Part shown: piece after piece, positions 1-64,000 of the stretch | Layout: every line of letters begins with the position of its first letter | Position numbering within the stretch: the stretch's first letter is position 1 | Assembly (NCBI RefSeq): GCF_057098645.1 | Contig: NZ_JBXSPU010000002.1 | Length of the DNA: 64,000 nucleotides | Source: a plasmid | Strand: one strand, 5' to 3' | Made by a program: the position numbers and the translations under genes | Notes under the pieces: generated by a model | What the model was told of the DNA's origin: nothing | Seen by the model: the letters and a program-made list of their open reading frames with translations, nothing else | The model's database searches: none

Positions 1-460
1 TGAACGTCCTTCCGGACTGACTCAGGCAATCATTGAAGTGGGGCGCATCAACAAAACGCTGTATCTGCTTAATTATATTGATGATGAAGATTACCGCCGG
101 CGCATTCTGACCCAGCTTAATCGGGGAGAAAGTCGCCATGCCGTTGCCAGAGCCATCTGTCACGGTCAAAAAGGTGAGATAAGAAAACGATATACCGACG
201 GTCAGGAAGATCAACTGGGCACACTGGGGCTGGTCACTAACGCCGTCGTGTTATGGAACACTATTTATATGCAGGCAGCCCTGGATCATCTCCGGGCGCA
301 GGGTGAAACACTGAATGATGAAGATATCGCACGCCTCTCCCCGCTTTGCCACGGACATATCAATATGCTCGGCCATTATTCCTTCACGCTGGCAGAACTG
401 GTGACCAAAGGACATCTGAGACCATTAAAAGAGGCGTCAGAGGCAGAAAACGTTGCTTAA
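1..460 (+). CDS. tnpA: Tn3-family transposase TnpA, C-terminal fragment (5' part lies outside window)
   Basis: ORF 38..460 ends ...LRPLKEASEAENVA and its stop sits inside the 38-bp Tn3-type terminal repeat; C-terminal sequence recognised from memory as Tn3/Tn2-type TnpA. Confidence 0.85.
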   Translation, partial: ERPSGLTQAIIEVGRINKTLYLLNYIDDEDYRRRILTQLNRGESRHAVARAICHGQKGEIRKRYTDGQEDQLGTLGLVTNAVVLWNTIYMQAALDHLRAQGETLNDEDIARLSPLCHGHINMLGHYSFTLAELVTKGHLRPLKEASEAENVA

Positions 461-493
461 CGTGAGTTTTCGTTCCACTGAGCGTCAGACCCC
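456..493. repeat. Tn3-family 38-bp terminal inverted repeat
   Basis: CTTAACGTGAGTTTTCGTTCCACTGAGCGTCAGACCCC read directly at the tnpA 3' end. Confidence 0.85.
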
Positions 494-989
494 AGATATC
501 AGCCAGCGGCGCTTTTTTCTGCCAGACAGCTTCCATACGCTGCATTTCAGCAATCCGGCTGTACCCGTCATTCATAAACCATGTCAGTGCCGTCACACAG
601 CAAGCCAGGACGAAGAATATCGTCAGCACAAGATAAATCGCCGATTTCCACGTATAGCGATACATTTCACGGCGCATGGCGTTAACGGAGTCATTAGCTG
701 CTTTCACGACCTGATTAAGGGCATTCACGGCGGGCTTCTGCTGCTCAGTGCCGGCTTGTGTTAACGCCTGCGTAACCTGATTCATAGCGGAGCTGACAGA
801 CTTTCTGACTGTATCGGTCATATTACCGGACGCACTGTCCAGCTCCCGGATAACCTTGCTCAGTGTTTCGCTCTGCCGCTGTAACTGCACGGAGGCAGCC
901 TGAAACTCCTCAGTCAGCGTGCTCACTCGTTTTTCCAGCGCCTGATGATGCCCGATAAGGGCAGCAATCTGTTTAATTTCGTCGCTCAT
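494..989 (-). pseudogene. mobilization-region protein, C-terminally truncated by the Tn3 end
   Basis: ORF 384..989 (minus) runs into the Tn3 IR, so its last ~35 codons are IR-derived; hydrophobic segment plus Q/A-rich region; sits next to a relaxase C-terminal fragment. Confidence 0.35.
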
Positions 990-1001
990 ATCAAATCCTG
1001 C

Positions 1002-1463
1002 TTATCGTGAGAATGACCAGCCTTTATCGGGCTTCTGTCGTTTCTGTTCGGCAATGCGCTGCCGCTCTTTCTCCTGCTGACGCTGTTTTTCCGCCAGTCT
1101 CGCCCGCTCTTTCTGCCGTTCCATTTCCTGATGTATCTCCTGAAACTCCGCCATCGCATCGTTAACAAGGGACTGAAGGTCAATTTCTTCCTGTATGTCC
1201 TTCATGGCATCGCTGACCAGTGCATTCAGCTTCTCCGGCTCTTTTTCAAAATCGAATACCCTGCCGGAAACGGCGTCCTGTTCGGGATCAGATTTCTGCG
1301 TCTGTTTTAGCATCAGAGTGTCCCGCTCACTGATGGCTTCCCGCAGCGAGGTGGTTACGTCAATCACGCTGTCACGTTCATCACAGCACTGCTGAACCTG
1401 TCTTTCCGCTTCCCTGCGCTCAAGAATGGCCTGTAACTGGTCAGTATCGAAGCGCTGAACGTC
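1002..1463 (-). pseudogene. relaxase (MobA-like) C-terminal fragment
   Basis: ORF 1002..1484; charged ERQ-rich tail typical of ColE1-type relaxase C-termini; upstream part replaced by tet(A)-derived sequence from ~1465. Confidence 0.35.
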
Positions 1464-1467
1464 AGGG

Positions 1468-1636
1468 GCAGCTGCAAGGCTCACTGGCGGCGCTCACCAG
1501 CCTGACCTCGATCGTCGGACCCCTCCTCTTCACGGCGATCTATGCGGCTTCTATAACAACGTGGAACGGGTGGGCATGGATTGCAGGCGCTGCCCTCTAC
1601 TTGCTCTGCCTGCCGGCGCTGCGTCGCGGGCTTTGG
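1468..1636 (+). pseudogene. tetA: tet(A) 3' remnant (codes ...LTSIVGPLLFTAIYAASITTWNGWAWIAGAALYLLCLPALRRGLW)
   Basis: plus-frame translation matches the C-terminus of class A TetA; reading frame is cut by the ISCR2 remnant after ...RRGLW. Confidence 0.7.
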
Positions 1637-1939
1637 AGAAATTCTTCAAATTCCCGTTGCACATAGCCCGGCAATTCCTTTCCCTGCTCTGCCATAAGCG
1701 CAGCGAATGCCGGGTAATACTCGTCAACGATCTGATAGAGAAGGGTTTGCTCGGGTCGGTGGCTCTGGTAACGACCAGTATCCCGATCCCGGCTGGCCGT
1801 CCTGGCCGCCACATGAGGCATGTTCCGCGTCCTTGCAATACTGTGTTTACATACAGTCTATCGCTTAGCGGAAAGTTCTTTTACCCTCAGCCGAAATGCC
1901 TGCCGTTGCTAGACATTGCCAGCCAGTGCCCGTCACTCC
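1637..1939 (-). mobile_element. ISCR2 5' remnant (first ~62 codons of the transposase plus upstream end)
   Basis: 1640-1939 is near-identical to 10624-10931 of the complete ISCR2 copy; ORF 1597..1821 starts MPHVAARTASRDRD... like the full transposase and then diverges. Confidence 0.8.
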
Positions 1940-2238
1940 GCGGTCTTCACTGCGTGATCGAGTTGATCGACACCCGCCGTGACACGCTCCATGAAGTGCC
2001 TGCCTGCGTCTGTTAGCCGAACGCCCCGCGCATGGCGCTCAAATAGCAGGACACCAAGGTTATCCTCCAGCGCTTTCACACGCGCGCTGACGCTCGACTG
2101 GCTGATACCAAGTGCCTTGGCCGCATGCCGAAAATTCAGATGCTCGGCGACGGCGATGAACTGAACAAGGGAAATGAGCGGTATCCTGCCAGACAGGATA
2201 CCGACATTCACGAGGTTTCGATGGTTAGTGCGCCGCAT
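1933..2238 (-). CDS. LysR-family regulator, N-terminal HTH fragment (floR-associated)
   Basis: 101-aa ORF with LysR-type HTH (FRHAAKALGISQSSVSARVKALE); lies between floR and the ISCR2 remnant as in published floR cassettes. Confidence 0.75.
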   Translation of the reverse strand: MRRTNHRNLVNVGILSGRIPLISLVQFIAVAEHLNFRHAAKALGISQSSVSARVKALEDNLGVLLFERHARGVRLTDAGRHFMERVTAGVDQLDHAVKTAE

Positions 2239-2265
2239 CGGAGCGGGCCTGCTACCAGTCGTCGG

Positions 2266-3480
2266 TTAGACGACTGGCGACTTCTCGGTGGCAGCCCCAC
2301 GGAGCCGAAGGAGCACCAGCCCCAACGAAACCAGTACCGCCATCGCCGTGGCGTAACAGATCACGGGCCACGCTGTGTCACCGTTTAAAAGTGCCACCGC
2401 CAATGTCCCGACAATGCTGACTATCAGGCTTTGAACGCAGAAGTAGAACGCGACCGCTGATCCCGCGATGTCGTCGAACTCTGCCAAAGCGCCGTTCGCG
2501 GTAACGGACACCGTGAAGACAATACCGACCGCGACAACCCACATCGGTAGGATGAAGGTGAGGAATGACGGCGAGCCGTAAAGTTCGCCGATCCCCAACA
2601 GGACCGCTCCGCAAACAAGCAACGCCATCCCACGCGCCACGCATCCTGCGATGCCCCATCTGGCGACAAAGGACTTCGCGAAACGGGTTGTCACGATCAT
2701 TACAAGCGCGACAGTGGCGAAGGCAAAGCTGAATCCGATCTCGGAATATTCCGCTTGGCCTATGAGCACACGGGGAGCCGTCGAGAAGAAGACGAAGTAG
2801 GTGCCCATACCGGCGCTAAAGCCGACAGTGTAAACCCAAAAAGCCGGACTCGCGAAGATCGGCAAGACAGATCGGCGCGTCTTGACTTGATCCAGAGGGC
2901 GGGTTTCGTGCCACCTGAAACCCGCATTTAGGAGTGCGAGCATCGCCAGTATAGCCAAAGTAATGAATATCGCCTGCCATCCCAAGAACTCGCCGATCCA
3001 TGCTCCGGCGATAGGGCCGAGCGCAGGCACGAACGCCAGCACCGAACTGAAAAGGCCGTAGATGACGACACCCTCAGGACGGTTGGCATAAACGTCGCGA
3101 ACCGTCGCGAACGTCGCCACCAGCATGGCCGACGCGCCCACTGCTTGAAGTAGACGGAAAGCGACAAAGGCCGGTGCAGTTGAAGACCAAGCTGCTCCCA
3201 GAGACGCAATGACGAAAGCCGTTGCGCCCGCAAGTAGAATTGGCCGTCGCCCGATTCTGTCTGAGAGCGGACCAAAAATCACCTGGCCCACGCCGAGCAT
3301 CACCATATAGAGGCTCAACGTGAGTTGGATCATAGCGGGCGTCGTGTTCAGGATGCCGGGCATCGCTGGAACGACAGGGAGATAAATATCCATCGCCAGT
3401 GAAGCGAGGATGTCGAAAGGAGCCATCAGCAGCAGTGCTGCCGGCAGCGTATAGGCCCACGCGGGGCGTGTGGTGGTCAT
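2266..3480 (-). CDS. floR: FloR florfenicol/chloramphenicol MFS exporter (404 aa)
   Basis: full-length 404-aa ORF MTTTRPAWAYTLPAALLLMAPFDILASLAMDIY... recognised as FloR; 12-TM MFS profile. Confidence 0.95.
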   Translation of the reverse strand: MTTTRPAWAYTLPAALLLMAPFDILASLAMDIYLPVVPAMPGILNTTPAMIQLTLSLYMVMLGVGQVIFGPLSDRIGRRPILLAGATAFVIASLGAAWSSTAPAFVAFRLLQAVGASAMLVATFATVRDVYANRPEGVVIYGLFSSVLAFVPALGPIAGAWIGEFLGWQAIFITLAILAMLALLNAGFRWHETRPLDQVKTRRSVLPIFASPAFWVYTVGFSAGMGTYFVFFSTAPRVLIGQAEYSEIGFSFAFATVALVMIVTTRFAKSFVARWGIAGCVARGMALLVCGAVLLGIGELYGSPSFLTFILPMWVVAVGIVFTVSVTANGALAEFDDIAGSAVAFYFCVQSLIVSIVGTLAVALLNGDTAWPVICYATAMAVLVSLGLVLLRLRGAATEKSPVV

Positions 3481-3696
3481 GACGAATCAACCCTCGATTA
3501 AGGAATACCGGGCGACGTCTGCTCGTCAGCAATCAGATGAGACTAGCCTTACAGAGCGCCGCAACAACAATACTGGTTGTTGCGGCTTACTTGTCTGCTG
3601 ACTTGGAATTTCCCATCTGATTACTCCACGCTTACGAATATGAATTGCTACATTTTATCCGATTATCTTTTGCTTCGCAATGCGGCATGGGCGCAC

Positions 3697-4581
3697 TCAG
3701 CGTTCCAGCCCCCTCTGCCGCCCTAACTGCCACGACACCGACCCGCCCTGCACGATGCCCATAACCTCGCGGCCGAGTTGGCGGTCGATGATCGGCCGCC
3801 ACGGGACAAGGGTGAACTCATGGGATTTCTCGACCACGGCGAACTTGCCGCTCGATAGATGCACGGTTCCGGTAAACTTGCCGCTGACGCTCTCGCCGTC
3901 CGTGGCGGCGCGGAACGGCAGGCCCTTACTCAAAGCCATATCCGATCCGACGCCGGCTACCTCGCGCTCCCGCAGGATGGCGAGAAGGTTGCGCCGGTAG
4001 AAGACGCGGCTGTCCCGGCTGCGGGTGGCGTCGCCCTGTTCGATATGGTGCTCGCGGCGCTGGTCCATGGCTTCGCGGACTTGTTGCCCGAAGCCGGTTG
4101 GCGCAAGGTCGGCCGTCTCGCCGTGGATCAGCCGCCGGTCCAGCCAGGTCGCGCCGTCCGATCCGATCTGTTTGTTCAGATCGACCGGGGAAAGGACGCG
4201 AACGCTGGCCTGACTGTCTCGGCCGGCGTCATGGGCGGCGGCACGGCTGACCAGATCATCGGGGATGCGCCATTGGTCGGCGTCGATCCGCTCGACGATA
4301 CCGGCCCGGCGTAGCGCCTCCAGCCGGCGCACATGGGCATCGACATAGCCCTCATAGTCGCCGCCTGGAACGCGGCACGTATAGGAAGAATAAACGCCCT
4401 TTTCACCCAAGTCCAACAGCTTTGGACCGCAGTTGACTCTTTCGACACCCCTGCGATGCAACCCAATCCGGCTGACGGGGAGCCAGCAACGCTGAAAATT
4501 TACCCTCCTCTTTCCCACTAGCGGCTCCTTTTCCGACAACCAGCACGGCGGATCCCTGCCGCGGCGCTGTGAACGCAGCAT
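3697..4581 (-). CDS. VirD2-like relaxase-domain protein (truncated form usually found between ISCR2 and floR)
   Basis: 294-aa ORF; its first ~68 codons are duplicated next to the second ISCR2 copy (9085-9289); position matches the known ISCR2-virD2-floR arrangement. Confidence 0.6.
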   Translation of the reverse strand: MLRSQRRGRDPPCWLSEKEPLVGKRRVNFQRCWLPVSRIGLHRRGVERVNCGPKLLDLGEKGVYSSYTCRVPGGDYEGYVDAHVRRLEALRRAGIVERIDADQWRIPDDLVSRAAAHDAGRDSQASVRVLSPVDLNKQIGSDGATWLDRRLIHGETADLAPTGFGQQVREAMDQRREHHIEQGDATRSRDSRVFYRRNLLAILREREVAGVGSDMALSKGLPFRAATDGESVSGKFTGTVHLSSGKFAVVEKSHEFTLVPWRPIIDRQLGREVMGIVQGGSVSWQLGRQRGLER

Positions 4582-5970
4582 TTTGATTGGTATCGTTGGC
4601 CTTCAGGCTCGTCAGTCAAACAGACCCAGGAGCAGCTCAGCCGGTGGCGCCCGGCTTTCGGGTAACGCCCTGGTCCCGCTGGTTTCGGCTTTGTGCTTCA
4701 GGTGATCAAGGATCTGCTTGATCACTATAGGGTCTTCAATGCAGGCGATGACTTTCATGGCGCCGCCGCAGCCGCTGCAGGTCTCGATGTCGATATTGAA
4801 AACACGCTTGAGCCGTTGCGCCCATGTCATCGACGCTCGCCGTTGTGCTGGTGTTGCCGGTTCATCAGCCACCCTGACCTTGTTGCCCCTGCCCCGTTTT
4901 GCCGGCGTGACCAACGCCCGGTGCCGACTGTTGGGTGCGAACACCCCGTGGAAGCGGGTTAGGTTGACTCTGGGCTTCGGTACCAGGGCGGCCAGCCTTG
5001 CAATGAAATCCAATGGTTCGAAAATGACGTGCGTGGTGCCGTCCTGGTACGGCGTCTTGAGCTGGTAGCGCACGTTGCCGCCTCGTGTTAACGACAGCCG
5101 CTTCTCGGATACCGCCGGGCGGCTGATGTACCGGCACAGCCGTTCGAGCTTCTTGCGTTCATCGGCCCTGGCCGCCACGCCGGCGTGCAGGCTGGACCCG
5201 GCTACCTTGCCAATCCCGTCACCGAACGGATCACCACTGGTCGGCAGAGTTTGCAAAGTGAACACCTTTCGCCCCGCCTGTGAACCGACAGCGATACGGT
5301 AAGTGATCGAGTGCCCCAGCAGGGGTGTCATCGGGTCGTCATCCACCGCATCCGAGGCCAGATAGCTGTTTTCGACATCCCGTTCCAGCAGGCCTTGCCG
5401 TTCCAGATAGCGACCCACCCGGTGGGCGATGGTGTGCGTCAGCTGGGTGAGCTCTGGGCTGGTCGGCGCCTTGACCCAGCGGAAACGCGCTGAGCCGTGG
5501 GATTGCTCGACATACACACCGTCGAGAAACAGCATGTGGAAGTGAACATTCAGATTGAGCGCCGATCCAAAACGCTGGATCAGGGTGACCGCGCCCGTCT
5601 TGGCCACTTGGTGGGTATGGCCCGCTTTCTTGACCAGGTGCGTGGCAATGACGCGGTAAACGATGCCCAGCACCCACCCCATGATCTCGGGCCGGCTGGC
5701 AAACAGGAAACGCAGCTGAAACGGGAAGCTCAACACCCACTGACGCATGGGTTGTTCAGGCAGTACTTCATCAACCAGCAAGGCGGCACTTTCGGCCATC
5801 CGCCGCGCCCCACAGCTCGGGCAGAAACCGCGACGCTTACAGCTGAAAGCGACCAGGTGCTCGGCGTGGCAAGACTCGCAGCGAACCCGTAGAAAGCCAT
5901 GCTCCAGCCGCCCGCATTGGAGAAATTCTTCAAATTCCCGTTGCACATAGCCCGGCAATTCCTTTCCCTG
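4378..5970 (-). mobile_element. ISCR2, 5'-truncated copy
   Basis: 4378-5970 aligns with 9085-10677 of the complete copy; similarity ends at 5970 where the low-GC zitR segment begins. Confidence 0.85.
4612..5958 (-). pseudogene. ISCR2 rolling-circle transposase (IS91 family), N-terminally truncated (448 of 497 aa)
   Basis: ORF identical to residues 50-497 of the 9320..10813 ORF apart from 1-2 substitutions. Confidence 0.85.
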
Positions 5971-5989
5971 TTTTGATCTCCTTTTTTCA

Positions 5990-6445
5990 TTATTCTTCTA
6001 AGTAATTTGTTAAAGCTTCCAAGAACAGCTGGGCTTTAGCCAATGTTTCATCATCCATCGTTGCCAAAAAATTTAAATAATTTGCTTTAGCTTGCTCATG
6101 CAACACATGATGAATATCCGCAATATGCTCACCTTCTTTCGTTAACTGATAAAAAATCGACTTTTGATTATCTTCCACTTGGTATGTCGTGATTAATTCA
6201 TCCTTCAATAACTTATTCACAGCCTTTGAAACTGCTGCTTTTGTTAACGCTAAAGCATCACTGAGCACTTTATTATTCACAGCATCATGTTGCTGAATAC
6301 AGCTCAAAATATGCAATTGCGTTAATGTGTAATTGCCCAAATCCTTCAATAAAATTTCACGCTTTTTCTCTCGATGAATTTCTTGTGCATGTATTAACTT
6401 TACTAAAGTTCGATACATTTTTTCTGTTTGTGTTGTCATAATCAT
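5990..6445 (-). CDS. zitR: MarR-family transcriptional regulator (zitR-like)
   Basis: 151-aa ORF with winged-helix MarR-like core; low-GC; position matches the zitR of published tet(X4) contexts. Confidence 0.7.
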   Translation of the reverse strand: MIMTTQTEKMYRTLVKLIHAQEIHREKKREILLKDLGNYTLTQLHILSCIQQHDAVNNKVLSDALALTKAAVSKAVNKLLKDELITTYQVEDNQKSIFYQLTKEGEHIADIHHVLHEQAKANYLNFLATMDDETLAKAQLFLEALTNYLEE

Positions 6446-6667
6446 TATCTCAGCTTTGTTTACCAGTTAACTATATTCCTGATTTAAATTATTGTCAACT
6501 GGTTAACTATAAATTTGAGTTAGTTTTATAAATACTTATAATGTTCCAATGATCAATAATCCTTTACTCAAAAAACCGAGAATCGCTCGCGGTTGATGCA
6601 CTTGGAATGTAGTGCATCGAATCGATAAAACATTCCATGTATTTGCCATTTTATTTGGAGCTTTGTC

Positions 6668-7297
6668 ATGGAAAAAAAACATTGGTCAAAAGTGGAATAT
6701 CTCCACGAAACTGTTAAAAACTCAAACATTATCATTAAAGGTCAACATAGCTATTACAGCGATTGTTGGGATCAGGGCTTTGAAGCTTCTGTTGTGCGCT
6801 ATTTATATGGCGATGAAGAAAGCTTAAAGTGGGAACCTTTATGGCACATCGATCAATTATACATTGGTGATTATGTCTGCATTGGCGCAGAAGCGGTAAT
6901 TCTCATGGGCGGCAATCATACACATCGCGCAGATTGGTTCAGCTTATATCCTTTTATGGAAACTATCATCGATGCTTATCAAAGCAAAGGTGATACGCAT
7001 ATTCATGATAGCGCTTGGATCGGTATGCGAGCGATGATTATGCCAGGCATCACAATTGGAGAAGGCGCAATCGTTGCCGCTGGCAGTATTGTGACAAAAG
7101 ATGTGGAACCTTATGCAATTGTAGGTGGATCACCTGCACAATTAGTAAAATACAGATTTCCACCAGAGATCATTCAACAGTTATTAGCATTGCATATTTA
7201 TGATTGGGCACCTGAGAAGTTTCAGGCGCTTCGCCCATTCTTAACACAAAATAATATCGAAGCATTGATTGAAGCTGAGAAACATTATTCGCTGTAA
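6668..7297 (+). CDS. cat: hexapeptide-repeat xenobiotic acetyltransferase (CatB/Vat-like)
   Basis: 209-aa ORF with left-handed beta-helix hexapeptide motifs (IGDYVCIGAEAVIL..., WIGMRAMIMPGITIGEGAIVAAGSIVTKDVEPYAIVGGSPA) typical of CatB/Vat acetyltransferases. Confidence 0.75.
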   Translation: MEKKHWSKVEYLHETVKNSNIIIKGQHSYYSDCWDQGFEASVVRYLYGDEESLKWEPLWHIDQLYIGDYVCIGAEAVILMGGNHTHRADWFSLYPFMETIIDAYQSKGDTHIHDSAWIGMRAMIMPGITIGEGAIVAAGSIVTKDVEPYAIVGGSPAQLVKYRFPPEIIQQLLALHIYDWAPEKFQALRPFLTQNNIEALIEAEKHYSL

Positions 7298-7344
7298 TCG
7301 TGATTTTCCTTAATGTATCTATCCCTTCCTTTAGAAGGGATCGT

Positions 7345-8958
7345 TTAAAAATTTTCCTGCCACTGCCAACCGTTTTCAGTTGCCACTAAATATTTTGTAA
7401 TACCAATATTTTCTAAAAATTCTTGATCATGAGCCACAATCACTAAAGCGCCACGATAACTTTGTAATAATTGTTCCAATGCTTGTAATGATGGTAAATC
7501 CAAGTGATTATTGGGTTCATCTAGCAATAGCAATTGTGCAGGCTTTTTTTGATATAAAGCCAGAATCAAAGCTGCTTTTAGCTGTTCACCACCACTTAAA
7601 GCCTTCATCGGCTGATTAATCACTGTATTGTCCAATCCCAACTGCGCTAGCTGCATTCTTAAATCTGTAATTTTCTCTTTGGTTTGCCCGTCTGAAACCT
7701 GCTCCAAAATAGATTTTGATAAATCCAAGGAAGACAATTGTTGATCCAAATAAGCAAAACTCACATGATGTATTACTTCGCCTTGTGAGGGCGAAATCTT
7801 CCCTGCTAATGCTTTCAACAATACAGATTTACCACTGCCATTTTTACCCACAATTGCAATGCGATCGCCCTTCTCAATTTGCCCATGAAATTCGCACAGG
7901 TGCTCAGCTAAATATGGCAATATCAGCTGGTTCAATTCTGCTAATATTTTCGGCACAAAAGCATCCACATCATAACCATGCAACACAACAGATTCCTGCT
8001 GATCTATGCGATTTTTTGCAGATTGAATGGCTAATTTACCTTGTTCAGCAATCTGATCACGTTGCTGCTTTGCTTTGCCTGAACTTAATTCACTACGGTT
8101 CTTTTGGCGATCTAACAATATCTTTGCTTGATTTTGCTCACCGCGTTGCTTATTGGCTTGAGAGGATCGTTTAGCTTGTCGCTCCAATTGTTGTTGTACA
8201 ACTGCCAAGCGCTTTTTCTCTGTCTGTTTTACTGCATTCAATTGCTGAATAGCAGAAGCTAATTCGGCATCCCTTTGCTCAATATAATCTTGATAAGCAC
8301 CGCTATATGCTGTTAAGCCTTTAGCAGATAATTCCACAATGGCATTCACTTGGTTCAACAAATAACGATCATGAGTAATGATGATCACCTGCCCTTGCCA
8401 TGATTGAATCATCGACCATAAAACTTGTTTATAGTGATAATCCAAATGATTACTTGGCTCATCCAAAATCAAAATTTGTGCTTGTGATAAGAAAGCAGCC
8501 GCAATGCGAATACGCATTTGCTCACCACCACTTAATTGCTGCATAGCAGTTGCTAACGAAACATGGGATAAAGACAGATCAGCCAATAAATTCAGAGCCT
8601 CATCCTGAATGCACCAACGCGAACCCACAGTTTCAAAATCATCAGGATCAACACTACCATTTTCAATGCGTTGTAATGCATCCAATATAGACTGAATCCC
8701 CAGTGCTTCAGCAACGGTTTCGGCACTATTTTCATGGGCTTTTTGTGATAAGTAATAAACTAAATCTCTATTGATACATGAGCCTTCCGTTGGCAATAAT
8801 CGCCCCGCCATGATTTGTGCCAATAAGCTTTTGCCCACGCCATTTCGCCCAATCAAAGCTGTGATTGGCTGAGAGAATGTATAAGTTAAATTTGAAAAAA
8901 CTGTGTTGCCATTTGGCAAACCATAAGACAACTGATTAAGCTGCAAAAATTTGGACAT
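7345..8958 (-). CDS. yheS: ABC-F family tandem-ATPase (YheS-like; no transmembrane domain)
   Basis: 537-aa ORF with two ABC cassettes (Walker A GRNGVGKS and GKNGSGKS, signature LSGGEQ twice) separated by a charged linker. Confidence 0.75.
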   Translation of the reverse strand: MSKFLQLNQLSYGLPNGNTVFSNLTYTFSQPITALIGRNGVGKSLLAQIMAGRLLPTEGSCINRDLVYYLSQKAHENSAETVAEALGIQSILDALQRIENGSVDPDDFETVGSRWCIQDEALNLLADLSLSHVSLATAMQQLSGGEQMRIRIAAAFLSQAQILILDEPSNHLDYHYKQVLWSMIQSWQGQVIIITHDRYLLNQVNAIVELSAKGLTAYSGAYQDYIEQRDAELASAIQQLNAVKQTEKKRLAVVQQQLERQAKRSSQANKQRGEQNQAKILLDRQKNRSELSSGKAKQQRDQIAEQGKLAIQSAKNRIDQQESVVLHGYDVDAFVPKILAELNQLILPYLAEHLCEFHGQIEKGDRIAIVGKNGSGKSVLLKALAGKISPSQGEVIHHVSFAYLDQQLSSLDLSKSILEQVSDGQTKEKITDLRMQLAQLGLDNTVINQPMKALSGGEQLKAALILALYQKKPAQLLLLDEPNNHLDLPSLQALEQLLQSYRGALVIVAHDQEFLENIGITKYLVATENGWQWQENF

Positions 8959-9084
8959 AAAACCTCCTTGATTGATCGTAATAACAAGTCAAATCAAGTT
9001 AATTGTTCATGTCAGCAAACCTCATCAGTTCTAAATTAAGATGCACGTATTTTAACTTTGTACAAAATAAAGTCAATGAAAAAC

Positions 9085-9289
9085 ACGTATAGGAAGAATA
9101 AACGCCCTTTTCACCCAAGTCCAACAGCTTTGGACCGCAGTTGACTCTTTCGACACCCCTGCGATGCAACCCAATCCGGCTGACGGGGAGCCAGCAACGC
9201 TGAAAATTTACCCTCCTCTTTCCCACTAGCGGCTCCTTTTCCGACAACCAGCACGGCGGATCCCTGCCGCGGCGCTGTGAACGCAGCAT
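9085..9289 (-). pseudogene. 5' fragment of virD2-like gene carried on the 3' flank of ISCR2
   Basis: 9085-9320 duplicates 4378-4612; ORF 8999..9289 starts MLRSQRRGRDPPCW... exactly as the virD2-like ORF and then diverges. Confidence 0.6.
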
Positions 9290-9319
9290 TTTGATTGGTA
9301 TCGTTGGCCTTCAGGCTCG

Positions 9320-10813
9320 TCAGTCAAACAGACCCAGGAGCAGCTCAGCCGGTGGCGCCCGGCTTTCGGGTAACGCCCTGGTCCCGCTGGTTTCGGCTTT
9401 GTGCTTCAGGTGATCAAGGATCTGCTTGATCACTATAGGGTCTTCAATGCAGGCGATGACTTTCATGGCGCCGCCGCAGCCGCTGCAGGTCTCGATGTCG
9501 ATATTGAAAACACGCTTGAGCCGTTGCGCCCATGTCATCGACGCTCGCCGTTGTGCTGGTGTTGCCGGTTCATCAGCCACCCTGACCTTGTTGCCCCTGC
9601 CCCGTTTTGCCGGCGTGACCAACGCCCGGTGCCGACTGTTGGGTGCGAACACCCCGTGGAAGCGGGTTAGGTTGACTCTGGGCTTCGGTACCAGGGCGGC
9701 CAGCCTTGCAATGAAATCCAATGGTTCGAAAATGACGTGCGTGGTGCCGTCCCGGTACGGCGTCTTGAGCTGGTAGCGCACGTTGCCGCCTCGTGTTAAC
9801 GACAGCCGCTTCTCGGATACCGCCGGGCGGCTGATGTACCGGCACAGCCGTTCGAGCTTCTTGCGTTCATCGGCCCTGGCCGCCACGCCGGCGTGCAGGC
9901 TGGACCCGGCTACCTTGCCAATCCCGTCACCGAACGGATCACCACTGGTCGGCAGAGTTTGCAAAGTGAACACCTTTCGCCCCGCCTGTGAACCGACAGC
10001 GATACGGTAAGTGATCGAGTGCCCCAGCAGGGGTGTCATCGGGTCGTCATCCACCGCATCCGAGGCCAGATAGCTGTTTTCGACATCCCGTTCCAGCAGG
10101 CCTTGCCGTTCCAGATAGCGACCCACCCGGTGGGCGATGGTGTGCGTCAGCTGGGTGAGCTCTGGGCTGGTCGGCGCCTTGACCCAGCGGAAACGCGCTG
10201 AGCCGTGGGATTGCTCGACATACACACCGTCGAGAAACAGCATGTGGAAGTGAACATTCAGATTGAGCGCCGATCCAAAACGCTGGATCAGGGTGACCGC
10301 GCCCGTCTTGGCCACTTGGTGGGTATGGCCCGCTTTCTTGACCAGGTGCGTGGCAATGACGCGGTAAACGATGCCCAGCACCCACCCCATGATCTCGGGC
10401 CGGCTGGCAAACAGGAAACGCAGCTGAAACGGGAAACTCAACACCCACTGACGCATGGGTTGTTCAGGCAGTACTTCATCAACCAGCAAGGCGGCACTTT
10501 CGGCCATCCGCCGCGCCCCACAGCTCGGGCAGAAACCGCGACGCTTACAGCTGAAAGCGACCAGGTGCTCGGCGTGGCAAGACTCGCAGCGAACCCGTAG
10601 AAAGCCATGCTCCAGCCGCCCGCATTGGAGAAATTCTTCAAATTCCCGTTGCACATAGCCCGGCAATTCCTTTCCCTGCTCTGCCATAAGCGCAGCGAAT
10701 GCCGGGTAATACTCGTCAACGATCTGATAGAGAAGGGTTTGCTCGGGTCGGTGGCTCTGGTAACGACCAGTATCCCGATCCCGGCTGGCCGTCCTGGCCG
10801 CCACATGAGGCAT
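9320..10813 (-). CDS. ISCR2 transposase (IS91 family, HUH rolling-circle, 497 aa)
   Basis: ORF with N-terminal Zn-binding Cys cluster (CESCHAEHLVAFSCKRRGFCPSC) and HUH region; recognised as ISCR2 Rcr2. Confidence 0.9.
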   Translation of the reverse strand: MPHVAARTASRDRDTGRYQSHRPEQTLLYQIVDEYYPAFAALMAEQGKELPGYVQREFEEFLQCGRLEHGFLRVRCESCHAEHLVAFSCKRRGFCPSCGARRMAESAALLVDEVLPEQPMRQWVLSFPFQLRFLFASRPEIMGWVLGIVYRVIATHLVKKAGHTHQVAKTGAVTLIQRFGSALNLNVHFHMLFLDGVYVEQSHGSARFRWVKAPTSPELTQLTHTIAHRVGRYLERQGLLERDVENSYLASDAVDDDPMTPLLGHSITYRIAVGSQAGRKVFTLQTLPTSGDPFGDGIGKVAGSSLHAGVAARADERKKLERLCRYISRPAVSEKRLSLTRGGNVRYQLKTPYRDGTTHVIFEPLDFIARLAALVPKPRVNLTRFHGVFAPNSRHRALVTPAKRGRGNKVRVADEPATPAQRRASMTWAQRLKRVFNIDIETCSGCGGAMKVIACIEDPIVIKQILDHLKHKAETSGTRALPESRAPPAELLLGLFD

Positions 10814-11151
10814 GTTCCGCGTCCTTGCAATACTGTGTTTACATACAGTCTATCGCTTAGCGGAAAGTTCTTTTACCCTCAGCCGAAATGCCTGCCGTTG
10901 CTAGACATTGCCAGCCAGTGCCCGTCACTCCCACTCAATAGTTGGCACAAAGTCCTATTCTAGGCACTACCATTACTTTACAACGCCTGAAGAAAAGAGG
11001 ATATGTTTCCTTAACTGAATTACATTTACAACTTAACCCATCTCTTTGCGAACCGCCGAGTACGTGACCCGTACGCTCGGTGGTGTGAGAGGCGCACTCC
11101 GTCAGTTACTGGCGGAGCCGTCTACTCGATTATGTGCCGTTTTATTCCATT

Positions 11152-13216
<2,065 letters not shown>

Positions 13217-13462
13217 TTATCAATGTTTAACTGTTATGCTGGTATCTTTCACAATGCCCGCTAACTTATATATATACGAAACATTCTACTCTATTTCATA
13301 CCCATATGGCAAGATAGGCGAATGTTTTTACTATTTTATTTCGCATTTTGAATTTCTCAAATATAAAAATTATTTTAACATTTTAGTACTTATAGTGCTT
13401 AATTATTGGTGATGCTGCCAACTTACTGATTTAGTGTATGATGGTGTTTTTGAGGTGCTCCA

Positions 13463-13738
13463 GTGGCTTCTGTTTCTATCAGCTGTCCCTCCTGTTCAGC
13501 TACTGACGGGGTGGTGCGTAACGGCAAAAGCACCGCCGGACATCAGCGCTATCTCTGCTCTCACTGCCGTAAAACATGGCAACTGCAGTTCACTTACACC
13601 GCTTCTCAACCCGGTACGCACCAGAAAATCATTGATATGGCCATGAATGGCGTTGGATGCCGGGCAACCGCCCGCATTATGGGCGTTGGCCTCAACACGA
13701 TTTTCCGCCATTTAAAAAACTCAGGCCGCAGTCGGTAA
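13463..13738 (+). CDS. insA: IS1 InsA
   Basis: 91-aa [33 protein letters not shown]... Confidence 0.9.
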
Positions 13739-14160
13739 CCTCGCGCATACAGCCGGGCAGTGACGTCATCGTCTGCGCGGAAATGGACGAACAGTGGGGA
13801 TACGTCGGGGCTAAATCGCGCCAGCGCTGGCTGTTTTACGCGTATGACAGGCTCCGGAAGACGGTTGTTGCGCACGTATTCGGTGAACGCACTATGGCGA
13901 CGCTGGGGCGTCTTATGAGCCTGCTGTCACCCTTTGACGTGGTGATATGGATGACGGATGGCTGGCCGCTGTATGAATCCCGCCTGAAGGGAAAGCTGCA
14001 CGTAATCAGCAAGCGATATACGCAGCGAATTGAGCGGCATAACCTGAATCTGAGGCAGCACCTGGCACGGCTGGGACGGAAGTCGCTGTCGTTCTCAAAA
14101 TCGGTGGAGCTGCATGACAAAGTCATCGGGCATTATCTGAACATAAAACACTATCAATAA
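13657..14160 (+). CDS. insB: IS1 InsB (expressed as InsAB' by -1 frameshift)
   Basis: 167-aa ORF overlapping insA in the -1 frame. Confidence 0.85.
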
Positions 14161-14339
14161 GTTGGAGTCATTACCCACTGCGCATACCGTATTCCTCACG
14201 AATTAATGCTCAAATACAGACCGGTCAAAAGAGATGTCAATCATAGCATCAGGCAAGCCGGTGACTAACAGGTTGCATAACCTCATTATCATTGGGAGAT
14301 GTGCCCCTCCGCCGCCTTGCCCGAATCGACCTTGTTCGG

Positions 14340-14687
14340 TCATCGTGAAAGTCTGTTTGCTATTGTCGTTGGGGATAAACCATCAAGCTTTTCAGCATCG
14401 CGCATCAAGTCCGCAACCCCTTTGCTGGCGTGCCCCAAATCAAACACTACGACCGGGCCAACCTCTATACCCTGCCCAAGAAGCGCCGGATCAATCACTA
14501 TGATCTGACCTAAATGCTCTGATTTTTTCTCAGTACTAAAAGCTAACGTGGATGGTGTAACTTGAACTGGTGACTGCCCGTAGACAACAGTTTTCACAGA
14601 TAAAGCGAATATTTTGCATGTCCTCATCCCACATAGTGTCCGACTAAAACCCAGGCCGTGCCCACCCGACCATCCTGCCCGCTTCAA
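14340..14687 (-). CDS. hypothetical protein (possibly a gene remnant)
   Basis: 115-aa ORF only; no recognisable family. Confidence 0.25.
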
Positions 14688-14933
14688 TACACCCTATGTG
14701 ACAATCGTGCCCTGACCAGGCCGCATGCGAATTTTGAGGAAACAGGGAGAAAATAAAAAGAAAACAAAAAGTTATCGGCTGAAGTATTTGCACTGATCTC
14801 AAATCAGGCGAAGCCTGACAGCACGTATGGGTCTGGCAGGGGACTTTAGGGATGAGGACATGCAATTGTGATAACCCTCCCGCCACGGGGTCGGTTAAAT
14901 TCGTATCCTGCCGGTGCAATTCCAACGGACGCA

Positions 14934-15371
14934 TTACCAGTTCGCCGGGTAGCATGGCCAACAAAGCCAGGCATCGAGCACACGGGTTTCACTGACGGCC
15001 GCTGCATAGACGCCGGTATCCGGGAAGAAATAAACCGGGGTGGCGTTGTTCAACTGGTCGCCTTCATCGGCCAGAGCACCGATCACCTCATGAGGCTTCA
15101 GCAGCATATCCGTTAAATATTCATCCGGGTGGATGGCATTCAGCGATATGGCCAGCTCCAGAAATTCATCCAGGGTGTGGCGGGTACGATACCCCCGGAA
15201 TACTTCGTATGAAGGCGAGACGCATTCTCCATACTGGGAACAGGCATCATACCCGGCCAGCTGCTCTTCGGTGAATCTGGAGGCATGCTTTGCCACGAGA
15301 CTCGTAAACTGCTCTTTATCGTCCATCACAATCCTTACACTGTAGGGGCCTGTTTTGTCAGACGCGACCAC
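14934..15371 (-). CDS. hypothetical protein
   Basis: 145-aa ORF, acidic; no family recognised. Confidence 0.4.
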   Translation of the reverse strand: MVASDKTGPYSVRIVMDDKEQFTSLVAKHASRFTEEQLAGYDACSQYGECVSPSYEVFRGYRTRHTLDEFLELAISLNAIHPDEYLTDMLLKPHEVIGALADEGDQLNNATPVYFFPDTGVYAAAVSETRVLDAWLCWPCYPANW

Positions 15372-15975
15372 CGGCTATGAACCGACAAGACGTCAGTCGC
15401 CTGCCAGCCCGGGCGAGGTGGAATACAGTTTACCAGTTCCGGCCGACCGACTTTGCTGCCAGGAGACGCTAAATACACTAATATTGAATCGTTGCATCTT
15501 CGATATCCGGGTGACATTCTGGTTCCCGGCTTTTCTGATCGGGTATGTAATGATCAATGCCCCCTCCCCCAGGATAAAATTATCAGGGCGCAAGGGTAGC
15601 TGGAGGAAGGATGGATACCATACATTTCTGCTTAATGCTTTTTTTTTGCTTCTGACGTTCTGGTAATCTAATTTTTATCACGATTTGAAAATGATAAATG
15701 GAATACACGTAATGAGTTACGCCCACCTTTTTGAAAATTGCGATCATGTTATTGAGGGCAACATTCTCCTCGACATTGCGAGTATTCCGCCCGTTCTGAA
15801 AAAGGCCCTGATCTTTCTCATCCAATCCGGACTGGAGCGGGAGGCATTTAACGCTCAATTAACAGAGCTCTTGATATTACCGCAGCCGAATTGTCAGCCC
15901 ACCTGCTTACTCCGGGAAACGCCTGAATGCGGTTCTTTGTCTTTACCTTGTTTTAATTTCACTACATGCTAACGT

Positions 15976-16482
15976 ATGCATACATTAGGCAAAATGGTTT
16001 CTCCAATGGAAAAGACGCAATCACCCGCAGAGCGCTTTTACGAAAGCATTTATTATTCTGATGAAAGCCTGGAAGAGGATTACCTCGCGGAGCTCCGCAA
16101 TTTCAGCAGCGACCACTGGGACACTGCACTGCGTGCCGCCCGTTTGTCTGCGGCGGTAAAGCGTTTCAAGACATCGGAGATGCTTCGCTTCATTCTGGAA
16201 TTCGTTGTTCCCGAGAACGCTCAGGAAGACGCCCCCGATCTGACACCGCTCGCAGCGAAGCGGCTTTGCAACTCCCTGTTCGGCCGGTCTGGTAGCCAGT
16301 CCATTCTTGTCTATGTCTTTGGCCAGGCAGGCCGTGTGCATCGCAGTGCAACCTGTTCCCCCAAAACCATAGAGGCTATCGCTGCTCTTTATCGTTCTGA
16401 CGCTGAACGCTACTGGAATTCAACTCTTGCGACAATTGAAAGGGTCAAACACACCTACCGCGCAAAAATCCGAAACTCCTGA
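15976..16482 (+). CDS. hypothetical protein
   Basis: 168-aa ORF; no family recognised. Confidence 0.4.
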   Translation: MHTLGKMVSPMEKTQSPAERFYESIYYSDESLEEDYLAELRNFSSDHWDTALRAARLSAAVKRFKTSEMLRFILEFVVPENAQEDAPDLTPLAAKRLCNSLFGRSGSQSILVYVFGQAGRVHRSATCSPKTIEAIAALYRSDAERYWNSTLATIERVKHTYRAKIRNS

Positions 16483-16737
16483 TCCAGTTATTAGACCTTA
16501 CGCCTTAATGCTAATGTATGCGTCCATTAGCTTTAAGCGAAGACGGACTTATTCAGGATGCTTTTACCAAAGAAGAACCACTGGGATTGGTTTTGATGGC
16601 TGTGCCAATTTATATTACCGGTCTGATCATGATAGGTACTCTGTTCACATGTAAGAAATGAACAGCCTGTTTCTGTTTAAGGCGAACAGGTTTATTCTCT
16701 TCACGCTTCCATGTCCCCCATAATTTCCCATCCCTCT

Positions 16738-17811
16738 TCAGAGCAATGAGTAATTGTTTGGTCCTTCAGATTCTCCCACCCTACTGTCTTCGCAGGCCGT
16801 CAGGCAGACACTTTTAAGCCGGTGGTTATAGAGACCAATACGGACGATTTCCTGGAGATAATCCCTTTCCTCCACCGTTAGTAACTGCCCTTCCTTTGAT
16901 TTTGTAATCATGTCCTGCCAGTTAAGCAATTTCTCGTAATTCACATGCTCACTGGTGTCGAGGCAATGCAGCCGGAAGTAACGCATAAACAGCGGGAATT
17001 CGTCGGTCTGGGCGATATCTGAAGCTCTGACGGTGAGCCGACACAAACACACAATGGTGGCCTGCTGCATTCTTATCAGCACATTCATGCTCTGGGGTAA
17101 GTTGTCCGGCAGCTTCAGGGGGCAGTCGGAAAGGCGTTGTAGAAGTGGTCCTGCTTCCGCTGGCTCGCGGCCCTCATATACCTTCAGGGGCTCGGTCCCC
17201 AGTTCCTGCATCATGGGGTGATACAACCATTCGCGTGACTCCGTCGCATCAATGATGATTTTCTCGATACATTCACTGTAGGTACCATCTCGTCTACCAA
17301 GCTGAACCTGACTGATTTCGTATTCTATATCCGGCAGATCAATGCGCAATGCAGCTACCATCTCCGAGGCATGGAGATGGTCGAACGTCAGTTTCCCGGC
17401 CACACTGCGGTCAATGTCCAGAAACACAGCTACGCAGAGATCGTTCACCTTCACAAACAGATCTGCCGTTGCGCCGAACATGCTTCCGCTGCCGCTGACT
17501 TCATCAAGTGGGACCGTGCCTCCATCGTAACCGGCCAGAAGATGCGGGAATCCTAGAAGTTGTTTTTCCTGAATAATTTCAATAATTTTTCCCCGAATCG
17601 CCTCCATCAGGCCATCACAATCACCGAGGAGATCGGTACTGTGGCTATAGTGCCAAAGTTTGACCTCTCCCTGTCTGGCTATCAAATCCGTACGACACCC
17701 AGGACAGATGCAGTTGCATGCGCTTCCTCTGCTGACTTCCGTGATGTCCAGAAACCGTCCGGTTTCGCGATGGAGTCCGAAAGGAATCCCATAGGTATAG
17801 CTCTTTCGCAT
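16738..17811 (-). CDS. hypothetical protein with N-terminal CxxC..CxxC zinc-ribbon-like motif
   Basis: 357-aa ORF; motif CNCICPGC near the N-terminus; otherwise unrecognised. Confidence 0.5.
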   Translation of the reverse strand: MRKSYTYGIPFGLHRETGRFLDITEVSRGSACNCICPGCRTDLIARQGEVKLWHYSHSTDLLGDCDGLMEAIRGKIIEIIQEKQLLGFPHLLAGYDGGTVPLDEVSGSGSMFGATADLFVKVNDLCVAVFLDIDRSVAGKLTFDHLHASEMVAALRIDLPDIEYEISQVQLGRRDGTYSECIEKIIIDATESREWLYHPMMQELGTEPLKVYEGREPAEAGPLLQRLSDCPLKLPDNLPQSMNVLIRMQQATIVCLCRLTVRASDIAQTDEFPLFMRYFRLHCLDTSEHVNYEKLLNWQDMITKSKEGQLLTVEERDYLQEIVRIGLYNHRLKSVCLTACEDSRVGESEGPNNYSLL

Positions 17812-18205
17812 GTCAGTGCCCCCGCTGAATACATACCTTCACTATATCGGGCGAAGACAGCATGACACTTCGATAAGAAGACTATTTTTCGTGAGATTTT
17901 AATACCGTAACTGAGCGGATTGATAAAACGATGATGATTAGACACGGGTGAAAAGTTACTTTTCCGATTGCCAAAACCTCCACCAGCAGTGTGCCATATT
18001 AATCTGGACGGATTCGGAATTAACGAGCGTTTCTTCAGCTGACTCATTTTTTGGCCGAAAATGGCTTTGTTTTATACACCGCAATTACCTTCAATGCAGT
18101 TTGTGGTTATTAATATAATCCATTATAAATTTCATGAGCTCCGGGTCACTTCGGGCTGAAAAAAGGACTTTCGCTACTTCTTTCATTGCATTTGTCGCAT
18201 TACTG

Positions 18206-18973
18206 GGTAATGACTCCAACTTACTGATAGTGTTTTATGGTCAGATAATGCCCGATGACTTTGTCATGCAGCTCCACCGATTTTGAGAACGACAGTGACT
18301 TCCTGCCCAGCCTTGCCAGATGCTGTCTCAGATTCAGGTTATGCCGCTCAATGCGCTGAGTGTAACGCTTGCTGATAACGTGCAGCTTTCCCTTCAGGCG
18401 TGATTCATAAAGCGGCCAGTCATCCGTCATCCATACCACGACCTCAAAGGCCGACAGCAGGCCCGGAAGACGCTCCAGCGTGGCCAACGTGCGTTCACCG
18501 AATACGTGCGCCACAACCGTCCTCCGTATCCTGTCATACGCGTAAAACAACCAGAGCTGGCGTGATTTAGCACCGACGTAACCCCACTGTTCGTCCATTT
18601 CCGCGCAGACGATGACGTCACTGCCCGGCTGTATGCGCGAGGTTACCGACTGCGGCCTGAGTTTTTTAAATGGCGGAAAATCGTGTTGAGGCCAACGCCC
18701 ATAATGCGGGCGGTTGCCCGGCATCCAACGCCATTCATGGCCATATCAATGATTTTCTGGTGCGTACCGGGTTGAGAAGCGGTGTAAGTGAACTGCAGTT
18801 GCCATGTTTTACGGCAGTGAGAGCAGAGATAGCGCTGATGTCCGGCAGTGCTTTTGCCGTTACGCACCACCCCGTCAGTAGCTGAACAGGAGGGACAGCT
18901 GATCGAAACAGAAGCCACTGGAGCACCTCAAAAACACCATCATACACTAAATCAGTAAGTTGGCACCATTACC
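18206..18973 (-). mobile_element. IS1 (768 bp), copy B, inverted relative to copy A
   Basis: insB 18221..18724 and insA 18643..18918 on minus strand; terminal sequence at 18961-18973 is a variant (GGTAATGGTGCC instead of GGTGATGCTGCC). Confidence 0.9.
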
Positions 18974-18999
18974 CGGGAAGAGGGGGAAAATCTAGTGTG

Positions 19000-20108
<1,109 letters not shown>

Positions 20109-20124
20109 TCAACAGGGATGGATA

Positions 20125-20245
20125 ACTTTGTGAAAAGCAACGCTTCCTGAGGGCAATTTGTCACAGGGTTAAGGGCAACTTGTCACAGAAAGGGCGGCTA
20201 TTTGAGGGTGATTTGTCACACTGAAAGGGCGTTTTGTCACAGATC
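20125..20245. repeat. ori2 iterons (four ~19-bp TGTGACAAnTnnCCCT-type direct repeats) upstream of repE
   Basis: TGAGGGCAATTTGTCACA / GGGCAACTTGTCACA / GAGGGTGATTTGTCACA / GGGCGTTTTGTCACA read directly. Confidence 0.8.
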
Positions 20246-20334
20246 CCTCTCTGGAACCCGCATGGATAAAGGCCTGTGGGCATTCTAAAAATAAAGATCT
20301 AACAACTATTTAAAAAGATCTTATAAAAATATCC

Positions 20335-20356
20335 CCGTGGATAAGTGGATAACCCC
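20335..20356. promoter_or_regulatory. tandem DnaA boxes of ori2
   Basis: GTGGATAAGTGGATAACC contains two TTATCCAC-type boxes next to the AT-rich stretch 20280-20335. Confidence 0.7.
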
Positions 20357-20617
20357 TAGGGGAGGTGATTTTGCAGGCATTGAGCGTATGCAGAATTTAT
20401 GAGTACTGTTCCATGGTGCTTCCTCGCTCACTCGGGGCTTCGCCCTGTCGCTCGGCTGCGGCGAGCACTGCTGGCTCGATTATATCTGTGGCCAGAAGTT
20501 AGACATACAGCCTATTAATTACGTGATGAGCGGCAGGGAAAAACACCAAAAGCCTCCCCCATTACCCCGGAACAAATTGAAATCCGTGAGCTCAGGAAAA
20601 AGCTACAACGTATTGAA

Positions 20618-21385
20618 GGTAATGACTCCAACTTATTGATAGTGTTTTATGTTCAGATAATGCCCGATGACTTTGTCATGCAGCTCCACCGATTTTGAGA
20701 ACGACAGCGACTTCCGTCCCAGCCGTGCCAGGTGCTGCCTCAGATTCAGGTTATGCCGCTCAATTCGCTGCGTATATCGCTTGCTGATTACGTGCAGCTT
20801 TCCCTTCAGGCGGGATTCATACAGCGGCCAGCCATCCGTCATCCATATCACCACGTCAAAGGGTGACAGCAGGCTCATAAGACGCCCCAGCGTCGCCATA
20901 GTGCGTTCACCGAATACGTGCGCAACAACCGTCTTCCGGAGCCTGTCATACGCGTAAAACAGCCAGCGCTGGCGCGATTTAGCCCCGACATAGCCCCACT
21001 GTTCGTCCATTTCCGCGCAGACGATGACGTCACTGCCCGGCTGTATGCGCGAGGTTACCGACTGCGGCCTGAGTTTTTTAAGTGACGTAAAATCGTGTTG
21101 AGGCCAACGCCCATAATGCGGGCAGTTGCCCGGCATCCAACGCCATTCATGGCCATATCAATGATTTTCTGGTGCGTACCGGGTTGAGAAGCGGTGTAAG
21201 TGAACTGCAGTTGCCATGTTTTACGGCAGTGAGAGCAGAGATAGCGCTGATGTCCGGCGGTGCTTTTGCCGTTACGCACCACCCCGTCAGTAGCTGAACA
21301 GGAGGGACAGCTGATAGAAACAGAAGCCACTGGAGCACCTCAAAAACACCATCATACACTAAATCAGTAAGTTGGCAGCATCACC
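20618..21385 (-). mobile_element. IS1 (768 bp), copy C, same orientation as copy B
   Basis: insB 20633..21136 (variant N-terminus MPGNCPHYG...), insA 21055..21330; canonical ends. Confidence 0.9.
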
Positions 21386-21636
21386 ATTTCGTCCAAGCTC
21401 GCCGCGTTTAAATAAAAGGAAATGAAGGGAACAGGTAAAAATATTAGATGTTTAATTCTCATACGAGTTACCACCATGGAGCGGAAACAGGATTTTGAAT
21501 GACGTGATGACTTTACTAATTAAGCTTATTTAGAGGTATTAATAGAATATTAAAAAATTTTAATTTTACTGCTGACGTTTTCATAAATCTCCTTTCCTGA
21601 AAAGTCGGCGATAAATTGGTTACCAATATCTTCATA

Positions 21637-21891
21637 TTACTGACGGACCAGTGTCCATACGCTTGCGGGTACTTTATCGTAGAGTTTCTTCATTGTCAGT
21701 TCAGCTTTTCGATGGTCATATGCCCCGGAAATTTCCAGTGATGCTATACCTGCATTTTTTTCACAGAGTCGTTCGAATACTTTTTCCAGTGTGTCGAAAG
21801 AAGAGCACTTACGAAATTTCATTAAATACGCCTGCTTAGTTTCGGACATGGTCAACCTTAATTTATTTCCCGCGAAAGTACGGTTTCCCAA
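21637..21891 (-). CDS. hypothetical small protein
   Basis: 84-aa ORF; possible internal start at MSETKQAYLMKF... Confidence 0.3.
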   Translation of the reverse strand: MGNRTFAGNKLRLTMSETKQAYLMKFRKCSSFDTLEKVFERLCEKNAGIASLEISGAYDHRKAELTMKKLYDKVPASVWTLVRQ

Positions 21892-21991
21892 TCTTATGTC
21901 GTTTTGTCCCTAGAATCTAATTTTTTTCACAAATATTTGATGTTTATCTCCGGATCGTTGTTGTAGTCGCTCTCTCTTTTTTAGTTGCTGT

Positions 21992-23048
21992 GGCTTTGTT
22001 GAATAAATCAGATTTCGGGTAAGTCTCCCCCGTAGCGGGTTGTGTTTTCAGGCAATACGCACGCTTTCAGGCATACCTGCTTTCGTCATTTTGTTCAGCG
22101 CTCGTACCAGGGCCATAGCCTCCGCAACCTGACCATCGTAGTCACGCAGCGTCAGTGAACCCCCGAACAGCTGTTTTACCCGGTACATCGCCGTTTCCGC
22201 TATCGAGCGACGGTTGTAATCTGTTGTCCATTTCCACCGCGCATTACTCCCGGTCATTCGCTGATTAGCCACTGCACGGTTACGGTCTGCATATTCACCG
22301 GGCCAGTAGCCCGCACCTTTTCGGGGAGGGATAAGCGCGCTGATTTTCTTACGCCGCAGTTCATCGTGACATAGCCGGGTATCGTAAGCGCCATCGGCGG
22401 CGGCTGACCTGATTTTCCGGTGGGTTTGCCGGATTAACCCGGGGAAGGCCTCTGAGTCCGTAACGTTGTTCAGCGACAGGTCTGCACAGATGATTTCATG
22501 TGTTTTACTGTCAACGGCGAGATGCAGCTTACGCCAGATACGGCGGCGTTCCTGGCCATGCTTTTTGACTTTCCACTCGCCTTCACCGAAGACCTTCAGC
22601 CCGGTGGAATCAATCACCAGATGTGCGATTTCACCCCGGGTGGGCGTTTTGAAACTGACATTAACCGACTTTGCCCGCCTGCTGACACAGCTGTAATCCG
22701 GGCAGCGTAGCGGAACGTTCATCAGAGAAAAAATGGAATCAATAAAGCCCTGCGCAGCGCGCAGGGTCAGCCTGAATACGCGTTTAATGACCAGCACAGT
22801 CGTGATGGCAAGGTCAGAATAGCGCTGAGGTCTGCCTCGTGAAGAAGGTGTTGCTGACTCATACCAGGCCTGAATAGCTTCATCATCCAGCCAGAAAGTT
22901 ATGGAGCCACGGTTGATGAGGGCTTTATTGTAGGTGGGCCAGTTGGTGATTTTGAACTTTTGCTTTGCCACGGAACGGTCTGCGTTGTCGGGAAGATGCG
23001 TGATCTGATCCTTCAACTCAGCAAAAGTTCGATTTATTCAACAAAGCC
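21992..23048 (-). mobile_element. IS903B-like element (IS5 family, 1057 bp), copy 1
   Basis: 18-bp terminal IRs GGCTTTGTTGAATAAATC; flanked by 9-bp direct repeat AGTTGCTGT. Confidence 0.9.
22048..23016 (-). CDS. IS903-type DDE transposase
   Basis: ORF ...KQKFKITNWPTYNKALINRGSITFWLDDEAIQAWY... recognised as IS903/IS102 transposase; true start probably internal. Confidence 0.9.
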   Translation of the reverse strand: MKDQITHLPDNADRSVAKQKFKITNWPTYNKALINRGSITFWLDDEAIQAWYESATPSSRGRPQRYSDLAITTVLVIKRVFRLTLRAAQGFIDSIFSLMNVPLRCPDYSCVSRRAKSVNVSFKTPTRGEIAHLVIDSTGLKVFGEGEWKVKKHGQERRRIWRKLHLAVDSKTHEIICADLSLNNVTDSEAFPGLIRQTHRKIRSAAADGAYDTRLCHDELRRKKISALIPPRKGAGYWPGEYADRNRAVANQRMTGSNARWKWTTDYNRRSIAETAMYRVKQLFGGSLTLRDYDGQVAEAMALVRALNKMTKAGMPESVRIA

Positions 23049-23129
23049 AGTTGCTGTGAACCTGTTCATAAGTGGATACCTCAGTGCTAAAATAGCTGTA
23101 AATAAAAACAGTGTATTCAGGTGACCACC

Positions 23130-24311
23130 ATGAACAGCAAGCCAGTAACCAGACAGTTTGAAGACTCAGACCTCCATCAGGAACTGGTCACGTTTGAGGT
23201 GCCCAATAATGACCTTAAGGAGCTCATTTTTTACTTTTCTCATATGAAATACAACACGGCTAAAACTTACCTTCAATGGCTGCGTTCCTGGAACGAGTGG
23301 TACCAAGCTAATGCAGGAAAGGAGGGAAACGAAGCCTGGCCTGCCAGTTCTCTCCCGGTGACAGAACCCCCGTTGTTGGCCTATCTGGACTATCTTCAGG
23401 GCTCGCTGTCACACAGCAGCATTAAAGGTTGTCTGCACGCGCTGAACAGTATCCATAGGAAAGCACTCGATCGCCCTGGGATCATCACATCCAAGGTCAA
23501 GAGTATTCTTGCAAGCCTCGAACAAGCTGAAGCCCGAGAGCAAAAAGTGACTCGTCAGGCAACGCCATTCCTAGTCTCCGACCTGAAAGCTTTGATTAAA
23601 GCCCACGGTACGACACAGTCGGTGCGCAAACTCCGAGACCTTTGCATTATCTGGACAGGTTTTGAAACACTGTTGCGCTCAGCAGAACTTCGGCGCATTC
23701 GGATGCAGGACCTTGTGCTGAATGAACAGACAGGCAGTTTTACCCTGACGGTGTACCGGACAAAATCCACTGTCAGTACCCTGCTTACCTATCATCTGAC
23801 CCCTCATCTCACTGCCACCCTAATCAGGCTGATGGATATGGTCAAAAGGGACCAGCAAAGCCATCCGAAGGATTATCTCTTCCAGGCAGTTAACTATCAG
23901 GACAGCGGATATATGCCCCCTGGATGGGGTCTCCGGAGCAAAGGGAATGAGATCAATACGCTGCTGAAAAATCATAATATGCCTTACCGACCTACCCGTC
24001 CCCCGATCGGGAAAAATGGAAAGCCCATTATTGTCGATGATGAGGGTATGCTCAGTAAAAACACATTGCTCCGGGCCTTTGAAGCGTTTTGGGATGAACT
24101 TCATCCGCAGGAAGCGGGCACCCGATGCTGGACTGGTCACAGCGTTAGGGTTGGCGGCGCCATCGAACTTGCTAATGCCGGGTACACGCACTTGCAGATC
24201 ATGGAGATGGGTAACTGGAGCAATCCAGAAATGGTTTCCCGCTATATCCGTAACATTGACGCAGGTAAGAAAGCGATGACGAAGTTCATGCGTGAGGCGC
24301 TGGATGAGTAG
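23130..24311 (+). CDS. tyrosine-type site-specific recombinase/integrase (Cre-like)
   Basis: ORF 23121..24311 (GTG) or 23130 (ATG); C-terminal catalytic signature HSVRVGGAIELANAG...NWSNPEMVSRYIRN (H-x-x-R ... Y). Confidence 0.7.
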   Translation: MNSKPVTRQFEDSDLHQELVTFEVPNNDLKELIFYFSHMKYNTAKTYLQWLRSWNEWYQANAGKEGNEAWPASSLPVTEPPLLAYLDYLQGSLSHSSIKGCLHALNSIHRKALDRPGIITSKVKSILASLEQAEAREQKVTRQATPFLVSDLKALIKAHGTTQSVRKLRDLCIIWTGFETLLRSAELRRIRMQDLVLNEQTGSFTLTVYRTKSTVSTLLTYHLTPHLTATLIRLMDMVKRDQQSHPKDYLFQAVNYQDSGYMPPGWGLRSKGNEINTLLKNHNMPYRPTRPPIGKNGKPIIVDDEGMLSKNTLLRAFEAFWDELHPQEAGTRCWTGHSVRVGGAIELANAGYTHLQIMEMGNWSNPEMVSRYIRNIDAGKKAMTKFMREALDE

Positions 24312-24335
24312 CGCCCCTGCGGGCGCTAATGAGGA

Positions 24336-24680
24336 TTACTTCTTTCGAAATGGATTAAAGCGGCCAAGATCATGAGGGGCGTCTTTCGGCGGCATCATCC
24401 CGGTGCGTTTAAATTTATAAACCCCGTTTAGCTTCATCGTCTGCACGCCCAGATTTAACAGTGCCACCAGCTTCAGGGTATACAGAAACGTGAATGCCGG
24501 GACCATCTGAATAAAAATAAATAGCAAACCCGCACACATCACACGCAGCCAGGCTGCATACTCCATGCTCAGCGGCCGCTTAAAGTAATGGATTTCCAGC
24601 AATCCGACCGTCTTGTTACTGATCCACACCGCTGCCAGTGAGAGTAACAACACGATGCACACCATAATGCCCAGTTCCAT
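24336..24680 (-). CDS. small hydrophobic (membrane) protein
   Basis: internal Met of ORF 24336..24809; at least 3 predicted TM helices; overlaps the end of the upstream ORF out of frame. Confidence 0.35.
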   Translation of the reverse strand: MELGIMVCIVLLLSLAAVWISNKTVGLLEIHYFKRPLSMEYAAWLRVMCAGLLFIFIQMVPAFTFLYTLKLVALLNLGVQTMKLNGVYKFKRTGMMPPKDAPHDLGRFNPFRKK

Positions 24681-25524
24681 GATCCTCACTCCCCGTCGAT
24701 TTGATATTTTGAGTTTCTGATTTACCCGCTTTGGTTTTGTTTTTCGCCTTCTTTTTGGGTTTGATATGGTGGAACAGGAAACAATCCACCAGCACCCAAC
24801 CATTAGCATATCGGGCCAGCAGTAATTTCTGGCCCGGATAATGTGTGTGGAAAAGCATTTTCACATCAACGGTATTCATGATCTTCTGCTTGCGCTTCAG
24901 TTCCTCCCCAGGCATCTCAAATTCCTGAATAAACGGTGATGACAACCGCTGGCGAAGCATTCGAATTGCACTAGCGTTTTCATCGTGTTTTGCCAGCCTC
25001 CCGAATCGCACAAGCGCCTTATGAGTTACCTGAACAGGCCCCAGATGGGAATTAACCAGTTCATACTGCCAGTAGTATCGCAGATCCACTTTTACCCAGC
25101 TGATGCTGTCTTCCAGTGCGGCTTTCATGATGGTTCCCGACATCGGGACCATGGTCAGCTTGGCCAGACGCATCTGAATGTAATCAGCCAGGGGCCTAAG
25201 GGACTCAGGTACATTGCTGTTCAGGAGAAGGTGCTGAAGCCCCGGTGTCGACGTCTGCCAGCTCAGGTTGCGGCCGTCAGGCAAAAATTCAAAGTTCTGA
25301 TCCGCTGGCGCCGATTTTGCGTTGTTCTCTTTCCGCATCAGAAAATAATGCCCACACAGTAACTCGGCCCGTACCTGGTCCTCTATCGGGTCATGGCGGG
25401 CCTTACTGAGATCAACCGTCAACACAACACGGTTGATGGCATCCTCATGGTATTTTTTCACCCAGACACAGACACGATAAAGTCTCTCATCAAGTTTCTG
25501 GCTGGTCGTGGAAATCCATTGCAT
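24616..25524 (-). CDS. hypothetical protein (302 aa)
   Basis: ORF immediately downstream of the Tus-like gene; basic C-terminal tail; no family recognised. Confidence 0.45.
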   Translation of the reverse strand: MQWISTTSQKLDERLYRVCVWVKKYHEDAINRVVLTVDLSKARHDPIEDQVRAELLCGHYFLMRKENNAKSAPADQNFEFLPDGRNLSWQTSTPGLQHLLLNSNVPESLRPLADYIQMRLAKLTMVPMSGTIMKAALEDSISWVKVDLRYYWQYELVNSHLGPVQVTHKALVRFGRLAKHDENASAIRMLRQRLSSPFIQEFEMPGEELKRKQKIMNTVDVKMLFHTHYPGQKLLLARYANGWVLVDCFLFHHIKPKKKAKNKTKAGKSETQNIKSTGSEDHGTGHYGVHRVVTLTGSGVDQ

Positions 25525-25534
25525 GCTTTTCTCC

Positions 25535-26494
25535 TCAGACCTTTCTCATAATGAAAATGCCAAGATCTGCACCGGGTACAAGTTCCGTGTAGCTATGGTT
25601 GCTCCTTCGACCATTGGACAGTGCTTCATCCTGCGCTGGCACCCAGTCCTGAAGTCTTTTAATTGTTGGCTTTTGTCCGACGCCAAAAATGGGTAATGAG
25701 GCTTTCACCACCTTGTAATCAGTCTCGGCATATTTGCTACTTCCACGCTCCTTGCCTTCAGGCCGGTATGTGAACAAATGCGCTATCGGAACCGGGAAGG
25801 TATTGGTTCGACAAAGGCGATACCCTTCGCCGTCTCTCAGTACTTTTCTTTCCAGTAATGCCTTCGCTCTATCGATGTTCGCCACCACTGTCAGGTCAGT
25901 TGTCACGGGCGATTTGACCGCTACTAAACGACGCTTATCCAGCATCGCGATGAGATCACTTGCGTTTGTTTTTACCTGGTTTCGGTTTAGCCGCCAGGCA
26001 AAAGTAACTTTTTTGAGCTGTTCTTCCACAAACAGAATTTTGCGAGTGGAATGCGCAGTCACCAGACCGGGAAGCTTACGGTGAACTTCCTTAAACCGGA
26101 TGTGTTTCTCCGAATTCACCCTTTTCATTGCAGAGGCAAAGTCACTTTTGGCATCATTTATATCGCAAATAATTCCGCTCAGCTGTTCGGCACCCTCAGG
26201 AACAATAATCAAACCCGGGTATTTGGTTGTCACTTTCGTCGAATTCCTGCTGAGTACATCAATGTCATCGATACAGAAATCCTGAATAACACGGATAATT
26301 TCATCCACGGAGGCATCTGAAATAGTACTCACCTCGATGGGGTTCACCTCTTTCAACCGCTCTTCGTGTCGTGTGACGGTCCCCACAGTCATCAGCTCGG
26401 CCATCACCGGCTGATGGTCATTCAGAAAGGATCTGAGCTTTTCAATTCGCTCCAGAATCCGGTCACGGTAAAAGAGTAAATCTTCACTGGCCAT
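25535..26494 (-). CDS. Tus-family replication-terminus-binding protein homolog
   Basis: 319 aa, same size as E. coli Tus (309 aa); central block EVHRKLPGLVTAHSTRKI...VTFAWRLNRNQVK resembles the Tus core ...WVHRHLPGLITLNAYRTL...LRFGWANKHIIK (from memory, not searched). Confidence 0.55.
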   Translation of the reverse strand: MASEDLLFYRDRILERIEKLRSFLNDHQPVMAELMTVGTVTRHEERLKEVNPIEVSTISDASVDEIIRVIQDFCIDDIDVLSRNSTKVTTKYPGLIIVPEGAEQLSGIICDINDAKSDFASAMKRVNSEKHIRFKEVHRKLPGLVTAHSTRKILFVEEQLKKVTFAWRLNRNQVKTNASDLIAMLDKRRLVAVKSPVTTDLTVVANIDRAKALLERKVLRDGEGYRLCRTNTFPVPIAHLFTYRPEGKERGSSKYAETDYKVVKASLPIFGVGQKPTIKRLQDWVPAQDEALSNGRRSNHSYTELVPGADLGIFIMRKV

Positions 26495-26582
26495 TCATCA
26501 CTCCGGTTTCAATAAAGCAGCGCAACACCGTTACGTCTTCAACGACTTCTGAAGAGTCGATATGCAGCCGGTAGTTGTACTT

Positions 26583-26861
26583 TTACAGCACCTTCCGCAA
26601 TTCCCCGGGATTGCCGGTTGTATAAAGTGGCAGAGGTTCAACCTGCTGACCGTCATGCCGAAAACAACGATTAAGGTCATTCAAAAGGCCAAAACTGACC
26701 GGCTGGCGTTGCAGATTGATGCGCTGCCAGTCCTGCTTTACACCAAACTTCACCCACCAACCCAGACCAATCAGTTCATTACGTATGTTCTGCACATTGC
26801 CCAAATCCGATACTGAAACATCCGGGATTACACCCTTCCCTTCCACCAGCAAATGCATCAC
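26583..26861 (-). CDS. hypothetical protein
   Basis: 92-aa ORF only. Confidence 0.3.
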   Translation of the reverse strand: MMHLLVEGKGVIPDVSVSDLGNVQNIRNELIGLGWWVKFGVKQDWQRINLQRQPVSFGLLNDLNRCFRHDGQQVEPLPLYTTGNPGELRKVL

Positions 26862-26864
26862 GCT

Positions 26865-27098
26865 CTAAAAATCAGGCTGACGGCTCTTCCTTGCGTGCTT
26901 CAGAATTGTACGAATCGAACGCAAGCTGTGGCGGGAATGCAAATTACGACGTTCAGCCGAACTAAGCCATCTCTGGATAAGCTCATTTGAATATGACACC
27001 GGCATTTCACCGGGGCCTGACCTTTCGATTTCACGCACATACAGCAGGCAGGAAGTAGCGGCACTCACTACTGCGTCAGAATTTTCGTTCATGTTCAC
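26865..27098 (-). CDS. hypothetical protein
   Basis: 77-aa ORF only. Confidence 0.3.
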   Translation of the reverse strand: MNMNENSDAVVSAATSCLLYVREIERSGPGEMPVSYSNELIQRWLSSAERRNLHSRHSLRSIRTILKHARKSRQPDF

Positions 27099-27531
27099 GT
27101 CCGTTAATATCAGAAATCTGCTTATCCGGTGTCAGGAACAAAGGCTGATAGTACAGGCGCCACGGATAGTGTACCGTCAAACCATCCGTTCCAATCCGGT
27201 TCAACCGGTAGCGTCCATTAATTCTGTCAACAGACCAGGTGCCAGGAACTACAGAACGACTCCAGCGGAAAACCGGCAGATCTCCGAGCTGAAGTGTATT
27301 CACGAGCCCTTTATCCATTTCGGTCACGCGTACCTTCAACAAGAAGCCCAGCCAGGGTAAAGACCAGATACACAGCCAAACGGGCTGGAGGACAACTTTG
27401 TTTAACAAATGACCTGTCATGAACATCGCTGATAAAAACATAAAACTGATGATAATCCAGAACACCATCCATCCTAACCAGGCTCTTGTCTCACGAAGTT
27501 TCCATTCAAGAAGGTAAAGTCGCTTTTTCAT
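27076..27531 (-). CDS. membrane protein (two N-terminal TM helices plus soluble domain)
   Basis: 151-aa ORF with hydrophobic segments WLGWMVFWIIISFMFLSAMFM and VLQPVWLCIWSLPWLGFLL. Confidence 0.45.
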   Translation of the reverse strand: MKKRLYLLEWKLRETRAWLGWMVFWIIISFMFLSAMFMTGHLLNKVVLQPVWLCIWSLPWLGFLLKVRVTEMDKGLVNTLQLGDLPVFRWSRSVVPGTWSVDRINGRYRLNRIGTDGLTVHYPWRLYYQPLFLTPDKQISDINGREHERKF

Positions 27532-27547
27532 CCAGAGCCCCCGGAAC

Positions 27548-28084
27548 TCAGTGAATGACTGATGTCTGCTGCATCAAAATAGTGGTGCGTGGCAGGATCT
27601 CGTTTCGCCACAACTCTTGAGCCGTCGTCCATCCATGTAGAATTCCGTTGCCACAGTGTGAATTGAACGCCATGACCTCATCAGTTAGCTGATAGACCAG
27701 CCTGTCTGGCATTTCAATGTACTCCGGAAGCGAAAGCAGGACGCCGTGTATCACGTCGCCGGTAAGCCTCGACAACGTCTCTTCGTCGTCCAGATTCTTT
27801 GTGGGCATCGTCGAAAGCGGGATAGAGAAACAACAGAGATCCATTCCCACCGCGTCAAAACCAACATCAAAACCTTCGTCATTGAGCACAAATCGGAAGA
27901 TAGCCTCAGGCGCCTGTTCTAGACCCGGCAGCGAGCCCTCCGGCACTTCTGTGCCGGTAAAAAACTTATCAGTCCAGTTACTGAATGGACTGGTGAACAC
28001 CCAACAAAGCAGAGGCAACGCAATATCCGTTTTAAGTACTCGTTTCGTGCCGGACGTTCCTGAAGAGTGAATTTTGCTTTTCAT
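27548..28084 (-). CDS. hypothetical protein
   Basis: 178-aa ORF, first gene of the minus-strand cluster. Confidence 0.4.
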   Translation of the reverse strand: MKSKIHSSGTSGTKRVLKTDIALPLLCWVFTSPFSNWTDKFFTGTEVPEGSLPGLEQAPEAIFRFVLNDEGFDVGFDAVGMDLCCFSIPLSTMPTKNLDDEETLSRLTGDVIHGVLLSLPEYIEMPDRLVYQLTDEVMAFNSHCGNGILHGWTTAQELWRNEILPRTTILMQQTSVIH

Positions 28085-28305
28085 TATTTACCTGTAGAGT
28101 GCTTGCAAAATGGCATCTGAATCGATCGCAGTTTGGCATTCGAATCGATCATGATTTGGCATCCATCTCCGATCACAGTTTGGCATCACAATCGATCACG
28201 ATTTGGCATGCTTCCGATCATTGATTGGCATCCTGCCAGTCACTCCGGGAATTAACTCTTTTCACCACAGTCTCCATTGCCGTGTTTAAACCAGTGGAGA
28301 CGTCA

Positions 28306-29871
28306 ATGTCCAGAAAGAGAAAATCCAGGAGCACTATGGAAACCTGTTTTAAGATCCTTCAGCTCAAGTTCGACAAGAAGCTGACTAACCGTTGTATCGG
28401 ACTGACGTTACACATCAGCGCCTCAACCGTTTTTGAGGTTCTTGCCCGCTTCAAAGCCTCTTCTCTGTCATGGCCATTACCTGCTGATATATCCCATGAC
28501 ACGCTGGAGAAACTCATTTTTCCGCCCAAAGACACCTTTGCATCAGAGCTTGTAATGCCTGACATGTTGTACTTCGATACGGAAATGAGAAAACCAGGTG
28601 TGACGCGGCAACTGTTGTGGATGGAATACAAGGCACAGGCGGGTAACAAAGCGATGGGATACTCGCACTTCTGCCGTTGCTACCGGGAGTGGAAAAAAAC
28701 GCGACGTCTCTCCATGCGCCAGGAGCATCGTGCCGGCGAAAAGCTTTTTATCGACTTCTGTGGTCCTACGGTTCCTGTTATTAATCCGGACACCGGTGAG
28801 ATACGCCGCGTGGCAATCTTCGTGGCCGTAATGGGGGCGTCCAACTATACCTACGTTGAAGCGTGCGAAGGTCAGGACATGATGTCATGGTTAAATGCCC
28901 ACAGCCGTTGCCTGACCTTCCTGGGCGGCGTACCGAAGCTGCTCATCCCCGATAACCTCAGAAGCGCAGTGAAAAAGGCCGATCGATATGAGCCTGTCAT
29001 CAACGACAGTTATCAGGCACTGGCTGAGCACTATGGCACGGTTATCATCCCGGCCCGACCACGCAAACCTAAAGATAAACCAAAAGCAGAAAACGGCGTC
29101 CTCATCGTTGAACGATGGCTTCTTGCCCGCATCCGTAATGAAACCTTCCACACGCTCAGGGCGCTGAATGCGCGCCTTAGGGAGTTACTGACAGACATGA
29201 ATAACCGGCCAATGAAGGGGTACGGCAATCAAACCCGTGCAGAACGCTTCCGCATACTGGATGCGCCAGCACTCTCTCCGCTGCCTCTGGCACCTTATGA
29301 ATACACGGAATACAAAGCTGTGAAGGTTGGCCCTGACTACCACGTTGAATATGCCCGTCACTGGTACTCCGTTCCACACGAACTGGTCGGTCAGCGTCTG
29401 TCACTGAAGGCGGGGCAGTCGGTGGTACAGCTCTGGCACAAGGGGCAGTGTGTGGCGCAACATCCGCGCAGCACACATGAATATAAACACACAACCAATC
29501 CGCTTCACATGCCAGAGCGCCACCGGCAGCACGGGACATGGACACCGGAACGCCTGATCGAGCAGGGAAAACGTACGGGCCCGTCCACAGGCCGGGTGGT
29601 TGAATCCATGCTGAAGGCAAAACCCCATCCGGAACTGGCTTATCGTGCAGTTCTGGGGCTGCTGGCACTTCAGAAAAAATACGGCCCGGAACGGCTGGAA
29701 AAGGCCTGTTACGTTGCCCTGCACTATAACGCCCCTGACAGACGCTTTATCGACAATCTGCTGCGTCACCATCGGGAGAACCTGGAGCTTCCATTATCCC
29801 GCCAGGGCGAACAACATCCGGCATATGCTTCAGAGCATGAAAACCTGCGTGGTCCGGGCTACTACCACTGA
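28306..29871 (+). CDS. istA: IS21-family transposase IstA
   Basis: ORF 28225..29871; N-terminal HTH, central DDE integrase-like core; start codon choice uncertain. Confidence 0.8.
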   Translation: MSRKRKSRSTMETCFKILQLKFDKKLTNRCIGLTLHISASTVFEVLARFKASSLSWPLPADISHDTLEKLIFPPKDTFASELVMPDMLYFDTEMRKPGVTRQLLWMEYKAQAGNKAMGYSHFCRCYREWKKTRRLSMRQEHRAGEKLFIDFCGPTVPVINPDTGEIRRVAIFVAVMGASNYTYVEACEGQDMMSWLNAHSRCLTFLGGVPKLLIPDNLRSAVKKADRYEPVINDSYQALAEHYGTVIIPARPRKPKDKPKAENGVLIVERWLLARIRNETFHTLRALNARLRELLTDMNNRPMKGYGNQTRAERFRILDAPALSPLPLAPYEYTEYKAVKVGPDYHVEYARHWYSVPHELVGQRLSLKAGQSVVQLWHKGQCVAQHPRSTHEYKHTTNPLHMPERHRQHGTWTPERLIEQGKRTGPSTGRVVESMLKAKPHPELAYRAVLGLLALQKKYGPERLEKACYVALHYNAPDRRFIDNLLRHHRENLELPLSRQGEQHPAYASEHENLRGPGYYH

Positions 29872-29887
29872 CAGAAGGAACAACAGT

Positions 29888-30643
29888 ATGAGTGATAACC
29901 TGTTAAACAAACTGACCCAACTGAAACTCCCGGCGATGGCCGGGAGCCTGATACGGCAGCGGGAAACGCCTCAGACCTACGACGAACTGTCGTTCGAGGA
30001 AAGGCTGACGCTGCTGGTTGATGACGAGCTTCTGAGCAGGGAAAACAGCCGTGTGGCACGGTTGAGAAAAAATGCCGGCCTGAAATACCAGGCAACACCG
30101 GAAGGGCTGCGCTATCCGGCCTCAAGAGGTCTGCGGGCTGAACAGATGAGAGAACTGCTGAACGGCCACTACATAACCCACAGGAAAAACCTGCTGATAA
30201 CCGGTCCGACAGGATGTGGCAAGAGCTGGATAGCCAATGCGCTGGGCGAACAGGCATGTCGACAGAAACACAGCGTCCGGTACTGTAGAACCGGGCGATT
30301 ACTGGAACAACTGGCTCAGGGACGTGTTGATGGCAGCTGGCTGAAATATCTGAAACAGTTGCAAAAAATACAGGTTCTAATCCTGGACGATCTGGGGCTG
30401 GAACAGTTAAGTAACGCCCAGTGTAATGACCTTCTGGAGCTCATAGAGGATCGTTACGGACAAAGCAGCACGATAGTGGTAAGCCAGTTCCCGGTAGATA
30501 AATGGCATGGTCTGATGGAGAACCCAACAACAGCAGATGCCATCCTGGACAGACTGGTACATAACTCACACCGAGTGGTCCTTCAGGGAGAGTCACTGAG
30601 GAAAAATCCCCCGGTAGTGGAAAGCAGCGAAAAAACGCGTTAA
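29888..30643 (+). CDS. istB: IS21-family helper ATPase IstB
   Basis: Walker A GPTGCGKS and Walker B VLILDDLG in ORF starting MSDNLLNKL... Confidence 0.85.
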   Translation: MSDNLLNKLTQLKLPAMAGSLIRQRETPQTYDELSFEERLTLLVDDELLSRENSRVARLRKNAGLKYQATPEGLRYPASRGLRAEQMRELLNGHYITHRKNLLITGPTGCGKSWIANALGEQACRQKHSVRYCRTGRLLEQLAQGRVDGSWLKYLKQLQKIQVLILDDLGLEQLSNAQCNDLLELIEDRYGQSSTIVVSQFPVDKWHGLMENPTTADAILDRLVHNSHRVVLQGESLRKNPPVVESSEKTR

Positions 30644-30792
30644 AAAGCGGTAGAAAAAGTTAAGTTCCCGGTTGATCGAATGGATGCGAATCGCTGATCG
30701 GACTTCGATGCCAATCCGTGATCGAATAGAGCGGAATACGCACTCGTTATCATCAAGATAAAGAGGTTATTCTGCATGATTGTAAGGAAGAG

Positions 30793-31110
30793 ATGGGATG
30801 GGATATCTTTTTCGAACAGGACTATTTGTTGCAAGAAAACAAACTGGCAATGAAATGGACTGATCGGGATATAATGGATGTCTATTCTAAAGTATTTAAA
30901 TCAACAATTAATTTGTTTGAAAAACTTGTCGTTAATAACAAGTTAACCTTAAGAGATACTTTTGGTTGGGTAATCGTAAACCCTACATTTGAACGCCAGT
31001 TTGAATGGATTGAGTCAGAAGTATTCGAAATCGTAGGAACTCATCTTGGTTACAACGTTGCCGCTATCAGAACACAGATGGCGACCGCGTGTAGGATGAC
31101 TTTCCACTAA
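30793..31110 (+). CDS. hypothetical protein
   Basis: 105-aa ORF; start codon uncertain. Confidence 0.35.
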   Translation: MGWDIFFEQDYLLQENKLAMKWTDRDIMDVYSKVFKSTINLFEKLVVNNKLTLRDTFGWVIVNPTFERQFEWIESEVFEIVGTHLGYNVAAIRTQMATACRMTFH

Positions 31111-31169
31111 CATGCCACTGGCAAACATCTGCCAGCGGGCGGTGTTTGCATTTTACCGGAGTTTTAAAA

Positions 31170-32222
31170 ATGACTAACGCCGCAACTGTATTAAAATCCG
31201 ACAATTCCGTACAGGAAGAAATCATTGGTAATCTGTTACCCGCAAATGTTATATCAAGTAAGATGTTTGCGAATAAAGAACAGTATTATCTTGTCAAAGC
31301 AAAAGATTTATTTGGCATTCCTGAGATGGATGAGGATATGATTGTTCCAGTGTTTAAAAAGTTTTCTCCATATCGTGCGAATCTGAATAAGGACTATATA
31401 CCAAATTCTCGAATACTTGAGCAAGTAGTAAAATTGCTTGTAAGTAACGATATAGATTTGAGTGTATGCCTGAAAGGAGAATCTGGATCAGGTAAGACTG
31501 AAATGGCAATGTATATTAGCCATATGCTGAACTGGCCGCTAACCATAAAGCAAATCAACAGCAATATTCGCGCTGATGAGCTGGAAGGTGAGCGTAGTCT
31601 TATTAACGGTAACACCAGTTTTGTGCCTAGCGAGCTTGTAACGGCATTTCAGGAAGGCCACCTCATTCTTCTGGATGAAGTGGACAAGATTGACCCTGAT
31701 ACTGCCGCAAAGCTTCATATGCCTATAGAGCGAAAGCCCTGGTCACTAGCTGCCAACGGTGGCGAAGTGGTTAAGGCAAATAAGTTTACGCGGTTTATGG
31801 GTACTTCAAACACAAACATGAGTGGGGGATCTCGTAAGTTCGTTTCATCGCAGCGGCAGGATGCAGCGTTTATCAAGCGCTTCCTGATTGTGGAGATGGA
31901 AAGGCCTTCAGAGGTTGCATTAACCAACGTTTTGCTTAAACGCTACAATAACCTGCCTATGCTGGTAATTGAAAAATTCGTTTCGGTAGCCGTTGCAGTA
32001 AACAACACAGGAACTGACGACAGTGTAATGGATATACGCCAGCTTGTGGCATGGGTTGGAACGTCAATGACGTTAAAGACCATGTCCTTACTGGATACAT
32101 TTAAAATTGCTTTTGCGTCGGCTCTGCCTGCACATGCCACTGGTATGGTGTTGGAAGCCATCGACTTAATTCTCGGTGACGACAAGAACCGTACAATGGA
32201 GTATTACACTGCAAAAAAGTAG
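31170..32222 (+). CDS. AAA+ ATPase (MoxR/CobS-like)
   Basis: Walker A GESGSGKT, Walker B LILLDEVDK; GGAG RBS 10 nt upstream of ATG at 31170 (ORF track begins at 31146); ~350 aa as in CobS/MoxR-class ATPases. Confidence 0.7.
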   Translation: MTNAATVLKSDNSVQEEIIGNLLPANVISSKMFANKEQYYLVKAKDLFGIPEMDEDMIVPVFKKFSPYRANLNKDYIPNSRILEQVVKLLVSNDIDLSVCLKGESGSGKTEMAMYISHMLNWPLTIKQINSNIRADELEGERSLINGNTSFVPSELVTAFQEGHLILLDEVDKIDPDTAAKLHMPIERKPWSLAANGGEVVKANKFTRFMGTSNTNMSGGSRKFVSSQRQDAAFIKRFLIVEMERPSEVALTNVLLKRYNNLPMLVIEKFVSVAVAVNNTGTDDSVMDIRQLVAWVGTSMTLKTMSLLDTFKIAFASALPAHATGMVLEAIDLILGDDKNRTMEYYTAKK

Positions 32223-32260
32223 TTATAGATGGGACGAGTTATCAGAAGGCTGAATGCCGT

Positions 32261-32530
32261 GTGACAGACTTTGCTCATCTTACGTTTTACGGTTTTCTGA
32301 GTGCAAACGGAACTGAAACTTTCGTGATTGCACAAGATGGAAATCAATATATAGGTCTGAAGCAGCATAATAATGACTATTCATTTATTTGTTATGAAGT
32401 CTGTAACAAAGATATGGAAGCCATGATTAAGGGCCTTGAATCAAAAGGATTCATGTATCAAGGGAGCATTCAATCGGCGGATGTCGAAAATGAATTTCCT
32501 GGAATTCTTTTAACAACACTTGAAAAGTAA
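32261..32530 (+). CDS. hypothetical small protein
   Basis: 89-aa ORF with GTG start; followed by hairpin element. Confidence 0.35.
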   Translation: MTDFAHLTFYGFLSANGTETFVIAQDGNQYIGLKQHNNDYSFICYEVCNKDMEAMIKGLESKGFMYQGSIQSADVENEFPGILLTTLEK

Positions 32531-32540
32531 TATTATTAAC

Positions 32541-32577
32541 CCTATCGGGAAATCTTTCCCGACGGGGAGGTTTTCCC
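32541..32577 (+). promoter_or_regulatory. GC-rich inverted-repeat element with downstream RBS-pairing segment (island hairpin family member 1)
   Basis: CCTATCGGGAAATCTTTCCCGACGGGGAGGTTTTCCC; GGTTTTCC can pair with the downstream GGAGAAAACC that contains the RBS. Confidence 0.55.
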
Positions 32578-32600
32578 ATTTCTAAATCTGGAGAAAACCT

Positions 32601-33728
32601 ATGACTTTCAATACTTCTAAACTTAATAAAGTTTCTGCAAAGGAAATCAGTGAAAACTTTATAAAAGCATATCCTGACTTGCAGGAAGGTGCTGTTATAA
32701 CAAAAATTGAAATTAGTGGGTGTCAGGGCTCTCGGCGAACTGATAAAATCGAACTGTCCTATGGCGGTGATGATATAACAGACCAGAAGAGCGTGTCTAA
32801 AAGCGAAGTTCGCTGGATAGACATAAAGGCACTGAGTTTCAAAAGCACTATCACTAGTCGAATTTCAACCCTTTGTTCACGGTTGTGCATCCGCTATAGC
32901 AATATGTGGATACTGCCAGTTGAAAGGATGGAGGAGTTTCTCGAAGAGGCACAAGAAATCGAACGTGAATTTCAAGCCGGTATCCAGAACGTGGTTGATA
33001 ACTATGACACTCATATTCAGGCTGAGAAAGATCGCAGTCCGTTGATGTCAGATTTAATTGACCAGTTGAAATTGACTAAAGATGATTTTGTTAAATCATT
33101 CCGGTTTAATCTGGCACATTTCATTCCGTTTTCACCGATTAGTGTGGAGGGGGATGAAACGCAGGACTTTTATCAAGAACAACTGATAACTGACTTGGCC
33201 GATGAAGCTATGAAGGTTTATACAAAAATCAGCAAAAATGATAATTTGCGTTCCAGCACGATTGACCGATTAAAGCAGATGCAGGATAAAATAATTAGCT
33301 TCATGTTCATTCATAAAGAGGCTGTTGTTCTTGCAGAAGCTATTAAGCATATCATGAATAATTTACCAAAAGGTGCCATTTCTTCTCCCCGTGATGTTGC
33401 GGTATTAAAGCAGTGGTTCTATTTCATGAGCGATGCGTCAATGCTGAAACGTATTATCTCCGGTGAACAAAAGGTAACCGACTGGCTGGATTCCATAACC
33501 CGGTCATTCAATATCGATTCACAGGTTACAGCGGCTAACTCTCTGAATACTGCTGAGGATGATGTTTTTTCTTCAGCAAATGTTTTCAGAGAAGACCCGG
33601 TTGAAGATCTTGAGAACAAGGCAGTGAATGCACCTGAGCCTGCTGTTGGCCCTGATGAAGATGTTTCTATTCAGGCCAGTGGTAGTAATAGAGCATTTGA
33701 CTGCGAACTCGAATTGACCGGTTGGTAA
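32601..33728 (+). CDS. hypothetical protein (375 aa) between the AAA+ and VWA genes
   Basis: ORF with good RBS; charged helical central region; no family recognised. Confidence 0.55.
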   Translation: MTFNTSKLNKVSAKEISENFIKAYPDLQEGAVITKIEISGCQGSRRTDKIELSYGGDDITDQKSVSKSEVRWIDIKALSFKSTITSRISTLCSRLCIRYSNMWILPVERMEEFLEEAQEIEREFQAGIQNVVDNYDTHIQAEKDRSPLMSDLIDQLKLTKDDFVKSFRFNLAHFIPFSPISVEGDETQDFYQEQLITDLADEAMKVYTKISKNDNLRSSTIDRLKQMQDKIISFMFIHKEAVVLAEAIKHIMNNLPKGAISSPRDVAVLKQWFYFMSDASMLKRIISGEQKVTDWLDSITRSFNIDSQVTAANSLNTAEDDVFSSANVFREDPVEDLENKAVNAPEPAVGPDEDVSIQASGSNRAFDCELELTGW

Positions 33729-33747
33729 TTTAGTCTTGTAAAAATAT

Positions 33748-33803
33748 CCCCAGATGGGTACTTCACCATCTGGGTGAGTACCCTTTATCAAATAAAGGTA
33801 CTC
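33748..33803 (+). promoter_or_regulatory. GC-rich inverted-repeat element (family member 2) plus RBS-proximal hairpin
   Basis: CCCCAGATGGGTACTTCACCATCTGGGTGAGTACCC followed by GAGTACCCTTTATCAAATAAAGGTACTC ending 3 nt before the ATG. Confidence 0.55.
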
Positions 33804-33805
33804 AA

Positions 33806-35818
33806 ATGAAATTTGATTTAAAATCTTCACCACGCCATATTCAACGCCTGACGAATATAGCCAGCGTGATAAGCGGTATAAATGGGATTTATGTAATTAT
33901 TGACAATAAGGTGAGTACACCTTATTTCAACACCCAAAACAATGTCTGTGTTTTACCTAACGGTGATTATAGCGATGAGAGATTTGTCAAGCTAATTGAA
34001 GGATTCATATGTCATGAAGCAGGACACGGTCGTTATACAGAGCATGAAGTATACCGTGAAGCTTTTGTTGGAGAATTGATCAATGCAGATGGCTTCATCA
34101 GTATTGATGATGACTTGAAGGCTGATTTTCAAAACCTAAAACAAAAGCAAAAAGCATATGCTCGTGCTTGTCGACTAAAAGGACTTATTAATCTTTTTGA
34201 TGATGTCCAGATGGAAGCGAAGACGGGTATTGATTATCAGGAGGCAAAAAAACGCCTCGCGGTGACTTATGCCTTGATGGTTGAAGCTGGGCGTATGACG
34301 GTTGATATTTCTTCAACCCCTCAAAACCCGGTTCAGTTTATTGAAATGTACCTGCTTAATACATTGCGGGTTAACGTTCTCCAACAAGAAGGGCATAAAG
34401 AAACGCTTGACCCATTTTTCGATTATGCAAAGAAAATCCTTGCACCTGTAACTTCAGAAGTCGATGAGATCATTCATCAAGCTCTAAGTTGCAAAAGTAC
34501 GCAAAATTGCGATTCTCTGGCGCGTAAAACTCTGGCTCTTTTAGAGCGTTTAAGGGATGAAGCAAAAGAGAAACAGCAAGAAGAGGAGCAGTCGAAAGAC
34601 CCGCATGACGATACAGATGAATCATCTGGCTCTGAGAATGAACCTGATACCGAACCCAATGGTGATAGCCAGGGTGAAGGGGATGGTGATAAAGAAGGTC
34701 AAGGCGATGATTCTGGTGATGGTAAGGCGCCTGCGGAAGGTAATGGGTTACCGGACCAATCCGGAGGGGATGAACAAAATGCTGAGAACTCTAACGGCGA
34801 ACCTGATGGTGAGTCTGAAGGTGATGAATCGGCGACCCCCGGCTCGGATGATGCTGACTCGACACCTTCCCTAAACGACAGTTCAAATGGAAATTCTTCT
34901 GATGGGGAAAGTAACTTTTCTCCTGAACAGTGGGATATGCTTGCCAAATTGCTGGATGATTTTTTAAACAGTGATGAGGAAAGCGAGGATTTTCATGAGG
35001 TTCTTGCAAAAGAGATCTCCGTAATTGCTGCCAGTGTGTCGGATGAGGTTAAAGCTGAATTTGGTGCAAGTGAGTGGGATGTTCCAGATTTGAACATTGA
35101 TCTGAATGTCTACAATGAAGCATTAAATATCAGCCAGACCCTTGGGGCAGATTTATCTGTTTTACAGCAGGTAAAAATGCGTGGTCAATTTAAAACCCGT
35201 GATAGAGGCTTGTCATTCGATATTAATCGACTGATCCAGTCTCCGATGGGTGTTAGGGATGTATTTCGGTCACAAAGCGAATCTAAAAACCGGGGCCACG
35301 TCGGCTTGGTCATTGTTCGTGATATTTCAGGTTCAATGAGTCTGGAACACCGTTATATCCATGCAATTAAGACTGACCTTGCATTAACTCTGGCAATTGA
35401 AGCTATTTCAAAAATGCATGTTGCTAATGTGATTTATCCGTTTGTAGACAAAGATTTTGAAGTTATCAAAACGTTTGATGAAAACGCGGAAGAGAAACTT
35501 TCAAAATTCTCACTTGGCTGCAAGGGCAATAATACCCCAACGGGTTCTGCATTAAATGCTGCTTTAGAGTTGTTACTTGAAAGCCAGTTTGACAGGAAAA
35601 TTGTTTTCCTTATTACTGATGGTTATCCGACTGAGTCGGCTTACACCATTAATGATGTTTTTTCAGTTGCTGAAAGTAACGGCATTGAAATCGCTGGTGT
35701 TGGTATTAAAACTGATGTGTTGATGGGTTTTAATGAGGGCACCTTCGTAAATGTTGATGATATTTCTTTATTGCCGAATGAGGTCAGTAAATTAGTACAT
35801 CAAATTCTATCTAATTAA
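33806..35818 (+). CDS. von Willebrand factor A (VWA) domain protein with long acidic low-complexity linker (CobT-like architecture)
   Basis: C-terminal VWA/MIDAS-like motifs (LVIVRDISGSMS, FLITDGYPT); ~120-aa D/E/G/S-rich segment; adjacent to the AAA+ gene. Confidence 0.7.
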   Translation: MKFDLKSSPRHIQRLTNIASVISGINGIYVIIDNKVSTPYFNTQNNVCVLPNGDYSDERFVKLIEGFICHEAGHGRYTEHEVYREAFVGELINADGFISIDDDLKADFQNLKQKQKAYARACRLKGLINLFDDVQMEAKTGIDYQEAKKRLAVTYALMVEAGRMTVDISSTPQNPVQFIEMYLLNTLRVNVLQQEGHKETLDPFFDYAKKILAPVTSEVDEIIHQALSCKSTQNCDSLARKTLALLERLRDEAKEKQQEEEQSKDPHDDTDESSGSENEPDTEPNGDSQGEGDGDKEGQGDDSGDGKAPAEGNGLPDQSGGDEQNAENSNGEPDGESEGDESATPGSDDADSTPSLNDSSNGNSSDGESNFSPEQWDMLAKLLDDFLNSDEESEDFHEVLAKEISVIAASVSDEVKAEFGASEWDVPDLNIDLNVYNEALNISQTLGADLSVLQQVKMRGQFKTRDRGLSFDINRLIQSPMGVRDVFRSQSESKNRGHVGLVIVRDISGSMSLEHRYIHAIKTDLALTLAIEAISKMHVANVIYPFVDKDFEVIKTFDENAEEKLSKFSLGCKGNNTPTGSALNAALELLLESQFDRKIVFLITDGYPTESAYTINDVFSVAESNGIEIAGVGIKTDVLMGFNEGTFVNVDDISLLPNEVSKLVHQILSN

Positions 35819-35824
35819 ACTCTA

Positions 35825-35868
35825 CCCAATCGGGGCAAAACGACGCCCGGTTGGGTCGCTTTGCTCCC
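35825..35868 (+). promoter_or_regulatory. GC-rich inverted-repeat element (family member 3)
   Basis: CCCAATCGGGGCAAAACGACGCCCGGTTGGGTCGCTTTGCTCCC; TTGCTCC pairs with the GGAGCAA of the downstream RBS. Confidence 0.5.
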
Positions 35869-35889
35869 TGAAGGATTAAGGAGCAATAT

Positions 35890-36111
35890 ATGACTCAGAT
35901 AAAGACTTACCGTGTCGAGTATGAAAAAGTCGGGACGATGCATCGTGTCCGTATTTTTGGTCGCATGGGTGAAATTGTCAAAAGTGAATTGCCAGAAGAA
36001 AGAATTCTCCGGGATGTATCTATACCAGAGGGTAATGGAGAAATGGCAACGTCAATGGTTGATGGTTTTATCCAGCGTCTTGAAAATATCGGCTTCAAGA
36101 CTGAAGCGTAA
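35890..36111 (+). CDS. hypothetical small protein (73 aa)
   Basis: ORF with AAGGAG RBS. Confidence 0.45.
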   Translation: MTQIKTYRVEYEKVGTMHRVRIFGRMGEIVKSELPEERILRDVSIPEGNGEMATSMVDGFIQRLENIGFKTEA

Positions 36112-36116
36112 TTGTT

Positions 36117-36203
36117 GAGGGCTCTTGTGGGCCCTCATTCTTAGATTCTGCGTTGTGGGTTTCTCCCTGTTTTCTGCATCGCAGAGGGCATTGAGAAACC
36201 CAC
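36117..36203 (+). promoter_or_regulatory. pair of inverted repeats upstream of the toprim gene
   Basis: GAGGGCTCTTGTGGGCCCTC and GTGGGTTTCTC...GAGAAACCCAC ending at the start codon. Confidence 0.5.
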
Positions 36204-36204
36204 A

Positions 36205-37458
36205 ATGCCAGATAAGAGAGAACAAATGACTTATGCATCCCAGGCTGTTAAGCGTACACCACATGAAGTCACTGACCACTTTATAAAAATGGTTCACGCT
36301 CGTATAGCGGAAGTATCAGGCTGGCGCTATGTATTCGATAGAATACCGGCATTTAAAGACGCTTGTGATAAAGCACCTGGCCAGGTTCCTTGCCCATTTA
36401 GTGGGGTCGGGAAATCAAAGTTCCGGTTCCGTAAAAAGGACCTCTTTACCGGTTGTGCCATTCACAATGATTTTCCAGTGAATGCATTTTGTGACGGTAT
36501 TGATGTATTGGCAGAGTACTACAAGCTGAGCAAGACCCAGACTTGTAAGAAGATCCTGACTGATTTCTTTGGGATGGATTTGTACGCTCCATTAACTGAT
36601 GCGGATCTCGAAAGTGAACGTCGTTATAAATCAACAGTTCGTGCAACCGAAACGCTTGACAGCGATGAAGTTGAAAAACGAGGGCGTAAACTTGAAGTGA
36701 TATATCACTATACCGGTGAAATCAAACCTGAGAGCCCTGTGTGGGTGTATCTCCGAAATCGAGGTCTTAATCGAGTTCTGAGCAACCTTCCCAAGGATTT
36801 AGGTCTGAACAAACGACTTTACTACATGGATAAGTCACTGGAAAAACCCACGATTTACCCGGGAATGATCGCAATTTATCGCGATACCCGTGGGCGTCCT
36901 CTGACAATCCACAGAACGTTCGTCGAGTTAAATGGTGATAAGGCACATGTTGAGAATCCGAAACTGATGATGAAACCGCCTGCCGATATGACTGGCGGCT
37001 CAATTCAGCTGTACGATCCACACTTCAATCCAGGTACCCGTACCTGGACGTTAGGTGTGGCTGAAGGCATAGAAAACGCGCTGTCAGTTACTGAAGCGAC
37101 TTCAACACCGTGCTGGGCCGCGAGCTCTGCCTGGTGCCTTGAAAACGTTGAAGTGCCGGATAGTCTCCTGCCTCCCCCTGGTGTGAAAGTAATACAGTTT
37201 TACATCTGGGCGGATAAGGATCTTGTGAATACAAAAGGCACTTCCCCGGGAATGGAGTCAGCTAAACGACTTCAGGAACGTATGAAAGAGTTTTTTGCAA
37301 AGCGATATCCCACTTCAGAGCTGACAATTAAAGTCTTTGAACCTGATTTCGATATTCCTGTAGGGAAGAAAGGAGTCGACTGGAACGATGTACTAAAATT
37401 AACAGGACCGGATGGATTCCCCGTAAAATGGGCTCCTGAATGTCTTGCTCAGCTTTAA
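36205..37458 (+). CDS. toprim-domain protein with N-terminal Cys/His-rich region (primase- or OLD-nuclease-like fold)
   Basis: toprim-like motifs LGVAEGIENALS (E) and IWADKD (DxD); N-terminal CPFSG...GCAIH...FCDG. Confidence 0.55.
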   Translation: MPDKREQMTYASQAVKRTPHEVTDHFIKMVHARIAEVSGWRYVFDRIPAFKDACDKAPGQVPCPFSGVGKSKFRFRKKDLFTGCAIHNDFPVNAFCDGIDVLAEYYKLSKTQTCKKILTDFFGMDLYAPLTDADLESERRYKSTVRATETLDSDEVEKRGRKLEVIYHYTGEIKPESPVWVYLRNRGLNRVLSNLPKDLGLNKRLYYMDKSLEKPTIYPGMIAIYRDTRGRPLTIHRTFVELNGDKAHVENPKLMMKPPADMTGGSIQLYDPHFNPGTRTWTLGVAEGIENALSVTEATSTPCWAASSAWCLENVEVPDSLLPPPGVKVIQFYIWADKDLVNTKGTSPGMESAKRLQERMKEFFAKRYPTSELTIKVFEPDFDIPVGKKGVDWNDVLKLTGPDGFPVKWAPECLAQL

Positions 37459-37460
37459 AT

Positions 37461-37500
37461 CCGATAACTCCCCCGCCTTTTCAGGCCGGGGTGGGTTATC
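37461..37500 (+). promoter_or_regulatory. inverted repeat downstream of toprim gene (possible terminator or processing hairpin)
   Basis: CCGATAACTCCCCCGCC...GGCCGGGGTGGGTTATC followed by T-rich sequence. Confidence 0.4.
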
Positions 37501-37732
37501 TCTTTAGTGTTTATTTACGTTAAATCCTAAACAGATAATCCGATTTCCTTCGTGAAAATCACCTGTTATTCAGGTTTTTTTTACGGCTGAGATGCTTGCT
37601 CAGTTTAATAAATGTGCGATACATCTGGCTACGGTCGGTTGTATGACATGGTATATCCATAAAACTTAAAACCCCTGACGGGAGTATTACCGTTAGGGTG
37701 ATGCTCATCGTTAAATATCGGAGAGCATTGTT

Positions 37733-38257
37733 ATGAATATTGAAAATCAAGATTTATTTAATACGTTCGCTGCTGTGATTTCATCTCATATCGTTGAGCA
37801 ACCATCTTCGTGTTATTACCTTCATGATAATGAAATTGACTTCACGATTTTAAAACACAGCATAATAGATAAAGACAAAAACCTGTTGTACGTTATTCGT
37901 CCTTCAGGAACCTGTTTGTTGCGTTGTGATAAATACTTCTTTCCGAATTACTATCTTACAAGTCGTGGAGATTATAAAGCATTTAAGTATGTGCATTTTA
38001 ATCTTGCAACACGAGAAGCGGAAGAAATCACCTGGCAGCAAGCTTTTGAAATTTTGTCCAAGCCGGGAAGACCTCCATTAAGAGGTTCACTTGGTAAATT
38101 TGATTATTTAAAACTTGTTATTGATGATCTTCGTGCGCGAGGGTATGCCGATTTCCTTCCAGCATACAACCTTGATGGCCTTCGTCACTTTGCAGTAAAG
38201 GATGAGCGACCATCACTTGTCAGTTATATCGACAATGTCATGGCACTTTGCGCATAA
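37733..38257 (+). CDS. hypothetical protein (174 aa)
   Basis: ORF with RBS; no family recognised. Confidence 0.45.
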   Translation: MNIENQDLFNTFAAVISSHIVEQPSSCYYLHDNEIDFTILKHSIIDKDKNLLYVIRPSGTCLLRCDKYFFPNYYLTSRGDYKAFKYVHFNLATREAEEITWQQAFEILSKPGRPPLRGSLGKFDYLKLVIDDLRARGYADFLPAYNLDGLRHFAVKDERPSLVSYIDNVMALCA

Positions 38258-38281
38258 AGATAACACATATTTTTACTACAT

Positions 38282-38317
38282 CCCTGATGGCACCTCCCAT
38301 CGGGGTGGCCCTCAGAG
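38282..38317 (+). promoter_or_regulatory. GC-rich inverted-repeat element (family member) interrupted by IS903B
   Basis: CCCTGATGGCACCTCCCATCGGGGTGGCCCTCAGAG; the last 9 bp are the IS903B target duplication, repeated at 39375-39383. Confidence 0.55.
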
Positions 38318-39374
38318 GGCTTTGTTGAATAAATCAGATTTCGGGTAAGTCTCCCCCGTAGCGGGTTGTGTTTTCAGGCAATACGCACGCTTTCAGGCAT
38401 ACCTGCTTTCGTCATTTTGTTCAGCGCTCGTACCAGGGCCATAGCCTCCGCAACCTGACCATCGTAGTCACGCAGCGTCAGTGAACCCCCGAACAGCTGT
38501 TTTACCCGGTACATCGCCGTTTCCGCTATCGAGCGACGGTTGTAATCTGTTGTCCATTTCCACCGCGCATTACTCCCGGTCATTCGCTGATTAGCCACTG
38601 CACGGTTACGGTCTGCATATTCACCGGGCCAGTAGCCCGCACCTTTTCGGGGAGGGATAAGCGCGCTGATTTTCTTACGCCGCAGTTCATCGTGACATAG
38701 CCGGGTATCGTAAGCGCCATCGGCGGCGGCTGACCTGATTTTCCGGTGGGTTTGCCGGATTAACCCGGGGAAGGCCTCTGAGTCCGTAACGTTGTTCAGC
38801 GACAGGTCTGCACAGATGATTTCATGTGTTTTACTGTCAACGGCGAGATGCAGCTTACGCCAGATACGGCGGCGTTCCTGGCCATGCTTTTTGACTTTCC
38901 ACTCGCCTTCACCGAAGACCTTCAGCCCGGTGGAATCAATCACCAGATGTGCGATTTCACCCCGGGTGGGCGTTTTGAAACTGACATTAACCGACTTTGC
39001 CCGCCTGCTGACACAGCTGTAATCCGGGCAGCGTAGCGGAACGTTCATCAGAGAAAAAATGGAATCAATAAAGCCCTGCGCAGCGCGCAGGGTCAGCCTG
39101 AATACGCGTTTAATGACCAGCACAGTCGTGATGGCAAGGTCAGAATAGCGCTGAGGTCTGCCTCGTGAAGAAGGTGTTGCTGACTCATACCAGGCCTGAA
39201 TAGCTTCATCATCCAGCCAGAAAGTTATGGAGCCACGGTTGATGAGGGCTTTATTGTAGGTGGGCCAGTTGGTGATTTTGAACTTTTGCTTTGCCACGGA
39301 ACGGTCTGCGTTGTCGGGAAGATGCGTGATCTGATCCTTCAACTCAGCAAAAGTTCGATTTATTCAACAAAGCC
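38318..39374 (-). mobile_element. IS903B-like element (1057 bp), copy 2
   Basis: identical transposase ORF (38374..39342) and IRs as copy 1; flanked by 9-bp direct repeat CCCTCAGAG. Confidence 0.9.
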
Positions 39375-39400
39375 CCCTCAGAGTTGAATCTGGAGGTCTT

Positions 39401-40279
39401 ATGAAATTAGCTACAGATCTGGTCAATGCGGTTCTGATAAAGAATGGCATTGTACCAACTTCCATTAATGAGTTGCCTGTAACGTCGCTGGTAAAGCCAT
39501 TGACACAAGTGCATCTCAGCCTGTATCTGAAAACAACGCATTTATCTCAGTTCGTCCCTGACTACGTTGAGTCTCTGAAAGATTGTCCGGTTTCGTATGA
39601 TATCGGCCTTGAACTTCAGCAGTGTATCAACAGTGCTGAATTGCTCTGTGAAGACATGGAGTCACTTGAGTTTATCTCTGTATGGATAGAGCTCTATACG
39701 TGTAATTCAAAGCAACAGCGGTTTGAGAAAAGTAACTTTTCTTTTCGAACTGAAGATATCGAGCTGGCTAAGATGCTGTCTTGCTCGCATGAAATCTTAA
39801 TAAGTCAGGCGGCTTGTTTCTGGCTTTTGTATTTTGAAGATTTCATGAAATATGTTCGTAATAGGCTCTGTGCATTACTCAGACAGGTTTTAATTTTGAT
39901 TGCAGGACTGCGAAATGTATACCTGCAACGGAATGAAGATCAGTTGATTAAGAGAGTTAAGCACGGGAATGAAATGCTGGAGGTGACTCTTAAAGCTGTT
40001 GCACTATGTTCAATAGAAAGGTATCTGAAATCATATGCCTCTTTACGAACAGAAGCGGCGGCTTCTGGGTTTATCAAATGCATTCAGTCTTATATCAGTA
40101 CTGGTTGGAGACATGGCTATATAGTCTGTCAATATTCAAAAAATGGACGGTCTCTTGGTAAGTCATTACCACTTTTTATAAAAGAGACATCTGAGCATAA
40201 TATACAGAAACGTGTCAATCGCCTTATATCTTCCACGATTTCGGGGCGAAATAAAGATTTAGGTCTTTACGATTTCTGA
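39401..40279 (+). CDS. hypothetical protein, tandem paralog family member 1 (292 aa)
   Basis: shares N-terminal h-x-x-A-h-L motif (LVNAVL) with the four downstream ORFs. Confidence 0.55.
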   Translation: MKLATDLVNAVLIKNGIVPTSINELPVTSLVKPLTQVHLSLYLKTTHLSQFVPDYVESLKDCPVSYDIGLELQQCINSAELLCEDMESLEFISVWIELYTCNSKQQRFEKSNFSFRTEDIELAKMLSCSHEILISQAACFWLLYFEDFMKYVRNRLCALLRQVLILIAGLRNVYLQRNEDQLIKRVKHGNEMLEVTLKAVALCSIERYLKSYASLRTEAAASGFIKCIQSYISTGWRHGYIVCQYSKNGRSLGKSLPLFIKETSEHNIQKRVNRLISSTISGRNKDLGLYDF

Positions 40280-40288
40280 TTAACATTA

Positions 40289-40325
40289 CCCATCCGGGGA
40301 TTACATCCCTGATGGGTGTAATCCC
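40289..40325 (+). promoter_or_regulatory. GC-rich hairpin element (family member)
   Basis: CCCATCCGGGGATTACATCCCTGATGGGTGTAATCCC: stem GGGGATTACATCCC/GGGTGTAATCCC, loop TGAT; GTAATCC also pairs with the downstream GGATTAC at the RBS/start. Confidence 0.6.
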
Positions 40326-40349
40326 ATTTTTTATTTAAGTGAGGATTAC

Positions 40350-41285
40350 ATGAAAATTATTGAGAAAATCATTAATGCATTTCTGATATCGCGTAAACAT
40401 TCAGTGAAGGTCAGTAATGTTATCTGCTTGAGTGGCACCGACGGTAAATTTACTGGAATATGCTGTGACGCCGATGTTTCATTTGATTTTCTTTATTCGT
40501 ATGCCCCCGCATACAGTTCAACATTTTTAGATATCCCGTTTCCTGGGTTTGAAGACCAGGACATCGCGGATTGTGTTAAATGTCAGTTAGATGTAGTTAA
40601 AAATAAACGGAATCGGTCTTTTTTAATTGACCATATTAGATTTCCAGTTTCCTCAAGGGAAGGATTCACTCTGACACGCGGTGATAGTTACGACGTGACT
40701 GAATGTGAATATAATAAGGAACGATTGCTACATCTGACCCGACAAGGACGTTTTTGTGAAGACTATCTCACGTTCAAGGATGGCCTGAGTTCCTTCTTTT
40801 CATTTGTGAATTTCGAATTACATGAAATAGTGAAGGAAGGTATACGTTTGGCACTTGATGTTTTAAACAAGATTACATCTGATCAACCAGACCGTCTTAT
40901 AAAAGACTTTAAGTATCATGATTGCTTCGGCAGTTATAATGTACAAATATTTTCTAAGGGTCTGCCAGTTGATATCCTTGAAACGATGATTGCACCTGAT
41001 AGGTTGTTGTCTAACTTGTCAGGTAGTCGTCAGATTATGAAAAATGCAAGTCGCTATCTTAAAGGCTTTGCCCTCAGTAATCGTGTTTACATGAAATACG
41101 GATGGCGTTTAGCAGATGTTGACACATCTGACTATGCGAAAGTTATGTCAGATAGAGAAATGCATGCCAGAGATGATCTTAAGGCGTTTTGCAGTGTCTT
41201 TTTTAAAGAGTGTTTCGCATCCGGAAAATATGAATACGAAGCATACCTGAGTGAAAGACAACACGCGATTCGTAACGGGTATTAA
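40350..41285 (+). CDS. hypothetical protein, tandem paralog family member 2 (311 aa)
   Basis: N-terminal IINAFL motif; size and position as other members. Confidence 0.55.
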   Translation: MKIIEKIINAFLISRKHSVKVSNVICLSGTDGKFTGICCDADVSFDFLYSYAPAYSSTFLDIPFPGFEDQDIADCVKCQLDVVKNKRNRSFLIDHIRFPVSSREGFTLTRGDSYDVTECEYNKERLLHLTRQGRFCEDYLTFKDGLSSFFSFVNFELHEIVKEGIRLALDVLNKITSDQPDRLIKDFKYHDCFGSYNVQIFSKGLPVDILETMIAPDRLLSNLSGSRQIMKNASRYLKGFALSNRVYMKYGWRLADVDTSDYAKVMSDREMHARDDLKAFCSVFFKECFASGKYEYEAYLSERQHAIRNGY

Positions 41286-41308
41286 TACTTATTATCAACT
41301 TATCTAAT

Positions 41309-41342
41309 CCCTGAGGGAATTCTTCCCTTGGGGAGGATTCCC
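41309..41342 (+). promoter_or_regulatory. GC-rich hairpin element (family member)
   Basis: CCCTGAGGGAATTCTTCCCTTGGGGAGGATTCCC; full stem pairing needs G-U wobble pairs, so an RNA-level structure is suggested. Confidence 0.6.
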
Positions 41343-41362
41343 TCTTAACCGAGGGCTACAAA

Positions 41363-42283
41363 ATGAAAGCGATTTATAAAATAATTGAAGCGATGCTGGT
41401 GAAAATGGGCTTTGAAGGTGCCGTGATCCAAAGTGTCAATCTGGAAACGGGTGTGATTCAGAGTCTAGTTGTTAAGGCTGATATTCCTGTCCGGACTTTA
41501 ATGCCGCATTTAAGGCGATATCTGCGCGATTGTGAGCCTTTATGGGGACATGACGTGGATTACCACCCTATAGCACAATATTGCTCAGGAGCTGCGTTGT
41601 TGAAGGCTGGGCCGGTCACTCTTGAAACCTTTCGGTTTGAGGTTTCAGTGTCAACTGCTCACCTGCGGCTTGTGGATGTTGAGCCGGACTGTCTAAATGA
41701 GGGTGTGAACCGTGAAAAACTGGAGTATGTATATTACCGCTCCAGCAATGCAGACAAGGATCTAATACTTGGTATGGTTGAAAAAGGACATAATTTTATC
41801 AACCATCTGCATGAACTTTTACGCTCGCGCTTATCAACGGCTTTGCCGCTGATTTTCGCAGTTACAGAAAAGATTGCGGAGAGTTCAGTTCCACAAGTAA
41901 TCACCAGCTTTTTCAGTGTTGACCATCAAATCAATGCCCAGATAGTAGTCGAACCTGTACCCGTTTCAGTCGCAGACCAGATAATTTCTGCTGACTGGAA
42001 TGTGTGTAGTGTTTCAGGAGCGGATAAGTTCCTGAACCATGTTAATCGTTATCTGTCGGGTAGGGTGATGAAGCGGCGTATTTACGCTGTTATAGAAGCT
42101 TGCGACGGTGGATCTTTATCCCTCAATGCGAACTTAGGTTGCTTTACATCACCTCTTCTCGTAACTGAGTATAAAATGGTTCAGTCACACTCTTCATCGC
42201 TTTATCGAAAGGCTATAAATAACTCGCTTAAGCAAGTTAATTCGTATGCTCCAGAGCATTCAGATGACCTGCTTTCTATGTAA
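41363..42283 (+). CDS. hypothetical protein, tandem paralog family member 3 (306 aa)
   Basis: N-terminal IIEAML motif. Confidence 0.55.
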   Translation: MKAIYKIIEAMLVKMGFEGAVIQSVNLETGVIQSLVVKADIPVRTLMPHLRRYLRDCEPLWGHDVDYHPIAQYCSGAALLKAGPVTLETFRFEVSVSTAHLRLVDVEPDCLNEGVNREKLEYVYYRSSNADKDLILGMVEKGHNFINHLHELLRSRLSTALPLIFAVTEKIAESSVPQVITSFFSVDHQINAQIVVEPVPVSVADQIISADWNVCSVSGADKFLNHVNRYLSGRVMKRRIYAVIEACDGGSLSLNANLGCFTSPLLVTEYKMVQSHSSSLYRKAINNSLKQVNSYAPEHSDDLLSM

Positions 42284-42292
42284 TTAATTTTA

Positions 42293-42330
42293 CCCATTGG
42301 GGAAGCGTATTCCCCGTGGGGGTTGCTTCC
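42293..42330 (+). promoter_or_regulatory. GC-rich hairpin element (family member)
   Basis: CCCATTGGGGAAGCGTATTCCCCGTGGGGGTTGCTTCC; CTTCCT can pair with the AGGAAG RBS 12 nt downstream. Confidence 0.6.
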
Positions 42331-42355
42331 TTTCTTCATTAAAGAGGAAGTGAAT

Positions 42356-43291
42356 ATGTTTAATGAAAGTGATGATAAAAACTTTGTTAGTGCAATGCTT
42401 AAATGTCAACTTGGCCTGAATATAAGCCAAGAGGATATTACAATATATGACAAAGAAAATCATTTTGAACAACTTTCTTTTAAAGCAAATGTGGCGCTTG
42501 ATGATTTGTTATTTTATCTGGATTTATATATATCAGAATTGATTAAGCATAATGCGCCGTATTCTGAAACTGAAGTCCTTCGGACTAAAATCAAATACTT
42601 TCTTAAAGTATATGAAAAGTCTGGTTTTCAGAACATAAGAATTCGCGGTTATCATAACGCGCACAGTACTATAGATATTGTCGATATCGCATCATTAATA
42701 TTGGCGGGGTCTGTACCGGAGTCTGAACATGATTCAATAGATCCTGTTTTAAGAAAGGAAATCTATCAAAATCGCATGAGTGTTGAGGGTAAAGTTCTCA
42801 TTGCCCGTTTTGCACTTAAGCAATTTTTCCATTCTGATTTTGGTGATTTCATCTTAGAGTTCGAGAAAAGTATCTCCAAGTGTTTGAATACTTCTCTCCA
42901 GATAATTAAATCTGTAAAGAACTCATTTAACCGTTTAGGTCAATATCAATATCAGCGTCGTGTAAAAGATGACCTGACTTTGCATCTTGATTTGAATACA
43001 GATGAATACCCGGCCTGTATGCCAGACCTTTACATCGGTTTCAAGGAGTCTGAAGGGACGACGGGAGTGTATCGCGATGATGAAAAAATCATTCGTCTTT
43101 ATACTGGCGTTAGTTCCGGAAAGGATGTTCCTGTAATGATGACCGTTCGATTCACTGGCTGTGACGGGAGTGTTTTGTCTGAATCATCGCACGGTACTTT
43201 CTGTTCCGTGGGACCTACCGGCCGAGTGCAGGTTTGTGACAGAGTTGCGTTGGTCCAAGAAGCGGTCGAAGAGTTACGGGATGTTGTTTAA
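42356..43291 (+). CDS. hypothetical protein, tandem paralog family member 4 (311 aa from MFNESDD...)
   Basis: clearly paralogous to member 5 (VEGKVLIARFALKQFF vs VDGQVLIARFALEKFW and N-terminal FVSAML vs YVRAVL); AGAGGAAG RBS 5 nt upstream. Confidence 0.6.
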   Translation: MFNESDDKNFVSAMLKCQLGLNISQEDITIYDKENHFEQLSFKANVALDDLLFYLDLYISELIKHNAPYSETEVLRTKIKYFLKVYEKSGFQNIRIRGYHNAHSTIDIVDIASLILAGSVPESEHDSIDPVLRKEIYQNRMSVEGKVLIARFALKQFFHSDFGDFILEFEKSISKCLNTSLQIIKSVKNSFNRLGQYQYQRRVKDDLTLHLDLNTDEYPACMPDLYIGFKESEGTTGVYRDDEKIIRLYTGVSSGKDVPVMMTVRFTGCDGSVLSESSHGTFCSVGPTGRVQVCDRVALVQEAVEELRDVV

Positions 43292-43407
43292 CCCTTGTTT
43301 TTTACCTCTTCATTCCAAAAAGTAACTTTGTTCTACCAAATGACCGCGCTACCTATTCTGATCAACTTGCAGGAAAGAATGGCGCAGTAGTACATATTTT
43401 TAATCCA

Positions 43408-43443
43408 CCCACTGGGGAAGTCGCTCCCCTGTGGGGCACTTCC
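43408..43443 (+). promoter_or_regulatory. GC-rich hairpin element (family member)
   Basis: CCCACTGGGGAAGTCGCTCCCCTGTGGGGCACTTCC; ACTTCCT can pair with the AGGAAGT RBS downstream. Confidence 0.6.
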
Positions 43444-43467
43444 TTTAATAATCCTGAGGAAGTGAAG

Positions 43468-44424
43468 ATGACTAATTCTACTGATAACCAGAACTACGTT
43501 CGTGCAGTACTGGCAGGCATTGGTATTGATTTTGATGAAACAGAGATGTTTATCAGTGTCTCTCATTGCCAGAGCGACGAAGTTTCGTTTACATGCAGTA
43601 TATCAGCCAGTGAGTTAAGAGAATCTGCGGGGCATTATGTGGATACTCTTAATGATACCCAACTGGCTGGCCTGGATGCGGATGCACTCAAGAAGCGACT
43701 GGTTTACTTCCTTGAGGTTTTCGACCTGGTTTCCGGTCAATATCTGGATATTTCCGGTAAACATTTCGCGACCAGCCGCTTTGAATACGACGATGTCTGT
43801 AGTGAGATCCTGAGTAACTCTGCGGACAGCGCCCAGCCAGGTGGCTATGATCGTGAAGAGTACAAAAGACTGATGGAAGTTGATGGTCAGGTTTTAATCG
43901 CCCGATTTGCACTGGAAAAATTCTGGGATACGCATTTTATTGGGCTTATCAACTATGTATCAGATGAAATAACATCCGGGCTTTATGAGGTTTATCGCAC
44001 GTTCAGTGATATAAACATGGCCGGTTATACATTTAGTGAGTATTCATATACGCGTCGTATTACCGACGAACTTAGTTTGCATATTTCACTTAAAGAGGAC
44101 GATTTCGAAGAGCAATTAACCGATTGTTATATGGATGAAACAACGCTGCCGTCTGGCAAGGTGGTTTTACGCCGTAATAATGAATCAATTATTGGGATTT
44201 ATGAAGGATATGCTTCAAAATCTTACTTTCCTATGGTTGCTAATGTTAGAGTCCTTGATACAGATGGTGAAGTTGTTACTGAACTTTACCAAGGGGTGAA
44301 TGTATCAGAATTAGCTGGTGGTCGGATTAAAATCCATGACCGTCAGGAATTAATTTCTGAGGTGTTCGCTAACTTACGTGAATTCATCCCAGCATCAGAG
44401 GATAAAATCTTTGATGCGGCATGA
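43468..44424 (+). CDS. hypothetical protein, tandem paralog family member 5 (318 aa from MTNSTDN...)
   Basis: paralog of member 4; last gene before a rho-independent terminator. Confidence 0.6.
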   Translation: MTNSTDNQNYVRAVLAGIGIDFDETEMFISVSHCQSDEVSFTCSISASELRESAGHYVDTLNDTQLAGLDADALKKRLVYFLEVFDLVSGQYLDISGKHFATSRFEYDDVCSEILSNSADSAQPGGYDREEYKRLMEVDGQVLIARFALEKFWDTHFIGLINYVSDEITSGLYEVYRTFSDINMAGYTFSEYSYTRRITDELSLHISLKEDDFEEQLTDCYMDETTLPSGKVVLRRNNESIIGIYEGYASKSYFPMVANVRVLDTDGEVVTELYQGVNVSELAGGRIKIHDRQELISEVFANLREFIPASEDKIFDAA

Positions 44425-44471
44425 GTCCTGAAGGTTGAATTATATATTTTCAGGTTTTTATACTTCTAAGA

Positions 44472-44500
44472 AGGCACGGTTATCCGTGCCTTTTTTTTTG
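44472..44500 (+). terminator. rho-independent terminator after the paralog array
   Basis: GGCACGGTTATCCGTGCC hairpin followed by T9. Confidence 0.75.
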
Positions 44501-44836
44501 CTTTCGTCAAAACTTGCATTGATTTCACAATTTTACAACGTTCTTACTGCCCTATATGTTTTACGGTACTGTACTCTTGGCACCGTTACATGTAAGCCTT
44601 CCATTACCTTCTTCAACCAAACCTAGCCTAATTTACATCCTTCCAGCTGTTTCCTTCTCTGCTTCTTTTACTCGAATGTTTTGCCCCTTGCTGACGTTTC
44701 CGGCAGCACACAGTCCGAATGCTGGAGCCTCCAAATTACTTTTTACTTCTTTTGTTTCGGTTTCGCGAAAATAGGTCTCTTATCTGAAAAATGGATCGTT
44801 AGAGATTTGTATACTGTTTAAAACAAAGGAGTCACT

Positions 44837-45106
44837 ATGCCTGCCACTACAATCCTGAGCAATAACCCTGTGAATTCGGTCTTCTCTAATGACAATAGCC
44901 ATTTCACATACCGGCATATTGATTTCAGTATTGAGCTACTGCTTTCTTCAGGAACTGACTCACAACTGGAATATCTGTTTCTCAAACCGGCGGCTGAAGT
45001 AAAGATCGATTTACAGCGCCGTTTAGCTAGTGGGGAACGTTACGTTACAACCGAGAGTTGTGACAATTTTAGCGAAGTTGATGGCTGCATGGGACACGAT
45101 TGCTGA
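44837..45106 (+). CDS. hypothetical small protein
   Basis: 89-aa ORF with AAGGAG RBS. Confidence 0.35.
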   Translation: MPATTILSNNPVNSVFSNDNSHFTYRHIDFSIELLLSSGTDSQLEYLFLKPAAEVKIDLQRRLASGERYVTTESCDNFSEVDGCMGHDC

Positions 45107-45160
45107 GGACTTTATAACGGCAGGCGTCCGATTTAATACAACACGAGACACTATCACCTA

Positions 45161-45751
45161 ATGATGACTGAATCGTTCTTTGACTGGGTTGTGTATTGCA
45201 TCACAGGCGTAATACTGGCATCTGCGTTCCTCGAAGGAAAAAGAACCCGTTTTCCGGCTGCATTTTTTTACGGAAGCATTGTGCTGCTGGTCGTTTTGAT
45301 AGTGGCCGGTGCCCTCAACTGGTGGTTCTACCGTTCTAAATTCGGCTCAGTTGTCGTTATTTTTGCCGCGACAACGCTGTTAATGACCCGATTCAGATTG
45401 GTTATTTATGCGTTCAGGTTTCGGACGCTGGTGGCAGATCTCCAATCACATGTAGCCAAGGGATTCAGGATAATCCTTGTCTTACCCGAAAATGAAGACG
45501 AGAAGACCGTTTTGCTTAGCAAATTGTCGAAAGTGATACATTCTGGGACGTTGTTTTATACCCGAACAGCTCTGGGTCCATATTCTGGGGATCTCCTGCA
45601 TGCTCTGGGACAAAAGCACCGAAATGGCGAGGGCTATCTGCTTCTTTGTGAGCAACAACTTCCGGCTCGAACCTGGCTAAGCACTGTAGAAAACGGTCAA
45701 CCAGAGAAGTCTATTGCAGTTAATTTTCATTCGATCCCTGATATGGAGTGA
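45161..45751 (+). CDS. membrane protein (several TM helices in N-terminal half)
   Basis: 196-aa ORF; hydrophobic segments VVYCITGVILASAF, FFYGSIVLLVVLIVAGALNWWF, VVVIFAATTLLM. Confidence 0.45.
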   Translation: MMTESFFDWVVYCITGVILASAFLEGKRTRFPAAFFYGSIVLLVVLIVAGALNWWFYRSKFGSVVVIFAATTLLMTRFRLVIYAFRFRTLVADLQSHVAKGFRIILVLPENEDEKTVLLSKLSKVIHSGTLFYTRTALGPYSGDLLHALGQKHRNGEGYLLLCEQQLPARTWLSTVENGQPEKSIAVNFHSIPDME

Positions 45752-45758
45752 TACCCCT

Positions 45759-46016
45759 ATGAGCAATACAGATTCACAGACCGTACCAGCTGATGCCCTG
45801 TGTGAAAACAGTTCTCAGGTGAAAATTCAGCTAAGTCGAAGCGCCTCACGAGCATTGACGACGGCGAAAGAAATTCTTGAAACCCGAGGGCTGGTATCCG
45901 TATCCACTGAAGACCTTGTTCAGGCCTGTCTCGAAGAAAATCAGCCACTCGACCTGGCAAGTATCTATCTTGAGCACCGGCTAAAACAGAAGGGAACCAG
46001 TATCTGTGAATTTTAG
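45759..46016 (+). CDS. hypothetical small protein
   Basis: internal start MSNTDSQT... of ORF 45714..46016. Confidence 0.35.
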   Translation: MSNTDSQTVPADALCENSSQVKIQLSRSASRALTTAKEILETRGLVSVSTEDLVQACLEENQPLDLASIYLEHRLKQKGTSICEF

Positions 46017-46174
46017 TGTTTTCCAACCTATTGGGGAAATTCCGGAATGTGTTTATATAGCTGTAAGTAAAGCACTGCGTATTCCGCTCTATTCGATCAC
46101 GGATTGGCATCGAAGTCCGATCAGCGATTCGCATCCATTCGATCAACCGGGAACTTAACTTTTTCTACCGCTTT

Positions 46175-46930
46175 TTAACGCGTTTTTTCGCTGCTTTCCA
46201 CTACCGGGGGATTTTTCCTCAGTGACTCTCCCTGAAGGACCACTCGGTGTGAGTTATGTACCAGTCTGTCCAGGATGGCATCTGCTGTTGTTGGGTTCTC
46301 CATCAGACCATGCCATTTATCTACCGGGAACTGGCTTACCACTATCGTGCTGCTTTGTCCGTAACGATCCTCTATGAGCTCCAGAAGGTCATTACACTGG
46401 GCGTTACTTAACTGTTCCAGCCCCAGATCGTCCAGGATTAGAACCTGTATTTTTTGCAACTGTTTCAGATATTTCAGCCAGCTGCCATCAACACGTCCCT
46501 GAGCCAGTTGTTCCAGTAATCGCCCGGTTCTACAGTACCGGACGCTGTGTTTCTGTCGACATGCCTGTTCGCCCAGCGCATTGGCTATCCAGCTCTTGCC
46601 ACATCCTGTCGGACCGGTTATCAGCAGGTTTTTCCTGTGGGTTATGTAGTGGCCGTTCAGCAGTTCTCTCATCTGTTCAGCCCGCAGACCTCTTGAGGCC
46701 GGATAGCGCAGCCCTTCCGGTGTTGCCTGGTATTTCAGGCCGGCATTTTTTCTCAACCGTGCCACACGGCTGTTTTCCCTGCTCAGAAGCTCGTCATCAA
46801 CCAGCAGCGTCAGCCTTTCCTCGAACGACAGTTCGTCGTAGGTCTGAGGCGTTTCCCGCTGCCGTATCAGGCTCCCGGCCATCGCCGGGAGTTTCAGTTG
46901 GGTCAGTTTGTTTAACAGGTTATCACTCAT
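46175..46930 (-). CDS. istB: IS21-family IstB ATPase (copy 2)
   Basis: identical to 29888..30643 product. Confidence 0.85.
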   Translation of the reverse strand: MSDNLLNKLTQLKLPAMAGSLIRQRETPQTYDELSFEERLTLLVDDELLSRENSRVARLRKNAGLKYQATPEGLRYPASRGLRAEQMRELLNGHYITHRKNLLITGPTGCGKSWIANALGEQACRQKHSVRYCRTGRLLEQLAQGRVDGSWLKYLKQLQKIQVLILDDLGLEQLSNAQCNDLLELIEDRYGQSSTIVVSQFPVDKWHGLMENPTTADAILDRLVHNSHRVVLQGESLRKNPPVVESSEKTR

Positions 46931-46946
46931 ACTGTTGTTCCTTCTG

Positions 46947-48512
46947 TCAGTGGTAGTAGCCCGGACCACGCAGGTTTTCATGCTCTGAAGCATATGCCGG
47001 ATGTTGTTCGCCCTGGCGGGATAATGGAAGCTCCAGGTTCTCCCGATGGTGACGCAGCAGATTGTCGATAAAGCGTCTGTCAGGGGCGTTATAGTGCAGG
47101 GCAACGTAACAGGCCTTTTCCAGCCGTTCCGGGCCGTATTTTTTCTGAAGTGCCAGCAGCCCCAGAACTGCACGATAAGCCAGTTCCGGATGGGGTTTTG
47201 CCTTCAGCATGGATTCAACCACCCGGCCTGTGGACGGGCCCGTACGTTTTCCCTGCTCGATCAGGCGTTCCGGTGTCCATGTCCCGTGCTGCCGGTGGCG
47301 CTCTGGCATGTGAAGCGGATTGGTTGTGTGTTTATATTCATGTGTGCTGCGCGGATGTTGCGCCACACACTGCCCCTTGTGCCAGAGCTGTACCACCGAC
47401 TGCCCCGCCTTCAGTGACAGACGCTGACCGACCAGTTCGTGTGGAACGGAGTACCAGTGACGGGCATATTCAACGTGGTAGTCAGGGCCAACCTTCACAG
47501 CTTTGTATTCCGTGTATTCATAAGGTGCCAGAGGCAGCGGAGAGAGTGCTGGCGCATCCAGTATGCGGAAGCGTTCTGCACGGGTTTGATTGCCGTACCC
47601 CTTCATTGGCCGGTTATTCATGTCTGTCAGTAACTCCCTAAGGCGCGCATTCAGCGCCCTGAGCGTGTGGAAGGTTTCATTACGGATGCGGGCAAGAAGC
47701 CATCGTTCAACGATGAGGACGCCGTTTTCTGCTTTTGGTTTATCTTTAGGTTTGCGTGGTCGGGCCGGGATGATAACCGTGCCATAGTGCTCAGCCAGTG
47801 CCTGATAACTGTCGTTGATGACAGGCTCATATCGATCGGCCTTTTTCACTGCGCTTCTGAGGTTATCGGGGATGAGCAGCTTCGGTACGCCGCCCAGGAA
47901 GGTCAGGCAACGGCTGTGGGCATTTAACCATGACATCATGTCCTGACCTTCGCACGCTTCAACGTAGGTATAGTTGGACGCCCCCATTACGGCCACGAAG
48001 ATTGCCACGCGGCGTATCTCACCGGTGTCCGGATTAATAACAGGAACCGTAGGACCACAGAAGTCGATAAAAAGCTTTTCGCCGGCACGATGCTCCTGGC
48101 GCATGGAGAGACGTCGCGTTTTTTTCCACTCCCGGTAGCAACGGCAGAAGTGCGAGTATCCCATCGCTTTGTTACCCGCCTGTGCCTTGTATTCCATCCA
48201 CAACAGTTGCCGCGTCACACCTGGTTTTCTCATTTCCGTATCGAAGTACAACATGTCAGGCATTACAAGCTCTGATGCAAAGGTGTCTTTGGGCGGAAAA
48301 ATGAGTTTCTCCAGCGTGTCATGGGATATATCAGCAGGTAATGGCCATGACAGAGAAGAGGCTTTGAAGCGGGCAAGAACCTCAAAAACGGTTGAGGCGC
48401 TGATGTGTAACGTCAGTCCGATACAACGGTTAGTCAGCTTCTTGTCGAACTTGAGCTGAAGGATCTTAAAACAGGTTTCCATAGTGCTCCTGGATTTTCT
48501 CTTTCTGGACAT
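46947..48512 (-). CDS. istA: IS21-family IstA transposase (copy 2)
   Basis: identical to 28306..29871 product. Confidence 0.8.
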   Translation of the reverse strand: MSRKRKSRSTMETCFKILQLKFDKKLTNRCIGLTLHISASTVFEVLARFKASSLSWPLPADISHDTLEKLIFPPKDTFASELVMPDMLYFDTEMRKPGVTRQLLWMEYKAQAGNKAMGYSHFCRCYREWKKTRRLSMRQEHRAGEKLFIDFCGPTVPVINPDTGEIRRVAIFVAVMGASNYTYVEACEGQDMMSWLNAHSRCLTFLGGVPKLLIPDNLRSAVKKADRYEPVINDSYQALAEHYGTVIIPARPRKPKDKPKAENGVLIVERWLLARIRNETFHTLRALNARLRELLTDMNNRPMKGYGNQTRAERFRILDAPALSPLPLAPYEYTEYKAVKVGPDYHVEYARHWYSVPHELVGQRLSLKAGQSVVQLWHKGQCVAQHPRSTHEYKHTTNPLHMPERHRQHGTWTPERLIEQGKRTGPSTGRVVESMLKAKPHPELAYRAVLGLLALQKKYGPERLEKACYVALHYNAPDRRFIDNLLRHHRENLELPLSRQGEQHPAYASEHENLRGPGYYH

Positions 48513-48716
48513 TGACGTCTCCACTGGTTTAAACACGGCAATGGAGACTGTGGTGAAAAGAGTTAATTCCCGGAGTGACTGGCAGGATGCCAATCAATGA
48601 TCGGAAGCATGCCAAATCGTGATCGATTGTGATGCCAAACTGTGATCGGAGATGGATGCCAAATCATGATCGATTCGAATGCCAAACTGCGATCGATTCA
48701 GATGCCATTTTGCAAA

Positions 48717-49021
48717 AGTGGCATCGCCAGTCCGACCGGTACATTATCCACCCGGTGAACTTTGACCAGGTCACTGTTATCAATAATCAGCACCGATGTG
48801 CGGACATTAACCAGCAGGCTGATAAGCACAAACACGGCCACCCAGCCCAGCAAATCCATCACGTTGTGCCGCTGTACCCACATCACGGCCACCGCGAGAA
48901 CAGACAATGTGAGCGCAATTTTTTCAATGGAATCCCACGTCCTGGTTCCCATAAAGGCGGCAATGGCGTTCAGGTTATTCCGCAACCACTCACCACCGGC
49001 AATCACATAAACTTCATTCAC
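48717..49021 (-). pseudogene. traG: traG 5' fragment (F-type transfer gene) truncated by IS21-family insertion
   Basis: ORF 48698..49021 begins MNEVYVIAGGEWLRNNLNAIAAFMGTRTWDSIEK..., recognised from memory as the N-terminus of F TraG; frame runs into IS sequence after ~100 codons. Confidence 0.7.
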
Positions 49022-49904
49022 AGCGTGCTCCCTCCGAAGTGATAGTTGTTCTGGTAACGACTGAGCATGCGGGCGGAAAGCTGCTGACGCATGTAGCTCA
49101 TCTGACGATCGACAACCAGCAGCGCATCCTGCTGTACCTGCACCTGTGACTGAAACGCCGCAATCTGCCGGGTGGCATCATTCATGTTGTCGTTAATATG
49201 TTCGATAACTGCTTCGTCATAATTTCCTGTGGCCACCATCGCCCGGGCCTGCTGTATCAGCTCCTGAATGTACTGCAGCAGGATGTCGTAACCGATATAG
49301 TCCGTCAGCTGGTAAATCATACTGTTGGAAACACCGAGCATCTGCGGGTCAACCAGGTATTTGAAGACGGGGATGGTGGTACTGGAAATAAAGCCTTTTT
49401 CCTTGTCATCCAGAGGCGTGTCACTGACCGCCTTGTTCTGAATGCTGGCCAGAAGTTTAGTAATCTGAGACTTCAGTGCATTATCCCGGCTGATGGTCAC
49501 CGGTGTGTCTGCCACCACTTTCAGGCATTTATCAGAATCGTTGCAGTGATAAATTTTTGCTGTGCCGCCTTCCATCATGGCCCGGATAATTGAGCGGTCA
49601 GTGGTTCTGGCTGACAAGGGTGTGATTTCGCCGTTAGGACCAAACACCAGTGAGCCGGTCAGCGTCATCACAAACTCTTTCAGCTCTTTGTTGCCGTCAA
49701 ACATTCTGTTTTTGGAAAGCGCATTCCACATGATGTTGATGTTTTTGGTCACCCGCTCCTTATCCTTGTCGCTGGCTTTATCCCTGACACTGTCAGATTT
49801 CCCGCCAACGGTACATCCCTGCCGGGAAGCCGCCCAGTCAGCAAAAATATTGCTCTCACCGGCAATGTCCTGACAGACTTTCTGCTGGGACACCTGCGTC
49901 CGGG
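49018..49904 (-). pseudogene. traH: traH 3' fragment (F-type transfer gene), 5' end replaced by IS629
   Basis: ORF ends 4 bp inside the traG start as traH does in F; upstream part interrupted at the IS629 end (49905). Confidence 0.55.
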
Positions 49905-49946
49905 TGAACCGCCCCGGGTTTCCTGGAGAGTGTTTTATCTGTGAAC

Positions 49947-50837
49947 TCAGGCTGCCAGATCATCGTTTCCGATGGAAGCATAATAAGCTTTTTCTGCTTC
50001 TGCCGGGGGAGTATGGCCCAGCCTTTCCAGCAATCGTCGATTGTTATACCAGTCCACCCACGTGAGTGTGGCCAGTTCCACTTCTGCACGGTTTTTCCAG
50101 CTCTTACGGTGTATTACCTCCGCTTTGTAAAGACCATTGATGCTCTCCGCCATCGCGTTGTCATACGAGTCACCTGTACTCCCTGTTGATGCCAGCAGTT
50201 TTGCTTCTTTTAGTCGCTCCGTATAGGCCAGTGATACATACTGAGAACCTTTATCACTGTGATGGACTGTGCCGGACGGCCGACGGGCCCACAACGCCTG
50301 CTCCAGTGCATCCAGCACGAATGTTGTTTCCATGGATGATGAGACCTGCCATCCCACGATGTATCCGGCGAACACATCAATGATGAACGCCACATAAACG
50401 AAGCCCCGCCATGTGCTGACGTAAGTAAAATCAGCCACCCACAGCTGGTCAGGTCGTTCTGCCACGAACTGACGGTTTACGCGGTCGCCTGCGGCAACGG
50501 CTTTCCGGCTGATGGTCGTACGGACCTTTTTACCCCGGAGAACACCGGCAAGTCCCATAACTGCCATGAGACGTGCCACAGTGCATCTGGCCACTCTGAT
50601 ACCTTCCCGTAACAACTGACGCCAGACTTTACGCACACCGTATACCTGGTGATTTTCATCGTATACGCGCTGTATCTCTTTCTTCAGCCAGTCATCGTGC
50701 TGCGCACGGGCACTGCGTTTATCCGGATGATGTCGCTGTTGCTGACAGTGGTAATACGTTGACGGGGCAATATGCAGTTCGCTGCATAGCGGTCCGACCC
50801 CGTACTGCTCACGCAGCTTATCCAGCAGTGGCATCAT
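49947..50837 (-). CDS. IS629 OrfB (DDE transposase domain)
   Basis: IS3-family integrase-core ORF. Confidence 0.85.
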
Positions 50838-51160
50838 TTTTTCCAGAGGCGGTCGAACTCCGCCTTCGCAAAATAAGCGGAAGCCTGGCGAAGGATATCG
50901 TTACTGCGGCGCAGTTCACGATTTTCACGCTCCAGCTCTTTCAGACGCTGACGTTCAGCGGTGGTGAGCCCGCCATCACCGCCCCCGGTATCCCGCTCAT
51001 GCTGGCGAACCCAGACACGCAGAGTCTCCGGCGTACAGCCAATCTTTGGAGCAATGGAACAAATTGTCGCCCATTGTGAGTCATATTCATCCTGACTTTC
51101 CAGAACCATACGAATCGCCCGCTGACGGACTTCGGGGGAAAAACGAGTATTTTTAGTCAT
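50834..51160 (-). CDS. IS629 OrfA (HTH/leucine-zipper)
   Basis: [23 protein letters not shown]... Confidence 0.85.
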
Positions 51161-51271
51161 CCTGTTTACCTCTTTCTCAGGGAGTTTAGTCTCCAGGATT
51201 TCCGGGGCGGTTCAGCCATAAAGTTATGTTCCTGACGTATGTATTCGTCCCGCAGGAATCAACCAACTGAT

Positions 51272-51661
51272 TTATCTGAATTTATCATGCCCCTCAACTC
51301 TGATTTTATTCATCTTGTTTACCGAATCGGGTATATCTGATAACTGTCCCGATAAGACTTTTTGTTTCGCCAGCATAATCTCTTTTTCAAGCTTTTGAAG
51401 TTCTTTTATATAGTCATTCTTCCCTTCTTCATCAGCCGGTGAAATGCTCTCAGGAAGACGCTTCATTGACTCATCTACAGCATCATCCATTCTGTCAAGA
51501 GCTTCAAGAAGCTCCTTTTTATCCATTGATGACTGAAGTACACTCATATTCCTTGCAAGAACTTGCATGCTTTCATCAAGTTCTTCTGCCACTGTAATCC
51601 CCCCACACAAAAAATATAATGCCATACCACAGCTGATTATAACTTTATTGCTTTTCTGCAT
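51272..51661 (-). CDS. hypothetical exported protein downstream of katP
   Basis: 129-aa ORF with N-terminal hydrophobic signal-like segment; charged helical remainder. Confidence 0.45.
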   Translation of the reverse strand: MQKSNKVIISCGMALYFLCGGITVAEELDESMQVLARNMSVLQSSMDKKELLEALDRMDDAVDESMKRLPESISPADEEGKNDYIKELQKLEKEIMLAKQKVLSGQLSDIPDSVNKMNKIRVEGHDKFR

Positions 51662-51704
51662 AATTTCTCCTTCATGAGGGAGGTGCCCTCCCTCATCAGT
51701 TTTA

Positions 51705-53930
<2,226 letters not shown>

Positions 53931-54087
53931 TTAAGGGAAATTCGCATGTTGTATACAAAAGTCAACTTTATTGATGCAACAGGATATACCTATTGCTGGG
54001 ATAGATACTACAGACAAAAAATACTAAGGGGTTCCAAGCCGCAACTGAACCGCCCCGGTTTTCCTGGAGAGTGTTTTATCTGTGAAC

Positions 54088-54978
54088 TCAGGCTGCCAGA
54101 TCATCGTTTCTGATGGAAGCATAATAAGCTTTTTCTGCTTCTGCCGGAGGGATATGACCCAGCCTTCCCAGCAATCGTCGATTGTTATACCAGTCCACCC
54201 ACGTGAGTGTGGCCAGTTCCACTTCTGCACGGTTTTTCCAGCTCTTACGGTGTATTACCTCCGCTTTGTAAAGACCATTGATGCTCTCCGCCATCGCGTT
54301 GTCATACGAGTCACCTGTACTCCCTGTTGATGCCAGCAGTTTTGCTTCTTTTAGTCGCTCCGTATAGGCCAGTGATACATACTGAGAACCTTTATCACTG
54401 TGATGGACTGTGCCGGACGGCCGACGGGCCCACAACGCCTGCTCCAGTGCATCCAGCACGAATGTCGTTTCCATGGACGATGAGACCCGCCACCCCACGA
54501 TGTATCCGGCAAACACATCAATGATGAACGCCACATAGACGAAGCCCTGCCATGTGCTGACGTAAGTAAAATCAGCCACCCACAGCTGGTCAGGTCGTTC
54601 TGCCACGAACTGACGGTTTACGCGGTCGCCTGCGGCAACGGCTTTCCGGCTGATGGTCGTACGGACCTTTTTACCCCGGAGAACACCGGCAAGTCCCATA
54701 ACTGCCATGAGACGTGCCACAGTGCATCTGGCCACTCTGATACCTTCCCGTAACAACTGACGCCAGACTTTACGCACACCGTATACCTGGTGATTTTCAT
54801 CGTATACGCGCTGTATCTCTTTCTTCAGCCAGTCATCGTGCTGCGCACGGGCACTGCGTTTATCCGGATGATGTCGCTGTTGCTGACAATGGTAATACGT
54901 TGACGGGGCAATATGCAGTTCGCTGCATAGCGGTCCGACCCCGTACTGCTCACGCAGCTTATCCAGCAGTGGCATCAT
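54088..54978 (-). CDS. IS629 OrfB (copy 2)
   Basis: near-identical to copy 1 (e.g. WQGFVYVAF vs WRGFVYVAF). Confidence 0.85.
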
Positions 54979-55301
54979 TTTTTCCAGAGGCGGTCGAACT
55001 CCGCCTTCGCAAAATAAGCGGAAGCCTGGCGAAGGATATCGTTACTGCGGCGCAGTTCACGATTTTCACGTTCCAGCTCTTTCAGACGCTGACGTTCAGC
55101 GGTGGTGAGTCCACCATCACCACTCCCGGTATCCCGCTCATGCTGACGAACCCACACACGCAGAGTCTCTGGTGTACAGCCAATCTTTGGGGCAATGGAA
55201 CAAATTGCCGCCCATTGTGAGTCATATTCGCCCTGACTTTCCAGAACCATACGAACTGCCCGTTGACGGACCTCGGGGGAAAAACGTGTATTTTTAGTCA
55301 T
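54975..55301 (-). CDS. IS629 OrfA (copy 2)
   Basis: near-identical to copy 1. Confidence 0.85.
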
Positions 55302-55736
55302 CCTGTTTACCTCTTTCTCAGGGAGTTTAGTCTCCAGGATTCCCGGGGCGGTTCAAGGTTTGCTTTTCTGTGTAGGTTTAGATTTTGTGTTTGCAGGGTA
55401 AACAAAACTGATTAACTCGTCATTTCGGTAACTGAAATAGTTTGCTGTATTCTGTTTACAATCTCTTTAATAAGGCATTTGTCACGTGGCTATTCATATG
55501 AAAATCATACGTTATCTTACAAATCAATCATCTGAGTGTTATAATATAACTTAGCTGTGATATGTGTAAGAATGTTTAGGCAATATATTATTATCGCTAA
55601 TGTTGTTTTGGTTGGGAGAGATTCTCCTTGCGGTAGCTTTTTGTTTTTAGATGCTTCTTGCTTAAAAAGATATAATTTCTGTTCTTTTATATAGGATTCT
55701 TTACATTTACTGAGTTTTCTTATTTATTTAAACATT

Positions 55737-56252
55737 ATGAAATCTAATGCTTTTGACGTCATGGGGAAGGTTGCATGGCTATGGGCCTGTTCTCCTCTGC
55801 ATAAAAAATGGCCATTATCTGTTTTTGCTATTAATGTCATACCTGCTATTCAGACAAATCAATTTGCTCTCTTAATAAAGGATGAGCTTCCTGTAGCTTT
55901 TTGTAGCTGGGCCAGTTTAGATCTGGAATGTGAGGTAAAATATATAAATGATGTAACATCTTTGTATGCAAAAGACTGGATGTCGGGAGAAAGAAAGTGG
56001 TTTATTGACTGGATAGCTCCATTTGGACACAACATGGAGTTATATAAATACATGAGGAAAAAGTATCCTTATGAGTTATTCAGAGCAATAAGGTTAGATG
56101 AGAGCAGTAAAACAGGAAAAATAGCTGAATTTCATGGAGGGGGGATAGATAAAAAACTGGCATCAAAAATATTCAGGCAATACCATCATGAACTTATGTC
56201 TGAAGTAAAAAACAGACAAGATTTTAATTTTAATATTGAGAAAGAAAACTAA
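55737..56252 (+). CDS. ehxC: hemolysin-activating lysine-acyltransferase EhxC (HlyC family)
   Basis: 171-aa ORF with HlyC-like core (WLWACSPLHKKWPLSVFAINVIPAIQTNQFALL, FIDWIAPFGH); directly precedes the RTX toxin gene. Confidence 0.9.
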   Translation: MKSNAFDVMGKVAWLWACSPLHKKWPLSVFAINVIPAIQTNQFALLIKDELPVAFCSWASLDLECEVKYINDVTSLYAKDWMSGERKWFIDWIAPFGHNMELYKYMRKKYPYELFRAIRLDESSKTGKIAEFHGGGIDKKLASKIFRQYHHELMSEVKNRQDFNFNIEKEN

Positions 56253-56253
56253 T

Positions 56254-59250
56254 ATGACAGTAAATAAAATAAAGAACATTTTCAATAATGCGACATTGAC
56301 TACAAAATCAGCATTTAATACAGCATCATCAAGCGTACGTTCCGCTGGCAAAAAACTCATATTATTAATACCTGATAATTATGAAGCTCAGGGCGTGGGT
56401 ATTAATGAGTTGGTCAAAGCTGCTGATGAGCTTGGAATAGAAATACACCGTACTGAACGAGATGATACAGCGATTGCAAACCAGTTTTTTGGTGCAGCAG
56501 AAAAAGTTGTAGGATTAACTGAACGTGGTGTTGCAATATTCGCACCACAACTTGACAAACTTCTGCAGAAGTATCAGAAAGTTGGGAGTAAAATAGGAGG
56601 AACCGCTGAAAATGTAGGTAATAATCTGGGAAAAGCCGGAACAGTTCTCTCAGCACTACAGAATTTTACGGGGATTGCTTTATCAGGCATGGCTCTTGAT
56701 GAATTGCTGAGAAAACAACGGGAAGGAGAGGATATAAGTCAGAATGATATTGCCAAAAGTAGTATTGAACTTATTAATCAGCTTGTAGATACAATATCAA
56801 GTATAAACAGTACCGTTGATTCATTTTCTGAGCAGCTTAACCAGCTTGGCTCATTTTTATCCAGTAAACCTCGCTTAAGTTCTGTTGGTGGGAAATTACA
56901 AAATTTACCAGACCTGGGCTCCCTGGGGGATGGGCTGGATGTTGTCTCCGGAATTCTTTCTGCTGTATCAGCAAGCTTTATTCTGGGAAACAGTGACGCA
57001 CATACAGGAACAAAAGCTGCAGCGGGTATAGAACTGACAACTCAGGTTCTTGGAAATGTTGGTAAAGCTGTTTCGCAATATATTCTGGCTCAGAGAATGG
57101 CACAGGGGTTATCGACAACAGCTGCAAGTGCGGGTCTGATCACATCGGCTGTTATGCTGGCTATCAGTCCTCTTTCTTTCCTGGCTGCTGCAGATAAATT
57201 TGAGCGAGCTAAGCAGCTTGAATCATATTCTGAACGATTTAAAAAATTGAATTATGAAGGGGATGCTTTACTCGCAGCCTTTCATAAAGAAACCGGAGCT
57301 ATAGATGCAGCCCTGACAACAATAAATACTGTCCTGAGTTCTGTATCTGCAGGAGTTAGTGCAGCCTCCAGTGCATCCCTCATAGGGGCCCCGATAAGCA
57401 TGCTGGTGAGTGCATTAACCGGTACGATATCTGGCATTCTGGAAGCATCAAAACAGGCTATGTTTGAGCACGTTGCAGAGAAATTCGCTGCTCGGATCAA
57501 TGAATGGGAAAAGGAGCATGGCAAAAATTATTTTGAGAATGGCTATGACGCAAGACATGCTGCGTTTTTAGAAGACTCTCTGTCTTTGCTTGCTGATTTT
57601 TCTCGTCAGCATGCAGTAGAAAGAGCAGTCGCAATAACCCAGCAACATTGGGATGAGAAGATCGGTGAACTTGCAGGCATAACCCGTAATGCTGATCGCA
57701 GTCAGAGTGGTAAGGCATATATTAATTATCTGGAAAATGGAGGGCTTTTAGAGGCTCAACCGAAGGAGTTTACACAACAAGTGTTTGATCCTCAAAAAGG
57801 GACCATAGACCTTTCAACAGGTAATGTATCAAGTGTTTTGACATTTATAACACCAACATTTACCCCAGGAGAAGAAGTTAGAGAAAGAAAACAGAGTGGT
57901 AAATATGAATATATGACATCTCTTATTGTAAATGGTAAGGATACATGGTCTGTAAAAGGCATAAAAAATCATAAAGGTGTATATGATTATTCAAAATTGA
58001 TTCAGTTTGTTGAAAAGAATAACAAACACTATCAGGCGAGAATAATTTCTGAGCTCGGAGATAAAGACGATGTGGTTTATTCTGGAGCAGGCTCATCAGA
58101 AGTATTTGCTGGTGAAGGTCATGATACCGTATCTTATAATAAGACGGATGTTGGTAAACTAACAATTGATGCAACAGGAGCATCAAAACCTGGTGAGTAT
58201 ATAGTTTCAAAAAATATGTATGGTGACGTGAAGGTATTGCAGGAAGTCGTTAAGGAACAGGAGGTGTCAGTAGGGAAGCGAACAGAGAAAATACAATATC
58301 GTGATTTTGAATTCAGAACCGGTGGAATTCCTTATGATGTAATAGATAATCTTCATTCTGTTGAAGAGCTCATTGGCGGAAAACATGATGATGAATTCAA
58401 AGGCGGTAAGTTTAATGATATATTCCATGGCGCAGATGGGAACGATTATATCGAAGGTAATTATGGTAATGATCGACTATACGGCGATGATGGGGATGAT
58501 TATATATCCGGAGGACAGGGAGACGACCAGTTATTTGGTGGTAGTGGAAACGATAAATTGAGTGGAGGGGATGGTAATAATTATCTGACAGGAGGAAGCG
58601 GTAATGATGAGCTTCAGGCACACGGAGCTTATAATATTCTGTCAGGTGGTACTGGTGATGATAAACTTTATGGTGGTGGTGGTATTGATCTTCTGGATGG
58701 AGGGGAAGGTAATGACTATCTGAATGGTGGTTTTGGTAATGATATTTATGTTTATAGGCAAAACTATGGTCATCATACAATTGCAGATGAAGGAGGTAAA
58801 GGAGATCGTTTGCACTTATCTGATATTAGCTTTGATGATATCGCATTTAAGAGAGTTGGAAATGATCTTATCATGAATAAAGCCATTAATGGTGTACTTT
58901 CATTTAATGAGTCAAATGATGTCAATGGGATAACATTTAAAAACTGGTTTGCGAAAGATGCCTCAGGAGCAGATAATCATCTTGTTGAGGTTATAACAGA
59001 TAAAGATGGTCGAGAGATAAAAGTTGATAAAATACCTCATAATAATAATGAACGGTCAGGTTATATAAAAGCCAGTAATATAGCATCTGAAAAAAACATG
59101 GTTAATATCACCAGTGTTGCCAATGATCTTAATAAGATTATTTCTTCAGTTTCAGGATTCGATTCAGGTGATGAACGATTAGCATCTTTATATAATTTAT
59201 CCTTACATCAAAACAACACACACTCAACAACTTTAACGACAACTGTCTGA
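56254..59250 (+). CDS. ehxA: RTX pore-forming toxin EhxA (enterohemolysin, 998 aa)
   Basis: ORF from [10 protein letters not shown]...; Gly/Asp-rich nonapeptide repeats (GGxGNDxLx) at 58380-58760; HlyA-like hydrophobic and acylation regions. Confidence 0.9.
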
Positions 59251-59299
59251 GACTAAAAGAGGAGGTGATGGCCATTCCAGGAGGAATGGTCATCGTTAT

Positions 59300-61420
59300 A
59301 TGATGAGTAAATGTAGTTCTCATAATAGTCTGTATGCACTGATATTGCTTGCACAATATCATAATATAACTGTCAATGCTGAAACTATAAGGCATCAGTA
59401 TAATACCCACACACAAGATTTTGGGGTGACTGAATGGTTACTGGCAGCGAAATCCATTGGCTTAAAAGCAAAATATGTAGAAAAACATTTTTCCAGATTG
59501 TCAATAATTTCTTTACCTGCGTTGATATGGCGGGATGACGGTAAGCATTATATATTGTCTCGTGTTACTAAAGATTCATCACGCTATCTTGTTTATGATC
59601 CAGAACAACATCAGTCACTAACTTTTAGTCGGGATGAGTTTGAAAAACTGTATCAGGGAAAAGTCATTCTGGTTACGTCAAGAGCAACAGTAGTCGGAGA
59701 GTTAGCTAAATTTGATTTTTCTTGGTTTATCCCCTCTGTTGTGAAATACAGGAGGATTTTACTTGAGGTGTTAACTGTTTCTGCTTTTATTCAGTTTCTT
59801 GCGTTAATAACACCTCTTTTTTTTCAGGTTGTAATGGATAAGGTTTTAGTTCACCGGGGGTTTTCAACGTTAAATATTATCACAATAGCATTTATTATAG
59901 TGATACTTTTTGAAGTGATATTAACCGGAGCCAGAACTTATATTTTCTCTCATACTACAAGTCGTATTGACGTCGAACTGAGCGCTAAGTTATTCAGACA
60001 TTTGCTTGCATTGCCTGTTTCATATTTTGAAAATCGCAGGGTCGGAGAGACCGTTGCCAGAGTAAGGGAACTGGAGCAAATTCGTAATTTTTTAACCGGA
60101 CAAGCGTTGACATCAGTTCTTGATCTATTTTTTTCTGTAATATTTTTTTGTGTCATGTGGTATTACAGCCCTCAATTAACACTGGTTATATTATTGTCAC
60201 TACCTTGTTATGTTATATGGTCATTGTTTATATCACCCTTATTACGTCGACGTCTTGATGATAAGTTTCTCAGGAATGCAGAAAATCAAGCTTTTCTTGT
60301 CGAAACGGTAACAGCAATAAATACAATTAAATCCATGGCAGTATCACCACAGATGATTGCTACATGGGATAAACAACTGGCCGGGTATGTTGCTTCCAGT
60401 TTCAGGGTAAATCTGGTTGCAATGACAGGGCAGCAGGGGATACAGCTGATACAGAAAAGTGTAATGGTAATTAGTCTATGGATGGGAGCACATCTTGTCA
60501 TATCGGGAGAGATAAGCATCGGGCAGTTAATCGCGTTTAATATGCTTGCAGGTCAGGTCATTGCTCCTGTTATCAGACTGGCTCATCTTTGGCAGGATTT
60601 TCAGCAGGTTGGTATTTCTGTTGAGCGCCTTGGTGATGTATTAAATACACCGGTAGAGAAAAAGTCAGGCAGAAATATACTGCCGGAAATTCAGGGGGAT
60701 ATCGAATTTAAAAATGTCAGATTTCGGTATTCTTCTGACGGTAATGTTATTTTGAATAATATTAATTTATACATATCAAAGGGGGATGTTATCGGTATAG
60801 TTGGCCGTTCTGGTTCAGGAAAAAGTACATTAACAAAACTGCTTCAGCGCTTTTATATACCAGAGACCGGACAGATTTTAATTGATGGGCATGATTTATC
60901 ACTTGCAGATCCAGAATGGTTACGACGCCAGATTGGTGTTGTATTGCAGGAAAATATACTATTAAATCGTAGTATTATCGATAATATTACATTAGCTTCT
61001 CCGGCTGTATCTATGGAACAGGCTATTGAGGCAGCCAGACTTGCAGGTGCCCATGATTTTATTACAGAACTAAAAGAAGGGTACAATACTATTGTTGGAG
61101 AACAGGGCGTTGGTCTTTCAGGAGGGCAGCGCCAACGGATCGCAATAGCCCGGGCTCTTGTTACAAATCCTCGAATTCTTATTTTTGATGAAGCAACCAG
61201 TGCTCTTGATTATGAGTCGGAAAATATAATAATGAAAAATATGTCAAGAATATGTAAGAACAGAACCGTAATTATTATTGCACACAGGTTGTCAACTGTA
61301 AAAAATGCAAACAGAATAATTGTTATGGATAATGGCTTTATTTCTGAAGATGGCACACATAAAGAGCTTATCTCCAAAAAAGACAGTTTATATGCATATT
61401 TATATCAGTTGCAGGCATAA
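59300..61420 (+). CDS. ehxB: type I secretion ABC transporter EhxB (HlyB family, C39 peptidase-like N-domain)
   Basis: 706-aa ORF; Walker [10 protein letters not shown], signature LSGGQRQR, Walker [13 protein letters not shown]. Confidence 0.9.
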
Positions 61421-61423
61421 CGT

Positions 61424-62863
61424 ATGCGCTTTTACATGAAAGGTTTATGGGATTTGGTTTGCCGTTATAAGACGGTTTTTTCTGATGTCTGGAAAATTCG
61501 TCACACACTTGATGCTCCTGTGAGAGAAAAAGATGAGTATGCATTTCTTCCTGCTCACCTTGAACTCATTGAAACACCAGTATCCAGACGTTCTCATTTT
61601 GTTGTATGGAGTATTTTATTATTTGTAATTATATCTCTTCTCTTATCTGTTCTTGGGAAAGTTGAAGTGGTTTCAGTAGCAAATGGTAAGTTTACTCATA
61701 GTGGAAGAAGCAAAGAAATAAAACCGATAGAGAATGCGATTGTAGAAAAAATAATGGTAAAAGATGGCTCTTTTGTAAAAAAAAATGATCCATTAGTTGA
61801 ATTGACGGTGCCTGGTGTTGAATCTGATATTTTAAAATCAGAAGCATCTTTGTTGTATGAAAAAACAGAACAATATCGCTACGCAATTCTTTCTGAATCA
61901 ATACAACGGAATGAGCTTCCTGAAATAAGGATAACAGATTTTCCTGGCGGAGAAGATAATGCGGGAGGTGAACATTTTCAGAGGGTTAGCTCATTAATAA
62001 AAGAGCAATTCATGACATGGCAGAACAGAAAAAATCAAAAGCAGCTCACATTAAATAAAAAAATAGTTGAACGGGATGCAGCGCTTGCTCGTGTTAGCCT
62101 GTATGAGCATCAGGTATCACAGGAAGGAAGAAAACTCAATGATTTTAAGTATTTGTTGAATAAAAAAGCTGTTTCTCAACATTCAGTTATGGAGCAGGAA
62201 AATAGCTATATTCAGGCAAAAAATGAACATGCAGTCTGGCTTGCACAGGTTTCTCAACTTGAAAAAGAAATAGAACTTGTGCGGGAAGAACTGGCACTGG
62301 AGACGAATATCTTCAGAAGTGAAATTATCGAGAAGCACAGAAAATCAACAGATAACATTGTGTTGCTGGAGCATGAGCTTGAAAAAAACAGGCAGAGAAA
62401 AGCATCATCTTTTATTAAAGCTCCTGTGAGTGGTACTGTTCAGGAGTTAAATATACATACAGAAGGTGGTGTTGTCACAACAGCAGAAACGCTGATGATT
62501 ATTGTCCCTGATAATGATATTCTCGAAGTAACAGCATCTGTACTTAACAAGGATATCGGTTTTATACAACCTGGACAGGAGGTCGTTATTAAAGTAGATG
62601 CATATCCATATACACGTCATGGTTACCTTACAGGGAAAGTAAAAAATATAACTGCAGATTCTGTTTCTGTTCCGGATACAGGGCTTGTATTTAACGTGAT
62701 TATATCTGTTGATCGGAATGATATACAGGGAGAAAGAAAAAAAATCCCTGTTACAGCTGGAATGACTGTTATGGCAGAAATAAAAACCGGGGTGCGTAGT
62801 GTTATCAGCTATCTTCTTAGTCCATTAAAGGAAACTATTAATGAAAGTTTACGTGAACGTTAG
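61424..62863 (+). CDS. ehxD: type I secretion membrane fusion protein EhxD (HlyD family)
   Basis: 479-aa ORF with N-terminal TM anchor and long coiled-coil, immediately after ehxB. Confidence 0.9.
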   Translation: MRFYMKGLWDLVCRYKTVFSDVWKIRHTLDAPVREKDEYAFLPAHLELIETPVSRRSHFVVWSILLFVIISLLLSVLGKVEVVSVANGKFTHSGRSKEIKPIENAIVEKIMVKDGSFVKKNDPLVELTVPGVESDILKSEASLLYEKTEQYRYAILSESIQRNELPEIRITDFPGGEDNAGGEHFQRVSSLIKEQFMTWQNRKNQKQLTLNKKIVERDAALARVSLYEHQVSQEGRKLNDFKYLLNKKAVSQHSVMEQENSYIQAKNEHAVWLAQVSQLEKEIELVREELALETNIFRSEIIEKHRKSTDNIVLLEHELEKNRQRKASSFIKAPVSGTVQELNIHTEGGVVTTAETLMIIVPDNDILEVTASVLNKDIGFIQPGQEVVIKVDAYPYTRHGYLTGKVKNITADSVSVPDTGLVFNVIISVDRNDIQGERKKIPVTAGMTVMAEIKTGVRSVISYLLSPLKETINESLRER

Positions 62864-62929
62864 TATATAAATAACATATTGGCTTTTTATATGATATAGA
62901 TTTCTGAAATGATCTTGTAAAGATTATCT

Positions 62930-63391
62930 ATGTTATTTAAACAAACTATGATACAGTTTTTATCTTTAAAAAGAGTTAATGGAATGGATAGTATTAAATT
63001 ACTTGATAAAGTTATTATCTATCAACAACAGAATGAGCAATTATATCCAGCACAGGCGTTGTTCGTTCATATGATGATAAATACGATTTTAACGCCAGCA
63101 CTCACCGTGGCATCATCGGAGAGTCGCTCACAAGGCTCGGGGCGATGTTTTCTGGTAAAGAGTACCAGATACTGCTTCCTGGTGAAATTCACATTAAAGA
63201 AAGTGGTAAGCGATAATATAAGGGCCGGGATTCCGGCCTTTTTATGCAGCCTTTATAACAGTGTATTAGTCATTCGCATATTCAACATATCCCTCCTCAC
63301 AATTGTATATGCCATAATACATTCTCTTACCCTCCGGGCCTTCAGCTTTAAATGGGACAAGAAGTGTTTTTTCATCTTCAACATCTGTTAA
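62930..63391 (+). CDS. hypothetical protein (AT-rich ORF)
   Basis: 153-aa ORF only; overlaps a convergent ORF, so one of the two may be spurious. Confidence 0.2.
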   Translation: MLFKQTMIQFLSLKRVNGMDSIKLLDKVIIYQQQNEQLYPAQALFVHMMINTILTPALTVASSESRSQGSGRCFLVKSTRYCFLVKFTLKKVVSDNIRAGIPAFLCSLYNSVLVIRIFNISLLTIVYAIIHSLTLRAFSFKWDKKCFFIFNIC

Positions 63392-63646
63392 ACTTCTCTC
63401 AATCTTTTCCCATGTAATTTTCGGGATTTCTGTACCAAGAAGTTGAACATCGTTGTCCCAGCGTTTCATTCTTTGCAGGTAATCATTTTTTACAAACGTT
63501 CTGGCCTGTTCATCGCTGACCTGATAGCATGCCGGACCTTTATCTTCAGACCAGAAAAAAACAGCAGCAAGAGCAATAATCGTTAAAATAAAAATAAATT
63601 TCATGCTAATTACTTTCATAAAATCTCCACAACTTCTGTCGTTCAT
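63266..63646 (-). CDS. hypothetical small exported protein
   Basis: 126-aa ORF with signal-peptide-like segment MKFIFILTIIALAAVFFWS. Confidence 0.4.
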   Translation of the reverse strand: MNDRSCGDFMKVISMKFIFILTIIALAAVFFWSEDKGPACYQVSDEQARTFVKNDYLQRMKRWDNDVQLLGTEIPKITWEKIERSLTDVEDEKTLLVPFKAEGPEGKRMYYGIYNCEEGYVEYAND

Positions 63647-63816
63647 TCGATATAAAAAACATTACGAATATATCCGTACAATGTGAGCATACTGTGAAGT
63701 GGCTTTAACAATTATGAAATAATACAATAGATCACATATTGCAGTGGTCTCTTTTTTATAGAAGAAATCACAATTCATAATTGTGACTTATTATGCATGT
63801 TTGTTTTTCAGCATTG

Positions 63817-64000
63817 TGAACCGCCCCGGAAATCCTGGAGACTAAACTCCCTGAGAAAGAGGTAAACAGGATGACTAAAAATACTCGTTTTTCCCCCGAA
63901 GTCCGTCAGCGGGCGATTCGTATGGTTCTGGAAAGTCAGGATGAATATGACTCACAGTGGGCGGCAATTTGTTCCATTGCCCCAAAGATTGGCTGTACGC
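63817..64000 (+). mobile_element. IS629, copy 3 (left end only; continues beyond window), opposite orientation to copies 1-2
   Basis: TGAACCGCCCCGGAAATCCTGGAGACTAAACTCC... and orfA start [23 protein letters not shown] at 63871. Confidence 0.8.

Follow-up and report, generated by a model that had tools for sequence, protein, structure and literature searches.

The window analysed here, a stretch of 64,000 nucleotides from a plasmid contig (NZ_JBXSPU010000002.1), carries two IS1 copies in inverted orientation on either side of about 4 kb of DNA, and this raises the question of whether the region 13408-18973 moves or inverts as a unit. Comparison with related plasmids makes it very probable that it does neither, and that it is a conserved part (~4 kb) of the IncHI1 backbone lying between two independent IS1-bounded modules. 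The initial annotation had taken the two inverted copies, A and B, as a pair enclosing the genes in between. The partners are instead D and A on the left and B and C on the right, and the enclosed DNA is native backbone. The overall arrangement is already known from published plasmids.

Three complete IS1 copies of 768 bp each are present in the window, among them the inverted A/B pair noticed at the outset. Copy A (13408-14175, plus strand) is of the IS1B type, with insA at 13463-13738 and insB' at 13657-14160. Copy B (18206-18973, minus strand) is a divergent mosaic isoform; it and copy C (20618-21385, minus strand), which lies beside hha, delimit the RepFIA module. Copy D, in the same orientation as A and beside an H-NS gene, is located beyond the 64-kb window at 92097-92864 of the reference-plasmid record, and no IS1 copies other than these four were found in the rest of that 190-kb plasmid. 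A, B and C each contain a 91-aa insA and an overlapping 167-aa insB', annotated in RefSeq as IS1-family transposases, and have imperfect terminal inverted repeats of ~23 bp at both ends (GGTGATGCTGCCAACTTACTGAT / GGTAATGACTCCAACTTA...), the left end of B being variant; the A6C frameshift site TTTAAAAAAC is kept in the IS1 alignment. A repeat of 768 bp with 95-99% identity could not have arisen by chance. As had been suspected from the variant end of B, the copies are not all clonal. A is 99.87% identical to D, with which it shares its orientation, 99.22% identical to C, and only 94.66% identical to B, which is inverted relative to A with 4,030 bp in between and in direct orientation relative to C. 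The left end of B reads GGTAATGGTGCC, while A, C and D read GGTGATGCTGCC. Since 34 of the 41 differences between B and A cluster within nucleotides 401-700, B is a mosaic or a different IS1 isoform.

Comparison of the flanks bore out the earlier impression that target duplications are missing, and extended it to all four copies: no direct duplication of 8-9 bp was found at A, B, C or D. Read left and right in the orientation of the element, the 9-bp flanks are TTAATTATT and CACTGCGCA for A, CTCTTCCCG and CAGTAATGC for B, and GGACGAAAT and TTCAATACG for C. None of the left/right pairings among the four copies, taken in both orientations, reaches 6 matching positions out of 9, and shuffled half-duplications, as expected from inversion or inter-copy recombination, were likewise not found among them. 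The absence of duplications is compatible with the identity of these elements as IS1, and the copies are no longer simple insertions.

The enclosed DNA is present and collinear in R27, pPNCS015054_S2, pSa4-CIP and the Pantoea plasmid pPSP-75c. Positions 14184-21992 of the window are collinear with R27 and pPNCS015054_S2 at 99.3-99.6% identity (99.3% for R27), and both of these plasmids carry B and C at identical flanks and have no copy A. pPSP-75c, which contains neither IS1 nor RepFIA, is likewise collinear with the enclosed 4 kb. Its homology begins at the first base after A, ends at the last base before B and restarts 3 bp after C, and, seen from hha and the integrase gene, its genes have the same order and orientation. 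Five backbone genes are enclosed, all of them conserved and annotated as hypothetical; judging from the published Table S2 for R27, the segment would roughly correspond to the R27 ORFs R0173-R0176.

To the left of the segment, D and A are direct repeats bounding a multiresistance region of ~24 kb that ends in tet(X4)-estT. This last unit (11152-13216, minus strand) consists of tet(X4) at 11152-12309 and the estT/abh hydrolase gene at 12299-13216, as annotated in RefSeq in the identical record NZ_MN101856; it has a GC content of 36% and abuts A. The published layout of tet(X4) plasmids is IS1...ISCR2-tet(X4)-abh-IS1 (PMC12115866), and the junction of A with the backbone was found in 65 PLSDB records. 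Immediately beyond A, only the first 10 nt (ATGCGCAGTG, 14176-14185, minus strand) of a backbone gene for a 401-aa protein are present. The intact CDS (WP_001255860) starts at the position equivalent to window 14185 in pSa4-CIP (L016), and so does the Pantoea homologue. D...A thus replaced backbone DNA, with the loss of all but the first 10 nt of this gene. Measured against R27-type plasmids, the loss would amount to ~2.6 kb, the outer flanks of D and A corresponding to positions 4421 and about 7001 of the pPNCS015054_S2 locus (L002). The size of this loss is uncertain because none of the comparators is the immediate ancestor of the tet(X4) lineage and because they differ to the left of 14176, where R27-type plasmids have HNH genes, and pSa4-CIP and the Pantoea plasmid have the 401-aa gene.

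To the right, B and C are direct repeats around RepFIA and have occupied these exact junctions since at least R27, whose RepFIA has been described earlier (PMC4853401). The RepFIA segment (18974-20617, minus strand) contains repE, annotated at 19296-20051 within an ORF that reaches 20099. Its product matches the NCBIfam RepE equivalog NF010305 with 530 bits (cutoff 342) as well as Pfam Rep3_N and Rep3_C. The flanks of B are identical in R27, pPNCS015054_S2 and p97974-2T, those of C are the same as in R27, and the B junction is present in 209 PLSDB records, pHCM1 included. The module appears to interrupt a backbone gene whose product is 213 aa long in Pantoea. A 3' remnant of this gene lies at approximately 18091-18205 (minus strand), where Pantoea homology runs up to B, and a 5' remnant lies beyond C at about 21389-21462. 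Between them, the 453 bp found at 8940-9392 of the pPSP-75c locus (L003) are missing from the B-RepFIA-C site. B...C would therefore also have replaced backbone DNA, with 453 bp lost inside this gene, an estimate drawn from a relative of only 82% identity. A near-identical IncHI1 plasmid without RepFIA was not found.

Both modules thus replaced backbone DNA rather than entering by simple insertion. Because of this replacement, no target duplication is left at any of the IS1 copies or composites, and the missing duplications can be explained without an inversion. At the level of sequence, the comparisons show the junctions and the DNA losses; the mechanism of loss is not readable from them, and may have been an IS1-mediated adjacent deletion or a homologous exchange through IS1 with a molecule that carried the module. 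Of the IS1-mediated inversions or deletions suggested earlier, the IS1-associated loss of DNA therefore stands, whereas nothing points to an inversion, gene order and orientation being those of the IS1-free relative.

Three other readings of the arrangement were weighed. It is very unlikely that homologous recombination between A and B inverted the enclosed segment and thereby scrambled the duplications. A pair of inverted 768-bp repeats would be capable of such a flip, and duplications are missing from every copy, but the IS1-free and the A-free relatives have the enclosed genes in the same orientation with respect to hha and the integrase gene. An inversion should also have swapped the flanks of A and B, and no reciprocal 9-bp match exists among any of the flanks; moreover, R27, a plasmid lacking A, has the same junctions at B. 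We give equally little credence to simple transpositions followed by erosion of the 9-bp duplications through point mutations. The insertions of B and C are indeed old, predating R27, but the flanks bear no trace of resemblance, the number of matching positions staying below 6 of 9 in every pairing, and real DNA is missing at each module by comparison with the IS1-free relatives. The surrounding backbone is at least 99% conserved between R27 and this plasmid, and the flanks have therefore not drifted. That A and B form the inverted ends of a Tn9-like composite transposon which imported four genes can practically be dismissed, for although two complete inverted copies flank the 4 kb, this DNA occupies the same site in R27 and pPNCS015054_S2, which lack A, and in the IS1-free Pantoea plasmid, its orientation and its neighbours (hha, integrase) being unchanged. 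In addition, TTAATTATT on one outer side and CTCTTCCCG on the other, also when the latter is reverse-complemented, show no relationship and form no duplication around the pair, and A is only 94.7% identical to B as against 99.87% to D.

The reading as a backbone segment between two modules agrees with what is known of this plasmid family. The IncHI1 archetypes R27 (NC_002305) and pHCM1 (NC_003384) have in common with the window the five backbone genes, the B and C junctions, repE, hha and the integrase gene. R27 differs in having no A, and in carrying HNH-endonuclease genes and an H-NS gene on the left in place of the tet(X4) region; its copy C, at 769 bp, shares only 96% identity with A, as compared to 99.2% for copy C of the window. 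In the tet(X4)-bearing IncHI1/FIA(HI1) plasmids of the p47EC / pT16R-1 / p2019XSD11-190 type, the multiresistance region lies between two direct IS1 copies, as here, and p2019XSD11-190 is 99.97% identical to positions 1-21992 of the window. Beyond 21992, on the right, the window no longer follows any of these plasmids and has additional IS insertions, an inversion of 14.3 kb and an EHEC-type virulence segment. With Tn9-type composites, in which two full IS1 copies bracket DNA, D...A and B...C share the layout of direct repeats. Unlike such composites, A and B enclose resident backbone and not imported cargo, and a flanking duplication is absent from all three pairings. The missing duplications are then the expected trace of two backbone-replacing modules and not the mark of an unusual inverted-repeat element. 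These IS1 copies have been described as recombination points that move the tet(X4) module between plasmids (PMC12115866).

The genes between A and B comprise a 357-aa CoiA-like protein and four hypothetical neighbours, all of them under strict conservation in a plasmid family of clinical importance. The four ORFs proposed initially (357, 168, 145 and 115 aa) do exist, but three of them are annotated in shorter form, with 158, 130 and 85 aa, and RefSeq adds a fifth of 47 aa. They had been described as unrecognised, which holds for all except the 357-aa protein: scans of the enclosed ORFs against Pfam, NCBIfam, PADLOC and PHROGs returned nothing apart from CoiA_N on this protein. PADLOC-DB v2 gave no match at E ≤1 for any of the five proteins, and PDB searches with single sequences and with a family profile gave best E values of 0.4-0.9, which we regard as spurious.

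The 357-aa protein (WP_001232452; 16738-17811, minus strand) is 100% identical in R27. Pfam CoiA_N (PF25164) matches its residues 33-59 with 29.1 bits against a gathering cutoff of 26.3, and the match corresponds to a C2H2 zinc finger (C36-x2-C39...H54-x2-H57) accompanied by conserved C32, C34 and C65. Among 102 diverse homologues C36, C39 and H57 are invariant and H54 is nearly so. The zinc finger is followed by a restriction-endonuclease-like fold (residues about 66-205) and a helical C-terminal domain specific to the subfamily (about 220-343). The fold has an aspartate on β2, D117, that is retained almost without exception in the ~4,500 clusters of the family (at 50% identity). The canonical β3 (D/E)xK motif is absent from the protein; the canonical β3 position is F130, which in relatives is mostly Y or F (E in 10 of 89), and the IncHI subfamily has D132-x-D134-R135 at the end of β3 instead. 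A Foldseek search against the PDB gave nothing below E = 0.06.

The protein belongs to a large uncharacterised family whose distant members are often located in defence islands. With its CoiA-like layout of zinc finger, restriction-endonuclease-like fold and helical domain, it would most probably be a DNA-binding protein and may also cleave DNA. Whether it is an active single-gene nuclease in conflicts of mobile elements (defence or exclusion against phages or plasmids, or counter-defence) rather than neutral cargo is doubtful. The zinc finger, the restriction-endonuclease-like fold with its nearly invariant D117 and the 100% conservation from R27 to plasmids of 2019 are consistent with such a role. 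So are the neighbourhoods of distant relatives, which in a survey were located next to genes for a type III restriction enzyme and an SMC-like ATPase, immediately after BREX pglZ-brxL, or in the company of GmrSD, type IV restriction, PbeA, PrimPol/TOTE and toxin-antitoxin genes. However, this survey had no control set and revealed no fixed partner, and the relatives are only ~25% identical to the N-terminal domain. The negative PADLOC result and the missing β3 (D/E)xK also argue against this role, the plasmid setting is not a defence island, and R27 deletions that apparently cover this region seem to have left the plasmid stable (Table S2, PMC4853401). Only tentatively could the protein be regarded as a zinc-finger-guided nuclease of the ~4,500-cluster CoiA_N family, whose members would take part in the conflicts of mobile elements with their hosts, the IncHI version serving to protect or establish the plasmid.

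It is most improbable that the protein is a true CoiA orthologue, resolving recombination D-loops in natural transformation. CoiA (PF25164 + PF06054) is a competence-specific ssDNA endonuclease of Bacillota, and the two proteins share the N-terminal C2H2 zinc finger above the Pfam cutoff, a restriction-endonuclease-like alpha/beta core with a β2 aspartate and an uncharacterised C-terminal extension. The three-part layout is as described for CoiA (bioRxiv 10.1101/2024.02.06.579203), and UniRef names the protein a 'competence protein CoiA family protein'. But the CoiA nuclease domain PF06054 gave no match at E ≤1, and of the active site described for CoiA in the preprint, Asp on β2 and Glu on β3, the present protein has the aspartate (D117) but F130 at the canonical position of the glutamate. 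CoiA belongs to Bacillota and is anti-correlated with YraN in other phyla (bioRxiv 10.1101/2024.02.06.579203), while the 357-aa protein is borne by plasmids of Enterobacterales and differs in its C-terminal domain and in the extra C32, C34 and C65. Members of the wider family (about 300 aa) end in a second CxxC...CPxC ribbon, which the 357-aa protein does not have.

The first of the smaller genes (14340-14687, minus strand, as a 115-aa ORF; 85 aa at 14340-14597 in RefSeq) had been suspected to be a remnant, but is a small conserved hypothetical gene, intact in R27 and pSa4-CIP with 96-97% identity and conserved as a protein in Pantoea (52.6% over 95 aa) without stops. For the 130-aa hypothetical protein WP_000341067 (14934-15326, minus strand; 145 aa if a GTG start is used), more than 1,000 IncHI2-type records carry the gene at ~90% nucleotide identity. 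The 158-aa hypothetical protein WP_000416123 (16006-16482, plus strand; 168 aa from 15976) has homologues of 45-56% identity that are named only 'cytoplasmic protein' or 'YadA', and is followed by the 47-aa hypothetical ORF annotated in RefSeq (16518-16661, plus strand). We considered whether 885 bp containing most of the 158-aa gene had been inserted here and rejected this, for Pantoea retains the last 30 codons of the 158-aa gene and has the last 23 codons of the 47-aa ORF conserved. Since these 3' ends are retained there, the difference points to a deletion in Pantoea.

The inverted pair of IS1 copies that the initial annotation had reported around approximately 4 kb could be mapped precisely. 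Copies A (13408-14175, + strand) and B (18206-18973, - strand) are complete elements of 768 bp which lie 4,030 bp apart in inverted orientation, and a third complete copy of 768 bp, C, is located at 20618-21385 (- strand). In pairwise alignment A and C are 99.2% identical with 6 mismatched positions, while A and B are 94.7% identical with 41. Since 34 of these 41 differences fall in nucleotides 401-700, B is a mosaic or a different isoform. At the left end B has GGTAATGGTGCC where A has GGTGATGCTGCC, in agreement with the earlier reading of a variant terminus and of copies that are not all clonal. Inspection of the flanks of every copy found no 9-bp direct repeat at the ends of any of them, again as noted before.

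Many IncHI1/FIA(HI1) plasmids with tet(X4) carry 13000-21500 at 100% identity, among them p2019XSD11-190 (NZ_MN101856), which the window matches at 99.97% from 1 to 21992. RefSeq annotates here, in order, estT, IS1 A, five genes for hypothetical proteins (85, 130, 158, 47 and 357 aa), IS1 B, repE, IS1 C, hha and a tyrosine recombinase gene. Over the full 190 kb of the reference plasmid, IS1 is present in exactly four copies. The fourth, D, adjoins the H-NS gene outside the window, has the same orientation as A and is 99.87% identical to it. D and A are the borders of a multiresistance region of ~24 kb carrying aadA22, blaTEM-1, qnrS1, floR and ISCR2-tet(X4)-estT, whose published arrangement includes ISCR2-tet(X4)-abh-IS1 (PMC12115866). 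Two direct copies of ISCR2/ISVsa3 (4376-5970 and 9084-10678; 1,595 bp, 99.9% identical) are located in the tet(X4)/floR part, and another repeat pair of at least 300 bp is present at 1625 and 10617. B and C are directly oriented with the RepFIA replicon between them, the repE product scoring 530 bits against the NCBIfam RepE equivalog. A and B are therefore not a functional inverted pair, as A partners D and B partners C; the apparent pair is the right end of one module set beside the left end of another.

Comparison with related plasmids, as had been suggested earlier, allowed the ancestral arrangement to be read from R27, pPNCS015054_S2, pSa4-CIP and pPSP-75c. The archetypal IncHI1 plasmid R27 and pPNCS015054_S2 from Salmonella align collinearly with 14184-21992 of the window (99.3-99.6%) and contain B and C with 12-bp flanks identical to those of the window, but they lack A and have HNH-endonuclease genes and the H-NS gene on the left. 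The junction of A with the backbone was found in 65 PLSDB records and that of the backbone with B in 209, pHCM1 among them. In the IncHI1A-like plasmid pPSP-75c from Pantoea both IS1 and RepFIA are missing. Homology of this plasmid to the window starts directly after A (14176), runs up to the base preceding B (18205) and restarts 3 bp after C (21389), and in pPSP-75c the site of the B...C module is occupied by 453 bp of its own sequence within a 213-aa gene. On the other side, pSa4-CIP carries a 401-aa gene in intact form, of which the ATG and the 7 nt that follow correspond to 14185-14176, and the remainder of this gene is absent beside A in the window. The D...A module stands in place of ~2.6 kb of pPNCS015054_S2 (4422 to ~7000 in its record, L002). 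Judged by these junctions and losses, both modules replaced backbone DNA, which accounts for the lack of a target duplication at any copy or around either composite.

Of the inversions or deletions by IS1 recombination proposed in the initial annotation, deletion thus stands, with backbone DNA missing relative to the comparators. Inversion of the enclosed segment is not supported, since the 130-aa gene, the 357-aa gene, hha and the integrase gene have the same order and orientation in pPSP-75c and no pairing of flanks among the four IS1 copies, in either orientation, reached 6 of 9 matches. The DNA at the modules would have been lost either through IS1 adjacent deletion or by homologous exchange by way of IS1. 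The backbone to the left of 14184 exists in two forms, one with the HNH-endonuclease genes (R27, pPNCS015054_S2) and the other with the 401-aa gene (pSa4-CIP, Pantoea), and the switch point between them (14176-14184) is at most 8 bp from the end of A. At the C site the flanks are the same in the window and in R27 but the element itself differs. The R27 element (15171-15939 in the R27 record, L017) is 769 bp long and closer to B (97.9% identity) than to A (96%), which suggests that an incoming IS1 type may have replaced or gene-converted the resident one. The same architecture is already on record for IncHI1 plasmids of the R27 type and for those with tet(X4), and is not new.

All five annotated proteins between A and B, each named hypothetical, have exact matches on contigs numbering from hundreds to over 1,000, and scans of the enclosed proteins against NCBIfam, PADLOC and PHROGs gave no significant match. 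The 115-aa ORF (14340-14687, - strand), earlier taken for a possible remnant, is a real small gene, because R27 and pSa4-CIP have it in intact form and its protein sequence is conserved in Pantoea (52.6% identity over 95 aa). The 130-aa gene and ~320 bp downstream of it (14614-15358) show ~90% nucleotide identity to more than 1,000 IncHI2-type records, with which the interval otherwise has nothing in common. The sole homologues of the 158-aa gene are named cytoplasmic protein (45-56% identity), and the gene is largely deleted in Pantoea. According to Table S2 of an earlier study, a deletion series of R27 appears to span R0171-R0178, with stability affected by incC only (PMC4853401).

The neighbour of these small genes encodes the conserved CoiA-like protein of 357 aa (16738-17811, - strand). 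It contains the Pfam CoiA N-terminal zinc-finger domain (29.1 bits, cutoff 26.3), and its UniRef name already follows CoiA. Full-length relatives form 14 clusters with identity down to 49%. When 1.84 billion representatives were searched with a profile, 4,522 proteins were retrieved at E <=0.001, mostly of 270-320 aa, which align to residues 9-210 and contain only CoiA_N or DUF7828 as Pfam domains. Conserved throughout the family are C32, C34, C36-P-x-C39, W53-H54-F-x-H57, C65, P89, D117, R135 and W195-x-x-H198-P199. CoiA has been reported to act as an ssDNA endonuclease in the resolution of transformation D-loops and to consist of a zinc finger, a PD-(D/E)XK-like core and an uncharacterised C-terminal region (bioRxiv 10.1101/2024.02.06.579203), a layout shared by the 357-aa protein. 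Its assignment as CoiA proper is not supported, as PF06054 gives no match, F130 occupies the place of the β3 acidic residue and the C-terminal domain is specific to its subfamily. Instead of the acidic residue on β3, the IncHI subfamily has D132-x-D134-R135 and most relatives T-H-P-x-R. At the C-terminus, most of the distant relatives (~300 aa) have another conserved zinc ribbon, CxxC...W...CPxC, which is absent from the IncHI protein and replaced there by a helical domain.

The genomic neighbourhood was surveyed, without a control set, at 44 loci (84 immediate neighbours), mostly of marine gammaproteobacteria, whose proteins are only ~25% identical to the plasmid protein. No fixed partner gene was found among the 44 loci. 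The neighbours include ResIII/DEAD helicases (7), TOTE primase (4), VapE (3), GmrSD (2) and ParE (2), and their PADLOC matches include PbeA (5), type IV restriction enzyme (5), PrimPol (4), mad8 (3), HEC-06 (2) and PDC-S11 (2). One relative is encoded in an island that is bounded by an integrase and also contains hipBA, where it comes after a type III restriction enzyme and an SMC-like ATPase, another lies immediately after BREX pglZ-brxL and a third among small ORFs including a DUF932 protein. This points to mobile elements or defence islands as the habitat of the relatives; that the 357-aa protein is linked to conflict systems is a hypothesis we consider rather improbable.

The region beyond 21992, where the window is unlike every record found, may be of greater interest than the IS1 pair itself. 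An EHEC-type virulence segment with ehxCABD, katP and colicin M immunity (48716-64000) is 99.6% identical to the enterohaemolysin/katP region of pO157-like EHEC plasmids such as NZ_CP024480, and an IS21-family (ISSso4-like) element joins it to the tet(X4) IncHI1 backbone at ~46076-48716. In the collections searched, this junction (44500-50500) was not covered by any record of PLSDB or any complete E. coli genome of RefSeq, and no report of tet(X4) together with ehxA was found in the literature. The window may derive from a resistance-virulence cointegrate plasmid. Two inverted copies of the IS21-family element (istA/istB; 28103-30742 and 46076-48715), 2,640 bp long and 100% identical, enclose 14.3 kb of IncHI1 transfer-region backbone (40484-54751 of p2019XSD11-190) that is inverted relative to that plasmid. 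The same 7 bp of backbone (54745-54751 of that record) adjoin both copies, a pattern that would be expected for intramolecular replicative transposition with inversion. Two insertions of ~1,057 bp that form a direct repeat (21993-23048 and 38318-39374), IS903/IS5-like judging from their length and from how matching records are annotated, are absent from p2019XSD11-190 and, in contrast to the IS1 copies, are each flanked by a clean backbone duplication of 9-10 bp.

What the first reader, a model, noticed from the sequence alone, without database searches (positions are those of the whole stretch)
20390..20470. Short stretch near ori2 resembling the primosome-assembly region adjacent to ColE1/pMB1 origins
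GCTTCCTCGCTCACTCGGGGCTTCGCCCTGTCGCTCGGCTGCGGCGAGC resembles, from memory, the CTTCCTCGCTCACTGACTCGCTGCGCTCGGTCGTTCGGCTGCGGCGAGCGG segment at the edge of pMB1-type origins, where a PriA-dependent priming signal lies. It may be a single-strand initiation (ssi) signal serving the RepFIA replicon. This comparison is from recall and is tentative.
Basis: partly seen in the sequence, partly recalled or inferred. Interest (0 to 1): 0.25.

Follow-up and report, generated by a model that had tools for sequence, protein, structure and literature searches.

The report
Known primosome assembly site beside ori2

Summary
The window is an R27-type IncHI1 plasmid. The finding lies about 65 nt outside the two DnaA boxes of the ori2 origin of its RepFIA-like replicon.

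- **Observation:** the quoted string is at 20418-20466. It aligns to pBR322-type and ColE1 origins far better than chance: local alignment score 54 and 51, against about 21-23 (maximum 37) in 1000 shuffles.
- **Identity:** plasmid F has the same block with one substitution and one indel. F's XhoI site lies inside it, 133 bp from the ori2 BglII site. A paper citing Imber, Low and Ray 1983 uses these two landmarks for the mini-F primosome assembly site. IncF annotations call the element ssiA.
- **Distribution:** the block recurs beside at least five different iteron initiator genes, always on the DnaA-box side. In ColE1-type plasmids it sits about 130-180 nt past the origin.
- **Structure:** a closing stem is supported by two compensatory base-pair changes. 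Folding energy is uninformative, even for the pBR322 positive control.
- **Likely function:** a PriA-dependent DnaB/primase loading site on the minus strand, sending a fork towards ori2 and repE.

Already known; low interest.

The parts
20383..20477 (-). Full ssiA/primosome-assembly-site-like module (about 95 nt). It is the outermost block of R27-F homology. The minus strand is the inferred active single strand.
   Evidence: Eight-sequence alignment with F, IncFIB(K), IncR, pBR322-type and ColE1. R27-F homology ends at about 20476. Klebsiella plasmids match only window 20382-20477 or 20411-20477.
20418..20466 (-).
   Evidence: Blocks of 15/15 and 19/20 against pBR322-type and ColE1. Score 54 and 51 against a shuffle maximum of 35 and 37. 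Unique in the window. Most conserved block of the repE-upstream region among 7 RepE-type replicons, 0.87-0.99 mean pairwise identity.
20416..20420 (.). 5' arm (plus-strand reading GTGCT) of the closing stem. It pairs with 20464-20468. The adjacent CGC 20425-20427 pairs with GCG 20461-20463.
   Evidence: RNAalifold picks this stem on both strands. 100% of cells are paired in 61 distinct sequences, and two pairs change on both sides (CG 48/GC 13; CG 49/UA 11/UG 1). 0 of 500 shuffles reach the covariation score.
20464..20468 (.). 3' arm (plus-strand reading AGCAC) of the closing stem.
20435..20445 (.). Small internal hairpin GGGC-TTC-GCCC, specific to the iteron-plasmid version of the module. The 1-nt deletion that removes F's XhoI site in R27 lies just 5' of it.
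   Evidence: The stem is invariant while the loop varies (TTC, TTT, TGC, GAT) among iteron-type copies. It is absent from ColE1-type copies: only 59% of cells are paired over the whole family.
20337..20353 (-). Two DnaA boxes of ori2 (GTGGATAAG, GTGGATAAC on the plus strand), 65-80 nt from the module core.
   Evidence: Identical in F.
20283..20335 (.). AT-rich unwinding region of ori2, containing two BglII sites at 20295 and 20316.
   Evidence: GC 27-32%. Aligned with the AT-rich region of F ori2. BglII positions.
20150..20246 (.). Four 19-bp ori2 iterons (TGTGACAAATTGCCCT-type, read on the minus strand).
   Evidence: Sequence and alignment with F.
19296..20051 (-). repE initiator gene of the RepFIA-like replicon.
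   Evidence: R27 annotation WP_000807689.1. 95% amino-acid identity to the RepE encoded by plasmid F (tblastn of R27 RepE against the F locus).
20618..21385 (.). IS1 copy that bounds the RepFIA segment on the module side. It is context, not part of the element. The end coordinate is estimated from the 768-bp length of IS1.
   Evidence: Direct repeat with the IS1 at 18206. R27 annotates an IS1 transposase in the other copy, at window 18221-18918.

Best explanation
Window 20383-20477 is the R27 copy of the F-plasmid ssiA element, a phiX174-type (PriA-dependent) primosome assembly site lying just outside the DnaA boxes of ori2. The proposed mechanism has four steps. (1) RepE, DnaA and HU open the AT-rich region of ori2, and unwinding spreads about 100 nt outward (established knowledge for mini-F; inferred here). 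(2) The minus strand of the module becomes single-stranded and folds into a branched structure closed by the GTGCT/AGCAC plus CGC/GCG stem (the stem is supported by covariation; which strand folds is inferred). (3) PriA recognises it and, with PriB, DnaT and DnaC, loads DnaB and then DnaG (known for the homologous ColE1/pBR322 site and, from the title of Imber et al. 1983, for F; not tested for R27). (4) DnaB moves 5'->3' on the minus strand, back through ori2 towards repE, and acts as the helicase/primase of a unidirectional fork. This polarity is opposite to that in ColE1, where the same strand of the module points away from the origin. The site is probably auxiliary rather than essential and redundant with DnaA-mediated DnaB loading at the adjacent DnaA boxes, as has been proposed for pBR322.
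For: Locus: the window is 100% identical to R27 across repE, ori2 and the module. Identity with F: R27 and F differ in the module by 1 substitution and 1 indel, and it is the last conserved block.

Link to the mapped F site: F's XhoI site (record position 48062) is inside the module and the BglII site (48195) is 133 bp away in the AT-rich region. [quoted passage not shown] 1983 in PMC4627060. RepFIA annotation lists ssiA upstream of oriV-2/repE (PMC4398462).

Homology to ColE1/pMB1: score 54 and 51 against a shuffle maximum of 35 and 37. In 10 of 10 ColE1-type loci with an RNAI hit, the module lies 490-630 nt 5' of RNAI on the same strand, which is about 130-180 nt past the origin. [quoted passage not shown]

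Strand: the window plus strand corresponds to the pBR322 top strand, and the lagging-strand template in pBR322 is the bottom strand, so the window minus strand should be active. The XhoI-to-BglII direction independently gives the same strand. G.T wobbles in the predicted helices fall on the minus strand and would be C.A mismatches on the plus strand.

Selection: the core is the most conserved part of the repE-upstream region. The module sits 270-490 bp upstream of five different Rep_3-type initiators in the same relative orientation.

Structure: the closing stem is 100% paired in 61 distinct sequences with two double-compensatory pairs.
Against: No functional test was possible. The primary papers that map the F and pBR322 sites (Imber 1983; Nomura 1991; Marians 1982) are not in the library, so the match to the mapped sites rests on restriction landmarks, secondary citations and my own recollection.

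The predicted folding energy of either strand is no better than shuffles: z about 0 for R27 and -1.3/-0.5 for F. This is equally true of the pBR322 positive control.

The covariation amounts to only about 2-3 independent evolutionary events. The loci were retrieved with a pattern that fixes 21 core positions, which inflates apparent conservation there.

The site lies outside the minimal ori2, and from my own knowledge mini-F is maintained without PriA, so any role is non-essential. The RepFIA region of R27 is itself dispensable for replication (PMC4853401).
Confidence: 0.8

Rival explanations
1. The block is a conserved sequence island without a replication role in R27. It could be a fossil of past recombination between ColE1-type and iteron-type plasmids that now serves only as a homology patch where replicon modules are exchanged.
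For: Homology breakpoints coincide with its edges. R27-F homology stops at 20476/20477. IncFIB(K)-type plasmids share only the 67-96 nt of the module with R27. The element is outside the minimal origin, and the whole RepFIA region of R27 is dispensable (PMC4853401).
Against: It keeps a constant position and orientation next to at least five different initiator genes. It is better conserved than its flanks, including between R27 and F, a pair that was not selected through the search pattern. Its stem is maintained by compensatory changes. The F copy was identified experimentally as a primosome assembly site (title of Imber et al. 1983).
Confidence: 0.08
2. The module is a priming signal, but the active strand in RepFIA is the plus strand. 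It would then serve as the lagging-strand template site for a fork leaving ori2 away from repE, which is the same geometry relative to the origin as in ColE1.
For: In ColE1 the site lies ahead of a fork leaving the origin. If geometry rather than strand were conserved, the plus strand would be used. The closing stem can form on either strand.
Against: Primosome assembly sites are strand-specific, and the sequence homologous to the pBR322 lagging-template strand is the window minus strand. The direction attributed to Imber et al., XhoI towards BglII, also gives the minus strand. Wobble pairs favour minus-strand folding.
Confidence: 0.07
3. The block acts as double-stranded DNA, as a binding site for a host or plasmid protein or as a transcription signal, or it is part of a small gene.
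For: Near-invariant boxes of 15 nt could be protein recognition sequences. A 45-codon ORF (20365-20502, plus strand) overlaps the block.
Against: Homologues differ by 1-nt indels inside the ORF, which rules out coding. No promoter or terminator signal exceeds chance. There is no Rfam match. No direct or inverted repeat typical of a regulator site is present, and no iteron-like sequence occurs in the block. Compensatory changes point to intrastrand pairing.
Confidence: 0.04

Closest known systems
F plasmid ssiA / mini-F primosome assembly site near ori2 (Imber, Low and Ray 1983, PNAS 80:7132; Nomura et al. 1991, Gene 108:15; annotated as ssiA in RepFIA of pEC958, PMC4398462)
   Same: Orthologous sequence with 1 substitution and 1 indel across the module. 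Same position outside the DnaA boxes of ori2 and same orientation relative to repE.
   Different: R27 has lost the XhoI site (CCCTCGAG to CCC-CGAG). Sequence beyond the module is unrelated to F, so ori1, resD and ccd are missing and an IS1 lies 140 bp away. No experiment has been done on the R27 copy as far as the searched literature shows.
ColE1/pMB1 (pBR322) ssiA, the n'-pas on the lagging-strand template about 150 nt downstream of ori
   Same: About 95 nt of colinear homology with two near-identical boxes and a closing stem conserved by compensatory changes. A DnaA box lies close by (PMC3640518).
   Different: The replicon type differs: RNA II/Pol I-primed rather than RepE/iteron. The central 20 nt differ, and the GGGC-NNN-GCCC hairpin occurs only in the iteron type. 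Polarity relative to the origin is inverted: in ColE1 the active strand points away from ori, in RepFIA towards ori2.
phiX174 primosome assembly site (the prototype PriA/n' recognition hairpin)
   Same: The presumed mechanism: a folded single strand that mimics an abandoned fork, is bound by PriA and leads to DnaB/DnaG loading (PMC5778457).
   Different: I did not test sequence similarity to phiX174 and none is expected from established knowledge. The phiX site is a phage complementary-strand origin, not an accessory site beside a duplex plasmid origin.
G4-type ssi (G-sites) downstream of oriR in R1/R100 and the Frpo/ssiD-type signals in conjugative leading regions
   Same: Single-strand initiation signals placed a few hundred nt from a plasmid origin and exposed by unwinding.
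   Different: Those are recognised directly by primase or RNA polymerase, not by PriA (my own knowledge). No sequence relationship was examined here.

Membership tests
F-plasmid ssiA (RepFIA primosome assembly site) | Orthologous sequence at the same place relative to ori2 and repE | tested here: met
   The module differs from F by 1 substitution and 1 indel. It flanks the same DnaA boxes, AT-rich region and iterons.
F-plasmid ssiA (RepFIA primosome assembly site) | Coincides with the experimentally mapped site (landmarks XhoI and BglII of oriS) | tested here: inconclusive
   F's XhoI site lies inside the module and BglII is 133 bp away, matching the description that cites Imber 1983. The primary paper with the mapped limits could not be read.
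phiX174-type primosome assembly site (n'-pas, PriA-dependent ssi) | Strand-specific stimulation of PriA (n'/factor Y) ATPase by the single strand | not testable with these tools
   This needs a biochemical assay.
phiX174-type primosome assembly site (n'-pas, PriA-dependent ssi) | Rifampicin-resistant complementary-strand synthesis that depends on PriA, DnaT, DnaB, DnaC and DnaG, on an origin-defective M13 clone | not testable with these tools
   This needs an in vivo or in vitro assay.
phiX174-type primosome assembly site (n'-pas, PriA-dependent ssi) | Folded (hairpin or branched) single-strand structure | tested here: inconclusive
   The minimum free energy is no better than shuffles for R27, F or the pBR322 control. 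A closing stem is 100% paired in 61 sequences with 2 compensatory pairs.
ColE1/pMB1 ssiA | Significant sequence homology to the block 130-180 nt downstream of the ColE1-type origin | tested here: met
   Score 54 and 51, with 0 of 1000 shuffles as high. About 95 nt align. Constant position relative to RNAI in 10 of 10 loci.
ColE1/pMB1 ssiA | Located on the lagging-strand template of the fork leaving the origin | tested here: not met
   In RepFIA-type replicons the homologous strand points towards the origin, not away from it. The element works like ssiA but is deployed with the opposite polarity.

The most novel reading that the evidence does not exclude
The roughly 95-nt primosome-assembly module is a portable cassette. 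It is shared, with mosaic breakpoints at its edges, by ColE1-type plasmids and by at least five different iteron (Rep_3) replicons of Enterobacterales (IncFIA, IncFIB(K)-type, IncR and others). In the iteron replicons it is always installed with its polarity pointing into the origin, where it may set the direction of replication. Its breadth and inverted polarity may not have been described systematically.
Probability: 0.2. Interest if true: 0.3.

Novelty: already known. Interest (0 to 1): 0.1.

Why it matters
It matters little as a discovery. The element was mapped in F in 1983, named ssiA in 1991 and is annotated in IncF plasmids. The R27 RepFIA-like replicon has been known to be homologous to F since 1988.

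The practical value is for annotation. This unannotated intergenic block in IncHI1, IncFIA, IncFIB(K) and IncR plasmids can be labelled as an ssiA-type primosome assembly site. Its minus-strand polarity predicts the direction of the fork started at ori2.

The survey adds a modest point. The same module accompanies several unrelated initiators and ColE1-type origins with opposite polarity, and its edges are recombination breakpoints. That is relevant to how plasmid replicons are assembled from modules.

Tried and rejected
- **Folding energy as a test of hairpin potential:** z-scores were about 0 for both strands of R27, F and the pBR322 positive control. I rejected it as non-discriminating, not as evidence against function.
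- **RNA families:** an Rfam scan of 19900-20700 at E<=1 found nothing.
- **Promoter and terminator scan:** it found only the repE promoter and one weak terminator-like site, at chance level.
- **Coding potential:** the 45-codon ORF 20365-20502 is rejected because homologues carry 1-nt indels.
- **Primary literature:** Imber et al. 1983 could not be read by DOI or PMC id, and the supplementary annotated sequence of PMC3167613 is not held. Searches for the published coordinates of the pBR322 factor Y site gave nothing usable.
- **Alternative 5' helix** (alignment columns 11-15 with 32-36): it is 94% paired but shows only wobble changes and no compensatory change. I kept it only as a possible alternative conformation.
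- **Internal GGGC/GCCC hairpin as a family-wide feature:** rejected, because it exists only in the iteron-type copies.
- **Chance hits:** three genome hits to the search pattern (L027, L075, L107) were unrelated chromosomal matches and were dropped.

Full report
**Where the finding lies.** The window matches the IncHI1 plasmid R27 (NC_002305) at 100% identity over 20040-20620, and matches many pHCM1-like plasmids equally well. The finding lies in the RepFIA-like replicon of R27. Reading the plus strand from left to right, the layout is:

- incC repeats at 19107-19296
- repE on the minus strand at 19296-20051
- four ori2 iterons at about 20150-20246
- the AT-rich region at about 20283-20335 (GC 27-32%)
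- two DnaA boxes at 20337-20353
- the GC-rich segment of the finding (68% GC at 20410-20469)
- about 140 nt of other sequence, then an IS1 starting at 20618. A second IS1 in direct orientation starts at 18206.

**Checking the observation.** The quoted 49-mer is at 20418-20466 and is unique in the window.

I fetched a pBR322-type origin (L003; its plus strand is the pBR322 top strand; NdeI and AflIII landmarks give pBR322 coordinate = L003 position + 1647) and ColE1 itself (L004). BLAST gives two colinear blocks, 15/15 and 19/20 (18/20 in ColE1), whose spacing differs by one base. Smith-Waterman scores are 54 and 51. In 1000 dinucleotide-preserving shuffles the means are 20.9 and 22.9 and the maxima 35 and 37.

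The homology is also longer than noticed. An upstream block (GNGCGTAAGNAGAA...) aligns as well, giving a module of about 95 nt, window 20383-20477.

**What it is.** Aligned with plasmid F (NC_002483), the R27 segment differs by one substitution and one single-base deletion. It is the last block of R27-F homology, which stops at 20476/20477.

In F the block contains the XhoI site (record position 48062), 133 bp from the BglII site in the AT-rich part of ori2. [quoted passage not shown] The pEC958 annotation paper lists 'ssiA (single strand initiation)' upstream of oriV-2 and repE in RepFIA (PMC4398462). Nomura et al. 1991 (cited) is the paper that named the ssi signals of F.

I could not read the primary papers. 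The exact mapped limits therefore remain a matter of landmarks, secondary citation and my recollection.

**The ColE1 side.** In pBR322 coordinates the core is about 2358-2407, which is 130-180 nt beyond the RNA/DNA switch at 2535 (a coordinate from my own knowledge) and 32 nt from the DnaA box. PMC3640518 states that a DnaA box lies close to the n'-pas. PMC3167613 states that ssiA, the lagging-strand primosome site, is retained in pUC-type constructs. From my own knowledge of vector construction, pUC vectors keep pBR322 only from the HaeII site at about 2352 towards the origin.

In 10 of 10 ColE1-type loci with an Rfam RNAI hit, the module lies 490-630 nt 5' of RNAI on the same strand, so its position relative to the origin is constant.

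**Distribution.** A distant BLAST of 20240-20500 against plasmids returned several classes of hit:

- whole-length hits in R27-like plasmids
- F-like hits ending at 20476
- IncR-type hits covering 20312-20498
- Klebsiella plasmids that share only the module (20382-20477 or 20411-20477)

In the annotated examples the module lies about 275-340 bp upstream of a RepB/Rep_3-family initiator gene, in the same relative orientation as in R27.

A genome-collection scan with CTCGCTCACT N18-34 CTGCGGCGAGC gave 102 loci. After three chance hits were removed, these gave 80 distinct modules. They fall into three groups:

- a ColE1 type (..CCGCT...AGCGG)
- an iteron type (..GTGCT...AGCAC)
- two intermediates, L011 and L109

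Every iteron-type locus with enough flank except L008 has a Rep_3-type initiator 270-490 bp away on the opposite strand. There are at least five initiator types: RepE, two Klebsiella Rep types, IncR Rep, and one only 37% identical to these.

Among seven RepE-type replicons the module core is the best conserved stretch of the whole repE-upstream region. Mean pairwise identity is 0.87-0.99, against 0.35-0.73 and 0.43-0.57 in its flanks. One caveat applies: 21 core positions were fixed by the search pattern. The R27-F pair, found independently of that pattern, shows the same picture.

**Structure.** Minimum-free-energy folding is uninformative. The z-score is about 0 for both R27 strands, -1.3 and -0.5 for F, and about -0.1 for the experimentally validated pBR322 site.

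Comparative analysis is more useful. RNAalifold on 80 modules selects, on either strand, a stem that closes the core: NNGCT with AGCNN, plus CGC with GCG. On 61 distinct sequences written in minus-strand orientation (A3), this helix is 100% paired. Two of its pairs change on both sides (C-G 48 / G-C 13; C-G 49 / T-A 11 / T.G 1). 0 of 500 shuffles reach the observed covariation score, and slid controls are much lower. This corresponds to only two or three independent events, so it is supportive rather than decisive.

A small GGGC-NNN-GCCC hairpin with a variable loop exists only in the iteron type. An alternative 5' helix is 94% paired but varies only by wobble. All G.T wobbles fall on the minus strand and would be C.A mismatches on the plus strand. 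This is a weak hint about which strand folds.

**Mechanism.** Two independent arguments identify the window minus strand as the active one. First, it is the strand homologous to the pBR322 bottom strand, which is the displaced lagging-strand template. Second, the XhoI-to-BglII fork direction attributed to Imber et al. requires a lagging-strand template running 5'->3' from the module into ori2.

The likely sequence of events is as follows. RepE, DnaA and HU open ori2, and unwinding reaches the module. The minus strand folds. PriA, with PriB, DnaT and DnaC, loads DnaB and DnaG; the general mechanism is reviewed in PMC5778457. DnaB then travels through ori2 towards repE.

This polarity is the reverse of ColE1, where the same strand points away from the origin. 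The R27 element therefore works like ColE1 ssiA but fails the ColE1-specific criterion of geometry.

The role is probably auxiliary. The module lies outside the minimal ori2. DnaA boxes are adjacent, as in pBR322, where DnaA can substitute for primosome assembly (Seufert and Messer 1987, cited in PMC3640518). R27 replicates without its RepFIA region (PMC4853401).

**Rivals.** I considered three alternatives:

- A functionless conserved patch used only as a recombination junction. The breakpoints at its edges favour this. Constant placement, higher conservation than the flanks, compensatory pairing and the F experiment argue against it.
- Activity of the plus strand. Homology, the cited fork direction and the wobble pattern argue against it.
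- A duplex protein site, transcription signal or small gene. Indels in the overlapping ORF, no promoter or terminator signal above chance and no Rfam hit argue against it.

**Verdict.** The element is the already known F-type ssiA primosome assembly site, here in its R27 copy. Interest is low. The one mildly new aspect is the breadth of the module across replicon types, together with its inverted polarity in iteron plasmids.

Noticed in passing
window 20477-20617: The 140 nt between the module and IS1 are not F-like. The first ~20 nt (to 20498) match IncR-type plasmids. Positions 20531-20617 translate to ...[18 protein letters not shown], which from my own knowledge looks like the N-terminal part of an IS3-family orfA transposase, cut off by the IS1 end at 20618.
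   Followed up: partly
window 18206-18973 and 20618-21385: Two IS1 copies in direct orientation bracket the 1.6-kb incC-repE-ori2-ssiA segment, so it looks like a composite-transposon-like insert. The first 300 nt of the two copies are only 91% identical, so they are different IS1 variants.
   Followed up: partly
window 20476/20477; L005 3001-3097; L006 3001-3068: Homology breakpoints between replicon types fall at the edges of the module. R27-F similarity ends there, and Klebsiella plasmids with two other Rep types share only the 67-96 nt of the module with R27. In those plasmids a umuDC operon ends a few nt beyond it.
   Followed up: partly
window 20433-20434, against F L002 3063-3068: A single-base deletion in R27 destroys the XhoI site (CTCGAG) that marks the F element. 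IncFIB(K)-type copies have CGCGGG at this place. The junction between the left box and the small hairpin therefore tolerates 1-nt length changes.
   Followed up: yes
L024, L035, L050, L060, L093, L099 and relatives (L045, L052, L057, L062, L068, L101, L105): A distinct module variant (..CTCGCCCACTCGCTCACTAACGTTCGGTCGCTGGGGCTGCGGCGAGCGG..) occurs nearly identically on short contigs of unrelated taxa (Flagellimonas, Clostridium, Bradyrhizobium, Micromonospora, Corallococcus, Rhizobium). It probably comes from a laboratory vector or reagent contaminant with a non-pMB1 ColE1-family origin. No RNAI hit was found in L024 or L052.
   Followed up: no
L022 (Streptomyces marokkonensis), L059 (Nitrolancea hollandica): Short contigs carry a module identical to that of plasmid F over the 145 nt compared, most likely BAC or fosmid vector (oriS) contamination in these assemblies. 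Many pUC-type copies in Streptomyces, Paracoccus and MAG contigs look like vector contamination too.
   Followed up: no
L008 (Enterobacter hormaechei pEh24_1) 3001-3095: Here the module lies about 540 nt after sopA-sopB, with no detectable Rep_3 gene or DnaA box nearby and an IS26 about 770 nt downstream. It may be an orphan or rearranged copy.
   Followed up: no
R27 record 159190-162981 (L001 5599-8581; just right of the IS1 in the window): The R27 annotation shows an Hha/YmoA-family gene, a tyrosine recombinase and a Tus-like 'DNA replication terminus site-binding protein' gene close to the RepFIA segment. A plasmid-borne Tus next to a unidirectional origin could be relevant to fork direction. 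I did not examine it.
   Followed up: no

What the first reader, a model, noticed from the sequence alone, without database searches (positions are those of the whole stretch)
23130..28084. Plasmid-borne Tus-like terminator protein in a cluster convergent with a Cre-like tyrosine recombinase
The 319-aa ORF at 25535..26494 resembles the replication-terminus-binding protein Tus (conserved block VHRKLPGLVTAHSTRKI...VTFAWRLNRNQVK vs Tus VHRHLPGLITLNAYRTL...LRFGWANKHIIK). It is embedded in a seven-gene minus-strand cluster with two membrane proteins and a 302-aa unknown, facing a 396-aa tyrosine recombinase. An accessory-element Tus homolog implies its own Ter-like sites and fork-arrest control, possibly coupled to the recombinase as a multimer-resolution or replication-termination module. 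No Ter site was identified by eye.
Basis: partly seen in the sequence, partly recalled or inferred. Interest (0 to 1): 0.6.

Follow-up and report, generated by a model that had tools for sequence, protein, structure and literature searches.

The report
Known Tus homolog of IncHI1 plasmids
The 319-aa gene is a real but already known plasmid copy of the replication-fork-arrest protein Tus (ORF R0186 of the typhoid resistance plasmid R27), next to a Cre-like recombinase; its DNA target is still unknown and published deletions of it did not destabilise the plasmid.

Summary
ORF 25535-26494(-) is a full-length Tus homolog: Pfam PF05472 E=1e-19, and its AlphaFold model matches only E. coli Tus (TM 0.77-0.80). 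ORF 23121-24311(+) is a Cre-like tyrosine recombinase with all six catalytic residues.

It is not new. The segment is 100% identical to IncHI1 plasmids, including R27 (sequenced 2000). There these genes are R0186 and R0183, annotated from the start as Tus-like and Cre-like. PGAP names the protein Tus in about 2,750 plasmid records. Galli et al. 2019 discuss plasmid-borne tus as the source of chromosomal tus. Tassinari et al. 2016 deleted R0183-R0186 singly and combined without loss of R27 stability.

What I add:
- The cytosine "lock" pocket and E49 are conserved, but base-reading residues differ.
- No E. coli-type Ter exists in R27, in 75 kb of an IncHI2 plasmid, or in the window.
- The module's synteny holds down to 34% Tus identity. 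It ends a ~57-kb mostly co-oriented gene array that starts at RepHI1A.
- The "seven-gene cluster" is the severed end of that array, cut by an IS21-mediated inversion. Two of its ORFs are fragments of a DUF2913 pseudogene.

No plasmid Ter or lox-like site was found. In passing, I found a 15-bp palindrome about 28-fold over-represented in the IncHI backbone.

The parts
25535..26494 (-). Tus homolog (319 aa), identical to R27 ORF R0186 / WP_000135563.1
   Evidence: Pfam PF05472 E=9.7e-20. PDB Tus E=6e-5. AF2 pLDDT 91.9, and Foldseek hits only Tus, TM 0.76-0.80. 100% identical to R27 162,022-162,981. Lock-pocket residues I75, F134, H138 and G143 are conserved.
23121..24311 (+). Cre-like tyrosine recombinase (396 aa; RefSeq start gives 393 aa), R27 R0183; convergent with the tus array
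   Evidence: PDB Cre E=6e-23. All six catalytic residues are conserved, with a ~70-aa insertion between the two matched stretches. Pfam Phage_integrase plus SAM-like N-domain. Present in the same position in every related locus.
24616..25524 (-). 302-aa protein (R27 R0185) immediately downstream of tus; RNase H-like fold core with a Lys-rich disordered tail
24336..24680 (-). 114-aa membrane protein (R27 R0184); the ORF can be extended to 24809 (157 aa) but RefSeq uses the shorter start
   Evidence: Hydropathy shows at least 2 TM segments. Orthologs of 106-114 aa occur in all loci.
26583..27098 (-). DUF2913 pseudogene: 77-aa and 92-aa ORFs in one frame, split by an in-frame TAG and C-terminally truncated
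   Evidence: Sequence read. The intact 201-206-aa gene (PF11140) overlaps the tus start in L002, L004, L005 and L007. It is absent in IncHI2 and L003.
27076..27531 (-). 151-aa membrane protein
   Evidence: Two TM-like segments. Orthologs of 143-149 aa occur in all loci.
27548..28084 (-). 178-aa conserved protein of unknown function; first gene left in the cluster after the IS21 break
   Evidence: Orthologs of 167-178 aa in all loci. No family match.
26001..26015 (.). Copy of the dispersed IncHI palindrome (AAAAAAGTTACTTTT) inside tus codons K-K-V-T-F
   Evidence: Kept at the nucleotide level in six of seven lineages, with the Val codon switching GTT/GTA within the palindrome's W position. It is one of 44 copies in R27.
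21637..21849 (-). hha (Hha/YmoA family), divergent from the recombinase; a conserved member of the module
   Evidence: Present next to the recombinase in L003, L004, L005, L007 and IncHI2.
21993..23048 (.). IS903-like (IS5 family) insertion in the hha-recombinase spacer, 72 bp upstream of the recombinase start; absent from R27
   Evidence: Alignment to R27 and the duplicated target agttgctgtg. A second identical copy lies at 38319-39374.
28105..30742 (+). IS21-family element that cuts the cluster from its upstream operon, about 20 bp before the 178-aa gene start
   Evidence: istA/istB ORFs. Junctions and the identical inverted copy at 46076-48713. The intergenic alignment shows the native upstream sequence replaced.
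30743..46075 (.). 15.3-kb backbone segment inverted relative to R27 (R27 180,188 to 164,585); it holds the genes that natively precede the cluster (AAA ATPase, DUF3150, VWA, toprim, ~310-aa paralogs)
   Evidence: blastn map of the window against R27. It explains the GC-skew sign change at ~30 kb and ~46 kb.

Best explanation
Identity (shown): this is the backbone tus gene of IncHI1 plasmids, R27 ORF R0186. It is a full-length member of the Tus fold family, only about 24% identical to E. coli Tus. It lies in a conserved module: 178-aa protein, 151-aa membrane protein, (DUF2913), Tus, 302-aa RNase H-like protein, 114-aa membrane protein, then a convergent Cre-like recombinase and hha. Mechanism (inferred): the protein binds, as a monomer, an asymmetric plasmid-specific Ter sequence that differs from the E. 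coli GTTGTAAC core, and arrests forks arriving from one side by the same cytosine-flip 'lock' as E. coli Tus. The inference rests on conservation of the pocket residues (I79, F140, H144, G149) and of E49, while many base-reading positions have changed. The module closes a ~57-kb, mostly co-oriented run of genes (Tra2 plus the AAA/VWA/toprim operon) that starts at the RepHI1A/RepHI2A replication gene, and gene orientation reverses there. The most likely role is therefore to fix where the fork leaving that origin stops, and/or to keep the opposite fork from entering the array head-on. The Cre-like recombinase would sit nearby as a possible dimer-resolution function, by analogy with dif/XerCD lying between Ter sites. 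The function is dispensable for plasmid stability in laboratory culture, as chromosomal tus is for E. coli growth.
For: Identity:
- Pfam, PDB and BLASTP matches.
- Full-length fold match to Tus only.
- 100% identity to R27 and more than 200 IncHI1 plasmids, about 60% to IncHI2, all named Tus by PGAP.
- The family has 244 representative clusters.

Mechanism:
- In a 62-sequence alignment, Tus I79/F140/H144/G149, E49, K89, W172, R232 and P238 align to I75/F134/H138/G143, E45, K87, W167, R229 and P236. Positions A173, K175, R198, V234, K235, Q237, Q250 and Q252 are replaced.
- There is no E. coli-type Ter. The best matrix score is 14.8 in R27, 12.2 in IncHI2 and 12.8 in the window, against 20-26.5 for real Ter sites and a shuffle maximum averaging 15.3.

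Placement:
- Module synteny is conserved in loci with Tus 34-67% identical.
- The arrays from RepHI(1/2)A to tus are collinear and mostly co-oriented in R27 and pSTM6-275.
- R27 GC skew changes sign near RepHI1A/B (40-70 kb) and near 150 kb, about 10 kb from the module.

Literature:
- Plasmid-borne tus and a ter/Tus system carried by plasmids (PMC6549158).
- tus and a 'potential ter site' noted in IncHI2 (PMC5923156).
Against: - No Ter site was found by any approach: E. coli matrix, shared k-mers, intergenic footprinting, a seven-way alignment of the module, and inverted repeats.
- Deletion of R0186, alone or combined with its neighbours, gave no stability defect in E. coli MG1655 (PMC4853401, 'data not shown').
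- The direction of replication from the three R27 replicons is not known to me, and GC skew is confounded by gene orientation.
- The skew switch is at ~150 kb, not at 160-162 kb.
- In this particular window the cluster has lost its native upstream region to IS21, so expression here is uncertain.
Confidence: 0.6

Rival explanations
1. The plasmid Tus serves the replicon next door rather than a plasmid-wide terminus. It would block one of the two forks leaving the adjacent origin (RepFIA-like in R27, a Rep3 iteron replicon in L005), making replication unidirectional. Ter sites beside the R6K and R1 origins do this, and the same has been suggested for Pseudoalteromonas chromosome II, where tus lies next to the origin.
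For: A replicon lies 2-4 kb beyond hha in R27 (repE with iterons) and in L005 (Rep3_N gene flanked by iterons). Galli et al. note that tus sits next to the origin in Pseudoalteromonas chromosome II (PMC6549158).
Against: In L003, L004, L007 and IncHI2 the gene after hha is a CoiA_N-domain gene, not a replicon, so adjacency to a replicon is not conserved. No Ter-like element was found between tus and the iterons.
Confidence: 0.2
2. The protein works in conjugation or establishment rather than vegetative replication. As a polar DNA-bound roadblock, it would stop a helicase or polymerase during transfer or complementary-strand synthesis. Alternatively, it has become a DNA-binding regulator.
For: The gene is the tail of an array continuous with the Tra2 transfer region. 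Its deletion does not affect vegetative stability (PMC4853401). Its neighbours include two small membrane proteins and an RNase H-like protein whose relatives occur on ICEs.
Against: There is no direct evidence. The conserved lock pocket and E49 argue for the classical anti-helicase mechanism at replication forks. Effects of the deletions on transfer were not reported in the parts of the paper I read.
Confidence: 0.13
3. The target of the plasmid Tus is the dispersed palindrome gAAAAGTWACTTTTc (44 copies in R27). Tus would then act as a plasmid-wide DNA-binding factor rather than a terminus-specific one.
For: The palindrome shares the hexamer GTAACT with the E. coli Ter core. It is about 28-fold over-represented, is conserved in every plasmid that carries this Tus clade, and one copy lies in tus itself.
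Against: The motif and its flanks are symmetric, as for a dimer, whereas Tus is a monomer on an asymmetric site with an offset C-G pair. Orientation of the central base shows no polarity around the origins. Forty-four fork barriers would be hard to reconcile with replication. About 45% of sites are intergenic, next to rep genes and the oriT region, as for a global operator.
Confidence: 0.05
4. The similarity to Tus is spurious, or the gene is a decayed remnant.
For: Only 24% identity to E. coli Tus. It scores far below the NCBIfam equivalog cut-offs (52 vs 323 bits; 27 vs 178 bits). There is no deletion phenotype (PMC4853401).
Against: Pfam E=1e-19. The model is a confident full-length Tus fold. 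The ORF is intact and conserved in length in lineages down to 34% identity, with 57 invariant positions in the plasmid clade.
Confidence: 0.02

Closest known systems
E. coli Tus (PDB 1ECR, 2EWJ, 4XR0) with the chromosomal Ter sites
   Same: Same two-domain fold over the full length (TM 0.76-0.80). Same length class. Conserved cytosine-lock pocket (I79, F140, H144, G149), E49, K89, W172, R232 and P238.
   Different: About 24% identity, and below the NCBIfam equivalog cut-offs. Many base-reading positions are replaced. No GTTGTAAC-type Ter is present on the plasmid. The gene sits inside a long operon, not behind its own TerB-overlapping promoter.
'Mobile' plasmid-borne tus genes described by Galli et al. 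2019 (Sci Rep 9:8315), and the tus annotated on IncHI2 plasmids R478 and pSTM6-275
   Same: This gene is one of them. It is identical to R27 R0186 and about 60% identical to the IncHI2 protein, in collinear context.
   Different: Nothing of substance. The window's copy differs only in its surroundings (IS903-like and IS21 insertions, and the inversion).
Ter sites of plasmids R6K and R1/R100, which use the host Tus
   Same: Fork arrest on a plasmid. Possible role in enforcing replication direction near an origin.
   Different: Those plasmids carry canonical Ter sites and no tus. IncHI plasmids carry tus and no canonical Ter.
Cre/loxP of phage P1 and ResD/rfsF of F (plasmid dimer resolution by a Cre-like recombinase)
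   Same: The recombinase is most similar to Cre (E=6e-23) and has all catalytic residues. It sits on a low-copy plasmid near a RepFIA-like replicon.
   Different: It has a ~70-aa insertion. No lox-like 13-8-13 site was found near it. Its deletion did not destabilise R27 in the published assay.
Chromosomal terminus organisation: dif/XerCD between opposed Ter sites
   Same: A Tus and a tyrosine recombinase lie together where gene orientation reverses.
   Different: Opposed Ter clusters and a dif-like site have not been shown. The resemblance is an analogy only.

Membership tests
[quoted passage not shown] | Significant match to the family profile | tested here: met
   Pfam PF05472 E=9.7e-20, 71 bits, residues 15-196. 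PDB Tus E=6e-5. BLASTP E=5e-7.
Tus / PF05472 | Full two-domain Tus fold, including the C-terminal domain | tested here: met
   AF2 pLDDT 91.9. Foldseek against PDB hits only Tus entries, E~1e-19, TM 0.76-0.80 over ~326 columns. This is a prediction, not a solved structure.
Tus / PF05472 | Cytosine-binding lock pocket (I79, F140, H144, G149) and E49 | tested here: met
   They align to I75, F134, H138, G143 and E45. F, H and G are invariant in the 12-member plasmid clade. The residue list is from my memory of Mulcair et al. 2006.
Chromosomal Tus equivalog (NCBIfam NF002810 / TIGR02648) | Score above the curated equivalog cut-off | tested here: not met
   52 bits against a cut-off of 323, and 27 bits against 178. 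It is a family member but not an equivalog of enterobacterial chromosomal Tus.
Tus-Ter system | Cognate Ter sites of the E. coli type (23 bp, GTTGTAAC core, G-C at position 6) on the same replicon | tested here: not met
   Best matrix scores are 14.8 (R27), 12.2 (IncHI2, 75 kb) and 12.8 (window), against 20-26.5 for real Ter sites. The shuffle maximum averages 15.3. GTTGTAAC occurs at chance frequency.
Tus-Ter system | A plasmid-specific asymmetric binding site | tested here: inconclusive
   Nothing was found by k-mer sharing, intergenic footprinting, a seven-way module alignment or repeat searches. Only about 20 kb per diverged locus and one complete plasmid were available.
Tus-Ter system | Polar arrest of replication forks / DnaB | not testable with these tools
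   Needs 2D gels, marker-frequency analysis or helicase assays.
Cre-like tyrosine recombinase | Catalytic R-K-H-R-W-Y set and similarity to Cre | tested here: met
   PDB Cre E=6e-23. R173, K201, H289, R292, W315 and Y324 all align to identical residues. Pfam Phage_integrase plus SAM-like domain.
Cre/lox-type plasmid dimer-resolution system | A lox-like site (inverted ~13-bp arms around a 6-8-bp spacer) near the gene, conserved among relatives | tested here: not met
   No inverted repeat occurs in the hha-recombinase spacer of seven loci. The R27-wide 13-(6-8)-13 scan gave ten candidates, none conserved at the corresponding place in relatives.
Cre/lox-type plasmid dimer-resolution system | Contribution to plasmid stability | not tested
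   Not testable here. The published delta-R0183 plasmid showed no instability in E. coli MG1655 (PMC4853401).

The most novel reading that the evidence does not exclude
IncHI plasmids carry the ancestral, pre-domestication form of the Tus system. A Tus with the conserved cytosine lock reads a Ter sequence unrelated to GTTGTAAC. It works with the tightly linked and even more conserved RNase H-like protein R0185 and the Cre-like recombinase R0183 as a plasmid 'terminus module' at the end of the origin-to-Tra2 gene array. Finding its Ter would show how Tus specificity evolved, and what Tus did on plasmids before Enterobacterales captured it.
Probability: 0.25. Interest if true: 0.6.

Novelty: already known. 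Interest (0 to 1): 0.27.

Why it matters
The existence of the gene adds nothing. It has been in the R27 annotation since 2000, in RefSeq names for thousands of plasmids, and in a paper arguing that chromosomal tus was domesticated from plasmids.

What remains open, and is sharpened here, is function. This Tus keeps the lock machinery, but its plasmid has no canonical Ter, and deleting the gene has no stability phenotype. Identifying its binding site on IncHI plasmids would test the 'domesticated from a plasmid' idea. It would also show how a monomeric fork barrier changes specificity, and whether large resistance plasmids manage fork traffic around their transfer operons. IncHI plasmids carry typhoid multidrug resistance and, in this window's type, tet(X4), so backbone functions have some practical interest.

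Tried and rejected
1. E. coli-type Ter. An exact GTTGTAAC search and a 12-mer search with 2 mismatches in the window gave chance-level counts, and both GTTGTAAC contexts lack the position-6 G. A matrix from ten E. coli Ter sites scanned over complete R27, 75 kb of IncHI2, five diverged loci and the window gave nothing above shuffles.

2. De novo Ter.
- Exact k-mers shared by six diverged loci yielded only the palindrome and coding blocks.
- 14-mer footprinting restricted to intergenic DNA yielded the palindrome, conserved non-coding DNA around the toprim gene, and promoter-like blocks.
- Direct and inverted repeat searches found only iterons and IS ends.
- A seven-way alignment of the whole module showed no nucleotide island beyond coding constraint except the palindrome.
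- The block upstream of the 178-aa gene looks like a promoter plus RBS, not a Ter.

3. The large unannotated gap beside parA in R27 and IncHI2 is an array of about 30 repeats of 52-54 bp, presumably partition-related and not Ter-like.

4. lox-like site. No inverted repeats occur in the hha-recombinase spacer. The R27-wide 13-(6-8)-13 scan and a loxP-arm search gave no conserved candidate.

5. Defence-system and phage libraries gave no match for any cluster protein except generic integrase families.

6. GC skew as evidence for a terminus is suggestive but confounded by gene orientation. The skew switch at ~30 kb in the window is an inversion artefact.

8. Literature. No paper in the held library reports experiments on a plasmid-encoded Tus or on the palindrome.

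Full report
**What is there.** The recombinase is at 23121-24311(+). On the minus strand lie ORFs of 178, 151, 77, 92, 319, 302 and 157 aa.

**The Tus claim holds by every test.**
- Pfam PF05472 matches at E=9.7e-20 over residues 15-196.
- BLASTP against E. coli Tus gives 24% identity over 209 residues, E=5e-7.
- Sequence methods see only the N-terminal two thirds. I therefore built a 62-sequence alignment from a 1.8-billion-protein profile search (244 clusters at E<=1e-3; alignment) and predicted the structure.
- The model is confident (pLDDT 91.9). In the PDB it matches only Tus, over its whole length (E~1e-19, TM 0.76-0.80).
- It scores far below the NCBIfam equivalog cut-offs (52 vs 323 bits). 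It is therefore a family member but not an equivalog of chromosomal Tus.

**What replicon this is, and what is already known.**
- The 5-kb segment is 100% identical to more than 270 plasmid records. These are typed as conjugative IncHI1.
- The protein is identical to one encoded by R27, the IncHI1 archetype, at 162,022-162,981.
- tblastn finds a Tus homolog in 2,750 of 72,556 plasmid records. There are 218 at >=99% identity, IncHI2 at about 60%, and some 2,400 (mostly Klebsiella) at about 23%. [quoted passage not shown]
- Galli et al. 2019 describe plasmid-borne tus genes and argue that chromosomal tus was domesticated from plasmids (PMC6549158).
- An IncHI2 annotation paper mentions tus and a 'potential ter site' (PMC5923156).
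- Most directly, the supplement of Tassinari et al. 2016 quotes the original R27 annotation. [quoted passage not shown]
- That study made exact deletions of R0183, R0184, R0185 and R0186, singly and in combinations. It saw no loss of R27 stability in E. coli MG1655. The instability of the larger deletion 16 was traced to the incC repeats of the RepFIA replicon.
- The finding is therefore real but already known, and the simplest maintenance role has been tested with a negative result.

**Anatomy and context.**
- The recombinase is Cre-like (PDB Cre E=6e-23). All six catalytic residues are conserved, and a ~70-aa insertion separates the two matched stretches.
- The module is conserved in plasmids whose Tus is only 34-67% identical. 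These include a Photorhabdus plasmid contig, four metagenomic or read-assembly contigs and IncHI2. The order is ~175 aa, ~146 aa, (~204-aa DUF2913), Tus, ~300 aa, ~109 aa, convergent recombinase, hha.
- The DUF2913 gene is optional. It is intact in four lineages and absent in IncHI2 and L003.
- The 151-aa and 114-aa proteins have transmembrane segments.

**The 'seven-gene cluster' is not a natural unit.**
- In R27 and IncHI2 these genes are the tail of a mostly co-oriented array. It runs about 57 kb from the RepHI1A/RepHI2A gene through Tra2 and an AAA-ATPase/DUF3150/VWA/toprim operon.
- The window differs from R27 in three ways. An IS903-like element sits in the hha-recombinase spacer (21993-23048). 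An IS21-family element (28105-30742) sits about 20 bp upstream of the 178-aa gene. An identical inverted IS21 copy (46076-48713) bounds an inversion of the 15.3 kb in between.
- The native upstream sequence of the cluster now lies at 46 kb. This inversion also explains the GC-skew switch at ~30 kb.

**How it probably works.**
- In the family alignment, the residues that form the cytosine pocket of the Tus-Ter lock (I79, F140, H144, G149) align to identical residues. So do E49, K89, W172, R232 and P238.
- Positions I recall as base-reading (A173, K175, R198, V234, K235, Q237, Q250, Q252) are replaced (the residue list is from memory).
- No E. coli-type Ter exists in complete R27, in 75 kb of IncHI2, in the diverged loci or in the window.
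- The best-supported reading is a polar fork barrier of classical mechanism with a different, still unknown, Ter sequence.
- Its position suggests a terminus-defining or head-on-collision-avoiding role. It lies where the long co-oriented array ends and gene orientation reverses, beside a recombinase. It is also about 10 kb from one of the two GC-skew switches of R27; the other lies at the RepHI1A/B replicons.
- This step is inference. Skew is confounded by gene orientation, and the replication directions are unknown to me.
- Rivals: a role for the neighbouring replicon (RepFIA in R27, Rep3 in L005), a role in transfer or establishment, and binding to the dispersed palindrome described below.

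**What I could not find.** No plasmid-specific Ter emerged from shared k-mers, intergenic footprinting, repeat searches or a seven-way alignment of the module. No lox-like site for the recombinase emerged either.

**Noticed on the way: a dispersed palindrome.**
- The comparison exposed a 15-bp palindrome, gAAAAGTWACTTTTc.
- Its 9-bp core occurs 44 times in R27, against 1.6 expected, and 13 times in 50 kb of IncHI2. It occurs in every diverged locus.
- It is symmetric including its flanks, and its orientation is not polar. About 45% of copies fall in the ~20% of sequence that is intergenic, including next to RepHI1A, RepHI1B and the oriT region.
- Copies inside genes are kept at orthologous positions, including one in tus itself.
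- It looks like the operator of a global, dimeric plasmid regulator, in the manner of KorB sites on RK2, rather than a Ter.
- I found no description of it in the held literature.

**Verdict.** Interest is modest. It rests on the unanswered question of what a plasmid Tus binds and does.

Noticed in passing
window 17953, 26002, 34909, 39730, 43320 (9-bp cores); R27 = L009+L010+L011+L008, 44 copies; L012 (IncHI2), 13 copies in 50 kb: A dispersed 15-bp palindrome, gAAAAGTWACTTTTc, is about 28-fold over-represented in the IncHI backbone: 44 copies against 1.6 expected in R27. It is symmetric including its flanks. It occurs in genes (kept at orthologous positions, in different reading frames) and in intergenic DNA next to RepHI1A, RepHI1B and the oriT region. 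It looks like a global operator for an unknown dimeric protein. It was not found in the held literature.
   Followed up: partly
window 28105-30742 and 46076-48713 (IS21-family copies); 30743-46075 (inverted segment): Two identical inverted IS21-family copies bracket a 15.3-kb backbone segment that is inverted relative to R27 (R27 180,188 to 164,585). The breakpoint is about 20 bp upstream of the 178-aa gene. The tus cluster is thereby detached from its native upstream operon and putative promoter, which now lies at ~46,050.
   Followed up: yes
window 26583-27098 (-): The 77-aa and 92-aa ORFs are one DUF2913 (PF11140) gene, broken by an in-frame TAG and truncated. It is intact and overlaps the tus start in four related lineages, and is absent from IncHI2.
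   Followed up: yes
window 21993-23048 and 38319-39374: Two identical IS903-like (IS5 family) copies. The first lies in the hha-recombinase spacer with a duplicated target, 72 bp upstream of the recombinase start. It leaves intact the conserved block just upstream of the gene.
   Followed up: yes
window ~37461-37701 and ~36151-36202 (R27 173,230-173,470 and 174,729-174,780; L008:38230-38470 and 39729-39780): Strongly conserved non-coding DNA flanks the toprim-domain gene in all diverged loci: about 230 bp downstream including a G/C-rich hairpin, and about 50 bp upstream. It could be an RNA or a DNA element such as a priming site. Not examined further.
   Followed up: no
window ~35881-43396 (R27 168,601-175,050): According to Tassinari et al. 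2016, this is the only one of 19 R27 deletions that could never be obtained (deletion 18: the ~310-aa paralog family plus the toprim gene). The flanking deletions 17 and 19 were obtained and stable. This suggests an essential or toxic-when-lost function just upstream of the tus cluster.
   Followed up: no
window 24616-25524 (-): The 302-aa protein downstream of tus has a predicted RNase H-like core. It belongs to a wide family of uncharacterised ~250-aa proteins on plasmids and ICEs, including SXT/R391 s073. It is more conserved than Tus.
   Followed up: partly
L009:25500-27900 (R27) and L012:12000-14600 (IncHI2), outside the window: A 2.4-kb array of about 30 copies of a 52-54-bp repeat lies next to parA in R27. 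IncHI2 has a differently built repeat array at the same place. It is unannotated in the gene tables and is presumably the partition site.
   Followed up: no
window 1-21000: The left part of the window matches tet(X4)/floR/estT IncHI1 plasmids of the pYPE10-190k-tetX4 type at 100% identity. Resistance genes are interleaved with IS1 and ISVsa3, and the RepFIA-like repE lies about 3 kb from hha.
   Followed up: partly

What the first reader, a model, noticed from the sequence alone, without database searches (positions are those of the whole stretch)
31170..37458. AAA+ ATPase / VWA protein / toprim-domain protein module: candidate NTP-driven conflict or DNA-establishment system
A MoxR/CobS-like AAA+ ATPase (GESGSGKT, LILLDEVDK) sits with a CobT-like VWA protein that carries a ~120-aa acidic disordered linker, an intervening 375-aa unknown, a 73-aa ORF and a toprim-domain protein with a Cys/His-rich N-terminus. 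AAA+/VWA pairs act as ATP-driven remodelling machines, and toprim domains are the catalytic cores of primases and OLD-family nucleases (as in Gabija GajA or PARIS AriB). The combination on a plasmid island could be a phage-defence, anti-defence or plasmid-establishment (priming) system. I cannot match it to a named system from sequence alone.
Basis: inference. Interest (0 to 1): 0.75.

Follow-up and report, generated by a model that had tools for sequence, protein, structure and literature searches.

The report
Plasmid entry-protection motor plus primase
This is a conserved backbone gene block of large antibiotic-resistance plasmids (R27/IncHI type) encoding an ATP-powered three-protein machine, whose motor's relative in IncC plasmids lets incoming plasmid DNA escape the new host's restriction enzymes, followed by a DNA primase; how the machine works has not been tested.

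Summary
The ORFs are real and are 100% identical to plasmid R27. They are IncHI backbone, not an island. The "375-aa unknown" is a DUF3150 protein.

The VWA protein is CobT-like. The toprim protein is a DnaG-type primase, not an OLD nuclease.

In 47 of 47 loci with enough flank, from plasmids, ICEs and genomes of several phyla, the order AAA+ → DUF3150 → VWA is kept. That triad is the real unit. The primase is linked in only 6 of 39 loci.

IncC and SXT/R391 carry the same genes. In IncC the AAA+ homologue Vcrx089, with Vcrx090, gives anti-restriction in the recipient cell. Deleting both raises EcoKI/EcoBI restriction 400-900-fold. IncHI lacks Vcrx090, and nobody has tested DUF3150 or the VWA protein.

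DUF3150, Vcrx090, WGR-like neighbours and Exo share an acidic tail ending in an aromatic residue. I read this as a common docking peptide.

Best reading: an ATP-driven CobS/CobT-like remodelling and peptidase machine plus primase that helps the plasmid establish in new hosts. It is not cobaltochelatase and not a listed phage-defence system. The mechanism is inferred.

The parts
30743..31110 (+). 3' remnant (ORF 30793-31110, 105 aa) of a 328-aa IncHI backbone gene (WP_000810456 in pYPE10-190k-tetX4). It is truncated at 30743 by the IS21-family element and its associated rearrangement.
   Evidence: Identity to the reference plasmid starts at 30743. The IS21 transposase is at 28225-29871.
31170..32222 (+). 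CobS/MoxR-type AAA+ ATPase (350 aa), homologue of IncC Vcrx089 and SXT/R391 Orf70. Walker A K109, Walker B D169/E170.
   Evidence: Pfam AAA_5 6e-32. PHROG 249 2e-33. PDB: Midasin AAA 9e-21, CobS 1e-10, NorQ, CbbQ. 28% identity, 5e-27 to Vcrx089 and 30%, 6e-31 to the SXT protein.
32261..32530 (+). 89-aa ORF in the variable slot between the ATPase and DUF3150 genes. Annotated in IncHI1 relatives, absent at this position in IncHI5. Function unknown.
   Evidence: No Pfam match. No profile match to the WGR-like proteins that fill this slot elsewhere.
32601..33728 (+). DUF3150 protein (375 aa). Folded core is residues ~13-310 (small beta-sheet plus long helical bundle). Tail 311-375 is disordered and acidic and ends ...ELTGW. 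Positional equivalent of IncC vcrx094. Proposed adaptor or client of the machine.
   Evidence: Pfam PF11348 2.4e-22. AF2 pLDDT 83.6. No informative fold match. 125 of 149 family representatives end in F/W/Y against 12% background. Always lies between the AAA+ and VWA genes.
33749..33774 (.). 9-bp-stem GC-rich inverted repeat in the DUF3150-VWA intergenic spacer. Role unknown.
   Evidence: flagged on the minus strand; no T-run on the + strand.
33806..35818 (+). CobT-like protein (670 aa). M48/M56-like gluzincin domain at 1-244 (H70, E71, H74, D133, E137 invariant). Acidic disordered linker ~245-365. Helical 'shaft' region. VWA domain with complete MIDAS (D506, S508, S510, T577, D605). Positional equivalent of IncC vcrx095.
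35890..36111 (+). 73-aa ORF conserved in the IncHI lineage. Function unknown.
   Evidence: 30% identity, 2e-8, to the 76-aa ORF at the same position in IncHI5.
36205..37458 (+). DnaG-type primase-like protein (417 aa). Degenerate zinc-ribbon region (C63...H87...C96), then DUF7146, then a Toprim domain with E287, E290, D337, D339. Orthologue of the SXT/R391 toprim gene that sits just before traF/traH, which I take to be s073.
   Evidence: Pfam. PHROG 510 'DNA primase' 4e-19. Invariant acidic residues. 30% identity, 8e-36, to the SXT protein. The SXT orthologue matches 800 phage records, annotated mostly as DNA primase or primase/helicase.
37472..37495 (+). Terminator-like hairpin 14 bp after the toprim stop codon. 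Probable end of the transcription unit.
   Evidence: 8-bp stem, 5 GC pairs, T-rich tail.

Best explanation
**What it is.** The block is the IncHI (R27) version of a gene set that conjugative elements of the MOBH/MPF_F lineage carry next to their transfer genes. That lineage includes IncHI1/2/5, IncC/A, SXT/R391 and relatives.

**The core.** Three proteins form the conserved unit:
- a CobS/MoxR-type AAA+ ATPase;
- a DUF3150 protein;
- a CobT-like protein that joins an M48-like zinc-peptidase domain, through a long acidic linker, to a VWA domain with a MIDAS site.

**Proposed function.** I propose the machine works in the newly entered (recipient) cell to protect and establish the incoming plasmid.

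**Inferred steps, by analogy with the solved CobS-CobT-CobN chelatase:**
1. The ATPase forms a hexameric ring.
2. The CobT-like protein inserts a shaft into that ring.
3. Its MIDAS and peptidase-like domains hold DUF3150, which sits in the position CobN occupies in the chelatase.
4. ATP hydrolysis pulls on this assembly to remodel, evict or cleave a DNA-bound host protein. The best candidate is a type I restriction enzyme.

DUF3150 and the optional WGR/Vcrx090-type proteins would be interchangeable adaptors. They would plug in through a shared acidic, aromatic-tipped C-terminal tail.

**The primase.** The downstream toprim protein is a DnaG-type primase. It would start complementary-strand synthesis on the transferred single strand.

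**What is shown.** Homology, domain content, invariant catalytic residues, gene order, and the anti-restriction phenotype of the IncC ATPase gene pair.

**What is inferred.** That DUF3150 and the VWA protein take part in that phenotype, the architecture of the complex, its target, and the primase activity.
For: **1. Homology and synteny.**
- The same genes in the same order occur in an SXT/R391 ICE (ssb-bet-exo-AAA-x-DUF3150-x-VWA-..-toprim), IncC, IncHI5, and Xanthomonas and Pseudomonas plasmids.
- In my HMM scan of 53 loci, all 47 with enough flank have AAA → DUF3150 → VWA.
- The AAA and DUF3150 genes often abut or overlap.

**2. Function of the homologue.**
- IncC vcrx089 (AAA_5 + CbbQ_C) with vcrx090 gives evasion of type I restriction. 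It is complemented only from the recipient.
- It is co-transcribed with ssb-bet-exo and vcrx094 (PMC7498323).
- Deleting vcrx089-90 raises restriction by EcoBI 424-fold and by EcoKI 906-fold (PMC11602122).
- The window ATPase is 28% identical to Vcrx089, 5e-27.

**3. Regulation with transfer.**
- The SXT operon that starts at s089 and encodes ssb-bet-exo is SetCD-activated. The SXT module lies directly downstream of exo on the same strand, so its membership of that operon is likely but not shown.
- In IncC, bet/exo and many unknown genes are AcaCD-activated.

**4. Machine parts are intact.**
- Walker A and B.
- MIDAS D-x-S-x-S...T...D invariant.
- HExxH plus D133 and E137 invariant in 42 of 42 N-domains.
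- The N-domain model's best fold matches are M48/M56 peptidases.
- The genuine CobT N-domain is reported to be M48C-like, the CobT shaft enters the CobS ring, and CobN sits between the CobT domains near the MIDAS site (bioRxiv 10.64898/2026.07.21.739949).
- The best PDB match of the VWA profile is CobT, 1.3e-16.

**5. A shared tail.**
- 84% of DUF3150 representatives end in F/W/Y after an acidic tail; background is 12%.
- Vcrx090 ends ...EDHFF. The SXT 259-aa protein ends ...NYYF. WGR-like ORFs end ...NWF...SWF...EWF. Exo ends ...FYF or ...FYW.

**6. Neighbours handle incoming ssDNA.** They include SSB, Bet/ERF, Exo, RadC, WGR and a DnaG zinc ribbon, next to TraF, TraH and the coupling protein in a Geomobilimonas ICE.

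**7. Primase.** PHROG 510 at 4e-19, Toprim E/DxD residues invariant, and phage primase relatives.
Against: - **No Vcrx090 in IncHI.** The IncC phenotype was mapped to vcrx089 plus vcrx090. IncHI has no detectable Vcrx090. The window ATPase is only 28% identical to Vcrx089.
- **DUF3150 and VWA never tested.** The held literature reports no test of them. The IncC TnSeq contrast flagged only vcrx089-093. That contrast compared Cas+ with Cas- recipients, both restriction-proficient, so it was not designed to reveal restriction evasion.
- **Weak transfer phenotypes in SXT.** Deletions of s067, s068 and s070 lowered transfer 10-fold or less, and s073 is not required (PMC2791158). Those matings posed no stated restriction barrier. 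The mapping of these s-numbers onto module genes is only partial: s068 is probably the ATPase and s073 the toprim gene, by position.
- **No direct evidence of contacts.** I could not run a multimer prediction.
- **The tail may have another partner.** Acidic aromatic tails also occur on SSB-type proteins, so the partner could be a host protein and not the machine.
- **Expression in this window is uncertain.** The native upstream region has been replaced by IS21.
Confidence: 0.55

Rival explanations
1. It is a DNA replication or recombination accessory machine, not an anti-defence device. The AAA+/VWA/DUF3150 complex would load, unload or recycle SSB, the annealing protein, the exonuclease or the primase on the transferred strand. 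It would act like a mediator or clamp-loader, and any restriction phenotype would be indirect.
For: - The triad is frequently linked to SSB (11 of 33 loci), Bet/Exo (9 of 33), ERF, RadC and primase.
- Exo and IncC Bet carry the same aromatic C-terminal tip as DUF3150, and element SSBs end ...DPF or ...VPF. This suggests one interaction network.
- The strong CRISPR-context defect of the IncC vcrx089-90 deletion could not be complemented. [quoted passage not shown]
Against: - The vcrx089-90 deletion was fully complemented in trans for the restriction phenotype, and it disappears in hsdR-deleted recipients.
- The effect is much larger for type I than for type II systems.
- Most loci have the triad without Bet/Exo within 6-10 kb.
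Confidence: 0.2
2. It is a donor-side conjugation factor. A MoxR/VWA chaperone would mature or remodel part of the MPF_F transfer apparatus or the relaxosome, for example by metal insertion or by removing the relaxase.
For: - It lies directly downstream of Tra2 (trhF-W-U-N, trhI helicase) on the same strand in intact IncHI plasmids.
- It sits between traN and traF/traH in SXT and IncC.
- In SXT and IncC the adjacent ssb-bet-exo operon is switched on by the transfer activators SetCD/AcaCD.
- Known MoxR/VWA pairs are maturation factors (NorQ/D, CbbQ/O).
Against: - IncC vcrx089-90 is complemented from the recipient and not from the donor.
- Deletions in SXT cost 10-fold or less in transfer.
- The triad also occurs in a locus where no transfer genes are seen within 10 kb (Desulfovibrio An276).
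Confidence: 0.08
3. It is an NTP-driven anti-phage defence or abortive-infection system carried by the plasmid. The toprim protein would be an OLD-like nuclease effector.
For: - MoxR-vWA ternary systems are proposed conflict systems (my own knowledge, not tested here).
- The AAA+ protein gives weak PADLOC matches to IetA and DolB (2e-5).
- Toprim domains occur in OLD nucleases.
Against: - The IetA match covers only ~40 residues around the P-loop and the DolB match ~95 residues. No PADLOC family matches DUF3150 or the toprim protein, and the VWA protein has only one marginal match (TmtA, 0.0031).
- The genes are core, syntenic backbone across plasmid and ICE families, not hotspot cargo.
- The toprim protein has no ATPase domain, and its relatives are phage primases.
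- Toprim is absent from 33 of 39 triad loci.
Confidence: 0.05
4. It is a genuine cobaltochelatase CobS/CobT pair, or an auxiliary metabolic gene pair acting on tetrapyrroles.
For: - CobS and CobT are the closest solved relatives of the two proteins.
- PHROG 249 is labelled 'porphyrin biosynthesis'.
Against: - CobS equivalog 35.6 bits against a cut-off of 558.55. The putative cobaltochelatase model scores 27.8 against 779.45.
- No CobN or any cobalamin gene nearby.
- DUF3150 takes the third-gene position in 47 of 47 loci.
- The HExxH site is invariant in the plasmid and ICE proteins. I recall that genuine CobT lacks it, but I did not test that.
Confidence: 0.01

Closest known systems
IncC 'host defence evasion' (hde) operon, vcrx089-vcrx090 anti-restriction pair (pVCR94, pKAZ3; 'vcrx089_090' in AntiDefenseFinder)
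   Same: - Homologous AAA_5 ATPase (28% identity, 5e-27).
- Same downstream partners, DUF3150 (vcrx094 by position) and CobT-like VWA (vcrx095).
- Same kind of element (MOBH/MPF_F), next to traN.
   Different: - IncHI has no Vcrx090 homologue.
- No ssb-bet-exo lies between the ATPase and DUF3150 in IncHI.
- Pfam reports CbbQ_C for Vcrx089 but not for the IncHI ATPase.
- No phenotype has been measured for IncHI.
- The published system is defined as two genes and does not include DUF3150 or the VWA protein.
SXT/R391 ICE core genes downstream of exo (orf70/s068 ... s073)
   Same: Same genes in the same order: AAA+, DUF3150, HExxH-VWA (1e-21) and toprim (8e-36). The adjacent ssb-bet-exo operon, which starts at s089 and lies directly upstream on the same strand, is SetCD-activated.
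   Different: - SXT has extra genes in the slots: a 259-aa WGR-like protein, a 146-aa ORF, a RadC-like protein and a 113-aa ORF.
- SXT keeps a canonical CPxH...CxxC zinc ribbon in the primase.
- Published deletions of s067, s068 and s070 gave drops of 10-fold or less in transfer, and s073 is called a non-essential hypothetical.
Aerobic cobaltochelatase CobS-CobT-CobN
   Same: - AAA_5 motor.
- Partner protein with an M48-like N-domain, a ~90-120-residue acidic linker, a shaft and a VWA/MIDAS domain.
- A third subunit encoded alongside.
   Different: - Scores are far below the curated cut-offs.
- The third gene is DUF3150 (about 300-450 aa, helical) and not the 137-kDa CobN.
- The HExxH...E site is intact and invariant here.
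- Mobile-element context with no cobalamin genes.
Other MoxR/VWA remodelling pairs (NorQ/NorD, CbbQ/CbbO, Midasin/Rea1)
   Same: Same ATPase clade by sequence: Midasin 9e-21, NorQ 3e-7, CbbQ 2e-5. NorD is among the VWA profile matches. The general logic is that MIDAS grips an acidic residue and the ring pulls (established knowledge of these families).
   Different: Those systems lack a DUF3150 partner and, to my knowledge, a fused intact zinc-peptidase domain (not tested here). Their clients are metabolic enzymes or pre-ribosomes.
DnaG-type primases of plasmids and phages (RP4 TraC, ColIb Sog, P4 alpha; T1-like and Stx phage primases)
   Same: - Zinc-ribbon region, then a catalytic core, then a Toprim domain with E...DxD.
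- The EGIENA stretch resembles the EGYATA motif of TraC/Sog/alpha (from memory, not tested).
- PHROG 510 'DNA primase' 4e-19.
- The SXT orthologue matches 800 phage records, annotated mostly as primase.
   Different: - No helicase domain.
- The zinc ligands are degenerate in IncHI.
- No match to any solved primase by sequence.
- Activity untested.
OLD-family nucleases (Gabija GajA, PARIS AriB)
   Same: A Toprim domain only.
   Different: No N-terminal ABC-type ATPase domain and no PADLOC match. The homologues are primases.

Membership tests
MoxR/AAA_5 AAA+ ATPases (CobS, NorQ, CbbQ, Midasin clade) | AAA_5 domain with intact Walker A and Walker B | tested here: met
   Pfam AAA_5 6.2e-32. GESGSGKT at 103-110 and LILLDE at 165-170. 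PDB matches to Midasin, CobS, NorQ and CbbQ.
MoxR/AAA_5 AAA+ ATPases (CobS, NorQ, CbbQ, Midasin clade) | Encoded with a VWA/MIDAS partner protein | tested here: met
   The VWA protein follows in 47 of 47 loci. MIDAS D506, S508, S510, T577, D605 are invariant.
Cobaltochelatase CobS/CobT/CobN | Scores above the curated equivalog cut-offs for CobS and CobT | tested here: not met
   CobS TIGR01650 scores 35.6 bits against a cut-off of 558.55. No CobT equivalog hit for the window protein. Putative cobaltochelatase TIGR02442 scores 27.8 against 779.45.
Cobaltochelatase CobS/CobT/CobN | CobN subunit and cobalamin pathway genes in the neighbourhood | tested here: not met
   The neighbours are transfer genes, hypothetical proteins and IS elements. 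The third gene is DUF3150.
Cobaltochelatase CobS/CobT/CobN | CobT architecture: M48-like N-domain, acidic linker, VWA with MIDAS | tested here: met
   compared.
IncC vcrx089_090 anti-restriction system | Vcrx089-type ATPase | tested here: met
   28% identity over 284 aa, 5e-27. It shares DUF3150-VWA partners and element type.
IncC vcrx089_090 anti-restriction system | Vcrx090 partner protein | tested here: not met
   No BLAST match to any ORF of the window or of the IncHI loci. Vcrx090 and the 89-aa ORF have no Pfam family. hhalign of the 89-aa ORF against WGR-like slot proteins gives probability 0.13.
IncC vcrx089_090 anti-restriction system | Restriction-dependent transfer defect when deleted, complemented in the recipient | not testable with these tools
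   Known only for IncC. No IncHI data were found.
M48/M56-type gluzincin metallopeptidases | HExxH plus a downstream Glu as third zinc ligand, conserved across the family | tested here: met
   H70, E71, H74, D133 and E137 are invariant in 42 of 42 sequences and in 17 of 17 full-length proteins.
M48/M56-type gluzincin metallopeptidases | Zincin fold | tested here: met
M48/M56-type gluzincin metallopeptidases | Peptidase activity | not testable with these tools
The domain could be a metal-binding or docking site only.
DnaG-type (Toprim) primases | Toprim domain with conserved Glu and DxD | tested here: met
   Toprim_3 3e-10. E287, E290, D337 and D339 are invariant.
DnaG-type (Toprim) primases | CHC2-type zinc-binding domain at the N-terminus | tested here: inconclusive
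   SXT, IncC and Xanthomonas orthologues have CPxH...CxxC. IncHI keeps C63 but has S in place of H and IHND in place of CxxC. IncHI5 has no second or third Cys.
DnaG-type (Toprim) primases | Sequence kinship with annotated primases | tested here: met
   PHROG 510 'DNA primase' 4.3e-19 over residues 61-399. The SXT orthologue matches phage primases with up to 90% coverage. No solved-structure match by sequence.
OLD-family nucleases (GajA, AriB) | N-terminal ABC-type ATPase domain fused to Toprim | tested here: not met
   Only DUF7146 and Toprim_3 were found. No PADLOC match.
Catalogued anti-phage defence systems (PADLOC-DB v2) | Significant full-length match of the component proteins | tested here: not met
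   Only short or partial matches for the ATPase (IetA ~40 residues around the P-loop, DolB ~95 residues; best 2e-5). Nothing for DUF3150 or toprim, and only a marginal TmtA match (0.0031) for the VWA protein.

The most novel reading that the evidence does not exclude
The AAA+/DUF3150/CobT-like triad is an unrecognised, widespread ATP-driven 'evictor-protease' of mobile elements. The DUF3150 family has about 1,900 clusters at 50% identity and occurs in IncHI, IncC, SXT/R391 and many ICEs.

A chelatase-type motor would have been re-purposed, with its M48 peptidase site kept active, to strip or cleave DNA-bound host defence proteins such as type I restriction enzymes from incoming DNA.

It would be programmed by interchangeable adaptors (DUF3150, WGR/Vcrx090-type proteins). 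These share an acidic, aromatic-tipped C-terminal docking code, which is also present on the element's Exo and Bet recombination proteins.
Probability: 0.25. Interest if true: 0.85.

Novelty: new variant of a known kind. Interest (0 to 1): 0.6.

Why it matters
IncHI1/HI2, IncC and SXT/R391 elements carry tet(X4), mcr-1, NDM and other last-line resistance genes between species. What lets them establish in restriction-proficient new hosts helps set their host range.

The only functional handle so far is a two-gene anti-restriction phenotype in IncC, by a mechanism its authors called novel and left open. Three results here turn that open question into specific experiments and candidate targets for blocking plasmid spread:
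- The ATPase always travels with DUF3150 and a CobT-like peptidase/VWA protein.
- The peptidase and MIDAS sites are invariant.
- Several operon proteins share one C-terminal docking-type tail.

It would also be a clear case of a metabolic chelatase motor re-used in genetic conflict.

Tried and rejected
- **Defence system.** Rejected: PADLOC gave only weak, mostly P-loop-level matches.
- **Genuine CobS/CobT.** Rejected on curated cut-offs and context.
- **Toprim versus solved structures.** No match with a single sequence or with a profile.
- **Vcrx090 in IncHI.** Searched with BLAST against all ORFs, Pfam and hhalign against WGR-like slot proteins. Nothing was found.
- **T4SS export signal as the meaning of the C-terminal tip.** Considered and set aside, because IncC vcrx089-90 complements from the recipient and not the donor.
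- **Phage distribution.**
  - One 'phage' record hit is really an IncA/C plasmid.
  - An IMG/VR scan with main-clade motifs found none.
  - BFVD holds about eight DUF3150-like proteins from uncultured phages whose context I could not examine.
- **Locus scans with broad alignments.** These failed for lack of conserved stretches. A narrower alignment worked.
- **Literature.**
  - One paper search was wasted on 'InChI' and von Willebrand noise.
  - Garriss 2013 (PMC3624592) is not held.
  - The TnSeq supplement of PMC7498323 is not held, so I could not check insertion counts for vcrx094 and vcrx095.
- **The look-up of encoding contigs on family representatives.** Two tries returned contigs too short to be useful.

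Full report
**1.

Six co-oriented ORFs occupy 31170-37458 on the + strand with 39-94 bp spacers.
- AAA+ ATPase, 350 aa.
- An 89-aa ORF.
- A 375-aa ORF.
- A 670-aa VWA protein.
- A 73-aa ORF.
- A 417-aa toprim protein.

The VWA protein's residues 245-365 are 32% D/E and 4% hydrophobic. A terminator-like hairpin follows the toprim stop at 37472-37495.

The block is not a chance feature.
- Window 30743-38317 is 100% identical to many plasmids. 1,681 plasmid records match and 1,466 of them are typed conjugative.
- The DUF3150 protein is identical to that of R27, NC_002305.

**2. Setting.**

In an uninterrupted relative (pYPE10-190k-tetX4; MOBH relaxase, MPF_F) the block lies on the same strand directly downstream of the Tra2 transfer genes. 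The order there is trhF, trhW, trhU, trhN, the TrhI helicase and three hypothetical genes. IncHI5 has the same order. So this is IncHI backbone, not an island.

In this window two IS events have altered the surroundings.
- An IS21-family element (transposase 28225-29871) truncates the gene just upstream at 30743. The DNA beyond it is an inverted distant segment. The native upstream context and the Tra2 linkage are therefore lost here.
- An IS5/IS903-like element (38318-39374) is inserted downstream with a 9-bp duplication.

**3. What the proteins are.**

*ATPase.*
- Pfam AAA_5, 6e-32.
- The nearest solved relatives are Midasin AAA modules (9e-21), CobS (1e-10), NorQ and CbbQ.
- It is far below the CobS equivalog cut-off, 35.6 against 558.55 bits.

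*375-aa protein.*
- Pfam DUF3150, 2.4e-22.
- A full HMMER scan with a family profile finds 1,913 cluster representatives at 50% identity.
- Its AlphaFold model is confident (pLDDT 83.6, pTM 0.75). It shows a small beta-sheet and a long helical bundle over residues 13-310, then a disordered tail.

*VWA protein.*
- It is CobT-like. A profile of 17 homologues hits genuine CobT best in the PDB (1.3e-16), across the linker and the VWA domain.
- The MIDAS residues D506, S508, S510, T577 and D605 are invariant.
- The N-terminal 244 residues carry HEAGH. H70, E71, H74, D133 and E137 are invariant in 42 of 42 sequences from very different hosts.
- This agrees with a 2026 preprint on CobSTN, which reports three things:
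  - The CobT N-domain is M48C-like.
  - A CobT shaft enters the CobS ring.
  - CobN sits between the two CobT domains, next to the MIDAS site.

*Toprim protein.*
- Pfam DUF7146 plus Toprim_3, and PHROG 510 'DNA primase' at 4e-19.
- E287, E290, D337 and D339 are invariant.
- Orthologues in SXT, IncC and Xanthomonas keep a canonical CPxH...CxxC zinc ribbon. The IncHI version is degenerate.
- The SXT orthologue matches 800 phage records, annotated mostly as DNA primase or primase/helicase.
- There is no ATPase domain and no PADLOC hit. The OLD-nuclease reading is therefore not supported.

**4. The real unit is a triad.**

The same genes occur in the following elements.
- An SXT/R391 ICE: ssb, bet, exo, AAA+, a 259-aa gene, DUF3150, a 146-aa gene, HEAAH-VWA, a RadC-like gene, a 113-aa gene, toprim, and then traF/traH.
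- IncC: AAA+, a hypothetical gene, ssb, bet, exo, DUF3150 and VWA, with toprim about 5 kb downstream.
- A Xanthomonas plasmid.
- A Pseudomonas plasmid that has no adjacent toprim.

A motif scan of one genome per species returned 46 more loci from Gamma- and Betaproteobacteria, Desulfobacterota and Lentisphaera. I built HMMs for each family and scanned all ORFs.
- All 47 loci with enough flank have AAA+ → DUF3150 → VWA in that order. The six incomplete cases are cut by contig ends.
- The AAA+ and DUF3150 genes often abut or overlap.
- Toprim lies within reach in 6 of 39 loci, SSB in 11 of 33, and Bet/Exo in 9 of 33.

Two loci with precomputed Pfam annotation show the company the triad keeps.
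- A Geomobilimonas ICE has, in order: coupling protein, TraF, TraH, SSB, several genes, AAA_5/CbbQ_C, WGR, DUF3150, CobT/CobT_C, several genes, a DnaG zinc ribbon, RadC and Fic.
- A Desulfovibrio locus has ERF, the triad and an AAA_25 protein.

**5. Functional evidence from relatives (literature).**

*IncC (Roy et al. 2020, PMC7498323).*
- The pVCR94 'host defence evasion' operon has vcrx089 (AAA_5 + CbbQ_C) and vcrx090 conferring evasion of type I restriction.
- This is complemented only when both genes are expressed in the recipient.
- vcrx091-093 (ssb, bet, exo) repair Cas-induced breaks.
- An RT primer in vcrx094 recovers vcrx087, vcrx089 and bet on one transcript.
- By gene order, vcrx094 is the DUF3150 gene and vcrx095 is the VWA gene.

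*pKAZ3 (PMC11602122).* Deleting vcrx089-90 raises restriction by EcoBI 424-fold and by EcoKI 906-fold, and by EcoRV and EcoVIII about 10-fold.

*Other points.*
- The pair is catalogued as 'vcrx089_090' in AntiDefenseFinder.
- In SXT, deletions of s067, s068 and s070 cost 10-fold or less in transfer, and s073 is described as a non-essential hypothetical (PMC2791158).
- The operon that starts at s089 and encodes ssb-bet-exo is SetCD-activated. The module genes lie directly downstream of exo on the same strand.
- None of these papers, as far as I could search them, discusses DUF3150, the VWA protein or IncHI.

*Link to the window.* The window ATPase is 28% identical to Vcrx089 (5e-27) and 30% identical to the SXT protein (6e-31). 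IncHI has no detectable Vcrx090.

**6. A shared C-terminal tail (new here).**

- Of 149 DUF3150 representatives, 125 end in F, W or Y, and 134 have an aromatic residue in the last two positions. Background for long ORFs in the same loci is 12%.
- The preceding 55 residues are 22% D/E and 5% K/R. The window protein ends ...CELELTGW.
- The gene slot between the ATPase and DUF3150 is empty in most loci. Otherwise it holds a small WGR-like protein or a larger protein.
- Those slot proteins end the same way...NWF...SWF...EWF...HWFF, and SXT ...NYYF. IncC Vcrx090 ends ...AEQEDHFF.
- The Exo proteins end ...FYF...FYW or ...YYF. IncC Bet ends ...SYY. The element SSBs end ...DPF or ...VPF.

I read this as a common docking peptide. 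Which surface receives it could not be tested. Candidates are the AAA+ ring, the M48-like groove, the MIDAS site or a host protein.

An export-signal role is unlikely for Vcrx089/090, because donor expression does not complement.

**7. Most likely mechanism.**

*Shown.*
- A chelatase-type AAA+ motor, a CobT-like partner with intact MIDAS and zinc-site residues, and DUF3150 are inherited as a fixed three-gene unit on mobile elements.
- They sit among genes that handle incoming single-stranded DNA.
- In IncC the motor gene is required in the recipient to escape restriction.

*Inferred.*
- The three proteins form a CobS-CobT-CobN-like stack, with DUF3150 in the CobN position.
- ATP hydrolysis transmitted through the shaft remodels, evicts or cleaves a DNA-bound host protein. 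Type I restriction enzymes are the leading candidate.
- DUF3150 and the WGR/Vcrx090-type proteins act as alternative adaptors.
- The primase then primes the complementary strand.

The idea echoes ClpXP-dependent restriction alleviation, in which HsdR is degraded. That comparison comes from my own knowledge and was not tested here.

I put 0.55 on the general reading, an establishment and anti-defence machine plus primase. I put about 0.25 on the detailed mechanism.

**8. Rivals.**
- A replication or recombination mediator, with the restriction effect indirect: 0.2.
- A donor-side transfer-apparatus chaperone: 0.08.
- Phage defence with a toprim nuclease: 0.05.
- A true cobaltochelatase: 0.01.

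The evidence for and against each is given in the rival entries.

**9. Novelty and verdict.**

The genes themselves are known as conserved hypothetical backbone genes. The ATPase family has a published anti-restriction phenotype in IncC.

As far as the searched literature shows, four things are new.
- The obligate AAA+/DUF3150/CobT-like triad.
- The invariant M48-type site.
- The shared tail.
- The absence of Vcrx090 from the IncHI version.

I file it as a new variant of a known kind, with interest 0.6. It concerns clinically dominant resistance plasmids, rests on a real published phenotype with an unsolved mechanism, and is directly testable. Its function in IncHI remains inferred.

Noticed in passing
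window 28104-30742: An IS21-family element (IstA-like 548-aa ORF at 28225-29871; IstB-like ORF ending at 30643) sits at an inversion junction. The sequence to its left (23049-28104) is the reverse complement of reference-plasmid DNA that normally lies about 7 kb downstream of the module. The module has therefore lost its Tra2 neighbours and its native upstream region.
   Followed up: partly
window 38318-39374: An IS5/IS903-like insertion (322-aa transposase at 38374-39342, minus strand) lies between the 174-aa ORF and the downstream gene array. Flanking reference coordinates overlap by 9 bp, consistent with a 9-bp target duplication.
   Followed up: partly
window 39401-46076: A run of co-oriented hypothetical genes of about 300 aa (292, 311 and 306 aa, and more in the reference). 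At least two are distant paralogues (28% identity over ~100 aa, 2e-8). No family match; function unknown.
   Followed up: partly
window 2266-13216: Resistance cargo: floR (2266-3480), two ISCR-type transposases (4612-5958 and 9320-10813), a CatB-like acetyltransferase (6668-7297), an ABC-F ribosomal-protection protein (7345-8958), tet(X) (11152-12309) and the macrolide hydrolase EstT (12299-13216). Part of it, 2-6 kb, is GC-rich (59-61%).
   Followed up: partly
loci L002, L004, L010, L011, L029, L036, L054 (Exo and Bet genes): The lambda-Exo-like nucleases of SXT, IncC and related elements, and IncC Bet, end in the same aromatic tip (...FYF, ...FYW, ...YYF, ...SYY) as DUF3150 and Vcrx090. This hints at one interaction hub for the whole operon.
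   Followed up: partly
locus L055 16761-20884 (Geomobilimonas ICE): Just downstream of the triad are a Fic protein and a bacterial ubiquitin-like conjugation set (BubE, ThiF/E1, Prok-E2_E, Multi_ubiq) on the opposite strand.
   Followed up: no
window 33749-33774: A perfect 9-bp GC-rich inverted repeat lies in the 78-bp spacer between the DUF3150 and VWA genes. It could be an RNA processing or stability element.
   Followed up: no
BFVD hits: About eight proteins from uncultured Caudovirales phages share the DUF3150 fold (Foldseek E 5e-12 to 3e-3), and one is already named DUF3150. Whether they sit beside phage CobS/CobT-like genes was not checked.
   Followed up: no
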